Assembly: GCF_000025925.1 (NCBI RefSeq)
Contig: NC_014033.1
Coordinates: forward strand, 3,030,001-3,062,000
Reading direction: 5' to 3'
DNA: 32,000 bases
Origin: Xylanibacter ruminicola 23
Lineage (GTDB): Bacteria > Bacteroidota > Bacteroidia > Bacteroidales > Bacteroidaceae
Shown here: piece after piece, positions 1-32,000 of the stretch
Layout of the letters: each line of letters starts with the position of its first letter
How positions within the stretch are numbered: position 1 is the first letter of the stretch
Made by a program: the position numbers and the translations under genes
The notes under the pieces: generated by a model
What the model was told of the DNA's origin: nothing
Databases searched by the model: none
Seen by the model: the letters and a program-made list of their open reading frames with translations, nothing else

Positions 1-1
1 G

Positions 2-109
2 AGTGGCGAGTTGCTGCACTTCCTGCCCGATGGCACCTTCGACTGGAAGGTAAGCACAGGCGATATACCCGCCCACGCAGCATTTTTATTTAAAACAACA
101 AAAAAATGA
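2..109 (+). CDS. 3' end of an upstream gene (partial, product unknown)
   Basis: Frame 2 is open from the window edge (...GELLHFLPDGTFDWKVSTGDIPAHAAFLFKTTKK*). The stop TGA at 107-109 overlaps the ATG at 106 of the next gene (ATGA coupling). Confidence 0.4.
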   Translation, partial: SGELLHFLPDGTFDWKVSTGDIPAHAAFLFKTTKK

Positions 110-1224
110 AGAAGATATTTTTACTATTAATAGCCGCAATTACCATCGGTAATATCCATGCTCAGCGCATGGACGATGTTACTGTGCACTCCAAATACAT
201 CCAGGCGGTAGATGAATATCGCCCTGCCCCAGGACAGTATGTAAACGATGTGCCAGAATACGAAGCTGGCGATACCGAGGCCGATATGATTCGTAAGTGT
301 AACAACAACCTGGCAGGTCTTGGTCCTATCAATTCCCATTTGGTGGCACTTGGCGGCTGGGGCGGTTATATCACGTTCCACTTCGATCATTCTATCGCCA
401 ACGTGCCTGGCGAGCGCGACTTTGCCGTATGGGGAAACGCCTATCAGGAAATGAAGAATCTGGTGTTTGGTGGTATGAATGAGGCTGGCGTAGTAATGGT
501 GTCGAAGGATGTAAACGGCAACGGAAAGCCCGACGACCCTTGGTACGAAATCAGCGGCAGTTGCGATGTGGATAGCGCAGGCAAGGTAATTTATGGTTAC
601 GAGATAACCTACCGTCAGAACCCCATGGGTGATATTCCCTGGACAGATAACCAAGGTAATAGCGGCACCATCGATCGTAATCACTACCATACCCAGGAGT
701 ATTACCCCCAGTGGTTGCCAGATAATCTCACCTTCAAAGGCACCCGACTGCCCGATAATATGCAGAATCTGTCCGATCAGGTAGAGCAGTCGTTCAGTCC
801 CTACTATTACGTGCTGGTAGGTTTCCGCTATGGCTATGCCGATAATCTGCCCAACTTTAGCGATAATGCCGATGCCACCTCGTATAATTATGAGGGCTGC
901 GGTATTGATATCTCGTGGGCTGTGGATGAGAACCGTCAGCCTGTAAATCTTGATTTCATCGACTTTGTACGTGTATATACAGGTTTGAATCAGAAATGTC
1001 CCCAACCCGAGTGGTGGGGCGAAACCTCTACAGAGTTTGCTGGTGCCGAGGATATCCATCTCGAAGCCTCGCTCCAAGCTATCGAGAATGCTTTGAGCGG
1101 CATTCGTGCTATCCAGCAGGAAGCATCTTCATCAAGTCCTTTCTACGACCTGCAGGGTCGAAAGGTTACTCCAACCAAGAAGGGTGTCTATATTCAAAAC
1201 AGAAAGAAGATAGTTATCAATTAA
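106..1224 (+). CDS. Secreted cell-surface protein with T9SS-type C-terminal sorting tail (function unknown, corrinoid-locus context)
   Basis: Signal peptide MKKIFLLLIAAITIGNIHAQ. The C-terminus ...SPFYDLQGRKVTPTKKGVYIQNRKKIVIN resembles the Bacteroidetes type-A T9SS sorting domain. It sits in an operon-like arrangement with the following genes. Confidence 0.7.
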   Translation: MKKIFLLLIAAITIGNIHAQRMDDVTVHSKYIQAVDEYRPAPGQYVNDVPEYEAGDTEADMIRKCNNNLAGLGPINSHLVALGGWGGYITFHFDHSIANVPGERDFAVWGNAYQEMKNLVFGGMNEAGVVMVSKDVNGNGKPDDPWYEISGSCDVDSAGKVIYGYEITYRQNPMGDIPWTDNQGNSGTIDRNHYHTQEYYPQWLPDNLTFKGTRLPDNMQNLSDQVEQSFSPYYYVLVGFRYGYADNLPNFSDNADATSYNYEGCGIDISWAVDENRQPVNLDFIDFVRVYTGLNQKCPQPEWWGETSTEFAGAEDIHLEASLQAIENALSGIRAIQQEASSSSPFYDLQGRKVTPTKKGVYIQNRKKIVIN

Positions 1225-1255
1225 TTCATATTAATCACTTAAAACAAAAACAGTT

Positions 1256-1999
1256 ATGAAAACAAACAAATTATTCGGACTTGCAGTCCTCGCGTGCGGT
1301 TTCGCACTGTCGTTCACATCATGTACTAATGATGACAATCCAGTTGGTGGTAAGAGACAGGCTACAGTTTCTTTCGAGAACAAGAAGCTTGGTGCTGATG
1401 GCTATTGGCGTGGTGACGAATCTGGTACTAAGTTTGATAATTACGGATTAGAGGCCTTCGCCTGCCAGTATAAGGAAAAGGGGGTAACCTTCCCAGTAAA
1501 CTACACACCTTCTTGGGCCAGCTGGACTGGTTTTGCTATCTCAAATCGCACAGAGACTACTTATAAGGAGCAGAATCCCGATCAGTTCAATAGTGCTGTA
1601 GGTGCTGCCAAGAGCGGTAACAACTTCTGTGTAGTATATACCTATGGCGAGGAAATCGATTTCGGTCGTGCCGTTACCCTGAAGGGCTTCTGGTTCACCA
1701 ACGAGGCATGGGCTGTTGATGCCATCCTGAATGGCGATGGAATGTCTCCTGGTAAGTTTGAGAAGGACGACTGGTTTAAGTGCACAGTTACTGCAACACT
1801 GTCTGATGGTTCAACCAAGGATGTTGAGGTTTTCCTGGCTAAGGATGGTGAGTATGTAAAGGATTGGCAGTTCTGCGATTTCCAGAGTTTGGAAAAAGTT
1901 ACCAAACTGAGCTTTGCATTCGATAGCACTAAGAAGAACGACTACGGTCCAACAACTCCTACTTACATGTGTATCGACGATATCGAGTTTGAGTATTAA
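1256..1999 (+). CDS. DUF4465-like surface lipoprotein (BtuH-like, putative corrinoid-binding)
   Basis: Lipobox ...ALSFTSC followed by the acidic stretch TNDDN (surface-export type). The motifs YWRGDESG and WTGFAISNRTE plus GNNFCVVY are as I recall for DUF4465. The stop overlaps the next start by 1 nt. Confidence 0.65.
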   Translation: MKTNKLFGLAVLACGFALSFTSCTNDDNPVGGKRQATVSFENKKLGADGYWRGDESGTKFDNYGLEAFACQYKEKGVTFPVNYTPSWASWTGFAISNRTETTYKEQNPDQFNSAVGAAKSGNNFCVVYTYGEEIDFGRAVTLKGFWFTNEAWAVDAILNGDGMSPGKFEKDDWFKCTVTATLSDGSTKDVEVFLAKDGEYVKDWQFCDFQSLEKVTKLSFAFDSTKKNDYGPTTPTYMCIDDIEFEY

Positions 2000-3123
2000 T
2001 GAGATACATTCAACTATTAATCATAGCAGTATTGCTCACAGCCTGCGGAGGTGCGAAGAAAAACGCACCTCAGCAAGCTGGGGGCGATGCTGTTACCTTT
2101 AAATATGCCACACAGATTAGCGTCGAGAAGTTTGATGGCTATACGGTGGCAACTATCAAGAACCCTTGGAAGGAGGGTATGACGCTACACCGTTATGTGC
2201 TGATACCTGCCGACCAGGAAATACCCAACCATATTCCCAGCGGTACTATTGTACGCACACCATTAAAACGCGCCGTAATGTTTACCACCGTACATTGCGC
2301 TATGTTGATGGAGTTTGGCAAACAGGATTGCATATCGGGTGTGGCCGACTTGAAGTACATTAAGATACCTTGGATTCAGGAGCAGGTGGCCAAAGGCAAG
2401 ATAAGCGATGTGGGCGATGGTATGAGTCCTGTTATCGAGAAAATTATCGACGAACATCCTGATGCCCTATTCCTGTCGCCTTTCGAAAACAGCGGTGGCT
2501 ATGGTAAACTCGAAGAGATTAACATCCCCATCATAGAATGTGCCGACTATATGGAGGCCTCGCCTTTGGCACGTGCCGAGTGGCTGCGTTTCTATGGCAT
2601 GCTGTTTGGTTGCGAAGAGCGCGCCGATATGCTATTTCAGAGTGTAGATAACAACTACCACCAGCTTAAGGCATTGGCAGCAAAGGCTAAAACAAAGCCA
2701 TCGGTAGTGGTTGATAAGGTAACAGGTAGCGTATGGTATGTGCCTGGTGGCAAGAGCACCATTGGCCAGATGATTAGGGATGCCAACGCACAATATGCTT
2801 GGGCCGACGATGAACACAGCGGGTCTATCTCGCTACCTTTCGAAACCGTTCTGGAGCGTGCTGGCGATGCTGATGTGTGGCTTTTCAGATATAGTGGCGA
2901 TCATGATATTACCTATGATGAACTGCTGAGCGAACATCATGGTTACAATCAGTTTAAAGCGTTTAAGAACCAAACGGCTTATGGTTGCGATGTAGAGCGT
3001 TCGTTGTTCTACGAGGAGTCGCCTTTCCACCCTGAAAGACTATTGAGCGATTTTATCCATATTCTGCATCCCGAACTGGATACGATGACCTCGATGCGCT
3101 ATTTTAAAGAGGTTAATCGCTAA
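1999..3123 (+). CDS. ABC transporter substrate-binding lipoprotein, BtuF/FecB-like (cluster 8, corrinoid/siderophore type)
   Basis: Lipobox LLTAC. Length of 374 aa and overall sequence are typical of the Peripla_BP_2 family. It is translationally coupled to the DUF4465-like gene (TAATG). Confidence 0.7.
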   Translation: MRYIQLLIIAVLLTACGGAKKNAPQQAGGDAVTFKYATQISVEKFDGYTVATIKNPWKEGMTLHRYVLIPADQEIPNHIPSGTIVRTPLKRAVMFTTVHCAMLMEFGKQDCISGVADLKYIKIPWIQEQVAKGKISDVGDGMSPVIEKIIDEHPDALFLSPFENSGGYGKLEEINIPIIECADYMEASPLARAEWLRFYGMLFGCEERADMLFQSVDNNYHQLKALAAKAKTKPSVVVDKVTGSVWYVPGGKSTIGQMIRDANAQYAWADDEHSGSISLPFETVLERAGDADVWLFRYSGDHDITYDELLSEHHGYNQFKAFKNQTAYGCDVERSLFYEESPFHPERLLSDFIHILHPELDTMTSMRYFKEVNR

Positions 3124-4147
3124 CCTCGTTCAAGTGGTCAACATACGCCGTGATAGCTTCTACCAACAGGTCGTTTTCCTCGGGCTGTTGGGTAGTTACG
3201 CGGAAGTAATTGTTGTCTAATCCGCGAATGTTCGAAGCGTCACGAATCAAAATGCCGTAGTTGTCCATCAGCCATCGTTTCAACTCTATCGCCGTACTGT
3301 TATGAATAGATACCAGCATAAAGTTGGTATCTGTCTTCATGACCTTCAATCCGTCGATAGTCGATAAGTTAGCGTGCAGTCGCATCGTTTCCTGAAGATA
3401 TACTTTCAGGTCTGGAATCATCTGTATATGGTTCTCAATCAGGTATTTGCCTGCCTCGATAGCCAAGGCGTTAATCGTCCAGGGCTGACGTATCTGTTTC
3501 AATCTACCTATAATAATAGGCGAGGCCACGATATAACCCAAGCGCAGACCTGGTATACAAAACGTCTTAGAGAGCGAGTGAACCAGCATCAGGTTAAACA
3601 CATCCGTCATTTCCTTGGGCTCCAGCATAGGTGCTAAGGTGTAATCAGCATACGACTGATCGATGACATACAGATAGCGTGGATGATTTCGTACGATATG
3701 GTTCAGCATACCCTTTACCAGCACGTTGCCAGTAGGGTTGTTAGGGTTACAAATCCAATAGATACGGTCCTTGGGCAGTACATCAAACTCGTCCTTAACG
3801 TCGTATGATATAATATGGTTAAACATGCGACAGGCATCCTCGTATTCGCTAAATGTGGGTTGCGGAATGATTGACGACCAACCCTTGTACAGCTGCGCTA
3901 TCAGATAGATAGCCTCGTTGGCGCCGCTGGTAACCATCACGGTGTTCTCCTTTACACCCAGTTTCTCGGCCAGCAGGCATTCCAAAGTGTGGGCATCGGG
4001 CTCAGGATAGTGGCCCACCACATCAAAATGCTGCATCAGGTGTTCTTTCAACTCTGTGTAGTCGGCCTGACTATACACATTCGAGCTGAAATTTATCTTC
4101 ACCTTGTCGCCATAGCGAAACACATCGTCACCGTGCCCGTATATCAT
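3113..4147 (-). CDS. cobD: PLP-dependent class I/II aminotransferase-fold enzyme, threonine-phosphate decarboxylase-like (cobalamin biosynthesis/salvage)
   Basis: N-terminus MIYGHGDDVFRYGDKVKINFSSNVY is typical of CobD. It has the NPNNPTG motif and the PLP-lysine context SLSKTFCIPGLRLGY. Length is 344 aa. Confidence 0.65.
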   Translation of the reverse strand: MIYGHGDDVFRYGDKVKINFSSNVYSQADYTELKEHLMQHFDVVGHYPEPDAHTLECLLAEKLGVKENTVMVTSGANEAIYLIAQLYKGWSSIIPQPTFSEYEDACRMFNHIISYDVKDEFDVLPKDRIYWICNPNNPTGNVLVKGMLNHIVRNHPRYLYVIDQSYADYTLAPMLEPKEMTDVFNLMLVHSLSKTFCIPGLRLGYIVASPIIIGRLKQIRQPWTINALAIEAGKYLIENHIQMIPDLKVYLQETMRLHANLSTIDGLKVMKTDTNFMLVSIHNSTAIELKRWLMDNYGILIRDASNIRGLDNNYFRVTTQQPEENDLLVEAITAYVDHLNEVSD

Positions 4148-4162
4148 AAGCTTAATAGATAT

Positions 4163-4960
4163 TTATACCTGTTTTGTTACTTTTATTGTCATGGTCTTGG
4201 GATCGAAGGCTATACCCTCCCGTTCTATAAACCTGCCTAATGCCCCTTGTTCTGCCAGCGCTTTTGGCGAACCAATAGCCACTGCTTCGCCTTGAGTCAT
4301 CAGCCAGATGGTATCGGCCATCTGCAGGGCCAGTTCCACATCGTGCGTGGATAAAAAAATTACTTTGTCAGCCTCACGACTAATGCGACACAACAGCTGC
4401 AACACCTCAACCTTGCTGGGATAGTCGAGAAAAGCCGTTGGCTCGTCAAGATAAATCACAGGTGTTTGTTGGGCCAGCGCTTTGGCTATCATTACCTTCT
4501 GGCGTTCGCCATCGCTCAGCGTGTGCACCATGCGCTTCTTCAGCGGCTCTATACCCACCATCGCAATAGCCTCGTCAACCACCTGCAGGTCGTCTTTCGA
4601 ATAGGTGCCCCAGAATCCTGTGTAGGGCGATCGCCCCAACGATACCAGCTCGCGAACAGTCATATTCCTCACATCAGGCTTTTCGGTCAGCACCACACCT
4701 ATCAGGCGGCTCAGCTGTTTATCGCTGTACTCTGAGAGTTCGCGACCTTCTAACAGTATCTCGCCACCTGTTTTTGGTTGGAATGAAGATAGGGTTTTTA
4801 GTAGCGTTGATTTTCCTACACCATTAGCACCCAGCAGACAAGTAAGTTCACCGCTTTTGATGGTACCATCGATGCCCGTAGCCACCGTTTTTATACCGTG
4901 TTTTGTCTGGTAGCCAATGCTTAGATTGCGCAGTTCTATAGTTTCGCCCGTCGTCTTCAT
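4163..4960 (-). CDS. ABC transporter ATP-binding protein (FecE/BtuD-like)
   Basis: Walker A GANGVGKST, ABC signature LSDGERQ, Walker B VIYLDEPT. It lies 15 nt upstream of cobD on the same strand. Confidence 0.85.
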   Translation of the reverse strand: MKTTGETIELRNLSIGYQTKHGIKTVATGIDGTIKSGELTCLLGANGVGKSTLLKTLSSFQPKTGGEILLEGRELSEYSDKQLSRLIGVVLTEKPDVRNMTVRELVSLGRSPYTGFWGTYSKDDLQVVDEAIAMVGIEPLKKRMVHTLSDGERQKVMIAKALAQQTPVIYLDEPTAFLDYPSKVEVLQLLCRISREADKVIFLSTHDVELALQMADTIWLMTQGEAVAIGSPKALAEQGALGRFIEREGIAFDPKTMTIKVTKQV

Positions 4961-5032
4961 GGTGCAAAGATAGTAAAAAGTTTGGAAACAGTATCAAAAT
5001 TTGCAAACTTTTTTCTTTTGGCGAGTTTTATC

Positions 5033-5608
5033 TTATGCAAGCAGGTGTGTAATCAGTATTTTTATACCTATTACTATCAGAATAATACCGCCTAAAAGTT
5101 CTGGCTTTAGCTTGCGAGCTATCGATTTGCCGAACCTTACGCCCAACCTGTAGCCTACAAAACTGAACATGAAAGATACCAGACCGATGATTAAAAGCGG
5201 GTAAGCTATCTGTGCAAAGGCACGATAGCCTGTACAAGCAAACGATATTCCGATGGCCAGCGCGTCAATACTTGTAGCTACGGCCAGCACCAACTGGGTG
5301 CGCAGGTTCTTAGGGTTAAACTGCTGTTCTTCCTCGTCAGAGAACGATTCGCGAATCATTTTTCCACCTAAAAACGCCAGCAAGCCAAAGGCTATCCAAT
5401 GGTCGATAGCTTCCAATTGCTCGCTAAAGTGGTTGGTAGTCAGCCAGCCTATCAGTGGCATCACGGCCTGGAACAGTCCGAACAGAAAAGCCATACGCAG
5501 AATCATCGCCCACAACCAACGGCGAACGATAACACCGCTCACAATCGAAACCGTGAAGCAATCCATAGCCAAAGCAACGGCTAACATCCATATATCCAGC
5601 GAGTTCAT
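5033..5608 (-). CDS. mntP: Manganese efflux pump MntP
   Basis: From the internal Met the protein (MNSLDIWMLAVALAMDCFTVSI...HWIAFGLLAFLGGKMI...TSIDALAIGISF...GGIILIVIGIKIL) aligns along its whole length with MntP (two DUF204 halves). The upstream 69 codons of the track ORF are low-complexity and run into the GH36 promoter and start. Confidence 0.8.
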   Translation of the reverse strand: MNSLDIWMLAVALAMDCFTVSIVSGVIVRRWLWAMILRMAFLFGLFQAVMPLIGWLTTNHFSEQLEAIDHWIAFGLLAFLGGKMIRESFSDEEEQQFNPKNLRTQLVLAVATSIDALAIGISFACTGYRAFAQIAYPLLIIGLVSFMFSFVGYRLGVRFGKSIARKLKPELLGGIILIVIGIKILITHLLA

Positions 5609-5659
5609 GATAATATTTTGCTCTTTCTTATACTTTAGCTTGCAAAATAACAACTTTTT

Positions 5660-5690
5660 TTTGAGATAAACAAATTTTTTATTACCTTTG
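5660..5690 (+). promoter_or_regulatory. Bacteroidetes sigma-A type promoter for GH36 gene (-33 TTTG, -7 TAccTTTG)
   Basis: TTTG at 5660-5663 and TACCTTTG at 5683-5690 with a 19-nt spacer, 37 nt upstream of the ATG at 5727. Confidence 0.5.
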
Positions 5691-5726
5691 CGCTCAGATT
5701 TTTTAACTAATAACCGATTCAAAAAA

Positions 5727-7910
5727 ATGAAGAAGATTCTTTTTCTAGCGTTCCTTATGGTCTCGGCCTCTACGGCTTGGGCAAAACAGGTTGTTATCCA
5801 AACCAAGAACACCACGATGGTGCTTGATGTAGAAACGGGTAAACAACCACAGTATGTGTATTATGGTGCAAAACTAAGCGACTACGATTTGCAGAATCTG
5901 CAATCCCCTCGTGACGGACGTATGGATGCTTATCCTGCTTATGGCATGAACTGTCCTGCCGAGGCAGCTGTAGCCATGACCCATGCCGATGGCAATATGT
6001 CGACAGAGCTTTTTGCAACAGATGTAACCACACAAGGCTCTGTTACTCAGATTACGTTGAAAGATCCCAAATACCCTGTTCAGGTAGTGCTGTGCTATCA
6101 GGCACGTTTCGATGAAGATATGATTGAAACCTGGACAGAAATCAAAAACGGCGAGGCCAAACCCATCACTCTTACGCAATTTGCCTCTTGTTCACTGCCC
6201 ATCCGTCGCGGAAACGTATGGCTTTCGCACTTTGGCGGTTCGTGGGGCAACGAGGCTCGCTTGATTGAGGAGCCTATCCAGCTTGGACAGAAGGTGATTA
6301 AGAATAAGGATGGTGTACGCAATGCACATACCGATCATGCCGAAGTGATGTTCTCGCTCGATGGTAAAGGCCGGGAGAACAGCGGCGATGTGATTGGTGC
6401 CGCCCTCTGCTACTCAGGCAACTATCAGCTGAAAGTTGAGACCGATGACACAGAGTACCACTACTTCTTTGCTGGCATTAACCCCGATAACTCGGCCTAT
6501 CATCTTAAGAAAGGTGAGACATTCACCACGCCAAAGGTGGCATTCAGCTTCTCAAAGTGTGGTCTCTCAGGTGTATCGCGCAATTTCCACAAGTGGGGCC
6601 GCAAATATATGCTGGCTCACGGCAATAAAGAGCGTAAGATACTGCTCAACTCTTGGGAGGGTGTTTACTTCGACATCAACCAGCAGGGTATGGACCAGAT
6701 GATGGGCGATATAGCCTCGATGGGAGGCGAGCTCTTTGTGATGGACGATGGCTGGTTTGGCGTGAAATATCCTCGCAAGACCGACAACTGTGCCCTTGGC
6801 GACTGGGAGGTTGATAAAAACAAGCTACCCGAGGGTATCGAAGGTCTGCTTCGCGATGCCAAAAAGCACGGCATTAAGTTCGGCATATGGATTGAGCCAG
6901 AGATGACCAACTCGGTATCCGAACTCTACGATGCACATCCCGACTGGGTTGTAAAAGCACCAAAACGAGACGTAGTAAAAGGTCGTGGCGGCACGCAGCT
7001 GGTACTCGATCTGGCTAATCCAAAGGTGCAGGACTTTGTGTTCTCGATTGTAGATAACCTGATGACTAAATATCCTGAAATCGATTATATCAAGTGGGAT
7101 GCCAACATGGCCATCATGAATCATGGTTCGCAGTACCTCACCATGAACGATCAGAGTCATCTTTATATCGAATATCATCGTGGTTTCGAGAAGGTTTGCC
7201 AGCGTGTTCGTGCTAAGTATCCCAACCTTACCATTCAGGCCTGTGCCTCTGGTGGCGGTCGTGCCAACTGGGGTGTTCTGCCATACTTCGATGAGTTCTG
7301 GGTAAGCGATAATACCGATGCACTGCAGCGTATCTACATGCAGTGGGGTACCAGCTATTTCTTCCCCGCCATCGCAATGGCTTCACACATTTCGGCCACA
7401 CCTAACCACACCGTTTTCCGCACCACAGCGCTCAAATATCGTGTTGATGTAGCTATGAGTGGTCGCTTGGGTATGGAGATCCAGCCAAAGAATATGACTG
7501 ACGACGAGAAGGAACTCTGCCGTAAGGCTATCGCCGAGTACAAGCAGATTCGTCCTATCGTACAGTTTGGCGACATCTATCGCTTGGTTTCGCCTTACGA
7601 TAAGCAGGGATTGGCATCGCTCATGTATGTGGATGAGCAGAAGTCGAAGTCGGTATTCTTCTGGTGGAAAACCGAATCGTTCCAGAACGAGCATCTGCCA
7701 CGTGTAAAAATGGCTGGTCTCGATGCCTCGAAGAATTATAAGATTCACGAGTTGAACCGTATCGATCTGCGTCCGATGGATGTCGAGGGTAAGGTGTTCA
7801 GTGGTGCCTATCTGATGAATCACGGCCTTGAAATGCCTTATCGTAACGAGCCCGAATGGAGCAAGAAAAACGATTGGAGCAGTCGTGTGTTGTTGCTTGA
7901 GGCACAGTAA
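5727..7910 (+). CDS. Alpha-galactosidase, glycoside hydrolase family 36
   Basis: Signal peptide MKKILFLAFLMVSASTAWA. GH36 motifs FVMDDGWF, IKWDANM, CASGGGR and SDNTDA are present. Start moved from the track's TTG at 5688 to the ATG at 5727. Confidence 0.85.
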   Translation: MKKILFLAFLMVSASTAWAKQVVIQTKNTTMVLDVETGKQPQYVYYGAKLSDYDLQNLQSPRDGRMDAYPAYGMNCPAEAAVAMTHADGNMSTELFATDVTTQGSVTQITLKDPKYPVQVVLCYQARFDEDMIETWTEIKNGEAKPITLTQFASCSLPIRRGNVWLSHFGGSWGNEARLIEEPIQLGQKVIKNKDGVRNAHTDHAEVMFSLDGKGRENSGDVIGAALCYSGNYQLKVETDDTEYHYFFAGINPDNSAYHLKKGETFTTPKVAFSFSKCGLSGVSRNFHKWGRKYMLAHGNKERKILLNSWEGVYFDINQQGMDQMMGDIASMGGELFVMDDGWFGVKYPRKTDNCALGDWEVDKNKLPEGIEGLLRDAKKHGIKFGIWIEPEMTNSVSELYDAHPDWVVKAPKRDVVKGRGGTQLVLDLANPKVQDFVFSIVDNLMTKYPEIDYIKWDANMAIMNHGSQYLTMNDQSHLYIEYHRGFEKVCQRVRAKYPNLTIQACASGGGRANWGVLPYFDEFWVSDNTDALQRIYMQWGTSYFFPAIAMASHISATPNHTVFRTTALKYRVDVAMSGRLGMEIQPKNMTDDEKELCRKAIAEYKQIRPIVQFGDIYRLVSPYDKQGLASLMYVDEQKSKSVFFWWKTESFQNEHLPRVKMAGLDASKNYKIHELNRIDLRPMDVEGKVFSGAYLMNHGLEMPYRNEPEWSKKNDWSSRVLLLEAQ

Positions 7911-7927
7911 CTTAGGCTAAGAAAAAG

Positions 7928-7978
7928 GCGCAATATACATTCTTTTCATTAAAATAGGATGTATATTGCGCTTTTTTT
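7928..7978 (+). terminator. Rho-independent terminator after GH36 gene
   Basis: A 13-bp perfect stem, GCGCAATATACAT (7928-7940) / ATGTATATTGCGC (7959-7971), followed by T7. Confidence 0.75.
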
Positions 7979-7995
7979 CGTATTTTTGCAGCCGA

Positions 7996-10773
7996 ATGGA
8001 ACTACAACGAAGATTAGAACATTGGCTGATTACGCTGTTCATGCTTTTTGCTATGCAACTTTATGCCTTAGATGTGAAGCATTTTACTTTCTCACATCTG
8101 AGTATAGCTGATGGTGTGGATAATCAGCGTATATTTTCTGTTTGCCAAACCACATCTGGTGCCATTTGGTGGTCGTCTATGAAAGGCGTAGGTCGCTATA
8201 ATGGCTCGAAAGTAAGAATATACCGACTCGACGATGGTACGCCTTTCGCTCATCTTGGCGGGCGTGTTATTAAGATGGCCACTAACGATAAAGCCATTTA
8301 TGCTTTTGATAATCGTGGCTCCATCTATCTTTTCCAGTCAGTTCTTGATGGTTTTAAACCAGTAGCCAGCATCTCCAAGAAGCTGGGGCACGAGGTGGCA
8401 TTAAACGATATCCACGTAAAGGATGGCAACCTGTTCCTGGCCTTGCACGATGGTGTTTATCTGCTGAAGGACACCACACTTACCCAAGTGATGAAGGGAA
8501 CTTATGTAAACCAGATTGTACCTATGATGGGCCATCTGCTGTTCTGTGCCCGCGATGGTGTATACAATGAACGAGGCCAGCGATTGTTACCTTATAATGC
8601 TGAGTTCGGCTACTACGATGAAATGTCGGGCCGCTTATGGATTGGAGGTTACGAGAATGGTCTTCATATGGTAACCATTAGTCAGAATGGCAAGATTACT
8701 TCCGATGAGTTTGTGCGTATATCTGATCAGAATCTGTATCGTAATCCTATCCGTAGCATTTGTCCTTACGACGATGATACCATGCTGATCGGCATTGATG
8801 GACAAGGTGTTTATCAGATTAGTCGTGATGGTAGGGGCGGTTGCTCCTTGCTCTTCGATGCCAACGAGTCGGAGCATAGCATGTTGCATGGCAACGGCGT
8901 TTATGCCATGCTGGTAGATAGTTGGAAAAACATCGTGATAGGTACCTACTCTGGTGGTATCGACATCGCCCGTCCTATCAGCACTACCACAGCCATCTAT
9001 CAGCATCTGGCAAACAACCAGCAGAGTCTGCTCAACGATAATGTGAACATGGTGATGCCGCTTTCGGCTGACGTGTTGCTGATGGGTACCGATAATGGTA
9101 TTAGCATTAAGAACCTTACTACTGGGCAATGGCAGCATTGTTGTCAGGGTACAGTTGTGCTTAACGCCAGCAAAAAAGCCGATGGTAGTGTGCTGGTTTC
9201 AACCTATGGTAAAGGCGTTATCGAGATTGATAGTCGAGGCAATGTACGTCAGATATACACAAAAGACAATAGTTTTTTGAAAGACGACCATGTTTATGCC
9301 ACCTTATATGATAAGGATGGTGGTCTGTGGATAGGCTCTTTGAATGGCGATCTGGTATATAGTCCTGTATCGCAAATCAGTCAGAAACAAGCCGAATGTC
9401 GCAACTATCCAGTACACGATGTTCAAGCCATTACACAGCTCACTTCTGGACAGATTGTGGTTGGTACAGCCTTTGGACTTAAGCTGATTACACCTGGTAG
9501 CGCCGAGGTTAAGGAGTTAGACTATACACCTGCTGGTGTAACCGATGTAAACCCATTTGTAACACATCTGCTGGCTTCGGGCATGGAGTTGTGGATAGCT
9601 ACCGATGGTGGTGGCGTTTATGTTTACCATCTTGGCAAGCACGTCAGTCGACAGATAACTACAACCAACGGCCTTCCATCTAACTATGTACGCAGCTTGG
9701 TTAAAAGCCGCGACGGACGTATATGGATTGCTACGGACGAAGGTTTGGCTTTTGTAAAGTCGGGCGAAGGCGACAAGGTTATTAATGCCAATTACTGTTA
9801 TGGTTTTAATCGGGAGTACTCGCGTGGAGCAGCTCAGGTACTGCCCGATGGCGATATCGTATTTGGCTCAACTACAGGTGCCATCATCATTCATCCTGAG
9901 AATGTACAGCCCCTTAATTATACTGCCAGCATCACTTTCGTTGGTGTTAACTGCGATGTAGATTCGGATAAACTGCAGAATACAAAGGTGTTTAACCTGC
10001 TTAACCAAGGCAGGTTGAGTCTTTCTTACCGTCAGCGCACGTTCGATCTGCAGTTCGAGAGTGTAAACATGCGTAACCACTTCGATATCGTTTACCGCTA
10101 CAAGATGGGACGTGGCGAGTGGAGTAAACCCACCGACCAGCAGTATATACGCTTTGTTAATCTCGAGCCAGGCGAGCATCAGCTAACACTACAATGCCTC
10201 AGTCGTACAACAGGTACTGTGCTCGACTCCAAAACGCTGATTATTACAATTGCCCAACCTTGGTGGAGCTCGTGGTGGATGTGGTGCATCTATATTGCTT
10301 TGGTATTGTTGGCGTTCTATACCGCTTGGCAGGTATATAAACTGCACGAAAAGTACATGCGCCTGACCATCGATCATCTGAAGGCTACCAATGCTTCTAC
10401 ACCTGCATCAGTACCCGCTGCCGACGAGCCCGAAGAGGTGCAGGTTGCTGATAGCGATGAGGCAGAATCCGACTTTGTAGATAAGGCTACCCAACTGATA
10501 TCCGAACATCTTAGCGACACCGATTATTCTATTGACAGTCTTTGTCGCGAAATGGCTATGAGTCGTACACTGTTCTATGTAAAACTGAAGTCGTTTACAG
10601 GTAAATCGCCTCAGGACTTTATCCGTATCATCCGTTTGGAGCGTGCAGCCCAGATGCTGAGAAACGGACGTAGCGTATCAGATGCAGCTACACTTGCAGG
10701 CTTCGAAAATGCCAAGTATTTCAGTACAGTATTTAAGAAATACTTCGGCGTATCGCCCTCAAAATACAAGTAA
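7996..10773 (+). CDS. Membrane sensor-regulator: periplasmic beta-propeller/Y_Y_Y sensor, single TM helix, AraC-type HTH (HTCS-like but without kinase or receiver)
   Basis: Repeated propeller-like motifs (IWWSS, LWIGG, LWIGSL, LWIATDGG, IWIATDEG), then a Y_Y_Y-like block (YRYKMGRGEWSK). The TM helix is WWMWCIYIALVLLAFYTAWQVY. The C-terminal AraC HTH reads LCREMAMSRTLFYVKLK...AGFENAKYFSTVFKKYFGVSPSKY. ATG 7996 is preferred because the track start (TTG 7966) lies inside the terminator. Confidence 0.8.
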   Translation: MELQRRLEHWLITLFMLFAMQLYALDVKHFTFSHLSIADGVDNQRIFSVCQTTSGAIWWSSMKGVGRYNGSKVRIYRLDDGTPFAHLGGRVIKMATNDKAIYAFDNRGSIYLFQSVLDGFKPVASISKKLGHEVALNDIHVKDGNLFLALHDGVYLLKDTTLTQVMKGTYVNQIVPMMGHLLFCARDGVYNERGQRLLPYNAEFGYYDEMSGRLWIGGYENGLHMVTISQNGKITSDEFVRISDQNLYRNPIRSICPYDDDTMLIGIDGQGVYQISRDGRGGCSLLFDANESEHSMLHGNGVYAMLVDSWKNIVIGTYSGGIDIARPISTTTAIYQHLANNQQSLLNDNVNMVMPLSADVLLMGTDNGISIKNLTTGQWQHCCQGTVVLNASKKADGSVLVSTYGKGVIEIDSRGNVRQIYTKDNSFLKDDHVYATLYDKDGGLWIGSLNGDLVYSPVSQISQKQAECRNYPVHDVQAITQLTSGQIVVGTAFGLKLITPGSAEVKELDYTPAGVTDVNPFVTHLLASGMELWIATDGGGVYVYHLGKHVSRQITTTNGLPSNYVRSLVKSRDGRIWIATDEGLAFVKSGEGDKVINANYCYGFNREYSRGAAQVLPDGDIVFGSTTGAIIIHPENVQPLNYTASITFVGVNCDVDSDKLQNTKVFNLLNQGRLSLSYRQRTFDLQFESVNMRNHFDIVYRYKMGRGEWSKPTDQQYIRFVNLEPGEHQLTLQCLSRTTGTVLDSKTLIITIAQPWWSSWWMWCIYIALVLLAFYTAWQVYKLHEKYMRLTIDHLKATNASTPASVPAADEPEEVQVADSDEAESDFVDKATQLISEHLSDTDYSIDSLCREMAMSRTLFYVKLKSFTGKSPQDFIRIIRLERAAQMLRNGRSVSDAATLAGFENAKYFSTVFKKYFGVSPSKYK

Positions 10774-10795
10774 ATAAGGTTTGAATTCTGTTACA

Positions 10796-10838
10796 AAAGG
10801 TTTCAAAGCTATCAGAAAATAGCAATGAAACCTTTTTT
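10796..10838 (+). terminator. Putative terminator after regulator gene
   Basis: Stem AAAGGTTTCA (10796-10805) / TGAAACCTTT (10826-10835) with a long 20-nt loop, running into T6. Confidence 0.45.
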
Positions 10839-10865
10839 GCGTAGCATCAAACCCCCATCAGGAAA

Positions 10866-10887
10866 GGTTTGCATAATTTTGCAAACC
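10866..10887 (+). promoter_or_regulatory. Promoter -7 box embedded in a perfect palindrome upstream of GH5/SusC operon
   Basis: GGTTTGCA-N6-TGCAAACC (8-bp arms). The spacer and right arm contain TAATTTTG (10874-10881), which matches TAnnTTTG, 32 nt upstream of the ATG at 10913. Confidence 0.45.
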
Positions 10888-10912
10888 AAATAAAACAATC
10901 AGATAATTAAAA

Positions 10913-12088
10913 ATGATTTTTGAGTTATTAGTTAGTAGTATTCTTTGCTGTGTAATGGCTGCGCCTGCTAAGGCTCAGCCTACAGCAAAGGAGTGGAACA
11001 AAGATGTTGTTGGTTGGAATCTGGGTAACCAGTTTGAGTGTTCGGCTCCAGGACAAGATGGCGAATCGATGGCCATCGGTATGGCCGATAACAGTATCAA
11101 GGCCGAAACCGCCTGGGGAAATCCTGTGGTAACCAAGAAAACCATCAAGGCAGTAAAGGAAGCAGGTTTTAATGCCGTTCGTATTCCTATCCGTTGGCAG
11201 TGTCACATCACCAATCCTACAGCCATGAGTATCGATAAGGCTTGGCTGGCTCGTGTAAAGGAGGTGGTTAACTGGTGCCTGAGCAACGATCTGAAAGTGA
11301 TTATCAATACACACCACGATAAGTGGCTTGAGGGGCGCCCCACCAACCAATACAAAGACGAGAACAACCAGAAGTTAGCTCTGCTTTGGCTGAATATAGC
11401 CAGCGAGTTTGCCAATTACGACTACCGTGTAGCCTTTGCCGGAACTAATGAAGTACACATTAAGGACAACTGGGGTAAGCCCGAAGCCGAGAATCTGGCT
11501 GTGCAGAACTCCTACAATCAAACTTTTGTTGATGTGGTACGTGCTACAGGTGGCAATAATGCCAAACGCCATCTGCTGGTGCAGACGTATGTTTGCAACC
11601 CCGATTTCGGAATTAATAACGGCGATTTCATTGTGCCTACTGATATCGAGGGCAATGGCAACGATTATATGAGTGTAGAATTCCATTACTATACCCCCTG
11701 GGATTATGCTGGCGAGTGCAAGTATAATTTCTGGGGTGAGCCTTATAAGGCCAAAGGCGAAGCTTCGCCTAACGACGAAAAGACCATGAGCGAGTTTTTC
11801 GATAAGGTGGTAAGCACATGGAGTAATCAGGGTTTAGGCGTAGTAATAGGCGAGTGGGGTGTTACCGATCGCCAGAAGAGCGGTCAGACCGATTTGATTC
11901 ATGAAAACATGACCTACTACTGCCACTTCCTAGTTTGCGAGGCTAAGAAGCGCGGTTTCTCCACCTTTATCTGGGACAATAATAGCTTTGGCAGTGGTTC
12001 GGAGCATTTCGGCATCTTCGATCGCAATGCTGGCATGAAGGTTAAGGCACCCTGGGTGCTTCAAGGTATTTTGGATGGCAAGAAATAA
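10913..12088 (+). CDS. Glycoside hydrolase family 5 (endo-beta-glycanase, endoglucanase-like)
   Basis: Signal peptide present. GH5 motifs are WNLGNQFE, RIPIRW, HHDKW, the acid/base GTNEVH, FHYYTPW and the nucleophile IGEWG. Confidence 0.8.
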   Translation: MIFELLVSSILCCVMAAPAKAQPTAKEWNKDVVGWNLGNQFECSAPGQDGESMAIGMADNSIKAETAWGNPVVTKKTIKAVKEAGFNAVRIPIRWQCHITNPTAMSIDKAWLARVKEVVNWCLSNDLKVIINTHHDKWLEGRPTNQYKDENNQKLALLWLNIASEFANYDYRVAFAGTNEVHIKDNWGKPEAENLAVQNSYNQTFVDVVRATGGNNAKRHLLVQTYVCNPDFGINNGDFIVPTDIEGNGNDYMSVEFHYYTPWDYAGECKYNFWGEPYKAKGEASPNDEKTMSEFFDKVVSTWSNQGLGVVIGEWGVTDRQKSGQTDLIHENMTYYCHFLVCEAKKRGFSTFIWDNNSFGSGSEHFGIFDRNAGMKVKAPWVLQGILDGKK

Positions 12089-12124
12089 TATATAAATTCC
12101 AATTATAATTTAACTAATTAAACA

Positions 12125-15100
12125 ATGCACATGAAGAAATCAAAAACGCTTCTCAGTCTGCTTTTTGCAGGCATGATGTGGATGCCGTTGACAGCAGGTG
12201 CCGTTACAACTAACGGTCATGCTACTTCAGTAGCCCCCGACGACCAGACCATTTCTGGTACCGTAGAGGATGCCAATGGCCCAATGATTGGAGCCACTGT
12301 TAAGGTGGTTGGTAGTTCTGCAGGAACTGTTACCGATATCGATGGTAACTTTAAGGTAAAGTGCAAACCCGGCGATATGCTCGAAATCAGCTACATCGGA
12401 TTTGCTACTAAGCAGGTAAAGGCCAAGCAGGGCATGAAAGTCCTGATGGAGGAAGACAAGACCTTGCTCGACGAGGTTGTTGTTACCGCCCTGGGTATCA
12501 AGCGCGATCGTAAGGCTCTGGGTTACGCCCTCTCTGAGGTAAAGGGCGAGGAGCTTACAAAGGCTAAGGAAACCAACGTTATCAACTCGCTTTCGGGTAA
12601 GGTTGCAGGTCTGGTAGTTCAGAATACCGCAGGTGGTGCTTCTGGTTCTACCCGTGTACTGCTGCGTGGTAACACCGAAATCAGTGGTAACAACCAGCCT
12701 CTCTACGTTATCGATGGTGTGCCCCTTGACAATACCAACTTTGGTAGCGCAGGCACTGAGGGTGGATACGACCTGGGTGATGGTATCTCAGCTATCAACC
12801 CCGATGATATCGAGAACATGACCGTACTGAAAGGTCCTGCCGCTTCGGCCCTTTATGGTAGCCGTGCATCACATGGTGTGATTCTGATTACTACCAAGAA
12901 GGCCGACAAGGATAAGATCAGCGTTGAGTATAACGGTTCGCTCACATTCGACCAGCAGCTGGCTAAGTGGGACGATATCCAGCAGGTTTATGGTATGGGT
13001 TACAGTGGTGCTTACAGCCCAACTGCTACTTCGGGTACCAACTCAAGCTGGGGTGCTAAGGCCGACGATCTGGAGATTGAATATTTCGATCACGTAAAGC
13101 GCCCATTCCTGATGTATCCTAACAATACCAGCGAGTTCTTCCGTACTGGTATGACTACCCAGAACACAGCTATCCTGTCTGTTAACTCTGGTAAGACTGG
13201 TGTTCGTTTCAGCGTTACCGATATGCGTAACAAGGATATTCTGCCTAATACACACATGAGTCGTGATAACTTCAACCTGCGTGTAAACACATCGGCAGGT
13301 CCTGTTGATCTCGACTTCACAGCCAACTACACTCGCGAGGATGTTAAGAACCGTCCTGCACTGGGCGACTCTCAGAGCAATATCGGTAAGAACCTGATGA
13401 CTTTGGCTGGTACCTACAATCAGGCTTGGCTGAAGCACTATCAGACTGAGGATGGCGACTATGCCAACTGGAATGGTAACGACCAGTATAACAAGAACCC
13501 TTATTGGGATCTGTATAAGAACGAGAACACCACTGGTAAGGATGTGTTCCGTCTTACAGGTAAGGCCATCTGGAATATCACCGATCACTTGAAGTTGCAG
13601 GGTACTATCGGTACCGATATGAACTTCATGTCGTTCCAGGACTTCATCTGCCGCACTACTCCTGGTAAGCAGGCTGGACAGCTGCAGAACCAGAAGTTCA
13701 CAAACCGCACTCTGAATGCCGAGCTGTTGGCACTCTACAACAACCAGTTTGGCGATTTCGATGTAAATGCTACCCTTGGTGGTAACATCTTCAAGGTAAA
13801 CAATAAGACTGATATCTTTACTGGTACCGACCAGCAGATGAAGGATATCATTGCTATCATGAACTATGCCGAGCAGAGCATTCAGCAGAATACTTACAAG
13901 AAGCAGATTAACTCTATCTTCGGTTCGGCTAGCGTAGGTTATCAGCACACCTACTATCTCGAGGCTACCGTACGTGGCGATAAGTCATCTACTCTGCCTA
14001 TTAATAATAATGTATATATCTATCCTTCGTTCTCAGGTAGCGTTGTGTTCTCTGAGTTCATCAAGAACAAGAGCCTGATTAACTATGGTAAGATTCGTGC
14101 TTCGTGGGCACAGGTAGGTAGCGATACCGATCCTTATCAGCTGGCGCTGAACTACACCACAGGTAAGTACTCTTACGGTGGTTATGTAATTGGTATGATT
14201 AACAACAACACCCAGCCTAACAAGGACCTGAAGCCAACCCGTACCAACAGCTTTGAGCTGGGATTGGAGATGAAATTCTTCAAGGGCCGTCTGGGTCTGG
14301 ATGTAACTTACTACAACCAGTTGTCAAAGGATCAGATTATCGGTCTGGCTTCTTCATCAACATCTGGTTATAACTATCGCCTCATCAACGCTGGTGAGAT
14401 TCAGAACAAGGGTATCGAGATTGCACTCAACGGTCGCGTGCTGCAGATCAAGGATTTCGCATGGGATGCTGGTGCAAACTTCTCAAAGAACACCAATAAG
14501 GTTAAGTCGCTCATCGACGGTATGGACTACTTCGAGCTTGAGAAGGCAACCTGGTGTGGTGTTAGCGTAGGTGCCGAGGTTGGTAAGAACTACGGTTCAA
14601 TCATCGGTAAGGACTTTAAGCGCACAGCCGACGGACAGGTAATTATCAATGCCGAGAGCGGTCTGCCAGTTGTTGACGATCAGACTCACACACTGGGTAA
14701 CGCCTCATGGGATTGGACTGGTGGTTTCTATTCTACCTTTACTTATAAGAACTTCCGCCTCTCTGCAGGCTTCGACGTTAAGGTTGGTGCCGATCTCTTC
14801 TCAATGTCAATGCGTTCGGCCTATGCTACAGGTAAAGCCAGTGGCACACTCGAGGGCCGCGAGGAGTGGTACCGCTCTGAGGAGCTGCGTAAGCAGGCTA
14901 ATATGACACTTGATGAGTGGCGTGCTGCCGGAAAGTGCGAGGGACTGATTGTTCCCGGTGTTATCGACAATGGTGATGGTACATACCGTCAGAACGATAT
15001 TGCCGTTAATCCTGAGTCGTACTGGAAGACAGCTACCGAGAATGCACCATCGATGTTTATCTACGACAACTCGTATGTAAAGTGCCGCGAAATCACCTTC

Positions 15101-15304
15101 GGTTACACATTCCCTGAGAAGTGGCTGGGTAAGACCGTGAAGGGCCTGAACGTTTCGTTCGTAGCTCGTAACCCATTCATCGTATGGAAGAACATTCCTA
15201 ACATCGATCCTGACTCTGGTTACAACACCTCAGGACTTGGTTTGGAGTATGGTTCGCTGCCCTCACGCCGCAGCTATGGTATCAATGTTAATGTTAAATT
15301 TTAA
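12125..15304 (+). CDS. SusC/RagA-family TonB-dependent outer-membrane transporter
   Basis: N-terminal carboxypeptidase-regulatory-like domain (ISGTVEDANGPMIGATVKVVGSSAGTVTDIDGNF), plug region (DEVVVTALGIKR...), 1059 aa, C-terminal aromatic residue (F). A SusD gene follows immediately. Confidence 0.9.
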   Translation: MHMKKSKTLLSLLFAGMMWMPLTAGAVTTNGHATSVAPDDQTISGTVEDANGPMIGATVKVVGSSAGTVTDIDGNFKVKCKPGDMLEISYIGFATKQVKAKQGMKVLMEEDKTLLDEVVVTALGIKRDRKALGYALSEVKGEELTKAKETNVINSLSGKVAGLVVQNTAGGASGSTRVLLRGNTEISGNNQPLYVIDGVPLDNTNFGSAGTEGGYDLGDGISAINPDDIENMTVLKGPAASALYGSRASHGVILITTKKADKDKISVEYNGSLTFDQQLAKWDDIQQVYGMGYSGAYSPTATSGTNSSWGAKADDLEIEYFDHVKRPFLMYPNNTSEFFRTGMTTQNTAILSVNSGKTGVRFSVTDMRNKDILPNTHMSRDNFNLRVNTSAGPVDLDFTANYTREDVKNRPALGDSQSNIGKNLMTLAGTYNQAWLKHYQTEDGDYANWNGNDQYNKNPYWDLYKNENTTGKDVFRLTGKAIWNITDHLKLQGTIGTDMNFMSFQDFICRTTPGKQAGQLQNQKFTNRTLNAELLALYNNQFGDFDVNATLGGNIFKVNNKTDIFTGTDQQMKDIIAIMNYAEQSIQQNTYKKQINSIFGSASVGYQHTYYLEATVRGDKSSTLPINNNVYIYPSFSGSVVFSEFIKNKSLINYGKIRASWAQVGSDTDPYQLALNYTTGKYSYGGYVIGMINNNTQPNKDLKPTRTNSFELGLEMKFFKGRLGLDVTYYNQLSKDQIIGLASSSTSGYNYRLINAGEIQNKGIEIALNGRVLQIKDFAWDAGANFSKNTNKVKSLIDGMDYFELEKATWCGVSVGAEVGKNYGSIIGKDFKRTADGQVIINAESGLPVVDDQTHTLGNASWDWTGGFYSTFTYKNFRLSAGFDVKVGADLFSMSMRSAYATGKASGTLEGREEWYRSEELRKQANMTLDEWRAAGKCEGLIVPGVIDNGDGTYRQNDIAVNPESYWKTATENAPSMFIYDNSYVKCREITFGYTFPEKWLGKTVKGLNVSFVARNPFIVWKNIPNIDPDSGYNTSGLGLEYGSLPSRRSYGINVNVKF

Positions 15305-15319
15305 TGAGTATCAGTTATT

Positions 15320-17062
15320 ATGATTACCAAATATATTAAGAAAACCCTTTTCGCTGGTATGGTTGGCTGTACCTTCCTGGCTACTGCATCTTGCAGCGAT
15401 AGTTACATGGAGAAGCTCAATACCGACGAGACCAAGGCGTCATCGATTGCTCCAAGCGCCCAGCTCACTACAGCATTGCTGCAGACCTATGGCGACTTCG
15501 GACTGATGGACACCTATCGTAGCTACATTACTGGTTTTACACAGCACTTCGCAGGTGGATGGAACGTTAGCAACTATGCTGGTAGCGTACATGCACAGGA
15601 CGATCAGATGCGCCTGATTTGGGACCAGTACTATGCTGTGGCTATCAAGAATATTGTAGATGCCATCGCAAATTCTGAGGATATGCCAAACACCAATGCC
15701 GCTCTGCGCATTCACCGTGTTTACCTCATGTCGGTTCTTACCGATACCTATGGCGATATTCCTTGTACCGAGGCTGGTTTAGGCTTTGTTAAAGGTATTT
15801 CTAATCCTAAGTACGATACTCAGGAGGAGATTTATAACTTCTTCTTCGATGAGTTGGCTGCTTGTGTAGATCAGCTTGGTACTGGCACCGATAATATTGG
15901 TGGCGACGTTACCAGTCTGTATGGCGATCCTGCAGCTTGGCGTAAGTATGCCAATGCCCTGCGCCTGCGCTTTGCTATGCGCATCAGCGATGTGAACCCT
16001 ACTAAGGCTCAGCAGGAGTTCGAGAAGGCCCTCTCGGCTAATGGCGGTTATATCGCCTCTGAGGCCGACGATGCCTACATTATCTATACCGACAGCCCCT
16101 TTACTCTCTACGACGGCTCACGCGACCTTGATTTCCGTGTAAACGCACTTGGCGAGATTCTGTATGGCCAGGATCCTACTTCGCCTACATTTATCTGCTC
16201 CACATTCTTCAATATCTTAAAGGATAACAACGACCCACGCCTTTATCGCATCTGCCGTCACTACATCAACACTAATCGTTCGGAGATTAAGCCCGACCGC
16301 GAGTGGAATATCGATGTTACCGACGAGGTTAGAGCTTATCTCGACAAGGTTGATACCTATACCGCTTGTGTACCAGGTGCTGCCTGGTGGAGCGATTGGG
16401 TAAATGCACCTGCTAACTCTGAGATTCCTACACTCGAGAAGTATGTAAAGATGTATCCCGAGGCTGGTTTCGATCAGAACAACTTCAATGCACGTATGAT
16501 TCGTCCATTCCTCTCTATCGACTTTGAGATGCCCGAATGTCCTGGTACACTCATCAACTCAGCCGAGGTAGAGTTCCTGCTGGCCGAGGCTAAGCTCAAG
16601 GGATGGAATGTTAACGGTACCGTTGAGGAGCACTTCAAGGCTGGTATCAAGGCTTCGATGGCCTGGATGAACAACCACTATCTGCAGAACAAGGATAAGA
16701 TTGCCGATGCCGATATCGATGCCTACATCAATGGTTTGATGAACGCTGGCGTGCTTACTACCAATGCTAAGGAGGCCATCAACACTCAGGCTTACATCCT
16801 GCACATGATGAACCCTGCTGAGGCTTGGGCTAACCTGCGTCGTTCCGACTATCCTGTACTGGCCGATCGTACAAAGCTGGCTATCCGTCCCGACTTTACT
16901 TACGACGATGCTAATCTGTCAACACCTAATCGCCTGCGTTACCCTATCCTGGAGAACCAGTACAACAGCGAGAACTACAAGGCTGCCATCGAGCGCATGG
17001 GTGGCAAGGACGATTGGCACAAGCGTCTCTGGTGGGACACAAGCGATATCAATGTCGAGTAA
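15320..17062 (+). CDS. SusD/RagB-family nutrient-binding outer-membrane lipoprotein
   Basis: Lipobox LATASC plus SD. Length 580 aa, positioned 15 nt after SusC. The helical TPR-like sequence is typical of SusD-like proteins. Confidence 0.85.
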   Translation: MITKYIKKTLFAGMVGCTFLATASCSDSYMEKLNTDETKASSIAPSAQLTTALLQTYGDFGLMDTYRSYITGFTQHFAGGWNVSNYAGSVHAQDDQMRLIWDQYYAVAIKNIVDAIANSEDMPNTNAALRIHRVYLMSVLTDTYGDIPCTEAGLGFVKGISNPKYDTQEEIYNFFFDELAACVDQLGTGTDNIGGDVTSLYGDPAAWRKYANALRLRFAMRISDVNPTKAQQEFEKALSANGGYIASEADDAYIIYTDSPFTLYDGSRDLDFRVNALGEILYGQDPTSPTFICSTFFNILKDNNDPRLYRICRHYINTNRSEIKPDREWNIDVTDEVRAYLDKVDTYTACVPGAAWWSDWVNAPANSEIPTLEKYVKMYPEAGFDQNNFNARMIRPFLSIDFEMPECPGTLINSAEVEFLLAEAKLKGWNVNGTVEEHFKAGIKASMAWMNNHYLQNKDKIADADIDAYINGLMNAGVLTTNAKEAINTQAYILHMMNPAEAWANLRRSDYPVLADRTKLAIRPDFTYDDANLSTPNRLRYPILENQYNSENYKAAIERMGGKDDWHKRLWWDTSDINVE

Positions 17063-17086
17063 TAATTTTAAAGAAATAATTGCATT

Positions 17087-18451
17087 ATGATTACTAAGAA
17101 TATATCAAAATATCTCGCCATGTTCTTCATGGTTTGCGGCATGGCTGCTAATACAGCTTGCACATCTGATGAGGATCCGTTCTTCACGGCTGGCGAGGAC
17201 GATTATCCCCGTATCCTGAATACGGATATCCCCGAAGGTAAGGGTGGCGAGCCTGGCGTGCTCATGACCATCGAGCGCACCCAGAACTTCCAGTTCGACG
17301 TAATGGTTACCCCCGTTAAGTACACCACCGTTACCTGGCTTATCGACGATGAGCAGGTAGCCGAAGGTCTTTCTATCGACACACCTGTACTGGCTGGCGA
17401 GCACATCGTAAAGATTGTAGCAGCTACCACTAAGGGGCTTGAAACCTCACGTACCTGCAAGCTCGTTGTTCTGCCTGCCGAGGGCGATCCCTCACTGGCC
17501 AGCGACGGCAAATCACGTTGGCTCACTATCGGTAGCACCAAAACTATCGATTGCACCAATGCTACTAACGTAACCAAGGTGTTCGTGGGCAAGCAGGAGG
17601 CTAGCAACGTATCGTTTGCAAACGGAAAACTTACCTTTACTGTTCCCAGCATGGCCGAGGGCGAGTACACTGTTGTTATCGAGGCCGATGGCGCACGTTA
17701 TGGTTGCGGCGTATTCACAGTCAGCAACACCGAGTATGTTGATCCAGGCGTAAAGGAGACTGTACTCTGGGAGGGTAGCACCGAGATTAACTGGGGCGAT
17801 GCAAACGTTACTGTCTCAGCTGCCGATATGGCTAATGTGCCTGTAGGCGCTACCATCCGTTTGGTTTACGAAATGGCCGATATGCCTGATGGTTATCATG
17901 CCCTGCGTATCACCACACCTTGGTGGGGCGATAATGCCGAGGATCAGATCGTAGCTCAGTTCGACCTCACAGCCGACACACCAAACCCATTCGAGTTCAC
18001 CTACACCGAAGCCAACAAGGCAATCGTAGATGAGCGTGGAGGTATGCTCATCGTAGGTTATGGTTACAAGCTTACAAAAGTGGTTGCTTTAGAAAATGTA
18101 GCTCCTGCCGAGACCACCCTTTGGGAAGGCGGCATCGAGATTAACTGGGGCGATGCAAACGTTACTGTCTCAGCTGCCGATATGGCTAATGTGCCTGTTG
18201 GCGCTACTGTGCATGTTTACTACCAGATGGCCGATATGCCTGATGGCTATCATGCCCTGCGTATCACCACACCTTGGTGGGGCGATAATGCCGAGGATCA
18301 GATTGTAGCTCAGTTCGATCTCACAGCCGACACCGCTAACCCATACGACTTTACCTACACCGAAGCCAACAAGGCAATTGTAGATGAGCGTGGCGGTATG
18401 CTCCTTGTAGGCTACGGTTACAAGCTTACCAAGGTAACATTCTCGAAGTAA
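17087..18451 (+). CDS. SusE/F-position surface lipoprotein with Ig-like domains and two tandem 118-aa putative glycan-binding modules
   Basis: Lipobox NTAC followed by the acidic stretch TSDEDP. It occupies the third position after SusC/SusD. Its C-terminal half is an internal tandem repeat. Confidence 0.7.
   Translation: MITKNISKYLAMFFMVCGMAANTACTSDEDPFFTAGEDDYPRILNTDIPEGKGGEPGVLMTIERTQNFQFDVMVTPVKYTTVTWLIDDEQVAEGLSIDTPVLAGEHIVKIVAATTKGLETSRTCKLVVLPAEGDPSLASDGKSRWLTIGSTKTIDCTNATNVTKVFVGKQEASNVSFANGKLTFTVPSMAEGEYTVVIEADGARYGCGVFTVSNTEYVDPGVKETVLWEGSTEINWGDANVTVSAADMANVPVGATIRLVYEMADMPDGYHALRITTPWWGDNAEDQIVAQFDLTADTPNPFEFTYTEANKAIVDERGGMLIVGYGYKLTKVVALENVAPAETTLWEGGIEINWGDANVTVSAADMANVPVGATVHVYYQMADMPDGYHALRITTPWWGDNAEDQIVAQFDLTADTANPYDFTYTEANKAIVDERGGMLLVGYGYKLTKVTFSK
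17756..18448 (+). repeat. In-frame tandem duplication (2 x 354/339 nt) inside the SusE/F-like gene
   Basis: Unit 1 is 17756-18109 and unit 2 is 18110-18448, a period of 354 nt (118 codons). There are identical runs of 62 nt and 56 nt (for example GAGATTAACTGGGGCGATGCAAACGTTACTGTCTCAGCTGCCGATATGGCTAATGTGCCTGT). Confidence 0.95.
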
Positions 18452-18481
18452 ATAAAACATCTATATTACCATGAAATTTCA

Positions 18482-18521
18482 AGGGCTGGTATTCCTCCAC
18501 ACGGATACCAGCCCTCATTTT
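18482..18521 (+). terminator. Terminator after SusE/F-like gene (end of PUL)
   Basis: An 11-bp stem, AGGGCTGGTAT (18482-18492) / ATACCAGCCCT (18505-18515), followed by CATTTTG. Confidence 0.6.
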
Positions 18522-18569
18522 GTTTAACCATTATATCACAACTTATTTTAAGGTGATAATTGCGAAATC

Positions 18570-18818
18570 TCTCAACCTCTCACTCAAATCTTCTGAAACA
18601 TGCATAAATACTGGGGATAGAGGAGGATGAGAGGTTTGCTAAACCTCTCACTAAAGCTCTCACTATACCTCTCACTTTTATATCAAAGATGACGAATGCT
18701 GAAACTTCTCATAGGGGGAGGTTGAGGGAGAGGTTAGGTGAGAGGTTGGAGCAACCTCTCATGTGGCTGAAATGCTTTGTATATAAAGGTTTCAAAGGTA
18801 TTGAGTGAGAGGTTGAGA
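18570..18818. repeat. Element R1: 249-bp word-built palindromic element (candidate structured RNA, inverton or DNA cruciform)
   Basis: Perfect 18-bp terminal inverted repeat, 18570-18587 / 18801-18818. About eleven copies of TGAGAGGTT/AACCTCTCA. Local hairpins at 18628-18650 and 18739-18761. Co-linear homologue at 21371-21677. Confidence 0.8.
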
Positions 18819-18824
18819 TGTTTT

Positions 18825-18860
18825 TGCAAAAAAATCATGCCACCATTAATGCTGGCATGA
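18825..18860 (-). terminator. Terminator of MACPF gene
   Basis: On the minus strand, an 8-bp stem (TCATGCCA/TGGCATGA, 18835-18842 / 18853-18860) is followed by T7 (complement of 18825-18834). Confidence 0.6.
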
Positions 18861-18949
18861 GTACTTATTAGATATGACTCCAGTACGCCTTAGGAAGTAC
18901 TGCAGTCCTCTTACTAAAGGACTCGAGTACTCCTACGGAAGGATTTTCA

Positions 18950-19999
18950 TTACAACTGATGGCTATGTATATATGCTTTGACAGCTCGCTGTACCTCAGT
19001 ACTTTTTGTTTTGTTGGTTATCAGTTGGTAGATCGGTATTACATCGTCGCCAGTCAGCAGTACGAGCGATAGATTATCGTTATTTGCTTGGTTCCACCAT
19101 TCAGCAATAGCTTTTGATGATTTCTCTTTGCTGAGAGGTAATTGAGCGAATTCAGTTGAAAGCCTTTGCGTGTTGCCACCATGACATTGTACTGATAGTG
19201 CGCCACCTTTTGTAGCTTTCGAATCGATAATTTTCCAATAAACGGGGTTATATACCTCGTTCATACGACGGAACATACTACATAAGAAGCAATCGTCATC
19301 GTTTGTATTTTCTTTCAGGCCAGAACGATAGAGTGATAGGATATTTATTCCCATAAGTGCACATTTGAGTACATGGGTGCCAAATCGTTCTACAATACGT
19401 TCAGCGCTTTCGTTTTCAAGTGCTTGTTTGAAATCATCAGTCAGGATACGGTCAATATATCGTTCAGTCGGTATCAGCAGTTTCTTTTCATATACGGCGT
19501 ATCTGTCCATATACATCATAAACGAGTAGTTATCGCTTCGCTCCTTGCTTTCCTTAAACAAAGGATTGCTTGTAAAAGTACCAGCGAAATATACGTCGCC
19601 TGGTTCGCCCTCGAGTGTAAATCCTTCTGCTCTACGCAAACCATCCAAGAAAGTCCATGAATACCCAATGCCACTTACCAGACTTCCTGTTCCGCTACTG
19701 GCCACAATAGATGTCATCTCGTCTGGTTCTATTTTGTTCAGGTCGATCACATTCTCGCGCAGGCATTCGTTGCTAAGATATGGCCCCGTTATATCGTAAC
19801 CTGAGCCCAGATATTCTTTTGCAGCAAGAGGCATATCGGCCGATAGGTTGGTGATGGTTTCCTCTTCGGGTACAGCAACTTCGCCCTTGTTAGTAGGGTC
19901 GTTATTATCTACGATATCTTCATTATTACTGCTGCAAGAGACGAGAGAGAAGGCAGTAAGCGCAATACATATTGTTCTCCTGAAATTAATTGTAATCAT
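18950..19999 (-). CDS. MACPF (perforin-like) domain lipoprotein, BSAP-like candidate pore-forming toxin
   Basis: Lipobox FSLVSC followed by SSNNEDIVDNND. The MACPF entry motif is YLGSGYDITG. The signature-like stretch FGTHVLKCALMGI compares with [YW]G[TS]H[FY]x6GG. The C-terminal ...VIPIYQLI is typical of bacterial MACPFs. Confidence 0.7.
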   Translation of the reverse strand: MITINFRRTICIALTAFSLVSCSSNNEDIVDNNDPTNKGEVAVPEEETITNLSADMPLAAKEYLGSGYDITGPYLSNECLRENVIDLNKIEPDEMTSIVASSGTGSLVSGIGYSWTFLDGLRRAEGFTLEGEPGDVYFAGTFTSNPLFKESKERSDNYSFMMYMDRYAVYEKKLLIPTERYIDRILTDDFKQALENESAERIVERFGTHVLKCALMGINILSLYRSGLKENTNDDDCFLCSMFRRMNEVYNPVYWKIIDSKATKGGALSVQCHGGNTQRLSTEFAQLPLSKEKSSKAIAEWWNQANNDNLSLVLLTGDDVIPIYQLITNKTKSTEVQRAVKAYIHSHQL

Positions 20000-20022
20000 A
20001 CCTTATATAATTGGTTATAGTG

Positions 20023-20030
20023 CAAAAGTA
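20023..20030 (-). promoter_or_regulatory. -7 box (TACTTTTG) for MACPF gene
   Basis: The reverse complement of 20023-20030 is TACTTTTG, 23 nt upstream of the start codon. Two ATCCCTAT direct repeats and an AGGGA-AA-TCCCT inverted repeat lie just upstream (20061-20095). Confidence 0.45.
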
Positions 20031-20108
20031 CTAATTTCTGTCAATACACAAAAAATAATATCCCTATAATTAATGAGGGAAATCCCTATTATTCTATTAT
20101 CAAGCGTG

Positions 20109-20990
20109 CTATATTCTAAAATACTTTAGCAGTTCTTTATACATATCTTGGGCTGTAAGACAAGTATCTGTAAGGTAGCCGTTAATATGTCCCCATTCTC
20201 GCAGACCTCTATAATAGAATATCTTCAAATCATCTGTAATAATGAATGGAACAATATTATTGGCTAGGCACTCCTTAAACATCAGCAATCGACCAACGCG
20301 ACCATTACCATCTTGGAAAGGATGAATCTGTTCAAGCCGCACATGGAAGTCAAGAATATCTTCGAATGATTTCTTGCCTTTATGATTATATTCATCCAAT
20401 AGGGTTTTCAACTGCTTGTGTACATCCTCTGGTGCACAAGTATCCTGTCCACCAACCTCGTTTGGTAATCGTTTATAATCGCCAACGGCAAACCAATCCT
20501 TACGACTATCAGAAGTTCCTGATTTCAGCAACAGATGCAGATGCTTTACCAGATTTTCTGTCAGTTTATCCTCTGTATGATCGATGATATAATCGATACA
20601 ACGGAAGTGATTAACTGTCTCTACAACGTCATCCACATTTATAGCGCTGTCAGTAACACCAATCGTATTAGTTTCAAAAATATATCGAGTCTGATCGTGG
20701 GTAAGCTTGCTACCTTCTATATGATTAGAGTTATAAGTAAGGTCTATCTGGGTGCGATGATAAATACCACCTTTTAGTTTCGATGCCTTCTGCTCTCTCA
20801 ACGCCTTAAGAAGTGGCGATACCTTTTTATTTTTCTCACCACGCTTGGGCAAAGCAGCATCTGCAGGAATATTCCAAGTCTTTCCTGTTAAGAAAGCCCC
20901 CTCTATCTTCCCTTGGGCACAATAATTTCGGGCCGTACGCTCAGAAATACCATACTTTTCTGCAAACTTACTAACTGATATATACTCCAT
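20109..20990 (-). CDS. Fic-family AMPylase with N-terminal HTH DNA-binding domain and intramolecular inhibitory motif (class II-like)
   Basis: Fic motif HPFQDGNGRVGR matches HxFx(D/E)GNGRxxR. The inhibitory motif SNHIEG matches (S/T)xxxE(G/N). The N-terminus ISVSKFAEKYGISERTARNYCAQGKI is a MerR/excisionase-type HTH. Confidence 0.85.
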   Translation of the reverse strand: MEYISVSKFAEKYGISERTARNYCAQGKIEGAFLTGKTWNIPADAALPKRGEKNKKVSPLLKALREQKASKLKGGIYHRTQIDLTYNSNHIEGSKLTHDQTRYIFETNTIGVTDSAINVDDVVETVNHFRCIDYIIDHTEDKLTENLVKHLHLLLKSGTSDSRKDWFAVGDYKRLPNEVGGQDTCAPEDVHKQLKTLLDEYNHKGKKSFEDILDFHVRLEQIHPFQDGNGRVGRLLMFKECLANNIVPFIITDDLKIFYYRGLREWGHINGYLTDTCLTAQDMYKELLKYFRI

Positions 20991-21001
20991 GTTTCAACGC
21001 T

Positions 21002-21068
21002 ATCGGCAAGTTTTTACGCCAATTCACGCCACAAATATATAACTTTTTGCCGATACCGGCAAGTTTTT
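21002..21068 (-). promoter_or_regulatory. HTH-Fic promoter (-7 TATATTTG) flanked by operator-like repeats
   Basis: The reverse complement of 21032-21039 is TATATTTG. A perfect palindrome TTGCCG-ATAC-CGGCAA lies at 21047-21062. The direct repeat CGGCAAGTTTTT occurs at 21004-21015 and 21057-21068. Confidence 0.5.
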
Positions 21069-21160
21069 GAAACAAAAACCACTAAATACTTCACTTTTTA
21101 ACTCAATGAATCATGGAGTCGGTTCCATGATTTCCAGTAAATTCGACAGAACGGCGTTTT

Positions 21161-21336
21161 TTGTTCCCAAGGTGGGAATGGATTGTTCCCTAACTGGGAA
21201 TAAAATGTTCCCTAGTTGGGAATAAAGTGTTCCAAAGAAGGGAATATCCCCTAAGGAATAGGTCGAACACCTTGTAGGCATAATCTGAATCACTTGTAGA
21301 CATAATCCGAATGACTCATAGAAATAACTCGAATAC
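21161..21336. repeat. Array of eight phased 22-bp tandem units (five palindromic TGTTCCC-N-TGGGAATA type, three CTTGTAGNCATAATCNGAATNA type)
   Basis: Unit starts are 21161, 21183, 21205, 21227, 21249, 21271, 21293 and 21315, an exact 22-bp register. The first four units each contain the inverted repeat TTCC(C)/GGGAA. Confidence 0.85.
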
Positions 21337-21370
21337 AATAACCTATTTTATATATAGTTTATCGAATTTT

Positions 21371-21677
21371 TCTCTCATCTCTCAACAAATCGCTCAAAAC
21401 CCGCATAAACACTAGGGATTCGAGCGATGAGAGATTCTAAAAATCCCTCCCTAATCTCTCACTAATCTCTCACCCGATCCCTCCAGACACACACACCTCA
21501 GCCAGATTTTAATATTTAAAGAAAAAACCGAAAATAATAGCCAAAAAACTTGCAAAACTTCCTGTGAGGGTTTCCTGAGAGATTGTTGAGAGATTAGGGA
21601 GAGATTCCAAAAATCTCTCACCCATCTCAAATCCTTTGTACACGGGCGTTTCGAGAGATTTCTTGAGAGATGAGAGA
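21371..21677. repeat. Element R2: 307-bp paralogue of R1 with all words switched to TGAGAGATT/AATCTCTCA
   Basis: The 29-nt terminal inverted repeat, 21371-21399 / 21649-21677, matches at 25 of 29 positions. Hairpins at 21428-21461 and 21599-21619. The unpaired cores shared with R1 are GCATAAAYACTRGGGAT and AAATSCTTTGTA. Confidence 0.8.
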
Positions 21678-21700
21678 TTTTTTAATATGATATAACAAAA

Positions 21701-21862
21701 GAAAGCCGCAACCCTGAAAAGGTTGCGGCTCTATTTATATAAGAGGTGTATCGCTTATGCGAATGGATTCTCTGTTGGGTAGTAATCGCCCTTGGGGAAG
21801 TTGTAGTCGATCTCGTCAACGGGGATACCCATGTACTTGAGAACCTCCCAGAGATACTTACC
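21701..21862 (-). pseudogene. Orphan duplicate of the terminator plus last ~36 codons of the isomerase-like gene (copy A of a direct repeat)
   Basis: Aligns with 25737-25893 at a constant offset of 4031 nt in the coding part. There is a 67-nt perfect block (21748-21814 = 25779-25845), then 5 mismatches in 48 nt. Similarity stops abruptly at 21862/25893. Confidence 0.85.
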
Positions 21863-21897
21863 CTGATGGCCGAGACAATTTTTCCGCCAATTATTTC

Positions 21898-21925
21898 TTT
21901 GTTTCAGAAAAAATCGTTAACTTTG
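21898..21925 (+). promoter_or_regulatory. Candidate promoter of the kinase module (-7 TAACTTTG)
   Basis: TAACTTTG at 21918-21925 and TTTG at 21898-21901, 46 nt upstream of the ATG at 21972. Confidence 0.45.
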
Positions 21926-21971
21926 CCAACCTAAAGTCAAACCATATAAAGTCACAGGTGGTGATTAGATA

Positions 21972-22526
21972 ATGAAACAAACAGAATTACTTTGCAAAAC
22001 TATTGAGCAAGCGCTTCATCAGGAGATACGCACGCCAAAAGATTTCGACCAGCTGAGAGAACGCATCTTTCTGCGATTACATCAGATGCTTAGTGCCACA
22101 ACCCTTAAACGTGTGTGGGGCTACTTAGACAATGAGGGCGAACCAAGCGTGAGAACACTCGATACCTTAGCCCAGTTCATTGGTTACAAGAACTATCAGG
22201 CGTTTTGCATGCACTCTCCTGCTGATGGCATGGAGCCAAGTAATCTGGCCATGAATCGCCATCTGGATGTAAATGCCGACCTTGCTGTGGGAGAATGCTT
22301 AACACTCTATTGGCTACCTGACAGAGTGTGTCATATCCGCTATGAGGGCGATATGCGTTTTGTGGTTACAGCATCAGAGAACACTCGTCTGAAAGCAAAC
22401 GATACCTTTTGCTGTAGTCTGATTATCGAAGGTGAGCCACTATATCTTAGTCAGTTGCAACAGGGCGATCAGGAACAAACCAATTATGTTTGTGGCAAAC
22501 GGGGAGGCATTAGATATGAGCGATGA
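21972..22526 (+). CDS. Hypothetical 184-aa protein, possible N-terminal HTH-like region; translationally coupled to the kinase
   Basis: ATG start with a promoter-like box upstream. The N-terminal helical segment ...SATTLKRVWGYLDNEGEPSVRTLDTLAQFIGYKNYQAFC resembles HTH modules seen at N-termini of Bacteroidetes signalling proteins (from memory). The stop (22524-22526) overlaps the kinase ATG (22516) by 11 nt. Confidence 0.55.
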   Translation: MKQTELLCKTIEQALHQEIRTPKDFDQLRERIFLRLHQMLSATTLKRVWGYLDNEGEPSVRTLDTLAQFIGYKNYQAFCMHSPADGMEPSNLAMNRHLDVNADLAVGECLTLYWLPDRVCHIRYEGDMRFVVTASENTRLKANDTFCCSLIIEGEPLYLSQLQQGDQEQTNYVCGKRGGIRYER

Positions 22527-24741
22527 TGCTTCAAGCTACATAGTAAGTGATTTCGAGGGACTCAGCTCCACCTTCTCCGAGATGGTTGAATTGCCATCTA
22601 CGGGCTATTGTCGTTTGTACAAAGCCAAACGCTATGGGCGATGGTTTCTGCTCAAATGTCTGAAGCAGGAACTATCATCCGATACCGCCTATCAACAGTT
22701 GCTTCGCAAGGAATTCGAGATTATGATGCGCTTGCAGCATCCATCTATCATGCAAGCCATTGGTATGGAGGATGTTTTGATAGCTGACGGGCATTACGAA
22801 CGATGCCTCATAGCCGAATGGATTGATGGCAAGACGCTGGCTCAATATCTTGAGGCCAATCCCAGTCGTAGCGATCGCCAACGCATAGCTATCGATTTGG
22901 CAGAGGCTTTGGCCTACATTCATCACCAACAAGTGGTACATCGCGATCTGAAGCCCTCAAACATCATGATTACCTACAACGGCAGTTATGTGAAGATTAT
23001 CGACTTCGGACTAGCTGATACCGATAGTCATGCCATACTGAAACAACCTGCTGGCACATTGAAGTATATGGCTCCAGAGCAAGCCACAAAAGCTCTACCA
23101 GATGTTCGTAACGATATCTATTCGCTGGGAGTCATACTTCTGGAGATGGATATATATAAAAAGGTGGCTGAGCGATGTCTACGCCCCATCCATCAACGCT
23201 ATCAGAATATGGACGATCTGCTTGCCGCCCTTCATCAGCAGCGCAAGTGGCATTTCAAGCTTATGGCATCAGCCATGATAGCCCTGGTTGTCATCTTTGC
23301 TTTGATAGCAAAAGTGAATGCGATAAGTCATAAAGCCTCTGATTTAGAGAAACATACGGCTGAGCTTAATTTTCAGGTGAAAGTGCTGAACCACGAGATT
23401 ATTGGCTTCGAGGACCCTGAGGCAAAGCAAAAATGCATCAGCCATTGGGATTATGATCACGATGGTGAACTGAGCTATCAAGAAGCAGCCTCAGTAAAGT
23501 CGCTTGGCGATGTGTTTACAAAGGACACGCTGTTGCGATCGTTCCCAGAACTGGAACACTTTACTGGTCTTAACGAAATTGATGCTTGTGCCTTTTGGGA
23601 TTGCACCCACCTGGAGTCAATCCGCATACCTCGAACGGTACGTTTTATCCGCCAGAGTGCCTTTCGCCATACAGGTCTGCAGATGATAACCATCCCCAGT
23701 AGTGTCGTAGCTATAGGCGACCATATACTGGAAGAGTGTCCTGAGCTTGAAACAGTCATCTTCGAATCAGTATTACCCAACACCAACGATGGTGCTCATC
23801 ATCTGGTTGACTGCCCCAAACTCTCTGCTATCTTTGTGCCAGAGTTCTATATGACAGAAACGAATGAGAAGAAATCTTGGCAGAGTCTCAAACCATATAT
23901 CCATAAGTATATAGAGTTTCGCGATCCGGCAGTTAAGTCCGTCTGTGTTAGTCATTGGGATAGTAATGGCGATGGCGAATTGTCTATAGACGAGGCTATG
24001 GCTGTTAACTCGCTTGGTGGTGCTTTTTCTGGAAATACGGCTATACGCAGCTTTGATGAGTTGCGCTATTTCACAGGCTTGAAAGAGATAGAGGCAAATA
24101 CTTTTAACGGTTGTTTAAATCTAAAGTCTGTACAACTGCCTCGCTCTGTAGAAACGCTTGGCGAGAATGCCTTTCTGAAATGCGACTTTAACGCGTTTTA
24201 CATCCCATCTGGCGTCACTCATATTGCCTCTACAGCCTTGGGTGAAAACCATCATCTGTGTAAGGTAGAAATAAGTGCCGATAATCCCGTTTATGATAGT
24301 CGCGAAGATTGCAATGCCATTATAGAAACGGCTACCAATCAGATGGTTACAGGTAGTGCTACAGCCTTTATACCCAATAGCGTAACGAGTCTCAGCGACG
24401 AATGCTTCAACTGGTTTGATCGCGATGAATTGGTCATCCCTTCTCAGCTAACCCATATAGGTACTTGGGCCTTGACCTGTATCTTCCAACGGATATATTG
24501 TATGTCGGACGTACCCCCATTTTATCGACCAGATACTCGCGAGTCCTTTTGGGAGCATCTGCCAGAAATCTATATTCCTTATGGCTCTACAGAAGCCTAT
24601 TGCCATGCAGAAGGTTGGAAGCTATTAACACATCGTCTTCATGAATTCCCAGCTAAACCAGCACCCGTAACAACAGATTTTTCATACTATTTTAAAACTT
24701 GGACCAATTTGGACCAATTAAGTTTCCTGAATTTCGATTAA
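22516..24741 (+). CDS. Transmembrane Hanks-type Ser/Thr protein kinase with extracytoplasmic EF-hand-like loops and BspA-type leucine-rich repeats
   Basis: Kinase motifs are the VAIK-like LLKCLK, HRDLKPSN, DFG and YMAPE. TM helix LMASAMIALVVIFALIAKV lies at about 23263-23316. The two DxDxDGxLxxxE loops are DYDHDGELSYQE (23449-23484) and DSNGDGELSIDE (23959-23994). Each loop is followed by LRR_5-like units (F..C..L.SI.IP.SV..I...AF). Confidence 0.8.
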   Translation: MSDDASSYIVSDFEGLSSTFSEMVELPSTGYCRLYKAKRYGRWFLLKCLKQELSSDTAYQQLLRKEFEIMMRLQHPSIMQAIGMEDVLIADGHYERCLIAEWIDGKTLAQYLEANPSRSDRQRIAIDLAEALAYIHHQQVVHRDLKPSNIMITYNGSYVKIIDFGLADTDSHAILKQPAGTLKYMAPEQATKALPDVRNDIYSLGVILLEMDIYKKVAERCLRPIHQRYQNMDDLLAALHQQRKWHFKLMASAMIALVVIFALIAKVNAISHKASDLEKHTAELNFQVKVLNHEIIGFEDPEAKQKCISHWDYDHDGELSYQEAASVKSLGDVFTKDTLLRSFPELEHFTGLNEIDACAFWDCTHLESIRIPRTVRFIRQSAFRHTGLQMITIPSSVVAIGDHILEECPELETVIFESVLPNTNDGAHHLVDCPKLSAIFVPEFYMTETNEKKSWQSLKPYIHKYIEFRDPAVKSVCVSHWDSNGDGELSIDEAMAVNSLGGAFSGNTAIRSFDELRYFTGLKEIEANTFNGCLNLKSVQLPRSVETLGENAFLKCDFNAFYIPSGVTHIASTALGENHHLCKVEISADNPVYDSREDCNAIIETATNQMVTGSATAFIPNSVTSLSDECFNWFDRDELVIPSQLTHIGTWALTCIFQRIYCMSDVPPFYRPDTRESFWEHLPEIYIPYGSTEAYCHAEGWKLLTHRLHEFPAKPAPVTTDFSYYFKTWTNLDQLSFLNFD

Positions 24742-24799
24742 TTTTGCACCGAAATTAAATTTTTCGAACATATATTAATAACTTAATTCAATTCAAAGT

Positions 24800-25711
24800 A
24801 TGAAAACAAAATTCATGTCAGTTTCGATGAGTTTACTCATCGCAGGTTTCACATTGTGCGCTTGTACAGAAGGTCTTGGTGGTGTAGGTGACAACCCAAT
24901 TACTCCAGAGACTCCAACTACTCCTGATGAGCCAGAGACACCAACAGAGATTAAGGGTATTCTTTCTGAGATTTCGGTTGAATCTGAGGGCAATAACGGC
25001 GTTCTTGCTTTCACTTATGGTGATGATGGTAAGGTTACAAAAGCTGCTTATAAAAGCGTAGATCGATTTACAGGTGATTCTTACGAAGGATTATCATGCA
25101 CCTTTACCTATGAAACTGATAAAATAACCGTAAAGGCCAAAAGAGACGATAATGTAGAGACTAAGGTCTATACCCTTACCGATGGTGTTGTTACAAAATA
25201 TGCAGATGATTATGGCTACGATGAGTTTACCTATAAGGATGGTAAACTGATTGGTTTCAAGGCCTGGGAGAAAAATGAAGAGTCAGGTGAAATGGAAACT
25301 GATGAATTATTTGATTTTTCTTGGAATGAAAATGTTATTGCTAGTTACGAAAGATATGAACTGAATGACCAAGAAGAAAAAGAAGATGTAAATAATTACA
25401 CCGTAACCTATGGTACAGTTAAGGCTGGCGTTCTTGCTAATATCTTCTTCTATGGTGGTGGAGTCTTTGAGCTTCCTTTCTATGTAGAGGATTTGGCTGA
25501 ATCAGCTCCTATCTTCGACAAACTTGGCGCAATGCCTGAGTATCTGCCTGAGAAGTTGGTTAGAACTTGGAAAGAAGAAGGAAATGATGTCACAAGAACC
25601 ATTACTGCAAAATACACCTTGGATAGCAACAACCTTGTTACTAAGGTCGTTGTCAAGGTTGTTGAAGGCGAAAATACCGAAGAAACAACTTACAACCTTA
25701 AGTGGAAGTAA
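24800..25711 (+). CDS. Hypothetical lipoprotein with Pro/Thr-rich linker and repeated beta-hairpin (YD-like) motifs
   Basis: The signal/lipobox is LIAGFTLCAC and the linker is NPITPETPTTPDEPETPTE. The repeated patterns are FTYGDDGKVTK, YTLTDGVVTKY, FTYKDGKLIGF and KYTLDSNNLVTKV. Confidence 0.6.
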   Translation: MKTKFMSVSMSLLIAGFTLCACTEGLGGVGDNPITPETPTTPDEPETPTEIKGILSEISVESEGNNGVLAFTYGDDGKVTKAAYKSVDRFTGDSYEGLSCTFTYETDKITVKAKRDDNVETKVYTLTDGVVTKYADDYGYDEFTYKDGKLIGFKAWEKNEESGEMETDELFDFSWNENVIASYERYELNDQEEKEDVNNYTVTYGTVKAGVLANIFFYGGGVFELPFYVEDLAESAPIFDKLGAMPEYLPEKLVRTWKEEGNDVTRTITAKYTLDSNNLVTKVVVKVVEGENTEETTYNLKWK

Positions 25712-25736
25712 TCCTATCACAATTTATATAAATCAA

Positions 25737-25770
25737 GAAAGCCGCAACCTTGAAAGTTGCGGCTTTATTA
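25737..25770. terminator. Bidirectional hairpin terminator between lipoprotein gene and isomerase-like gene (copy B)
   Basis: A 9-bp stem, AGCCGCAAC (25740-25748) / GTTGCGGCT (25756-25764), flanked by an A-run and a T-run. Confidence 0.55.
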
Positions 25771-25785
25771 TTTAGAATGTATCGC

Positions 25786-27282
25786 TTATGCGAATGGATT
25801 CTCTGTTGGGTAGTAATCGCCCTTGGGGAAGTTGTAGTCGATCTCCTCAACGGGGATGCCCATGTACTTGAGAATCTCCCACAGGTACTTACCAGCGTGA
25901 TCGAACATCACAGCGCAGTGGTGTGGGTAGTGCTTCTCGATGAGCACGTGACGATAGAAACGGCTCATGTTCTTAACACCGAAGATACCGATAGAACCGA
26001 ATGAGCGTGTAGCTACAGGAATAACCTCACCCTGAGCGATGTAAGCGCGGAGCTTGGTGTCGGCTGTGCTCTGCAGACGATAGATAGTAGCCTTGCCTGG
26101 CTTGATGTCGCCCTCGAGAGTACCGTTTGTTACCTCTACAGGCAGAGCGCGTGCCATGATGCGCTGGAAGCACATGCTGCAGTTGCAAACCTTAGAAGAA
26201 GCGGTGTTACCACAGTGGAAGCCCATGAAGATCTCCTTGTCTGTGTACTCGTCGCACAGGAACTTCTTGCCCTTGATGCTCTCTTCGTACATATCGTTAG
26301 GAACGGTGTTGTTGATATCGAGCAACGTAACGGCATCCTCTGTGATGCAAGTACCGATGAACTCAGACAGTGTTCCGTAGATATCAACCTCGCAGCTAAC
26401 GGGGATACCGCGGCTGGTGAGACGGCTGTTTACGTAGCAAGGAACGAAACCAAACATGGTCTGGAATGCAGGCCAGCACTTGGTGGTGAGTGATACGAAC
26501 TGGCGGCAGCCCTTGTGAGCCTCGATCCAGTCGGTCAGAGTGAGCTCATACTGAGCGAGCTTAGGCAGAACAGAAGGAATCTTGTTGCCAGCACCCAGCT
26601 CATTAGCCATATCCTTCACTACATCGTCGATACGTGGATCGCCCTGATGCTTCTGGAACGACTCGAGCAGGTCGAGCTCTGAGTTCTCCTCGATTTCTAC
26701 GTCGAGATCATACAGGGCACGGATAGGAGCGTTACAAGCCAGGAAATTGTTTGGACGAGGACCGAAGCTGATAATCTTCAGGTTCTGCAGACCAACGATA
26801 GCGCGAGCGATGGGCAGGAACTCGTGGATGAGCTCAGCGCAGTGGTCAGCATCACCAACTGGCTCCTCTGGGATATAAGCACGAGTCTTACGCAGAGACA
26901 GAGCGTGGCTGGCATTCAGCATACCACAGTAAGCATCACCACGACCATCAATCAGGTCGTTCTGAGTTTCCTCGGCAGCAGCACAGAACATAGCTGGGCC
27001 ATTGAAATACTTAGCCAGCATGGTCTCAGAAATCTCAGGACCGAAGTTACCAAGATATACACAGAGTGCATTACATCCTGCCTTATTGATATCCTCGAGG
27101 GCCTGCTGCATGTGGATTTCGCTCTCAACAATGCAGATAGGGCACTCGTAGATGCCATCCTTACCGAATTTCTTCTCATACGCAGCGATAACAGCCTTAC
27201 GACGGTTAACAGCTAATGACTCAGGAAAACAGTCGCGAGATACAGCGACGATTCCAACTTTAATTTTAGGTACGTTGTTCAT
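25786..27282 (-). CDS. L-fucose/L-arabinose isomerase-family protein (sugar isomerase-like, exact substrate unknown)
   Basis: A 498-aa cytosolic protein with ATG start and strong core-like codon usage. The overall sequence recalls the fucose-isomerase-like family, but I cannot cite a diagnostic motif. Confidence 0.5.
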   Translation of the reverse strand: MNNVPKIKVGIVAVSRDCFPESLAVNRRKAVIAAYEKKFGKDGIYECPICIVESEIHMQQALEDINKAGCNALCVYLGNFGPEISETMLAKYFNGPAMFCAAAEETQNDLIDGRGDAYCGMLNASHALSLRKTRAYIPEEPVGDADHCAELIHEFLPIARAIVGLQNLKIISFGPRPNNFLACNAPIRALYDLDVEIEENSELDLLESFQKHQGDPRIDDVVKDMANELGAGNKIPSVLPKLAQYELTLTDWIEAHKGCRQFVSLTTKCWPAFQTMFGFVPCYVNSRLTSRGIPVSCEVDIYGTLSEFIGTCITEDAVTLLDINNTVPNDMYEESIKGKKFLCDEYTDKEIFMGFHCGNTASSKVCNCSMCFQRIMARALPVEVTNGTLEGDIKPGKATIYRLQSTADTKLRAYIAQGEVIPVATRSFGSIGIFGVKNMSRFYRHVLIEKHYPHHCAVMFDHAGKYLWEILKYMGIPVEEIDYNFPKGDYYPTENPFA

Positions 27283-27430
27283 ATTAAAATGAGTTTGTTA
27301 ATAAAGTAATGATTTTCGTTTCAAGCCACAAAATTATAATTTAATCTCGAAACAACCAAGAAATTTAGAAAAAATAACAGCGGATGATACAATTCTAATA
27401 TATGGATGATACATTTAAAACATTTTTTGT

Positions 27431-27438
27431 TACCTTTG
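27431..27438 (+). promoter_or_regulatory. -7 box (TACCTTTG) upstream of DUF3667-like gene
   Basis: TACCTTTG sits 8 nt upstream of the ATG at 27447 and inside the longer track ORF (ATG 27402). This favours the downstream start. Confidence 0.4.
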
Positions 27439-27446
27439 CAAACGTA

Positions 27447-28427
27447 ATGGAACAGTTAAGAGAGAAATACGAAAAGTTCAAGGCGTGGCAGGTAAGACCT
27501 CACGAGGTTAAAAAAATGACTGCCGAGAAGCATGTGTGCGCCACTTGCCAAACAGAATTTCATGGCAACTTCTGCCCCCGATGCGGACAGAAAGCTGTCA
27601 TCGGTCGTTACTCGTTCAAATCGGCATTTTTGCTGTTTTTGGACGTTTGGGGCCTGGGCAATCGTGGCATGTTCCGAACCATTCGCGACTTGCTGTTGCG
27701 TCCAGGTTACATGATTCGCGACTATCTGAGTGGCATGCAGATGGCGTATTTCCCTCCGTTCAAGATGTTCTTCCTGTCCATAGCCTTATTGGTACTTGTA
27801 CAGTCGGGCCTGAATATCAGGATGGAGAATGTCATCAGTCAGAGCAAGGAAGTAATTACGCAAAACCTTGACGAAACATCCAGCAACCTTGACAAAATGG
27901 CCGACAACATGAGCGAAGCCGCTCCACCTGACACCATACAAATTAACGAAAAAAAATTAGCTATCGAGAAAGGCGAAGATGGCAATTCCATAAAAGTGAA
28001 TGGGAAATATTTCGGTTTGAAATTCGCAGAAACTCTCCAGAAGTTTTTCCGTTGGATCACAGACAACCAGACAGCTTCTCAGTTCCTTTTACTACTCGTT
28101 TTGTCGGCCCCAATGTACCTTCTTTTCCGCCACAATAAAAAAATTCCAGACATACACTACTCTGAGTTCTTTGTCTCGATGGTTTACATCACAAATTTAA
28201 TGACACTCATCAGTATTGTTGGAGACTTTTTCTCTCCTGGAAACGTCTTAATGAGTATAGTAGCTGGCGCCGCGAGCATCGTACCCCTGAAACAGCTATA
28301 TGGTTACAGCTATATCAAGACATTCTTTAAGGTTGCACTATCATTTGTGCTATTGTTTTTGATGGCTATCTTATTGGCAGGTATTTTTGCTGCTTTGGCA
28401 TTCCTATACGTTCTATATATATTGTAG
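27447..28427 (+). CDS. Zinc-ribbon membrane protein, DUF3667-like
   Basis: The N-terminal CxxC-x10-CxxC motif (CATCQTEFHGNFCPRCGQK) is followed by several hydrophobic helices. The alternative start is 27402. Confidence 0.6.
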   Translation: MEQLREKYEKFKAWQVRPHEVKKMTAEKHVCATCQTEFHGNFCPRCGQKAVIGRYSFKSAFLLFLDVWGLGNRGMFRTIRDLLLRPGYMIRDYLSGMQMAYFPPFKMFFLSIALLVLVQSGLNIRMENVISQSKEVITQNLDETSSNLDKMADNMSEAAPPDTIQINEKKLAIEKGEDGNSIKVNGKYFGLKFAETLQKFFRWITDNQTASQFLLLLVLSAPMYLLFRHNKKIPDIHYSEFFVSMVYITNLMTLISIVGDFFSPGNVLMSIVAGAASIVPLKQLYGYSYIKTFFKVALSFVLLFLMAILLAGIFAALAFLYVLYIL

Positions 28428-28449
28428 TATATAATTTTTGGCTTTTAAA

Positions 28450-28481
28450 TTTGGTGTTCTGCTTACTAATTTGTATCTTTG
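28450..28481 (+). promoter_or_regulatory. leuS promoter (-33 TTTG, -7 TATCTTTG)
   Basis: TTTG at 28450-28453 and TATCTTTG at 28474-28481 with a 20-nt spacer, 46 nt upstream of the ATG at 28528. Confidence 0.55.
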
Positions 28482-28527
28482 CACCCGTATTTATTATGTA
28501 CGGAAACAATTAAAATTAAAAGATACA

Positions 28528-31350
28528 ATGGATTACAATTTCAGAGACATCGAACAGAAATGGCAGAAGCGATGGGTTGAGAATGGAACCTATCGTGTGG
28601 TGGAAGACAAGAACAAGAAGAAATTCTATGTACTGAACATGTTCCCCTACCCATCAGGAGCAGGTTTGCACGTAGGTCACCCACTTGGCTATATCGCCAG
28701 TGATATCTATGCCCGCTACAAGCGTCAGCAGGGATATAACGTACTGAACCCCATGGGTTACGATGCTTACGGACTGCCCGCCGAGCAGTACGCTATCCAG
28801 ACCGGTCAGCACCCTGAGAAGACCACTTTCGAGAATATTAACCGTTACCGCTCACAGCTGGATAAAATAGGTTTCAGTTTTGACTGGGAGCGCGAGGTTC
28901 GTACTTGTGATCCTATCTACTATAAGTGGACCCAGTGGGCTTTCCAGCGCATGTTCAAGAGTTACTTCAGCACTTCATCGCACAAGGCCCAGCCAACCAT
29001 CAAGCTGATTGAGCACTTTGAGCTGATGGGTACCGAGAACTGTAATGCCCTTGGTACAGAGGAGCTGCACTTTACTGCTGCCGAGTGGAACGCCTTCTCA
29101 GAGAAGAAAAAGCAGGAGGTACTGATGAACTACCGTATAGCCTATCTGGCCGAGACAATGGTTAACTGGTGCCCTGCACTTGGTACCGTATTGGCCAACG
29201 ACGAGGTAATCAACGGTGTATCAGAGCGTGGTGGTTATCCTGTAGAGCAGAAGAAGATGCGTCAGTGGTGTCTGCGTGTATCGGCTTACGCACAGCGACT
29301 GCTTGACGGACTTGATACTATCGACTGGACCGACTCGCTGAAGGAAACCCAGCGTAACTGGATTGGACGTTCTGAGGGTACTGAGGTTGAGTTTAACGTT
29401 GCCGACAGCGATAAGCACTTTACCATCTTTACCACTCGTGCCGATACAATGTTTGGTGTAACCTTCATGGTGCTGGCTCCTGAATCAGATCTCGTAGCCG
29501 AGCTGACAACTGCCGACCAGAAGGCTGCAGTAGATGAGTATCTGGCTTATGTAAAGAAGCGCACAGAGCGTGAGCGCCAGATGGACCACAAGGTAACAGG
29601 TGTGTTCTCGGGTAGCTACGCCATCAATCCATTTACCGACGAAAAGATCCCCATCTGGATTTCAGAATATGTACTGGCTGGTTATGGTACAGGTGCCATT
29701 ATGGCTGTACCTGCGCACGACAGTCGCGACTACGCCTTTGCCAAGCACTTTAACCTGCCCATCATCCCACTGATTGAAGGTGCTGACGTAAGCGAGGAGA
29801 GTTACGATGCCAAGGAGGGTATTGTTTGCAACTCGTCATCAGCTAAGTTCAGCTTGAATGGCTTGACTGTTAAGGAGGCCATCGCTGCCACCAAGAAATA
29901 TGTTACCGAGCAGGGCTTGGGTCGTGTAAAGGTTAACTACCGTTTGCGCGATGCCATCTTCTCACGTCAGCGCTACTGGGGTGAGCCATTCCCTGTTTAC
30001 TATAAGGACGACATGCCTTACATGATTCCAAAGGAGTGTCTGCCTCTCGAGTTGCCTGAGATTGATGAGTACAAGCCAACCGAGACTGGTGAGCCACCAT
30101 TGGGACGTGCTAAGATGTGGGCTTGGGATACTAAGACCGACAAGGTGGTATCAAAGGACGAGATCGACAACAAGACCGTATTCCCACTCGAGCTGAACAC
30201 CATGCCTGGTTTCGCAGGTTCATCAGCCTACTATCTGCGCTATATGGACCCCAAGAACGAGCAGGCGCTTGTTAGCAAGGATGCCGATGAGTACTGGCGT
30301 AACGTAGATCTGTACGTAGGTGGTACAGAGCACGCTACAGGTCACCTGATTTACTCACGTTTCTGGAACAAGTTCCTCTTCGATTCAGGTTACAGCTGCG
30401 AGGACGAGCCATTCAAGAAACTGGTTAACCAGGGTATGATTCAGGGTCGTTCTAACTTCGTATATCGTATTGAGGACGAGGGTGCCGACAAGGGTAAGTT
30501 TGTAAGCTTGAACCTGAGAGGTAACTATAAGGAAACCACTCCTATCCACGTAGATGTAAATATCGTATCGGCTGATATTCTGGACATTGAGGCCTTTAAG
30601 GCTTGGCGACCAGATTATAACAATGCTGAGTTCATCCTCGAAGATGGCAAATACATCTGTGGTTGGGCTATCGAAAAGATGTCGAAGTCGATGTTCAATG
30701 TGGTTAATCCCGATATGATTGTAGAGAAGTATGGTGCCGACACCCTGCGTCTTTACGAAATGTTCCTGGGTCCTGTTGAGCAGAGTAAGCCTTGGGATAC
30801 CAACGGTATCGATGGCTGTCACCGCTTCCTGAAGAAGTTCTGGAACCTCTTCCAGAATGGATTCGACGAGGGCGCTGCTACACCCGAGAACCTGAAGAGC
30901 GTACACAAGCTTATCAAGAAAGTATCTACCGATATCGAAACATTCAGCTATAACACATCTATCTCGGCCTTCATGATTTGCGTGAACGAGCTGGGCCAGC
31001 AGAAGTGTAAGAACAAGGAGATGCTGAAGACACTTGTTATACTGATTGCTCCTTTTGCACCCCATATGGCCGAAGAGCTTTGGGAGATGCTGGGTGAGCA
31101 GGGTAGTGTATGCGACTCACAGTGGCCAAAGTGGGAAGAGAAGTATCTGGTTGAGAGCGAGGCCAAGCTTGGTGTTGCCTTTAACGGTAAGACTCGCTTT
31201 GATATGACTTTCCCTGCTGACGCCGACAATAAGACCATCGAGGAGGCTGTACTGGCCGATGAGCGCGCTCAGAAGTACCTCGAAGGTTTCCAGGTAGCAA
31301 AGGTTATCATCGTCCCTAAGCGTATGGTGAACATTGTTTTAAAGAAATAA
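28528..31350 (+). CDS. leuS: Leucine--tRNA ligase
   Basis: [16 protein letters not shown] start, HIGH-type motif [13 protein letters not shown] motif, 940 aa. The track start (TTG 28438) lies over the promoter, so ATG 28528 is preferred. Confidence 0.95.

Positions 31351-32000: not shown

Follow-up and report, generated by a model that had tools for sequence, protein, structure and literature searches.

In phage P4, two cis sites (ori and crr) that carry the same octamer iterons are located up- and downstream of the alpha primase-helicase operon, and the iterons are bound by the C-terminal winged helix of alpha. The two sites are ~4.5 kb apart and are not mutual inverted repeats, and P4, which has an integrase, is a complete satellite phage. 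The Rep proteins of SaPI islands (PriRep5, Rep1) are self-loading initiator-helicases that bind 6-12 iterons of 5-6 nt via a C-terminal winged helix. Directly 3' of rep, the SaPI origin has two oppositely oriented iteron sets with an AT-rich centre between them (PMC9371898). From island to island, the iterons change in sequence along with Rep, and the winged helix is responsible for the lineage-specific recognition (PMC9371898). The C-terminal domain of the SCCmec initiator-helicase Cch2 binds short direct repeats just 3' of its own gene, where the putative origin contains AAGTG iterons and inverted repeats are present too (PMC7581432). The origin of pRN1-type plasmids is a 100-bp stem-loop downstream of orf904, which encodes a primase-SF3 helicase-winged-helix protein, and the conservation of its fold but not its sequence among related plasmids is a case of covariation in DNA, not RNA (PMC4234260).

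We analyzed a 32,000-nt stretch of Xylanibacter ruminicola 23 (contig NC_014033.1, positions 3,030,001 to 3,062,000; hereafter, the window), which contains two long palindromes, R1 and R2. The comparison with related rumen Prevotella/Xylanibacter loci (designated by L numbers) showed that a conserved cassette, with two inverted arms around the gene of a VapE-like helicase, is the source from which R1 and R2 descended by separate internal deletions. R1 and R2 are the orphaned inverted arms of a gene-deleted Prevotella/Xylanibacter cassette, probably cis-acting DNA sites, and most likely old protein-binding (origin-like) sites and not a structured RNA.

Two palindromic word arrays in the window

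R1 and R2 are strong imperfect palindromes, composed of CTCTCA-core words at a spacing of 11-12 nt whose orientation is opposite between the two arms. The word phasing determined by Tandem Repeats Finder was 12 nt in R1 and 11 nt in R2. The motif TGAGAGRTT had 14 copies in the window (0.55 expected; 0/100 shuffles), all 14 of them inside R1 or R2. The GC content of the R2 centre was 20-28%, compared with 37-55% in the arms, while that of the R1 centre dipped weakly, to 35-40%. No VapE or DUF6078 coding remnant was found anywhere in the window.

A sequence-only reading of this region had described R1 and a paralogue, and the sequence features it listed were all present. These include, in R1, a perfect 18-bp inverted repeat (18570-18587 and 18801-18818) and the tight hairpins TGAGAGGTTT-GCT-AAACCTCTCA (18628-18650) and TGAGAGGTT-GGAGC-AACCTCTCA (18739-18761), and in R2 (21371-21680), the TGAGAGATT/AATCTCTCA words and the cores in common with R1. 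We also agree that the two are true paralogues with one architecture (they are only ~61% alike) and that they belong to no known RNA family, IS or MITE. The R1 palindrome is real but extends a few bases past the limits first given, to 18565-18823. The claim that R1 is devoid of a TAnnTTTG box holds except for a single match, TACCTTTG, on the minus strand at 18800, and R2 has none. That reading did not recognize R1 and R2 as what deletions have left of a gene cassette.

Table 1 Features of the R1 and R2 regions, in coordinates of the window.
Feature	Coordinates	Strand	Description	Basis
R1	18565..18823	.	259-bp imperfect palindrome; relic of a G-type (GAGAGGTT-word) VapE cassette without the gene	Inverted repeats I2/I3; fold z; nhmmer arm matches 18566-18678 (+) and 18822-18720 (-)
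R1 upstream-type (A) arm	18565..18676	+	Two outer words, GCATAAATACTGGGG core, tight hairpin (18628-18650), three words at 12-nt spacing	
R1 centre	18677..18712	.	Short remnant of the region that is 3' of the upstream arm in intact cassettes; promoter and VapE ORF deleted	Comparison with the L054/L068 upstream regions
R1 downstream-type (B) arm	18713..18823	-	Three words at 12-nt spacing, tight hairpin (18739-18761), TATACAAAGCATTTCAG core, outer words	
Array beside R1	18876..18943	.	22-bp period, 3.1 copies, palindromic GGACTnnAGTCC-like units	TRF; homology to L068 7027-7078
First array beside R2	21161..21246	.	22-bp tandem array, 3.9 copies, TTCCC-N4-GGGAA palindromic cores	Repeat D2; TRF
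Second array beside R2	21271..21334	.	22-bp period, 2.9 copies, CTTGTAGACATAATCCGAATCA; separates the first array from R2	TRF
R2 upstream (A) arm	21371..21487	+	Arm of an A-type (GAGAGATT-word) cassette	nhmmer, 102.8 bits; 84% identity to L055 2743-2558 and L040
R2 centre	21488..21558	+	AT-rich (GC 20-28%); precedes the VapE promoter in intact cassettes	
R2 downstream (B) arm	21559..21680	-	Downstream arm	95% identity to L040 948-824, 91% to L055 1288-1160

R1 and R2 are derived from an intact VapE cassette by deletion

A total of 41 distinct paired elements (43 with orthologous duplicates) were found at the related loci. Of these, 25 were long (1545-1696 bp), and the other 16 were short (141-536 bp) and had at least six different centres. 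In 25 of the 41, the same two arms are ~1.3-1.6 kb apart, around the promoter and ORF of a VapE-like helicase (400-450 aa; PF05272 and DUF3874), usually with a DUF6078 gene next. Each arm of the intact cassette is ~120 bp long and has 7-9 CTCTCA-core words at 11-12-nt spacing. The upstream arm, which ends ~60-90 nt 5' of the VapE -33 box, is followed by an AT-rich stretch and then by a canonical Bacteroidetes promoter (TTTG-N20-TAtcTTTG) ahead of the ATG. The downstream arm, which begins with the stop codon of VapE, separates VapE from the small Cys-rich gene for DUF6078, and arrays of 22-bp palindromic repeats also belong to the unit. A sigma-70 promoter scan was uninformative, as expected of such a scan in Bacteroidetes.

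The R2 region matches the A-type cassette of L040 in two parts, with window positions 21158-21558 corresponding to L040 2640-2261 (85% identity) and 21559-21683 to L040 948-824 (95%), which showed a clean 1.3-kb gene deletion in R2; L055 gave the same result. The right end of the R2 centre is just past the -33 TTTG-like box (…CTTGCAAAAC), with the -7 box and the ORF deleted, and the B arm opens with the 3' end of the lost VapE gene (21559-21578), namely its last ~6 codons and a TGA stop that is contained in the first TGAGAG word. R1 arose by a deletion of its own in a second cassette lineage, and its arms match the G-type cassettes of L054, L042 and L068, with 82-85% identity to their upstream arms. 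In the sister genome GCA_900102205.1, an intact A-type cassette and a window-like locus were detected on one contig, ~100 kb apart, and a pattern scan of three X. ruminicola representative genomes found no intact G-type VapE. One deletion derivative was common to five loci (L047, L051, L058, L092 and L097), whose contigs are short and whose flanks are partly shared.

The neighboring repeats are parts of the same cassettes. The array beside R1 is the end array of G-type cassettes, which lies after DUF6078 in L068, L088, L099 and L095; near R1, the DUF6078 gene that normally separates the B arm from this array is absent. The first array beside R2 is the left-boundary array of A-type cassettes and was at the left edge of all those examined, and a counterpart of the second was found in L040, L107, L112 and L116.

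The VapE-like and DUF6078 proteins

The bracketed ORF matched PF05272 (E = 2e-36), DUF5906 and DUF3874, as well as DNA helicase and primase families in PHROGs, and its product consists of a VapE domain, an SF3-type P-loop and DUF3874 (VapE/VirE family). The sole significant PDB match of the protein was 7pds, the SaPI5 PriRep5 helicase (E = 2.3e-9), with the sequence similarity confined to the ATPase core. A full-length VapE modelled with AF2 from a shallow alignment had a low overall confidence (pLDDT 43); the sole confident part was the C-terminal ~75 residues (pLDDT 74-89), which have an H-E-H-H-E-E winged-helix topology. Because of the poor model and the lack of any significant Foldseek match of it in the PDB (best E = 0.44), the C-terminal winged-helix-like domain is a prediction from this topology. 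Winged-helix proteins were among the weak Foldseek matches, which is only a hint. A search of viral contigs with a VapE alignment recovered only relatives at 25-27% identity. For DUF6078, no match was detected in PDB, PHROGs, PADLOC or NCBIfam, and a full-text literature search retrieved no paper mentioning it.

The BT4734 and BF3469 proteins of Bacteroides share the VirE and DUF3874 core with the Prevotella proteins (28-36% identity) but have an N-terminal AEP primase domain (VirE-N primase) that the latter lack, and no origin or binding site was given for them in the literature searched. Flanking word clusters were detected in only two of nine more distant Bacteroidales homologues, and the other seven of these BT4734/BF3469-type homologues, mostly beside an HU gene, had none. 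The two with clusters, which are the closest examples, have the same layout of word clusters and 22-bp palindromic arrays. The P. distasonis locus has eight copies of ATCTACMA (0.73 expected) in two inverted clusters, the second directly after the stop codon, and the B. finegoldii locus has 10 copies of TGACAAT (1.45 expected) in the same arrangement.

Two word lineages, each with its own VapE clade

The words within one element are all-G or all-A, and the two word lineages (GAGAGGTT and GAGAGATT) each have their own VapE clade, the VapE identity being ≥80% among elements with the same word type and 61-66% across the two lineages. The VapE residues discriminating the two types are concentrated in the N- and C-terminal regions, and the putative recognition helix differs (NKVRLGKTIKALGF in the A-type, TKVHLGYAMKDLGF in the G-type). 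Words and putative initiator co-vary between lineages, as a correlation in which the G and A words represent one lineage split only, with further words in the two distant homologues.

The arm-to-arm symmetry was 91.6% in words and 72.7% in spacers, and in most spacer columns the symmetry did not exceed chance. Perfect covariation is seen exactly at the single variable position of each word, and this position switches together in all ~5 words of an arm, direct repeats too. The arm cores (27-32 nt) occur as A/A, B/B and mismatched A/B combinations. The matched G-to-A and C-to-T changes had been interpreted as selection on pairing; given that base pairing does not need a concerted change across direct repeats, they make no case for it. 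The counts of G·U-type mismatches in R1 and R2 were inconsistent, and they were not used as strong evidence because they are confounded by shared descent.

R1 and R2 as probable origin-like protein-binding sites

The co-evolved site of a cognate DNA-binding protein, which the sequence-only reading had kept as a fallback, is the best fit to the data. The words may be iterons recognized by the winged-helix-like C-terminal domain of the helicase, as in SaPI Rep and SCCmec Cch2, in which case the arms would act as origin and autoregulatory sites, and the G/A word change would be a change of binding specificity. Upon gene loss, the two opposite iteron sets would come to abut an AT-rich centre, resembling a compact SaPI-type origin, and the resulting sites in R1 and R2 are probably inert, or bound only in trans. 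Features of such origins found here are short repeat copies far above chance, in the window and in each arm, and opposite sets around an AT-rich region, weakly so in the R1 centre. In the intact relatives, an arm adjoins the VapE gene, which is absent from the window; Pfam, PHROGs and the 7pds match identify the product as a helicase, and its winged helix is a prediction from the topology of the locally confident AF2 segment. Alternatively, the 22-bp arrays rather than the words could be the true iterons, and DUF6078 instead of VapE could be the word-binding protein.

The cassette resembles the SaPI/PICI origins in its short iterons, two opposite sets, AT-rich stretch and start at the helicase stop codon. 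However, its iteron sets bracket the helicase gene and the promoter, whereas the SaPI sets are together downstream, and this splitting counts against an origin, as does the lack of a primase domain in the Prevotella proteins. The cassette also differs in that each arm includes, besides the words, a conserved core of 27-32 nt and a tight hairpin, in its extra 22-bp palindromic arrays and DUF6078 gene, in having no integrase, repressor, primase or packaging module, and in its host (Bacteroidota). The SCCmec Cch2 system has only three iterons on one side of the gene, in a recombinase-bearing cassette where CCPol-MP is the primase. The pRN1 system is similar in having a palindromic DNA structure beside an SF3-type replication gene, but it is archaeal, with one stem-loop on one side and no repeated words, and its stem integrity has been shown to matter, whereas the symmetry of R1 and R2 is concentrated in words. 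Phage P4 shares with the cassette the separated iteron sites on both sides of a primase-helicase gene. Further points against an origin are the absence of integrase, excision or packaging genes nearby, the tight control that a firing chromosomal origin would need, and the narrow comparative base of one G/A lineage split and two of nine distant homologues. R1 also shows signs of neutral decay: a word unit has been lost from one allele, the loop is flipped in one, and two loci have shrunk to 141-148 bp.

Alternative explanations

The arms could instead be operators, with the VapE C-terminal domain or DUF6078 binding the words, looping the DNA and repressing or timing VapE/DUF6078, and R1 and R2 would then be dead operators. 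The positions of the upstream arm shortly ahead of the -33 box and of the downstream arm between the two genes agree with this, as does the 11-12-nt phasing, which would place the sites on one helix face, and initiators commonly autoregulate via inverted repeats. On the other hand, 7-9 sites per arm are far above what an operator usually needs, the protein is a helicase from a family tied to mobile-element replication, and the inner words adjoin an AT-rich stretch. We consider the operator function unlikely to be the main one, but it is compatible with the origin reading, not exclusive of it.

A more speculative extension is that the VapE-DUF6078 unit (~2.3 kb) is an unrecognized integrase-less mini-replicon of Bacteroidales, with R1 and R2 as compact origins fired or titrated in trans by an intact copy and maybe as hot spots for defence-type islands. 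The 22-bp array is at the left end in the A-type and at the right end in the G-type, that is, the gene order is circularly permuted between lineages, and a boundary segment is on either side of the unit in different loci. Together with the 34-45-bp direct repeats flanking some cassettes, this suggested a circular form integrating at many chromosomal sites. Two metagenome contigs of exactly 2301 bp each are equal to the cassette; they had no terminal overlap and so provided no evidence for a circle. Overall, such a replicon seems doubtful. The genes next to R1 encode Fic/PDC-S04, MACPF and kinase proteins and would be such an island. A tRNA search revealed no integration site. The 15-kb contexts of the cassettes and the window contained no integrase or packaging genes, the cassette neighbors being housekeeping genes, and the unit was not assigned to the PICI/phage satellite class, given the missing integrase and packaging genes.

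Somewhat less probable still is a mobile element with the arms as its terminal inverted repeats, of which R1 and R2 would be MITE-like, non-autonomous derivatives formed by internal deletion. As in MITEs and TIR transposons, there are long inverted arms with subterminal repeats and short internal-deletion derivatives, at least six of them independent and with both arms, although the retention of both arms is partly an ascertainment effect because the search required them. The cassette was found in at least eight genomic contexts, the G-type homology ends at the outer limit of the upstream arm, and the flanking direct repeats and the 2301-bp contigs mentioned above would also fit a mobile unit. 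In contrast to these elements, no transposase or recombinase was found, the longer relatives encode only VapE (a helicase-type ATPase) and DUF6078, and no target-site duplication abuts R1 or R2. The conserved A-type unit extends ~160 nt past one arm and ~470 nt (DUF6078) past the other, which places both arms inside the unit and not at its ends. The copy number is low (2-3 pattern matches per genome), and the position of R1 was identical in 11/11 alleles, as well as in Ga6B6, D31d and one metagenome contig. Searches with blastn gave no match of R1 to plasmids or of R2 to phages, and no IS match. The tight-hairpin pattern had 27 matches in viral contigs, all rejected as single chance sites without word enrichment.

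R1 and R2 are very unlikely to be centromere-like partition sites of the parC/ParR or tubC/TubR kind, in which a small adaptor protein binds phased short repeats. The words at 11-12 nt lie on both sides of the promoter region, as do the repeats in parC of plasmid R1, and the cassette encodes the small DUF6078 protein, but it has no partition NTPase (ParA/ParM/TubZ), the VapE motifs are of helicase type, and the solved relative is a replicative helicase.

A structured RNA, in the form of a long hairpin with stems kept by compensatory change, was the leading idea of the sequence-only reading and now appears highly improbable. Both elements are predicted to fold into one long and very stable hairpin (z relative to shuffles of -9.75 and -8.81 for the plus and minus strands of R1, and -12.4 and -13.7 for those of R2), and the G-to-A changes are matched by C-to-T across the arms. 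However, the favored strand is opposite in the two (plus by 20 kcal/mol in R1, minus by 36 kcal/mol in R2), and the covariation is limited to word positions and concerted over direct repeats, with most spacers at chance, so that the symmetry is in the words and not in the stems. A scan of the whole window at Rfam gathering scores returned no matches, and an E-value scan of 18400-21800 only generic plant miRNA-precursor hairpin models (42 bits vs. a 200-bit cutoff). In addition, the upstream arm in intact cassettes is 5' of the promoter, and the arms are >1 kb apart.

Least probable of all is an invertible (phase-variable) segment with the terminal inverted repeats as its ends: the 18-bp perfect repeat surrounds 213 bp, a size similar to that of Bacteroides invertons, and the allele L007 has a flipped 5-nt hairpin loop, yet none of the 11 R1 alleles was inverted (the A core is on the PUL side in all), DUF6078 was downstream of VapE and on the same strand in 22/22 long elements with a DUF6078 ORF (including L077-L079 and L082, with the strand from gene calls), none of the window ORFs tested had an invertase or recombinase domain, and there is no outward-facing TAnnTTTG promoter save the one weak minus-strand match at 18800.

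Implications

Predicted helicases of the VirE/VapE-DUF3874 type, among them the BT4734 family, are abundant in Bacteroidales of the gut and rumen, and we know of no DNA target for them. The repeatable architecture of lineage-specific word arrays around the gene provides well-defined candidate binding sites, and the two word types, GAGAGGTT and GAGAGATT, would form a natural specificity pair that goes with a few residue changes in one helix. For genome annotation, long "covarying" palindromes of the R1/R2 type should be read as orphaned protein-binding arrays and not as RNA genes. If the arrays are origins, rumen Prevotella would have a small and widespread replication module, which could serve as a replicon for genetic tools in organisms that have few.

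Paired word arrays in the window and their relatives

R1 and its paralogue R2 are composed of short repeats ("words") with a TGAGAG/CTCTCA core. The perfect 18-bp inverted repeat and the two tight hairpins that the sequence-only reading had described in R1 were recovered, as were its interior words TGAGAGGTT/AACCTCTCA, and R2 does repeat the R1 layout with the words TGAGAGATT/AATCTCTCA. All 14 window copies of TGAGAGRTT (0.55 expected) fall in R1 or R2, where the words recur every 12 nt and every 11 nt, respectively. The two elements are co-linear with ~61% identity, and a long imperfect hairpin is predicted for each (fold z-scores -8.8 to -13.7).

Features of the window around R1 and R2
Feature	Position	Strand	Remarks
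R1	18565-18823		between PUL and MACPF
18-bp inverted repeat	18570-18587 / 18801-18818		R1
Tight hairpins	18628-18650, 18739-18761		R1
22-bp-period array	18876-18943		right of R1; GGACTnnAGTCC-like palindromic cores; expected G-type place
Strain-specific islands	18942-21702, 21703-25786		nested, beside R1
Fic gene	20109-20990	-	N-terminal excisionase-type HTH
22-bp-period array	21161-21246		left of R2; TTCCC-N4-GGGAA palindromic cores; expected A-type place
22-bp-period tandem array	21271-21334		left of R2; third array
R2	21371-21680		paralogue of R1
116-bp direct repeat	21747-21862, 25778-25893		96% identity
184-aa ORF	21972-22526		
Kinase ORF	22432-24741	+	Ser/Thr kinase with BspA-type LRRs
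Fucose-isomerase-like gene	25786-27282	-	

The genomes that the window matches belong to the Xylanibacter (Prevotella) ruminicola group (GCA_019973335.1 and GCA_900102205.1). Ten further genomes or metagenome contigs also have R1 at this place, after the last gene of the PUL and next to the MACPF gene (mean identity 98%). The differences among R1 alleles look like repeat decay. Three alleles are without one 12-nt word unit, and in strain D31d R1 has shrunk to 148 bp with the two tight hairpins fused. In another allele (L007, 1059-1580; L-numbers denote related loci), one tight hairpin has a 5-nt loop that is the reverse complement (GCTCC versus GGAGC, alignment columns 210-212) of the loop in all ten remaining sequences, among them the window. 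Template switching in palindromes produces micro-inversions of this kind.

An architecture-based pattern that finds all four window arms, and matched none of 100 shuffles, was scanned across bacteria and archaea at one genome per species. Rumen Prevotella/Xylanibacter accounted for 22 of the 31 matches; the rest were scattered, had few words and were about as numerous as expected by chance. A metagenome scan gave 72 stretches more. An nhmmer profile of the arms yielded 43 unique paired elements, or 41 without orthologous duplicates, of which 25 were long (1545-1696 bp) and 16 short (141-536 bp).

The intact cassette

Every long element contains one ORF of 400-450 aa between its arms, with VapE-like (PF05272, E = 2e-36), SF3-type P-loop (DUF5906) and DUF3874 domains. 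The next gene encodes DUF6078 (143-148 aa, Cys-rich) in 22 of the 25; L042 and L054 have none, and the L106 copy is truncated to 122 aa. In the sense of VapE, the order is upstream arm, AT-rich stretch (~55 nt), canonical Bacteroidetes promoter (TTTG-N20-TAtcTTTG), VapE ORF, downstream arm and DUF6078. In the upstream arm, 2-3 outer words precede a core of 27-32 nt; two forward words follow the core and are separated by a 5-nt spacer from 3-4 complementary words spaced 11-12 nt. The TGA stop of VapE falls inside the first TGAGAG word of the downstream arm. The cores take two forms, A (GCATAAACACTGGGG) and B (CCCGTGTACAAAGGG), and need not be complementary, since A/A, B/B and A/B elements all occur.

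The words within one element are, with few exceptions, all G-type (GGTT) or all A-type (GATT). A-type cassettes have three to four copies of a 22-bp repeat with the palindrome TTCCC-N4-GGGAA at their extreme left end; across different genomic contexts, homology reaches leftward to these repeats and rightward to the stop codon of DUF6078, which gives a unit of ~2.25 kb. In G-type cassettes an array of 22-bp-period GGACTnnAGTCC is located after DUF6078, and the upstream arm itself is the left boundary.

R1 and R2 as deletion relics

R1 and R2 are almost certainly deletion relics of the VapE cassette. For R2, window positions 21158-21558 align to positions 2640-2261 of L040 at 85%, and the next base, 21559, resumes at L040 948 at 95%; the deletion starts past the -33 promoter box, ahead of the -7 box, and stops at the last ~six VapE codons. 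R1 has the same relation to the GGTT-word cassettes L042, L054 and L068, with other breakpoints. No coding remnant of VapE or DUF6078 was found in the window, and its three 22-bp arrays, two of them with palindromic cores, belong to cassette boundaries and resemble classical plasmid iterons. The short elements represent at least six different deletion derivatives, whose retention of arms is not usable as evidence of selection because the search itself required arms. R2 may still meet its putative protein partner, because an intact A-type cassette lies ~100 kb away in the sister genome GCA_900102205.1; a pattern scan of three X. ruminicola representative genomes revealed no G-type partner for R1.

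Mobility and neighboring islands

The cassettes have housekeeping genes as neighbors, and no integrase, transposase or tRNA was found near them. The PICI class fails, with no integrase, repressor or packaging module, and the MITE class also failed on the tested features: a MITE is weakened by arms internal to a conserved unit in A-type cassettes and by the lack of a transposase and of target duplication. The 22-bp array takes permuted positions in the A-type and G-type lineages, the segment ttgtgcattcttgggcaagccaagcggcatagccgag adjoins the left side of the cassette in some loci (L065/L153) and its right side in others (L079/L082), and 34-45-bp direct repeats occur at both cassette boundaries in L069 and L082. 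Two whole metagenome contigs of 2301 bp (L169 and L171) are exactly arm-VapE-arm-DUF6078. Speculatively, these features hint at a circular form of the cassette, the integration of which would fit the flank repeats and the two-sided ttgtgcattcttgggcaagccaagcggcatagccgag segment. The two contigs come from different sequencing runs, share 99.9% identity and the same ends, and have no terminal overlap, so they probably reflect assemblies broken at a repeated unit and not circles. A two-gene block (a ~335-aa lipoprotein-like ORF and DUF1643) lies beside the cassette 22-bp array in opposite orientations in L055 (3071-4599) and L065 (5627-7179).

Comparison with L067 and L052 revealed nested strain-specific islands beside R1. 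Strain Ga6B6 has PUL-R1-fucI, D31d has in addition the kinase segment, and the window strain further has MACPF-Fic-22-bp arrays-R2. The 116-bp direct repeat, just right of R2, is the duplicated 3' end of the fucose-isomerase-like gene, and the 4 kb between its copies (the 184-aa ORF, the kinase and a 303-aa ORF) resembles an insertion that duplicated its target or att site. The 184-aa and kinase ORFs overlap by ~95 nt; the later kinase start of the gene callers gives 751 aa. Among PADLOC models, the Fic protein hits PDC-S04, a candidate defence family (E = 1e-111), and the kinase hits PD-T4-6/mad6 (E about 1e-39 to 5e-41), thus the region beside R1 resembles a defence island. The Fic gene is also found near cassettes in L049 and L055.

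Words rather than stems

The arms of R1 and R2 are putatively protein-recognised DNA rather than an RNA or DNA stem under selection. The matched G/A changes had been read as a sign of selected pairing. When both arms of 38 elements were aligned to one profile, the perfectly symmetric two-state columns (9 versus 29 elements) were 12, 68 and 78, with 89 and 100 nearly so, and each of these falls on the one variable position of a word in the series. These positions switch in concert along each arm, which speaks against pairing selection because pairing does not require such concert. Symmetry was at chance level in spacer columns 51-61 and 107-121, and overall reached 91.6% in words versus 72.7% outside them. 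The proposal of a structured RNA likewise failed on the tested features: the Rfam check gave no match, R1 folds better on the + strand (by 20 kcal/mol) and R2 on the - strand (by 36 kcal/mol), and the upstream arm lies outside the VapE mRNA because it precedes the promoter. The inverton class also failed on the tested features.

Predicted word recognition by VapE

Two VapE clades match the word type exactly, with at least 80% identity within and 61-66% between types. The columns that distinguish the types cluster at residues 12-112 and 313-404, and the ATPase core is conserved. DUF6078 is likewise type-specific; VapE is favored as the word partner because word arrays are present without DUF6078 (L042, L054 and L165 of B. 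finegoldii). In L168 of B. finegoldii (4440-4600), a DUF6078 gene without adjacent VapE is followed by an array of TGTGACA and TGGCAC words in both orientations, which suggests that DUF6078 may possess DNA sites of its own.

The only significant PDB match of the cassette VapE was 7pds, the SaPI5 helicase PriRep5 (E = 2.3e-9). The AF2 model of A-type VapE was poor overall (pLDDT 43) and confident in the last ~75 residues (74-89), which run helix-strand-helix-helix-strand-strand, the order of a winged helix; Foldseek with this model returned no significant match. The putative recognition helix differs between word types. From homology and correlation, we infer that the cassette's own helicase uses the words as its iterons or operators.

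Distant homologues and known replication systems

A tblastn search of PLSDB retrieved BT4734/BF3469-family proteins of Bacteroides, Parabacteroides and Phocaeicola (28-36% identity), which are fusions of AEP primase, VirE and DUF3874 (PMC11724360); no DNA target is assigned in the BT4734/VirE literature examined. The layout is not limited to the A- and G-type lineages, as the two closest homologues share the plan with other sequences. In P. distasonis, the unit (DUF6078, six 22-bp TTTCC-N4-GGAAA repeats, primase-helicase) lies between two inverted ATCTACMA clusters (8 versus 0.73 expected), the second after the stop codon and including a tight hairpin. In B. finegoldii, TGACAAT occurs 10 times (1.45 expected) over two clusters; the upstream one, phased and with a tight hairpin, is followed by four 22-bp-period CACGGnnGTG palindromes, the gene and, directly after its stop, the second cluster. 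Seven further, more distant homologues, mostly beside an HU gene, had nothing comparable.

SaPI Reps are self-loading initiator-helicases that recognise iterons of five or six nucleotides through a C-terminal winged helix; the iterons, six to twelve in number, directly follow rep and are split evenly between the two sides of an AT-rich region, with the two sets pointing opposite ways (PMC9371898). SCCmec Cch2 behaves similarly (PMC7581432), and pRN1-type primase-helicases have a palindromic origin adjoining their own gene, conserved in fold and not in sequence (PMC4234260). By analogy, the iteron origin of SaPI/SCCmec-type self-loading helicases appears to be the functionally closest known system. 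The Prevotella cassette differs in that its putative iteron sets bracket the initiator gene, in its conserved arm cores, 22-bp palindromic arrays and DUF6078, and in the repeated origin of gene-less palindromes. We found no published description of this arrangement, and DUF6078 was absent from the literature searched in full text. The words are more likely than not to be binding sites of the cassette's helicase, which would act there in replication initiation and/or autoregulation.

Follow-up and report, generated by a model that had tools for sequence, protein, structure and literature searches.

A phased array of 22-bp palindromic units in Xylanibacter ruminicola is a copy of a dispersed repeat family left in the remains of a mobile helicase module

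In iteron origins (those of plasmids, of primase-helicase elements such as the SaPI/PICI pri-rep region, and ori-lambda), direct repeats of about 20 bp, each with an internal dyad, recur in phase beside a replication gene and AT-rich DNA; their sequence co-varies with the initiator, a replicon has one such site, and the iterons of ori-lambda lie in frame in the linker-coding part of gene O. Tripartite phage operators (lambda OR1-3, P22, 434) consist of 3-4 palindromes of 15-17 bp, set about two turns of the helix from one another ahead of a promoter; a dimeric repressor from the neighbouring gene binds them cooperatively. REP/BIME elements (PMC3116915), which are accompanied by RAYT transposases, are short imperfect palindromes present in many copies and enriched between convergent genes. 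Rickettsia palindromic elements (RPEs; PMC10969869) occur singly in an intracellular alphaproteobacterium, measure about 100-150 bp, lie in frame at permissive sites of unrelated metabolic genes and encode a conserved peptide. The BrickBuilt minisatellite-MITE of Porphyromonas gingivalis (Klein et al. 2015, PMC4596501), a member of the same bacterial order as the hosts of the array described here, is dispersed in tens of copies per genome, with head-to-tail 22-23-nt repeats without spacers, variable copy number and a limited host range; it is strictly intergenic and has a leader and a tail with IS5-type terminal inverted repeats.

In a 32,000-nucleotide stretch of Xylanibacter ruminicola 23 (contig NC_014033.1, positions 3,030,001 to 3,062,000; hereafter the window, whose first letter is position 1), an earlier note had described eight phased 22-bp units and read them as an iteron-like array upstream of a gene for a Fic protein with a helix-turn-helix (HTH) domain. 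The eight-unit array is real: in the window sequence all eight 22-mers sit at starts 21161 to 21315, in steps of 22. We find that it is one copy of a dispersed palindromic family, left with the non-coding parts of a decayed mobile helicase module. (Features given below without a strand have none assigned.) The first four units, here the A array (21161-21248), are inverted repeats of the TTCCC-N5-GGGAA type, more fully (G)TTCCC-N5-GGGAA(T), with unit 4 degenerate (TTCCA...GGGAA); Tandem Repeats Finder (TRF) places them at 21161-21246 (period 22, 3.9 copies, 79% matches, score 88). With up to one mismatch allowed, TTCCCNNNNNGGGAA has six matches in the 32 kb of the window against 0.91 expected, and four of the six are phased units, at 21164, 21186, 21208 and 21230. 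Units 6-8 switch to a different 22-mer with the phase unbroken and form the B array, three units of the CTTGTAGACATAATCCGAATCA type (21271-21336; by TRF 21271-21334, period 22, 2.9 copies, 80% matches, score 72). Between the two lies unit 5 (CCCTAAGGAATAGGTCGAACAC, 21249-21270), which keeps the 22-bp register; it is indeed odd, but it is not degenerate in the sense of random filler, since it is conserved in the composite arrays of two related loci, with one mismatch in L098, where the A array is also near-identical, and recognisably in L108. The distance from the last A core to the first B unit, 26 nt, is kept in both composites, so the phase is kept as well. The B array is a lineage-specific minisatellite between the A array and the repeat arm that follows it (arm 1, below), with three units in the window, two each in L098 and L108, and none in L146, L148 and L261; the B 22-mers, and those of a third array (C, below), were not found beyond homologous composites. 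A common origin of the A, B and C units was considered and dropped, as the best A/B register (13/22 identities, shifted by 1 nt) falls short of significance once shifts are allowed for. Same-species contigs retrieved through Fic added nothing, since all of them have an identical array. Two hairpins that the note had placed beside the array, one of 9 bp (21109-21132) and one of 7 bp (21063-21079), are also present.

That the array is an iteron-type origin, or an operator for the HTH of the neighbouring Fic protein, now seems to us scarcely credible. Phased 22-bp direct repeats with internal dyads do look like plasmid iterons, and the Fic protein matches HTH_17, if below the Pfam cut-off (E = 3.7e-4); however, Fic homologues of 85-94% identity in three unrelated contexts (L011, L015, L020) are without the array, and absence from homologous cassettes is what the note had itself named as telling against it. 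The upstream stretch that these homologues have in common is only about 85 bp long and holds a TTGCCG-N4-CGGCAA palindrome. In the window this conserved, operator-like palindrome (TTGCCGATACCGGCAA, 21047-21062) lies in the Fic promoter region (20998-21068, minus strand) with a Bacteroidetes-type -7 box (TATATTTG, the complement of 21032-21039) and a half-site (CTATCGGCAAGT, 21000-21011); the region is the boundary of the Fic unit and is outside the array. A 164-aa gene stands between Fic and the array in L146, and in L148 Fic is 3 kb off, across an operon. As to iterons of the plasmid type, the tandem repeats in helical phase are there (period 22, 3.9 and 2.9 copies), but there is no adjacent initiator gene, the only intact genes nearby being those for Fic and a MACPF protein; the A unit does not co-vary with a replication protein; and in place of one site per replicon there are at least 120 loci, with at least 5-8 per MAG and 25 inside ORFs. 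A blastn search of 21140-21700 against plasmid and phage collections gave no match. By these comparisons the Fic and iteron reading appears already contradicted; what is upheld is that the array is a non-random set of palindromic sites in phase, such as are bound cooperatively by proteins.

Beyond the B array lies a large palindromic module of 11-12-bp units (21358-21677) that is absent from the earlier note. Arm 1 (21358-21490, plus strand), made of tandem 11-bp AATCTCTCA-type repeats and 86% identical to L146 2892-3077, is the iteron-like left arm of a helicase module. It is followed by an AT-rich stretch (21491-21558, plus strand) ending in the -33 box TTGCAAAAC (21550-21558) of a lost helicase promoter; in L098, L108 and L146 TTGCAAAAC is followed by ...TGTATCTTTGCA and a VapE-like gene. 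In the window what follows (21559-21578, plus strand) is the last six codons and the stop of the deleted VapE-like helicase gene, as comparison with L146 shows and L098 likewise; window 21559-21683 is 93.6% identical to L146 4348-4472, where the gene ends at 4367. Arm 2 (21576-21683, plus strand) carries the 11-bp repeats of arm 1 inverted (TGAGAGATT). The helicase gene is lost from its -33 box to its last six codons, with the deletion junction at 21558/21559, a DUF6078 gene is missing too, and 21161-21683 is what remains of a wrecked helicase module, namely the A array, the B array and both arms. The composite homology runs through 21164-21558, which is 75-86% identical to L108 and L098; there the arms bracket a 404-aa gene with VapE-like_dom, DUF5906 and DUF3874, and DUF6078 comes next. 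At the very same locus the sister strains L146 and L151 have the module intact (four A units, arm 1, VapE, arm 2, DUF6078), and sister strains carry there either an intact module or nothing. The note's remark that no Rep gene is nearby is literally true, yet the array abuts the remnant of a VapE-type helicase gene, and the idea that no replication gene is involved does not survive the intact modules of L146 and L151.

Short-form strains lack the whole of 18942-21702, that is MACPF, Fic, the A array, the B array and both arms: in L145 and L147, sequence aligning with window 18300-18941 is followed by sequence aligning with 21703-22100. We do not take this short form for a pristine empty site, as both strains retain half of a Fic operator (CTTGCCGATAT) at the junction. 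Fic and MACPF are mere neighbours in a strain-variable hot spot, and the A-array family marks such hot spots, where MACPF toxin-like and Fic genes come and go.

The A array's regular home is a small two-gene mobile module that encodes a VapE/VirE-type helicase and a 146-aa Cys-rich DUF6078 protein; in long forms of the helicase a BT4734-type primase domain is present as well. VirE domains are predicted to act as helicases when mobile elements replicate, and BT4734 stands for a family of primases (PMC5862659). Relatives at 27-36% identity occur in Bacteroides plasmid records and small faecal virome contigs. When 509 ORFs around the arrays were clustered and host genes set aside, the only recurrent neighbours of 118 arrays were the VapE-like family (16 loci, median distance 346 bp) and DUF6078 (11 loci); a RAYT (IS200/IS605-type Y1) transposase was not among the recurrent families. 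In modules the array is always upstream of the helicase promoter, outside arm 1 in one gene order and between DUF6078 and the helicase gene in the other. Metagenome loci fetched by the helicase alone have it in 29 of 63 cases, in every one of them 331-590 bp ahead of the start of the gene, and roughly half are without it; among relatives of at least 85% identity it is present in 6/6, and in independent DUF6078 look-ups in 3/3. Array and DUF6078 co-occur strongly (counts 15/3/6/24, odds ratio 20, Fisher p = 2e-5, the shared ancestry of loci being ignored), and by a rough estimate that assumes about 20 arrays per 3.5-Mb genome, arrays are more than 30-fold enriched beside helicase genes. Inverted arms of 11-12-bp repeats flank the module, and the arm motif differs from one helicase subfamily to another (ATCTCTC, CCCTCCC, AGACCTAAC and ACTCACC, among many others); the arms are therefore the iteron-like part. 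The A unit, in contrast to iterons, is dispersed and stays unchanged across helicase subfamilies of 58-99% identity. The note's link to a replication origin holds insofar as the array is among the non-coding parts of a replication-type mobile module, but the repeats that co-vary with the replication protein are those of the neighbouring arms. Independent internal deletions (L101, L141/L048, L125) have kept the arms and the A array. At one end of the module stands the A array, at the other a terminator or arm 2; inverted sites at both ends, as in transposons of the Tn7/Mu type, were not found, the C array being different in sequence.

We lean, with slightly better than even confidence, towards the following account: the array is an A-family copy in a wrecked helicase module, its palindromes are sites for protein dimers, DUF6078 is the best candidate for the binder and the arms are the helicase's iterons. 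Each palindrome would bind one dimer, and the 22-bp spacing, about two helical turns, would place 3-4 dimers on one face of the DNA, so that binding would be cooperative. DUF6078 would then control helicase expression and/or help an arm-type origin, with the arms serving the helicase as iterons. Its structural model is confident (pLDDT 84.6) and shows a cluster of invariant Cys and His residues as well as a helical C-terminal region; a fold search gave no significant neighbour (best E-value 0.4), with weak repeated matches to XRE/Cro-type repressors and to MqsA. The array resembles a multipartite operator in having several palindromes of 15-17 bp, at a spacing of about two helical turns, ahead of a promoter; it differs from the phage operators in that it lies 330-590 bp upstream of the helicase start in one gene order, which is far for a classical operator, in that copies are found far from promoters and in genes, and in that its repressor is only a candidate. 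The array in the window is probably inert, unless the protein comes from intact modules at other sites of the genome. With its constant 22-bp sites and subfamily-specific 11-12-bp arms, the VapE/DUF6078 module is a compact candidate origin with a regulator for vectors, in the Prevotella/Xylanibacter group, which has few replicons and genetic tools.

Quite improbable in our judgement is a host chromosomal protein (a nucleoid-associated or recombination factor) whose binding array is exploited by mobile elements, the edges being recombination or insertion hot spots. The constancy of the A unit next to variable arm repeats would fit such a protein, as would arrays in some viral contigs with neither a helicase nor a DUF6078 gene and the breaks of homology at array edges (near 21156 between the window and L098, at the C edge 18941/18942, and between L103 and L089). 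However, no host protein is known as a candidate, copies inside ORFs decay, and in L266 and L272 the array separates DUF6078 from the helicase gene, while in L266 the arms enclose it too; on this ground the idea that it is no more than an integration target was rejected.

Rumen Prevotella and Xylanibacter are dominant fibre degraders, and their genomes carry in this family a modular phased-repeat system that annotation ignores. The A unit consists of a palindrome of 15-17 bp (R-TTCCCA-NNN-TGGGAA-Y) and a T-rich linker of 5 bp, and units follow one another head to tail every 22 bp, usually in 3-4 copies. A genome scan found A arrays at 120 loci or more in about 75 rumen Prevotella/Xylanibacter genomes, nearly all of the hosts being rumen Prevotellaceae; several MAGs have at least 5-8 each, and 27 viral contigs carry them. 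A logo of 360 units has sharp edges with no leader or tail, the consensus of 73 three-unit arrays has no conservation past about 5 nt on either side, the 22-mers flanking arrays are random in 209/246, and isolated units are rare (10/299). No target-site duplication is evident in the flank consensus, and no clean filled/empty pair of a single recent insertion was found. Among the 92 arrays whose setting could be classified, 24 lie between convergent, 29 between tandem and 14 between divergent genes, and 25 inside ORFs. Unlike BrickBuilt, then, the A array has no leader, tail or terminal inverted repeats, as a MITE would; its unit is palindromic, about a quarter of its copies lie in frame within genes, and it is tied to the helicase/DUF6078 module. 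It differs from REP/BIME elements in having direct tandem units in strict 22-bp register in place of inverted pairs and in not being solely extragenic; it shares the palindrome with them, and its copies as counted, a lower bound, are in the tens and not the hundreds. Knowing TTCCCA-N3-TGGGAA triplets as a dispersed family guards against calling each copy a local regulator or origin.

The copies inside genes include in-frame A inserts of 66 bp (three 22-bp units, 22 codons) in the linkers of real enzymes, among them GH106, GH92, ABC-F, Acyl_transf_3, CbiA/GATase_3 and a THUMP-like methyltransferase. Most lie between Pfam domains, the Acyl_transf_3 copy within the domain span, and the family accounts for the 22-residue FPxWE / IPxxG / SxxGN inserts in otherwise ordinary enzymes. 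Some ABC-F orthologues have unrelated linkers, and the ABC-F insert decays over time; solo copies are therefore not under visible selection. As with RPEs, a palindromic repeat lies in frame at permissive sites of unrelated functional genes; homology to RPE families in sequence or size was not found, nor any Rfam or other match, and the A insert differs in consisting of three 22-bp units, in belonging to a different phylum and in having most of its copies in intergenic DNA or mobile modules. The solo in-frame copies would be a second, independent case of tiny palindromic DNA entering coding sequence. They suggest that the array also spreads alone, and the roughly one in four arrays inside unrelated ORFs is something that a module-specific operator does not explain.

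We think it rather unlikely, though of the alternatives it deserves most weight, that the family is a purely selfish small repeat (like REP, RPE and other small dispersed repeats), its 3 x 22-bp array being a tiny mobile or expanding element without a function of its own, with its copies in helicase modules being tolerated insertions or hitch-hikers. Its dispersal over all kinds of spacer and ORF, its in-frame copies in the interdomain linkers of several enzymes and the decay of the ABC-F insert all speak for this, as do copy-number changes by whole units (6 versus 4 in L103 and L089; 3 versus 2 for B units) and the greater likeness of units within an array than of arrays at orthologous sites between species (L045 versus L083). 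Against it stand the fixed place upstream of the helicase promoter in two gene orders and across subfamilies of 58-99% identity, the enrichment near helicase genes, the array's retention in independent deletion derivatives, and the failure to find a transposase, a RAYT-type gene, terminal inverted repeats or target duplications at arrays. Unlikely, and a shade less probable, is the reading that the A array is the recognition site of an undescribed, integrase-less module of VapE/VirE helicase (with or without BT4734 primase) and DUF6078, which seeds the solo 66-bp copies. If this were true, solo copies would be seeded by the module's machinery or replication intermediates in the chromosome and in phage-like elements, in-frame insertions would add a 22-residue linker peptide to enzymes, gene-less relics (A array plus arms) would be non-autonomous elements served in trans, and the family would be very small mobile DNA spread by a primase-helicase module without a transposase.

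A very improbable explanation is that the units act as RNA or single-stranded DNA, a row of hairpins serving as terminator, insulator or mRNA stabiliser, or as a signal for ssDNA packaging or rolling-circle replication in phage-like elements. Each unit could form a 6-7-bp stem, followed in one orientation by a U-rich linker, and in the viral loci L164, L175 and L163 the array tops a long hairpin whose outer stem co-varies. However, folding is only weakly better than for shuffled sequence on either strand (z = -2.1 and -2.3), arrays at gene 3' ends have no orientation bias (23 versus 22), arrays are tolerated inside ORFs, and in degenerate units 73 single changes break a pair and 20 keep it, while six double changes keep it and four do not. 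A structured RNA or terminator was dropped on account of the weak folding, the lack of compensatory changes and the lack of orientation bias at gene ends. An Rfam search of 18000-22500 gave sub-threshold, spurious plant microRNA matches to the palindromic arms and none on the array.

For the viral arrays an att-site at a tRNA was also considered and dropped, there being no tRNA beside them, and PHROGs, Pfam, NCBIfam and PDB sequence searches with the genes around them gave nothing useful except a tyrosine integrase in L159.

Two further features of the window are absent from the earlier note. The C array (18876-18943) is a third, unrelated 22-bp array of 3.1 copies, which sits where the variable segment begins on the left and which every strain has. 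To its left is a second palindromic module (18565-18823), with AACCTCTCA-type 12-bp repeats in nested arms, which looks like another decayed arm pair facing the opposite way; its central 111 bp are deleted in L001 and L007.

All eight of the 22-mers that the earlier note had described upstream of the Fic gene lie in the window where it placed them, as do both hairpins to their left. Tandem Repeats Finder resolves them into two period-22 arrays, at 21161-21246 (3.9 copies, 79% matches) and 21271-21334 (2.9 copies, 80% matches), and TTCCCNNNNNGGGAA occurs six times in the whole window at no more than one mismatch against 0.91 expected, four of the six matches being spaced exactly 22 bp apart. 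The phased array is therefore confirmed; we call its four palindromic units (21161-21248) the A array, and the units at 21271-21336, which follow an odd unit (21249-21270), the B array. The perfect 9-bp hairpin (AATCATGGA/TCCATGATT, 21109-21132) has the Fic promoter on one side and the A array on the other, and lies outside both the conserved Fic unit and the module composite described below.

The HTH of the adjacent Fic protein (293 aa; a Fic domain and a weak HTH_17 match) had been the proposed binder of this array. Fic homologues are very common, and we compared three that are 85-94% identical, each in an unrelated context. The 22-bp array is absent from all three contexts, so the proposed tie to Fic fails by the test set out with it. 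Sequence shared with the window begins only about 85 bp upstream of the Fic ATG in the three contexts, and the Fic promoter region (20998-21068, minus strand) is conserved with the gene. It includes the palindrome TTGCCG-N4-CGGCAA (21047-21062, minus strand) over the -33 region; a Bacteroidetes-type -7 box (TATATTTG, minus strand) and an extra half-site in the Fic leader (ACTTGCCGATAG, minus strand) also belong to the conserved upstream stretch. This promoter region is a better candidate target for the Fic HTH, and is likely to be its autoregulatory operator. A two-copy 22-bp repeat (CTATGAGATAGCAGTATTCTTA) lies directly downstream of the Fic homologue of another species (L020 5967-6008), possibly by chance.

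Window 21164-21558 is 75-86% identical to two homologous composites, L108 and L098. In L098 the halves of the window's right-hand palindromic module (21358-21677; 11-12-bp repeats; missed in the earlier note) stand 1.3 kb apart and flank a 404-aa helicase gene (VapE-like_dom, DUF5906 and DUF3874), with a 146-aa DUF6078 gene next; the elements run from the A array through the odd unit, the B units, arm 1 and the promoter (TTGCAAAAC...TATCTTTG) to the helicase gene, arm 2 and DUF6078. The window has lost the helicase gene between its -33 box (21550-21558) and its last six codons (21559-21578), and the two arms are thus joined into one big palindrome. Homology with L098 breaks off at ~21685 on one side and, on the other, precisely where the A array has its outer edge (~21156). 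Independent internal deletions that spare the arms and the A array are found at L101, L141/L048 and L125. Judged by these alignments the window copy is a relic.

Scanning a single genome of each species for a phased pair of units (TTCCC-N5-GGGAA-N7-TTCCC-N5-GGGAA) found A-type arrays at at least 120 loci in about 75 assemblies, as counted from record titles. Among the matches listed, almost all sources are rumen Prevotella, Xylanibacter or Prevotellaceae, single MAGs hold up to at least 7-8 loci, arrays have two to six units (three in 73 of 118), and 360 units give the logo tTt-R-TTCCCA-nnn-TGGGAA-Y-r-w-TTT; the array edges are sharp, and neither a leader or tail nor a terminal inverted repeat is conserved around them. 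Solitary units are rare (10/299). At an orthologous site in two species (L045 and L083) units are more alike within arrays than between them, and copy number shifts by whole units, being 6 and 4 in L103 and L089, which share a 2.3-kb alignment at 94.8% identity. Short tandem repeats are unusually abundant in these Prevotella loci (L024-L143, 900 kb in total) and favour certain periods, namely 22 (156 rows), 11 (81), 7 (69), 12 (41) and 14 (32); the repeats include a 21-bp GCAATAAGGGACCCTTATTCT family, and other 22-bp arrays of unrelated sequence adjoin A arrays in L049, L032, L051 and L069.

The only recurrent neighbours of 118 arrays, among the matches listed, are the helicase gene (16 loci, median distance 346 bp) and the DUF6078 gene (11 loci); no transposase-like gene was found among the neighbours of listed arrays. 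In the reverse direction, 80 metagenome loci were fetched by helicase alignment alone; 63 of them extend far enough upstream, and 29 of these carry an A array, always 331-590 bp upstream of the gene start; for helicase relatives of at least 85% identity the figure is 6/6. Array presence goes with a downstream DUF6078 gene (15/3/6/24; odds ratio 20, p = 2e-5, from counts that ignore shared ancestry), and independent DUF6078 look-ups gave an array in 3/3. Two of these (L266 and L272) have the order DUF6078, A array, promoter, helicase, and in L266 the arms lie outside both module genes with the A array inside them. Since the array sits between the module genes, and within the arms in L266, it is not merely an insertion target.

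Around short helicase genes the dominant upstream 7-mers recur downstream as inverted copies, and they vary by helicase subfamily: ATCTCTC in L098, L146 and L108, CCCTCCC in L061, AGACCTAAC in L089, L103, L046 and L088, ACTCACC in L051, and many others in the metagenome helicase set. VirE-type ATPases have been predicted to serve as helicases in the replication of mobile elements, and BT4734 denotes a primase family (PMC5862659); relatives (27-36% identity) occur on Bacteroides plasmid records and on small virome contigs from faeces. Because the arm motif tracks the helicase subfamily, the A unit is constant, and VirE-type ATPases have this predicted replication role, the arms are candidate origin iterons, and the whole module parallels the iteron origins of primase-helicase elements. 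The A array itself, which the earlier note had read as iteron-like, does not qualify by their defining features as an iteron origin, a MITE or a REP/RAYT system. By its anatomy it is a putative multipartite operator, and it may be a constant accessory site. Each 15-17-bp palindrome would bind one protein dimer; with sites 22 bp apart, three to four dimers would line up along the same side of the helix, upstream of the helicase promoter, in a phased row resembling multipartite operators or origin accessory sites. The candidate binder is DUF6078: it accompanies the array in both gene orders, its Cys/His cluster is invariant, and it gives a confident model (pLDDT 84.6) with a helical C-terminal part. 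The fold search with it returned no significant match (best E-value 0.4); its weak matches are repeatedly XRE/Cro-type repressors and MqsA, a hint at most.

The same kind of array is present in 27 IMG/VR loci, where the only neighbour annotation obtained is a tyrosine integrase (L159) and neither helicase nor DUF6078 gene is present. In L179 and L159 it forms an in-frame part of a gene for a small membrane protein, and in three phage-like contigs (L164 3180-3340, L175 4600-4760 and L163 9570-9720) it lies about 45 nt upstream of a homologous gene (MQQLTLQFEGYA...) and tops a long hairpin, the outer stem of which shows co-variation from contig to contig. These findings keep two rivals to an operator bound by DUF6078. 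Arrays on contigs without either module gene could be bound by a host factor, which we consider improbable, and the hairpins could mean that the array acts as an RNA- or single-strand-level signal, which we consider more improbable still.

Among the matches listed, 92 classifiable arrays fall in ORFs (25) or in convergent (24), tandem (29) or divergent (14) spacers. An RNA-level role is unlikely, as arrays at gene 3' ends show no orientation bias (23 vs 22 among these matches). Copies within ORFs are genuine in-frame insertions, three units being 66 nt or 22 codons and the three reading frames encoding FPxWE, IPxxG and SxxGN; in this they parallel the Rickettsia palindromic elements (PMC10969869). 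Within the same bacterial order, the nearest published relative is BrickBuilt, a 23-nt minisatellite-MITE of P. gingivalis (PMC4596501), which differs from the A array in its leaders, tails, IS5-type ends and strictly intergenic placement. Most of the inserts sit in stretches that separate Pfam domains (GH106 rhamnosidase, GH92, ABC-F ATPase, CbiA/GATase_3, THUMP-like methyltransferase); that in an Acyl_transf_3 protein is inside the domain span. Among 120 ABC-F orthologues, the linker at the insert position is hypervariable (40-71 residues in the 88 with both anchor motifs found), some linkers having an intact peptide, some a decayed one and others unrelated low-complexity sequence; by this comparison the ABC-F copy is an old insertion drifting without visible constraint. 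Small nested elements occur inside in-ORF A arrays of an Acyl_transf_3 gene, both still in frame: a ~30-nt insert splits one unit (TGGG|...|AAC) at L035 ~5393-5500, and a perfect palindrome with ~30-bp arms replaces the third unit at L059 ~2700-2802.

The locus differs among strains of the species group (window 18942-21702; L144-L153), forming a hot spot upstream of a 184-aa/Ser-Thr-kinase operon. Its contents are MACPF and Fic genes; Fic, an intact VapE/DUF6078 module and an OMP gene; a CsgG-like operon, Fic and RNase T; or nothing. L146 and L151 have Fic, a 164-aa gene, four A units, arm 1, intact helicase, arm 2, DUF6078 and the OMP gene; L148 is arranged differently; and L145 and L147 (X. 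ruminicola D31d) wholly lack 18942-21702, retaining the left module, array C and half a Fic operator (CTTGCCGATAT). A 35-aa DUF6078 fragment just upstream of another Fic homologue (L015 3104-3211, L019 631-738) indicates that Fic genes and VapE/DUF6078 modules recur at the same variable spots. The MACPF gene (18950-19999, minus strand) directly adjoins a SusC/SusD/TIG-lipoprotein cluster, is truncated in L004 (282 aa), and is present in L153 without an intact Fic gene. We take it to resemble the Bacteroidales secreted antimicrobial (BSAP-type) toxin genes that adjoin their target loci.

The low-G+C MACPF-Fic pair is bracketed by two large palindromic modules of 11-12-bp CTCTCA/TGAGAG repeats and by array C, of which the left module (18565-18823; AACCTCTCA-type 12-bp repeats, nested arms) and array C (18876-18943; unit GACTCCAGTACTCCTACGGAAG, 3.1 copies, period 22, unrelated sequence) had also been missed. 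The left module's loop varies among strains, and in L001 and L007 a precise deletion between AACCTCTCA direct repeats has removed the module's central 111 bp. Array C is flanked by the stop codon of MACPF and by a terminator-like hairpin on the minus strand (18838-18861 plus a T run), is kept in strains without MACPF/Fic, and marks by its edge exactly where the strain-variable segment begins. A short conserved minus-strand frame at 21755-21832 (...MGIPVDEIDYNFPKGDYYPTENPFA*), which is a small gene or else what is left of the C-terminal end of a gene, shows synonymous or conservative changes between strains and is followed by a good minus-strand terminator hairpin at 21698-21736.

Follow-up and report, generated by a model that had tools for sequence, protein, structure and literature searches.

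The locus studied here lies in Xylanibacter ruminicola 23, within a stretch of 32,000 nucleotides that was analysed as a whole and is referred to as the window. Three genes read on one strand, together called the cargo, are enclosed by two direct repeats, copy A and copy B, each of which comprises a terminator and the 3' end of an isomerase gene read on the opposite strand (Table 1). The isomerase is intact at 498 residues and copy B is its end; copy A is an orphan, as had been proposed from the sequence of the window. The whole arrangement of cargo and repeats is referred to below as the cassette. Alleles of the repeat fall into those natural to the resident genome (native) and a foreign type that accompanies the cargo (element type, or E).

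Table 1. Features of the cassette and of the adjoining isomerase gene, in window coordinates.
Feature	Position	Strand	Remarks
Terminator part of copy A, local type	21701-21754		Hairpin 21704-21730; differs between genomic backgrounds
Perfect core, 67 nt	21748-21814		Common to 25779-25845; interval of crossover or conversion in the present genome
Orphan 3' stub of isomerase	21755-21873	-	Stop codon and about 39 codons
GGCCGA, 6-nt microhomology at the stub/cargo joint	21868-21873		Stub and cargo homologies overlap here
Cargo upstream region	21874-21971	+	Kept in all stub-bearing and stub-free contexts
Promoter-like box TAACTTTG	21918-21925	+	In the cargo upstream region
184-aa protein (HTH184)	21972-22526	+	N-terminal domain paralogous to the N-terminus of HTH-like/SRA-domain proteins
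Protein kinase, 751 aa	22486-24741	+	Ser/Thr-type Pkinase domain and C-terminal BspA-type leucine-rich repeats; start position follows the L081 gene call
Putative lipoprotein, 303 aa	24800-25711	+	Weak DUF4595 similarity
Terminator part of copy B, element (E) type	25737-25785		Hairpin 25738-25766
Isomerase, intact, 498 aa	25786-27282	-	Fucose_iso_C family, assigned by domain scan

The cargo begins 98 nt past the joint that ends the stub and finishes 25 nt short of the repeat of copy B (25737). The -7 box of Bacteroidota promoters has the consensus TAnnTTTG, and the box upstream of the first gene fits it, so that we take it to be a putative promoter element. The 184-residue protein has no Pfam match of its own. 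Its amino acid sequence is 100% identical in all loci read, and it was unchanged in more than 1,500 blocks of a public assembly collection. The kinase family counts 1924 relatives in Prevotella. The three genes can be described as a signalling cassette behind a sugar-isomerase gene of rumen X. ruminicola. They belong to a very large, unstudied Prevotella family of operons coding for an HTH-like protein and a leucine-rich repeat (LRR) kinase. The cargo has the appearance of a captured operon of an ordinary kind in Prevotella chromosomes rather than of a decayed mobile element, and the earlier suggestion of an element remnant is not favoured.

Copy A (21701-21862) pairs with copy B (25737-25893) at an offset of 4031. 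The segments 21747-21862 and 25778-25893 are 96% identical at this spacing, while the terminator segments 21690-21719 and 25726-25755 are 87% identical at a spacing of 4036, a difference that denotes indels in the terminator part. The exact 67-nt core has two occurrences in the window and no others, and a match of this kind arose in 0 of 100 shuffles. To its right, 5 mismatches are found in 48 nt. In both copies a G+C-rich hairpin is followed by a T run, readable on either strand. Comparison of the copies hence bore out the original prediction as to repeat coordinates, core, offset, mismatches and terminator indels. The abrupt end that it placed at 21862/25893 stands for the similarity between the copies, which drops there, and has to be amended for copy A, in which isomerase-derived sequence reaches 21873. 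Within the window, neither a third copy of the repeat nor a tRNA target was found, no known RNA family reached threshold, and the cassette ends carry no inverted repeats. Because at least ten independent assemblies, among them the chromosome-sized record CP071890.1, share the structure, the reading as an assembly artefact was dropped.

The stub of copy A is itself composite. It is of native type up to about 21814 and of E type from 21815 to 21873. Its final 11 nt, up to 21873, represent another allele than that of copy B, one that is natural in other Prevotella species, and the E-type stub end CCCAGAGATACTTACCCTGATGGCCGA is the exact native allele of six species (L017, L034, L036, L042, L067 and L076). 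The coding part of copy B (25786-25904) is native throughout in the present genome. The E terminator in front of it is essentially the same across all cargo-bearing loci; it resembles the terminator of L034, and together with the E 3' end it resembles the natural L034 allele. This terminator can serve both the lipoprotein gene and the isomerase gene in a bidirectional manner. In L034 itself, inspected as a possible deletion derivative of the HTH287-cluster arrangement described below, a different gene, phosphoribosyltransferase-like by eye, sits between the terminator and a sigma-70 gene.

The point at which the stub meets the cargo is defined from both sides. Homology to E-type isomerases stops at 21873, and homology to the stub-free contexts L092, L093, L095 and L099 starts at 21868. 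The resulting joint, GGCCGAG followed by ACAATTTTT, is essentially constant in copy A of all cargo-bearing loci. In the contigs of the HTH287 cluster (L092, L093, L095 and L096), the cargo is preceded by a different upstream sequence and no stub; contigs ERZ27257207:k141_813236 and ERZ27257203:k141_2242856 represent the lineage with this cluster. In L099 it adjoins an isomerase gene with the E terminator present, copy A absent and the body of the isomerase of a non-E type. Both contexts have 104 nt in common to the left of GGCCGAG. That these 104 nt are a degenerate isomerase stub was rejected, as the local alignment score of 20 was equalled in 68 of 500 shuffles. The 2.9 kb to the right of the stub recur at 95-98% identity in contexts lacking isomerase sequence. 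Since the cargo occurs stub-free with another upstream sequence in two contexts, the joint between stub and cargo is derived and illegitimate. The HTH287-cluster contigs diverge from the window at 24776, ahead of the lipoprotein gene, and end after the kinase. A donor arrangement with the cargo contiguous to an E-type isomerase was not seen in one piece in the contigs examined. Searches with homologues of the 287-residue protein (P0010) and with kinase relatives (P0127, P0130 and P0134) yielded further loci of the same operon family and L099, and no contig that reached from the HTH287 cluster as far as the isomerase.

Related genomes offered both empty and occupied sites, as the original prediction had anticipated. 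X. ruminicola Ga6B6 (L002) presents the empty site: the sequence equivalent to window position 18941 is joined to that of 25739, with a single terminator and 3' end, all native. In strain D31d (L005/L084), copy A and the cargo are inserted exactly at that position, and the L002 junction matches the left flank and terminator of the D31d copy A but for a few substitutions. A separate indel accounts for the 2.76 kb with the MACPF and Fic genes that lie left of copy A in the window. The same cargo was found beside the isomerase in other genomes, namely in 11 occupied loci and in the stub-free L099. Among 80 species representatives, a second isomerase 3' end was present in only one, and no other element duplicating this site was encountered.

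The alleles of the two copies are reciprocal hybrids. A set of 16 diagnostic sites in about 130 nt distinguishes native from E alleles. In the 11 occupied loci, every copy B has the E terminator, every copy A ends in the E gene fragment, and the terminator of copy A is always the local one, of which there are four versions among the loci; in D31d and L082 it is nearly identical to the empty-site terminator of Ga6B6. Read along the marker table, all copies A run from native to E and all copies B from E to native. D31d illustrates the pattern. In its copy A, the terminator and the adjoining 3' end are native and give way to the foreign allele (nnnnnnEEEEEEEEE); in its copy B, both are foreign and lead into the native gene (EEEEEnnnnnnnnnnn). 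The strings leave out the first marker, at which Ga6B6 has a private substitution, and the marker that lies past the stub. The L089 copy A is E at all markers bar one and its copy B is native at all of them. Such reciprocal hybrids are the pattern that a crossover inside the isomerase 3' end would be expected to leave, and those of D31d match what had been predicted for a Campbell-type insertion, lending support to that reading.

The position of the switch between alleles is not fixed. It lies at the stop codon in L089 and L085, at offsets 39-60 in the window and in L082, and at offsets 72-96 in D31d, so that, with both copies considered, the range across genomes reaches from the stop codon to a point some 96 nt inside the gene. 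Nine copy B sequences could be read far enough to follow the E tract, and in every one it stays within roughly the first 60 nt of the gene 3' end, inside the 119-nt stub. Short tracts native in both copies separate the two switch points, and copy B switches at or before the switch point of copy A, which fits a single founder as well as several integrations. Because the switch points vary among genomes and no recombinase is found, the recombination appears to have been homology-driven rather than site-specific. Variable switch points could also stem from a single founding event, if gene conversion, or erosion by recombination with DNA from empty-site strains, came after it. Later conversion could likewise blur a fixed exchange point, so that the evidence from the switch points is strong without being absolute.

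The cassette has spread between genomic backgrounds and follows at least four distinct local terminators and left contexts. L085 is 96.7% identical to the window over 21738-27776 but only 83.0% identical in leuS, and its copy A abuts a native flank of KHT3. L083 is 95.3% identical in the cargo and 93.5% in the isomerase versus 84.3% in leuS. The contrast between cassette and isomerase on the one hand and leuS on the other points to horizontal transfer in L083 and L085.

No mobility gene was found with the cassette. Pfam and NCBIfam scans revealed no recombinase or transposase domain in the cargo or in the other genes scanned in the 32-kb window, in agreement with the earlier statement that the cassette lacks an integrase. 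The rescan covered the window genes other than SusC and SusD, which in L081 carry only SusC/SusD domains. No recombinase adjoins the cassette in the contexts of the 11 related occupied loci. Plasmid, phage and viral-contig collections contained no match to the cassette, and a scan of viral contigs with the cargo-side sequence next to the joint returned 0 matches; a plasmid- or phage-borne module was rejected on these grounds. The corresponding scan of metagenome contigs gave two matches, neither of them circular, one being L092, which leads to the stub-free HTH287-cluster context. Contig L106 (4,086 nt, or 4031 + 55) had been a candidate circular assembly; it shows no terminal overlap and is explained by an assembly break at the repeats. 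No circular form of the cassette was seen among assembled contigs. A transposon or insertion sequence was also rejected, there being no transposase and no inverted repeats at the ends, and the duplication being of about 170 nt and allelic rather than identical.

Taken together, the comparisons favour the cassette being an insertion-duplication scar of host general recombination and not the product of a dedicated integrase, a reading to which we assign a probability of roughly 0.55. In a first step, the operon of HTH-like protein, LRR kinase and lipoprotein would have adjoined an E-type isomerase gene in another Prevotella lineage. An illegitimate joint at GGCCGA would then have fused the last 119 nt of this gene to the upstream region of the operon, making a 4,031-bp unit of cargo, E terminator and E 3' stub. 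A circle is the simplest form of such a unit, and we infer a circular intermediate. In a second step, which the comparison of empty and occupied sites shows, a homologous crossover in the approximately 170 nt of isomerase 3' end and terminator placed the unit behind the resident isomerase. Two reciprocal hybrids were left: copy A, with local terminator, native 3' end and E stub, and copy B, with E terminator and native gene, the isomerase staying intact with only its terminator exchanged. Subsequently, copy A has acted as a left-hand homology arm; the cassette is now behind several local terminators and left contexts, and it has entered KHT3-like genomes along with the isomerase gene. Host recombination could also delete the cassette and restore the empty site, as the 67-nt perfect core is long enough for this.

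The same joint and the same hybrid repeats would also be explained without any circle, and this is the alternative that we regard as a real if lesser possibility. Here, a microhomology-mediated tandem duplication would have occurred in an L099-like donor with an E-type isomerase, by unequal exchange between two GGCCGA sites 4.03 kb apart. The product, cargo, E terminator and stub followed by cargo, E terminator and isomerase, would have been delivered as linear DNA by a double crossover, on the left in the stub and on the right in the isomerase 3' end. L099 shows that the unduplicated order of cargo, E terminator and isomerase exists, and L083 and L085 display a double crossover of linear style, with the left exchange in copy A and the right one near 27776-28100. 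Against it, no locus contains two copies of the cargo, nor a copy A preceded by a lipoprotein gene and E terminator. Moreover, in the nine sequences readable that far, the E tract of copy B never extends past the 119-nt stub even though a double crossover would allow it, an argument that is weak if all loci descend from one founder. A more active version of the circle is unlikely in our view: a recombinase-free cassette with a homology arm, looping out as a 4,031-bp circle and re-entering the isomerase 3' end of other Prevotella lineages by host recombination. If true, it would amount to a parasitic strategy in Bacteroidota akin to that of the microcin H47 island, and the switch points and the at least four left contexts would record separate integrations.

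A site-specific integrative element or its remnant, with an attachment core in the isomerase 3' end and a recombinase of the tyrosine or serine type that is now lost or is encoded at another place in the genome, is quite improbable. Integrase-driven islands are classically recognised by direct repeats containing a gene 3' end, and the cassette has relics of mobile elements as neighbours, namely Fic/HTH_17 and sequence flanking a VapE-like gene. An island without a recombinase of its own, H47 of E. coli, can still excise and integrate (PMC3191183). Besides the negative domain scans, however, the margins of 98 and 25 nt leave no space for a lost integrase gene, the differing switch points define no single core position, and the stub is bounded on its outer side by a microhomology joint with ordinary chromosomal DNA instead of by an element end. 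With the site also unused by other elements in 80 species, the homology-driven option of the original prediction is preferred over its site-specific one. The idea that copy A is all that decay has left of a second isomerase gene, the whole gene having been duplicated in tandem long ago and the cargo inserted later between the copies, would account for the shared orientation of the copies and the truncation of copy A. This explanation, raised beforehand as the alternative to an insertion boundary, is contradicted by the sharp joint at which the stub ends and by the recurrence of the cargo-side 2.9 kb without isomerase. The upstream sequence in the HTH287-cluster contigs has no isomerase similarity, the stub combines a foreign allele on the right with the local one on the left, and most related species have a single copy, which makes such a history extremely improbable.

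Read as an insertion-duplication scar, the locus would give a single-nucleotide view of how an accessory operon enters and spreads in rumen Prevotella and Xylanibacter without a mobility gene. All it would take is a single microhomology joint plus crossovers confined to about 170 nt at a conserved gene end, the orphan stub serving as a portable homology arm.

A close parallel is Campbell-type insertion-duplication by a non-replicating circle such as a suicide plasmid. In both, the direct repeats are the duplicated homology and form reciprocal hybrids of resident and incoming alleles, the event is reversible by recombination between the repeats, and the target gene stays intact because the incoming fragment contains its 3' end. 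The cassette differs in being a natural event in a rumen Bacteroidota chromosome, with a homology of only about 170 nt, and in that its unit, instead of being a plasmid, consists of chromosomal DNA that was captured and closed at a 6-nt microhomology joint. Homology-facilitated illegitimate recombination combines one homologous exchange with one microhomology joint of a few bases during DNA uptake; it normally replaces or deletes recipient DNA, and the anchor is not duplicated. The cassette shares with it the homologous exchange and the microhomology joint that bring in foreign DNA, whereas its duplication requires either a circular molecule or exchange between sister chromosomes. Integrase-driven islands at the 3' ends of tRNA, tmRNA and protein genes resemble the cassette in that the repeats hold the target 3' end, the element supplies a replacement 3' end, and empty and occupied sites coexist among strains. 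The cassette departs from them by the lack of an integrase and of a fixed crossover point, by the microhomology at its would-be element end and by its cargo, a common chromosomal operon. Direct repeats of a gene 3' end, usually taken as proof of an integrase-driven island, should be treated with caution, as they are not so for the present cassette.

The microcin H47 island of E. coli is small, is bordered by extensive imperfect direct repeats and has no recombinase gene of its own; several hybrid repeats arise from exchange in different segments of identity, and its mobility is thought to depend on the host (PMC3191183; PMC5426353). Its excision and integration were demonstrated experimentally and proceed without RecA or the known K-12 recombinases (PMC3191183; PMC5426353). 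The cassette, known from its sequence alone, has in common with this island the extensive imperfect repeats, the missing recombinase gene and the alternative hybrid junctions. It differs in that its repeats stem from a housekeeping-type gene, of which they are the 3' end, and have an origin traceable to the allele of another lineage. Overall, the cassette is a clean and well-documented example of a known process and not a new kind of mobile element.

When the isomerase loci of 80 species-level genomes were aligned to the window, an empty site emerged in X. ruminicola Ga6B6: here 28 nt and a single terminator connect position 18941 with 25739. The occupied site is illustrated by X. ruminicola D31d, in which a Ga6B6-type left flank leads directly to the left repeat (copy A), the cargo, the right repeat (copy B) and the isomerase gene. 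D31d is the only one of the 80 genomes with a second copy of the isomerase 3' end.

The direct repeat was recovered by a repeat search of the window at 21747-21862 and 25778-25893 with 96% identity and a spacing of 4031. Its terminator parts (21690-21719 and 25726-25755) are spaced by 4036, which implies small indels there. The perfect core of 67 nt (21748-21814 = 25779-25845) occurs twice in the window and was matched in 0 of 100 shuffles. To its right, pairwise alignment of the two copies gave 5 mismatches within 48 nt, and copy B is indeed the end of an intact gene of which copy A is an orphan piece; all these points agree with the original prediction. The proposed end of similarity at 21862/25893 was correct for the likeness between the copies, which drops there, but not for the isomerase-like sequence of copy A, which isomerase genes of other species match up to 21873, 11 nt further.

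Features of the cassette, of its left flank and of the repeats (window positions; switch points by locus)
Feature	Position	Strand	Remarks
MACPF/BSAP-like gene	18950-19999	minus	within left indel 18945-21700
Fic/HTH_17 gene	20109-20990	minus	within left indel 18945-21700
G+C-rich hairpin, copy A	21704-21730		T runs either side
184-aa protein gene	21972-22526	plus	no Pfam match
Protein kinase gene	~22486-24741	plus	Ser/Thr-type Pkinase domain and BspA-type leucine-rich repeats
Putative lipoprotein gene	24800-25711	plus	303 aa
G+C-rich hairpin, copy B	25738-25766		T runs either side
Isomerase gene	25786-27282	minus	L-fucose-isomerase C-terminal-domain family; 498 aa, intact
Switch point, L089 and L085	at stop codon
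Switch point, window and L082	offsets 39-60
Switch point, D31d	offsets 72-96

Copies A and B from 11 cargo-bearing loci were aligned with the empty sites, and 17 sites were scored for the Ga6B6 'native' (n) or the 'element' (E) allele of locus L034. Across the 11 loci, all copies B have an essentially identical terminator (AAAGCCGCAACCTTGAAAGTTGCGGCTTTATTATTTAGAATGTAT), to which that of L034 is similar, and all copies A share the E-type end CCCAGAGATACTTACCCTGATGGCCGAG followed by ACAATTTTTCC. The copy A terminator is local in every case, in at least four local versions; those of D31d and L082 show isolated substitutions only relative to the Ga6B6 empty-site terminator. Between these fixed ends, the alleles change over in opposite senses, n to E in copy A and E to n in copy B. 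The switch in copy B always lies at or before that in copy A, and the short tract between them is native in both copies. In these alignments, the reciprocal hybrid pattern bears the mark of a crossover inside the homologous 3' end. Together with the empty and occupied sites, it supports the predicted insertion of the segment between the repeats. The prediction had allowed for a site-specific or a homology-driven event: since the switch position varies between genomes, the data favour the latter, i.e. general recombination, over a site-specific enzyme. Gene conversion after a single founding event could generate the same switch points, as would recombination with DNA of empty-site strains, since it can lengthen only n tracts.

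Six species representatives carry the exact E-type sequence CCCTGATGGCCGAA as their natural allele. Contig L092, found by scanning metagenomes with the 25 nt right of the stub-cargo joint, has a sequence unrelated to isomerase left of GGCCGAG. In L093 and L095, contigs of the same lineage (L094 extends further), the 184-aa gene and the kinase gene are 95-97% identical in nucleotides to 21868-24776 and divergent to a neighbouring cluster encoding a 287-aa SRA-domain protein (HTH287), a PEGA protein, a BACON protein, a DUF285/LRR protein and a sigma-70 factor. Locus L099 provides a second stub-free context, with the order MACPF, Fic, DUF2442, cargo, E terminator and isomerase and without copy A; this order shows that cargo and E terminator can adjoin the isomerase without duplication. 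Left of GGCCGAG, L099 and the HTH287-cluster contigs have 104 nt in common. As the two contexts are alike there and non-isomerase, this upstream sequence is native to the cargo, and the stub-cargo joint is thus derived. Comparison with the isomerase ruled out that the upstream sequence is a degenerate stub. The joint itself is a 6-nt overlap, GGCCGA (21868-21873), common to the E-type isomerase and the cargo upstream region.

In L034, terminator and 3' end are both of E type. Its isomerase is followed, within 0.7-4 kb downstream, by the sigma-70, 197-aa, DUF6078 and VapE-like genes seen in the HTH287-cluster contigs, which places the cluster in the same chromosomal neighbourhood of an E-type lineage. 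A donor in which the cargo directly adjoined an E-type isomerase is inferred, because these contigs stop just past the kinase gene, diverging from the window at 24776, ahead of the lipoprotein gene.

Over its N-terminal 96 residues, the 184-aa protein shares 45% identity with the N-terminus of HTH287. The 184-aa protein, indexed in 1,562 assembly-collection blocks, was 100% identical in every locus read, against just 95-98% for the surrounding DNA, which suggests that it is conserved unusually strongly for the product of an accessory gene. The kinase-lipoprotein gap (24766-24800) is a second breakpoint with three continuations: the window type, the D31d/L083/L091 type with ~350 extra nt and a 306-aa lipoprotein, and that of L095, which leaves the window sequence at 24776. 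Hence the cargo, too, is a mosaic. The window, which falls in the Xylanibacter (Prevotella) ruminicola group, matches GCA_019973335.1 contig BPTT01000001.1 at 100% identity, and its remainder is ordinary chromosome with leuS and a polysaccharide-utilisation locus (hybrid two-component regulator, GH5, SusC, SusD). The 454-aa gene after SusD contains a 317-nt direct repeat (17765-18081 and 18119-18435, 89% identical) encoding two copies of one protein domain.

Left of copy A, the window has a further 2.76 kb (18945 to ~21700), an indel separate from the cassette. It is missing from Ga6B6, D31d and L082, present in L086, L087, L089 and L099, and present in L090 with the Fic gene largely missing. 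Its right edge falls within the copy A terminator, with a crossover in the hairpin itself in L090. It begins in an intergenic flank (18860-18945) full of short AGTACT-containing repeats (GGAAGTACTGCAGTCC and similar), also found in Ga6B6 and D31d. Four tandem 22-nt units (21161-21248), each with the palindrome TGTTCCC-N5-GGGAAT and the fourth degenerate, lie some 170-260 nt upstream of where the Fic/HTH_17 gene starts and look like an array of sites for protein binding. A 102-nt inverted repeat rich in GAGAGATT (21371-21677, 75% complementary) matches the two sequences flanking a VapE-like primase gene in L083 and L088 (7048-8367; L083 region 6882-8472); the gene is absent from the window between 21556 and 21559, where the two inverted flanks remain.

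Loci L083, L085 and L088 have a different left neighbourhood (MutS and other genes) and a leuS 83-84% identical to that of the window, whereas their cargo and isomerase are 93-97% identical to it, up to ~27776. In L085, copy A is bordered on the left by the native isomerase flank of strain KHT3. The cassette was thus imported with the isomerase into that lineage; the left crossover took place within copy A, and the orphan stub serves as a homology arm. Between mutS and copy A, an RNase_T, Fic, VapE-like, DUF6078 and OMP beta-barrel block (~3000-9800 in each) runs in opposite orientations in L083 and L085.

Three steps make up the best-supported account: joint, crossover and later movement. An illegitimate joint at GGCCGA would have fused the last 119 nt of an E-type isomerase and its terminator to the cargo, giving a 4,031-bp unit. 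A crossover in the ~170-nt homology would then have inserted this unit behind a resident isomerase gene, with duplication of the 3' end, and later recombination would have carried the cassette from one background to another. Physically, the unit is most simply pictured as a circle, in which case the crossover is a Campbell integration. Alternatively, the donor may have undergone a tandem duplication via microhomology, followed by a double crossover with linear DNA. A trans-acting integrase is unlikely: no recombinase domain, nor any transposase domain, was found among the window genes scanned, the space is insufficient for a lost recombinase gene, the crossover point is not fixed, a chromosomal microhomology joint stands where an element end is expected, and no other element uses the site in the 80 genomes. 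An old tandem duplication of the gene is contradicted by the hybrid repeats and the derived stub-cargo joint. The cargo appears to be a chromosomal operon that was captured, and its type (small HTH-like protein, LRR kinase, variable surface proteins) is common at unrelated Prevotella chromosomal sites; a search for similar DNA on known plasmids, phages or viral contigs gave no match.

The value of this locus is that its reconstruction is unusually complete, and it cautions against taking such repeats for integrase attachment sites. In the tests that define them, the structure behaves neither as an integrase-driven island nor as a transposon. It behaves like a laboratory insertion-duplication and resembles the E. 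coli H47 genomic island, likewise recombinase-less, which has long imperfect flanking repeats and several alternative hybrid junctions (PMC3191183, PMC5426353).

Follow-up and report, generated by a model that had tools for sequence, protein, structure and literature searches.

A Hanks kinase of Xylanibacter ruminicola with a predicted periplasmic sensor belongs to a large, unstudied Bacteroidales family marked by a co-encoded partner

The DNA analyzed here (the window: 32,000 nt of Xylanibacter ruminicola 23) encodes a leucine-rich-repeat (LRR) kinase from a large, unstudied Bacteroidales family of kinases, nearly always encoded beside the same unannotated protein of 185 residues. The kinase gene is the downstream half of this two-gene unit. 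Among the explanations considered, we lean, with modest confidence, towards a bitopic inner-membrane Hanks kinase with a periplasmic sensor which signals via its co-encoded partner. No published account of a bacterial protein combining Pkinase and LRR_5 was found in the literature, and the database names given to the LRR-kinase proteins are generic only.

The open frame of the kinase spans positions 22432..24741 on the + strand. The gene callers chose the ATG at 22486, which yields a gene at 22486..24741 and a receptor-type Hanks Ser/Thr kinase of 751 aa, while an earlier note on this DNA started it at the ATG at 22516 (741 aa); both candidate ATGs precede the first conserved residue. The cytoplasmic kinase domain (aa 30-250; 22573..23235, + strand) matches Pfam model Pkinase PF00069 with an E-value of 2.8e-37 and a score of 129 bits (cut-off 31.7), which places the earlier note's Hanks kinase call above the curated threshold. 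The motifs it had listed, i.e., LLKCLK, HRDLKPSN (22939-22962), DFG (23002-23010) and APE (23071-23079), all lie on the + strand where it had placed them, with the catalytic lysine K57 encoded at 22654-22656. Among solved kinases, Mycobacterium tuberculosis PknB is the closest both in sequence (5e-22) and in fold (Foldseek, probability 1.0).

The sole hydrophobic segment of the protein lies at aa 257-277 (23254..23316, + strand), where the Kyte-Doolittle 19-residue maximum reaches 2.55, with the remainder of the protein at or below 1.6. Within the first 40 residues, hydropathy over 12 residues peaks at 0.63, i.e., there is no N-terminal hydrophobic segment. From hydropathy and the positive-inside rule, the single transmembrane (TM) helix is predicted to be a signal anchor that keeps the N-terminus inside. 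Across 100 family members, the 15-residue flanks of this helix carry a mean of 4.62 Lys and Arg residues on the N side versus 2.34 on the C side, the N side being higher in 90 of them and lower in none. By the positive-inside rule, the predicted orientation with the N-terminus in and the C-terminal LRR part outside the cytoplasm thus holds up and, given the host is Gram-negative, the sensor would be periplasmic. The stretch after the helix, previously described as coiled-coil-like, corresponds to a periplasmic helical stalk (aa 278-305; 23317..23400, + strand) which is continuous with the TM helix in the AF2 model, where an unbroken helix runs over residues 242-301.

Beyond the stalk, the ectodomain consists of two tandem modules on the + strand, as had been noticed from the sequence: residues 306-417 and 476-587 are 46% identical (E-value of 4e-31). 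Module 1 (aa 306-475; 23401..23910) comprises a helix-loop-helix with calcium loop DYDHDGELSYQE (23449-23484) followed by LRR_5 repeats, and module 2 (aa 476-751; 23911..24738) has calcium loop DSNGDGELSIDE (23959-23994) and then a longer array of LRR_5 repeats, closed by a C-terminal cap. LRR_5 PF13306 matches three stretches with an E-value of 2.5e-32 and 111.9 bits against a cut-off of 27.7, and the ectodomain, modelled by AF2 with a pLDDT of 85-93, matches the solved BspA-type LRR structures 4fs7 (sequence match at 5e-25, fold match at 8e-9), 4gt6 (Foldseek E-value of about 1e-8), 4fdw and 4fd0, so that the repeats are indeed of BspA type.

The proposed EF-hands stand in part. Both EF-type loops have 12 residues fitting positions 1-12 of PROSITE PS00018, with helices flanking each of them in the AF2 model (helix-loop-helix elements at 311-335 and 481-505), and the 12-residue pattern has exactly two matches in each of 17 family members. 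However, position 13 is Ala, which fails the pattern, the Pfam EF-hand models remain below their cut-offs (20.1 versus 25.4 bits for EF-hand_1, 18.8 versus 25 bits for EF-hand_6), and there is a single unpaired loop per module, instead of the usual EF-hand pair. Calcium binding by these loops is a prediction from their residue pattern. The overall order proposed earlier, i.e., Hanks kinase, one TM helix, stalk and twice a calcium loop with BspA-type LRRs, is reproduced in Pfam, alignment and AF2 results. Related kinases also have, in their vicinity, genes for secreted LRR_5 proteins that bear a calcium loop of this kind.

The LRR-kinase architecture is found in more than 120 protein clusters (90% identity) from about 37 species-level genomes, all of rumen or gut Prevotellaceae. 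Hence, the architecture is not rare: it is common in rumen Prevotellaceae, though uncharacterised there. More broadly, a scan of 185,579 species genomes brought up 415 stretches with relatives of the kinase. Within the best 80 of these 415 loci, to which the pairing counts refer, a homologue of the partner adjoins the kinase in 68, either upstream or downstream and often overlapping it. When neighbouring ORFs were clustered, only the kinase, at 82 loci, and the partner, at 70, proved recurrent, and no conserved third gene, such as a PP2C phosphatase or an FHA protein, was present in the kinase neighbourhoods examined.

The partner also adjoins short relatives of the kinase, of roughly 415-450 aa and without LRRs, whose ectodomain is a coiled coil with a small helical domain; Pfam finds nothing in this ectodomain, except a mini-LRR_5 in locus L054. 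Given the partner adjoins even these non-LRR relatives, the conserved unit is the kinase plus the partner, which is kept across Prevotellaceae, Muribaculaceae and other Bacteroidales. The ectodomain, in turn, varies among lineages: its LRR_5 form is limited to one rumen Prevotellaceae clade, which makes the LRR sensor a recombining addition specific to its lineage. The X. ruminicola gene carries the marks of the module: the P-loop region of its product is of the AKRYGRW-LLK type, there is a single TM helix, and a gene of the partner family adjoins it.

The partner gene (21972..22526, + strand, 184 aa), which the earlier note overlooked, has a stop that overlaps the start of the kinase. At 47 nt upstream of its ATG lies TAACTTTG (21918..21925, + strand), a putative -7 promoter element which fits the Bacteroides -7 consensus, TAnnTTTG, and which may act as the promoter of the partner gene. 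The soluble protein it encodes has no match in Pfam, NCBIfam or PADLOC, and its family comprises 3768 cluster representatives without annotation. AF2 models it as five helices followed by a small beta-barrel (pLDDT of 87), a fold with no significant Foldseek match (best E-values of 0.27 in the PDB and 0.04 in BFVD); the PDB profile search gave nothing below an E-value of 0.7. A helix-turn-helix or DNA-binding role was considered on account of the five N-terminal helices and the XRE-like motif S-x-TTLKRVWGY, and stands as a mere possibility that the searches did not support: Pfam over 32 members of the partner family yielded a single HTH_3 match (E-value of 0.19), hhalign of the partner profile against the N-terminal sequences of SinR and P22 C2 a probability of 0.1, and the TP901-1 CI N-terminal domain a Foldseek E-value of only 1.5.

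In the explanation we lean towards, the periplasmic part of roughly 470 residues would have each EF-type loop capping a BspA-type LRR_5 solenoid, and the calcium-stabilised LRR surface would bind a ligand, presumably present in the periplasm. Binding would alter the packing of the stalk and TM helix, or dimerisation, and lead to autophosphorylation of the kinase. The co-encoded partner would then be phosphorylated by the kinase, or scaffold it, and carry the output; its invariant residues S41, T44, S90, S135 and T138 are candidate phosphorylation sites.

The gene pairing, tight, in either order and kept over family-level divergence, is equally expected of a signalling pair and of an active receptor kinase whose partner is a regulator, chaperone or localisation factor, with the targets lying elsewhere, e.g., in envelope biogenesis or among polysaccharide-utilisation regulators. 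This second explanation, which we consider unlikely, draws on the absence of a recognisable phospho-acceptor or output domain in the partner and on the fact that Hanks kinases typically have many substrates. It also draws on one LRR-kinase subclade without an adjacent partner, which includes loci L001 and L018 with full 5-kb flanks, several other members being near contig ends. The kinase gene of X. ruminicola moreover adjoins a PUL and a hybrid regulator, yet this neighbourhood is not kept around the kinase in other genomes.

A direct repeat of ~175 bp flanks a cassette of partner, kinase and a lipoprotein-like ORF. Copy A (21690..21862) holds a terminator hairpin (21702-21732) and a defunct duplicate of the final ~36 codons of an isomerase-like gene, and copy B (25726..25893) a terminator hairpin (25738-25766) and the genuine 3' end of that gene (25786..27282, - strand). 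The lipoprotein-like ORF (24800..25711, + strand, 303 aa, weak DUF4595 match) begins 58 nt past the kinase stop with no intervening terminator, and is syntenic only within X. ruminicola. The earlier note had the kinase on an apparently acquired segment. This applies chiefly to a 2.8-kb island next to it (18941-21703), which carries the MACPF-like and Fic genes and is missing from strain D31d. The kinase gene itself has ordinary GC and occupies the same site in both strains, although its cassette is bracketed by the direct repeat.

When tRNA or integrase marks of an island were sought, no tRNAs were found within the window. Strains free of the cassette were sought through the TIG and isomerase proteins that flank it, which led to nothing but the same genome (GCA_019973335.1) and contigs too short for a verdict. 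A regulatory RNA in the 1-kb spacer upstream was likewise considered, but the Rfam matches there were all to plant miRNA precursors and below threshold, and are due to a 102-nt inverted repeat at 21371-21677.

In comparison with strain D31d, the kinase presents a dS of 0.61 over aa 601-751 versus 0.006 over aa 1-255, with no difference at all over aa 256-475, and a mosaic (recombinant) tract lies in module 2 at aa 538-715 (24097..24630, + strand). The ectodomain is thus the evolving part of the protein. Such mosaicism of the sensor between strains would be expected of an envelope sensor against phages or competitors, in which the LRR part detects a phage or toxin component, and kinase and partner trigger a protective or abortive response. 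The dN/dS of 0.26 in the tract, however, suggests purifying rather than diversifying selection.

The defence role is also favoured by the non-conserved, accessory contexts of the kinase-partner module, by the strain-specific Fic gene (PDC-S04, 1e-111) inserted beside it, and by the candidate PDC-S01 (AAA_14 plus DUF4143; 7-9 of 115 flanking proteins), AbiEi/AbiEii, mad3/mad8, IetA and GmrSD among the flanking genes; yet, by raw count, only about one in ten flanking genes is defence-like. Although the kinase domain matches the defence kinases PD-T4-6 and mad6 at 1e-39 to 1e-41, the PADLOC kinases score no better than the generic Pkinase model and cover the catalytic domain only, the partner has no counterpart in PADLOC, and a nuclease or toxin effector is absent. 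Hence, we regard a defence sensor as distinctly improbable.

As the earlier note had pointed out, the glycine-rich loop is degenerate (STGYCRLYKAKRYG): the kinase has a non-glycine P-loop, LPSTGYCRLYKAKRYGRW, and subdomain I reads LPSTGYCR instead of GxGxxG. This loss is family-wide, the glycine-rich loop being replaced by the consensus LPSxGYCxLxKAKRYGRW, and some short relatives perhaps have no Gly in their P-loops at all. ATP binding may therefore be atypical. On the other hand, 17 homologues of 46-73% identity all retain K57, E76, H152-R153-D154, K156, N159, D173-F174-G175, P197-E198, D210 and R238, and the VAVK Lys and RRE Glu of PknB are the counterparts of K57 and E76, respectively. Judging by these residues, the protein is probably catalytically active. 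A pseudokinase or scaffold, in which the degenerate P-loop abolishes catalysis and the protein mainly serves to tether an adhesin or organiser with periplasmic LRRs to the inner membrane, would account for the altered loop, for the PknB alignment beginning only past it and for the low AF2 confidence in the catalytic and activation segment (pLDDT below 50 at residues 148-191, in a model built from an MSA of only 17 sequences), yet it is the least probable explanation, given that pseudokinases usually lose catalytic residues outside the P-loop, here invariant together with the APE motif, and that strict conservation of the substitute P-loop suggests it has a function.

Among known systems, the PASTA kinases (PknB of M. 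tuberculosis, PrkC of Bacillus subtilis and StkP of Streptococcus pneumoniae) share the layout of cytoplasmic kinase, TM helix and extracytoplasmic sensor. The X. ruminicola kinase differs in having no PASTA repeats (no Pfam PASTA match), a periplasmic sensor of calcium loops and LRR_5 repeats, a non-glycine P-loop and a co-encoded partner. With the PASTA kinase model PknB_PASTA_kin (NF033483), to which the kinase domain alone aligns, it reaches 128.6 bits where the cut-off is 450. In a review of bacterial Hanks kinases, the sensors listed are PASTA and beta-propeller domains, with no mention of LRRs or of Bacteroidetes, in line with the earlier remark that well-studied receptor kinases of this type mostly carry PASTA-like sensors.

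The logic of an LRR solenoid, one TM helix and an RD-type Ser/Thr kinase is shared with plant and animal LRR receptor kinases (FLS2, BRI1; IRAK/Pelle). The likeness drawn in the earlier note is an analogy only: the domain order is reversed as in the PknB-type layout, with the kinase N-terminal and inside, the LRRs C-terminal and outside, and no signal peptide; type I topology and plant-type LRRs are both absent, the repeats being of the BspA/LRR_5 class and the best kinase match the bacterial PknB. It is thus a case of convergence, not of membership. BspA-type proteins (Tannerella forsythia BspA, TpLRR, 4fs7, 4gt6, 4fdw and 4fd0) share the LRR_5 repeat class, but they are secreted or lie at the surface, carry signal peptides and have no kinase; none of the solved structures includes a calcium-loop cap.

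A TM receptor kinase encoded beside a cognate soluble partner or substrate is represented by PknH-EmbR of M. tuberculosis. EmbR is an FHA and winged-helix regulator, whereas the X. ruminicola partner has no recognisable domain, and the sensors are unrelated. Membership in the defence systems known to PADLOC was considered and rejected, as the matches involve the kinase domain only: PD-T4-6, Stk2, MADS mad6 and BREX PglW match aa 36-255 alone, score like the generic Pkinase model, and have companions with no match in the partner or the neighbours.

A wider proposal, which we put forward tentatively and hold to be possible rather than probable, is that the pair is one instance of an undescribed Bacteroidales-wide signalling system made of a bitopic Hanks kinase with a non-glycine P-loop, a dedicated 185-residue partner of a new fold, possibly nucleic-acid-binding, and swappable periplasmic sensor heads. 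The rumen head would be a calcium-capped BspA-type LRR drawn from the secreted repertoire and reshuffled by recombination, reading periplasmic glycans or foreign proteins.

Accounts of signalling in Bacteroidales usually centre on hybrid two-component systems, pairs of ECF sigma and anti-sigma factors and SusR-type regulators and, to our knowledge, Hanks kinases are essentially unstudied in this order. The kinase and its partner offer a concrete and testable way into such signalling in bacteria that dominate the rumen and gut. The LRR kinase would provide a well-defined example of a BspA-type LRR working in the periplasm, not at the cell surface, and would be an independently evolved bacterial counterpart of eukaryotic LRR receptor kinases.

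The open reading frame scan places the kinase ORF at 22432..24741 (+), in which ATG 22516, the start taken by the earlier note, yields 741 aa and ATG 22486 yields 751 aa. The latter is used in public gene calls, GCA_019973335.1 among them, and kinase residue numbers are counted from it. The Pfam Pkinase match (2.8e-37) is well over its cut-off and bears out the kinase domain call. The sole hydrophobic segment is aa 257-277, where the 19-residue hydropathy reaches 2.55 (never above 1.6 elsewhere), and the hydropathy scan presents no N-terminal signal-like segment. Among 100 family members, mean K+R is 4.62 over the 15 residues N-terminal to the TM helix and 2.34 over the 15 C-terminal to it, the N side being higher in 90 and lower in none. 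Given the positive-inside rule and the ATP need of a kinase, the kinase domain of this Gram-negative Bacteroidota protein is predicted to be cytoplasmic and its C-terminal part periplasmic, in agreement with the one TM helix and non-cytoplasmic LRRs proposed earlier. In the AF2 model (mean pLDDT 73; ectodomain 85-93; residues 148-191 below 50), residues 242-301 are one unbroken helix, comprising TM helix and stalk.

The ectodomain was described as two similar modules (aa 306-475 and 476-751), and this is correct, since residues 306-417 share 46% identity with residues 476-587 (E 4e-31). Each module opens with a helix-loop-helix in the AF2 model; module 1 has the loop DYDHDGELSYQE and module 2 the loop DSNGDGELSIDE. 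At positions 1-12, the two conform to the PROSITE EF-hand pattern; position 13 is Ala. The loop pattern occurs exactly twice in 17/17 aligned homologues. Calcium may be bound at these loops. The EF-hand claim holds as far as the 12-residue pattern in each module, but the Pfam EF-hand models fall just under their cut-offs and there is one loop per module, not a pair. The BspA-type LRR call is confirmed by a Pfam LRR_5 match well over cut-off (2.5e-32) and a sequence match to a solved BspA-type protein, 4fs7 (5e-25). The fold matches of the repeats are 4fs7, 4gt6, 4fdw and 4fd0, none of which covers the calcium-loop cap.

Genes for secreted LRR_5 proteins with a signal peptide and the same loop type lie near related kinases, as at 1271-3574 of locus L019 and 1065-3539 of locus L051. 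Given these neighbours, the sensor head looks borrowed from the organism's own secreted LRR repertoire. LRR_5 proteins account for a raw share of 11/115 genes flanking related kinase-partner modules (loci L003, L005, L019, L051, L064 and others). Some of the flanking secreted ones have dockerin-type or EF-type loops.

In comparison with the second X. ruminicola strain, D31d, the kinase presents one difference in residues 1-507, identity over residues 256-475, and a dS of 0.006 over residues 1-255. Residues 538-715 (window 24097-24630) are strongly diverged, and aa 601-751 present a dS of 0.61 and a dN/dS of 0.26. This marks residues 538-715 as a recombination tract that does not extend beyond module 2's distal LRR. 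The mosaic is compatible with a sensor surface swapped among alleles or paralogues under continued purifying selection.

The best 120 protein clusters (90% identity) are all Pkinase+LRR_5 end to end, at 45-99% identity. Scanning a single genome for each species yielded 415 stretches encoding kinase relatives, the top one being Xylanibacter (Prevotella) ruminicola D31d, at 94%. Among the best 80 of these 415 loci, about 37 have the LRR ectodomain, all in Prevotellaceae-type genomes and MAGs from the rumen or gut. The others, from Prevotellaceae, Muribaculaceae and other Bacteroidales, encode proteins of ~415-450 aa whose similarity to the window kinase is limited to the kinase domain and TM helix. 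Their extracytoplasmic part combines a coiled coil with a small helical domain and is unmatched in Pfam, except for a mini-LRR_5 in locus L054. The LRR-kinase proteins are named "leucine-rich repeat protein", "protein kinase domain-containing protein" or "hypothetical" in their sources, and the literature search found no description of a Pkinase+LRR_5 kinase. A review of bacterial Hanks kinases names sensors of the PASTA and beta-propeller types, with no mention of LRR or Bacteroidetes; a rumen metatranscriptome study reports a generic Ser/Thr kinase (K12132) as up-regulated, Prevotellaceae included, with molecular detail absent. As to the novelty suggested earlier, the architecture is common in rumen Prevotellaceae, though uncharacterised.

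The partner, a 184-aa protein, is encoded upstream at 21972..22526 (+), and its gene extends 41 nt into that of the kinase (11 nt with the start at 22516). Its homologues (32-62% identity) directly adjoin the kinase in 68 of the best 80 of the 415 loci, mostly upstream and, in one clade, directly downstream, and are found beside LRR-less kinases too. Clustering of every ORF up to 5 kb from the kinase leaves two recurrent proteins across loci, the kinase itself (82 loci) and the partner (70 loci); PP2C phosphatase and FHA genes do not recur. Hence the kinase and partner are the conserved unit, and the ectodomain, which is swapped, is its interchangeable part. Clustered at 50%, the partner family numbers 3768 representatives at an E limit of 1e-3 and 348 at a limit of 1e-30; nearly every one is a stand-alone protein 180-205 aa long. 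The partner has no match in Pfam, NCBIfam or PADLOC, and its AF2 model (pLDDT 87), with five helices in residues 3-81 and a beta-barrel in residues 97-183, has no significant structural neighbour in PDB or BFVD. An XRE-type HTH was suspected and is not supported.

We lean, by a modest degree, towards a PknB-style bitopic receptor kinase: a periplasmic, calcium-stabilised LRR head would bind a ligand, whose signal would reach the kinase domain through the stalk and TM helix, with the co-encoded partner as the kinase's dedicated substrate or adaptor, and thereby the output. That the partner is instead a regulator, and not the output, is unlikely; the gene adjacency would suit either role.

The pair is flanked on one side by a polysaccharide-utilisation locus (PUL) with GH5, SusC/SusD, a TIG protein, an AraC-type hybrid regulator and GH36, and on the other by a fucose-isomerase-like gene, DUF3667 and LeuRS. 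The complete PUL (7966-18451, upstream of the kinase; GH36 at 5688-7910) is unlinked to the kinase module in other genomes, and its Reg_prop/Y_Y_Y/AraC regulator has no recognisable histidine-kinase match in the domain scan. The TIG gene (17087..18451) contains an 82-nt direct repeat (18000-18081 / 18354-18435, 90% identical, 354 nt apart), which indicates an internal domain duplication; the D31d comparison presents the same paralogous cross-matches within this gene.

Region 18941-21703, of low GC (0.38-0.40), is a strain-specific insertion relative to D31d. It encodes a MACPF-like protein (18950..19999, -) and an HTH+Fic protein (20109..20990, -), the latter matching SoFic at 4e-20 and PDC-S04, a candidate defence family of PADLOC, at 1e-111. 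The 1-kb spacer upstream of the partner holds a 102-nt imperfect inverted repeat (21371-21472 / 21576-21677, 75% complementary), a long hairpin matching no known RNA family, with only sub-threshold plant-miRNA-precursor matches in Rfam. The two copies of a ~175-bp direct repeat (21690-21862 and 25726-25893, 93-96% identical, spaced ~4.03 kb) enclose the partner and kinase together with a lipoprotein-like ORF. The latter (24800-25711, 303 aa, GC ~0.38-0.40, weak DUF4595 match 1.3e-3) begins 58 nt past the kinase stop with no intervening terminator, and is syntenic within X. ruminicola only, the gap in D31d being ~380 nt. Both repeat copies, also present in D31d, have a bidirectional terminator hairpin, and copy A (21690-21862) duplicates, as dead sequence, the final ~36 codons of the isomerase-like gene. 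The repeat is probably a scar left when the 4-kb cassette arrived by an old insertion or duplication.

In other species, the module is found in unrelated contexts. About one in ten flanking genes is defence-like (PDC-S01-type AAA_14/DUF4143 ATPases, AbiE), and the AAA_14+DUF4143 ATPases are 7-9/115, both raw shares; AbiEi/AbiEii, mad3/mad8, IetA and GmrSD also occur. Given the insertion, the repeat scar, these contexts and the defence-like flanks, the "acquired segment" of the earlier note is a reasonable term for the neighbourhood, and an older acquisition of the cassette is plausible, but the pair itself has ordinary GC (~0.46) and the same site in D31d. An envelope anti-phage sensor would be in keeping with such flanks; we consider it improbable.

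The kinase alignment (window protein plus 16 homologues, 46-73% identity) keeps K57, E76, H152-R153-D154, K156, N159, D173-F174-G175, P197-E198, D210 and R238 invariant. The glycine-rich loop, noted earlier as degenerate, is indeed replaced: the family-invariant LPSxGYCxLxKAKRYGRW stands in place of GxGxxG. The nearest solved sequence, M. tuberculosis PknB (~5e-22), also matched in fold by Foldseek, aligns only from past the P-loop. These results show an intact catalytic machinery with an unusual nucleotide-clamping loop, and the kinase is predicted to be active; a pseudokinase scaffold, to which the replaced loop might point, is least probable of all beside the invariant catalytic residues.

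NCBIfam matches are at kinase-domain level only, and the top model, the PknB PASTA-kinase, scores 128.6 bits against a cut-off of 450; hence, although alike in working, this is not a PASTA kinase. The kinase-partner pair resembles PknH-EmbR in gene pairing, yet is not a member. The likeness to plant LRR-RLKs, raised earlier as plant/animal receptor-kinase logic, exists but is convergence only, given the opposite polarity and different LRR class. The kinase is a member of a real, widespread and uncharacterised Bacteroidales receptor-kinase family, in which the LRR_5 sensor is lineage-specific and the conserved partner had previously gone unnoticed.
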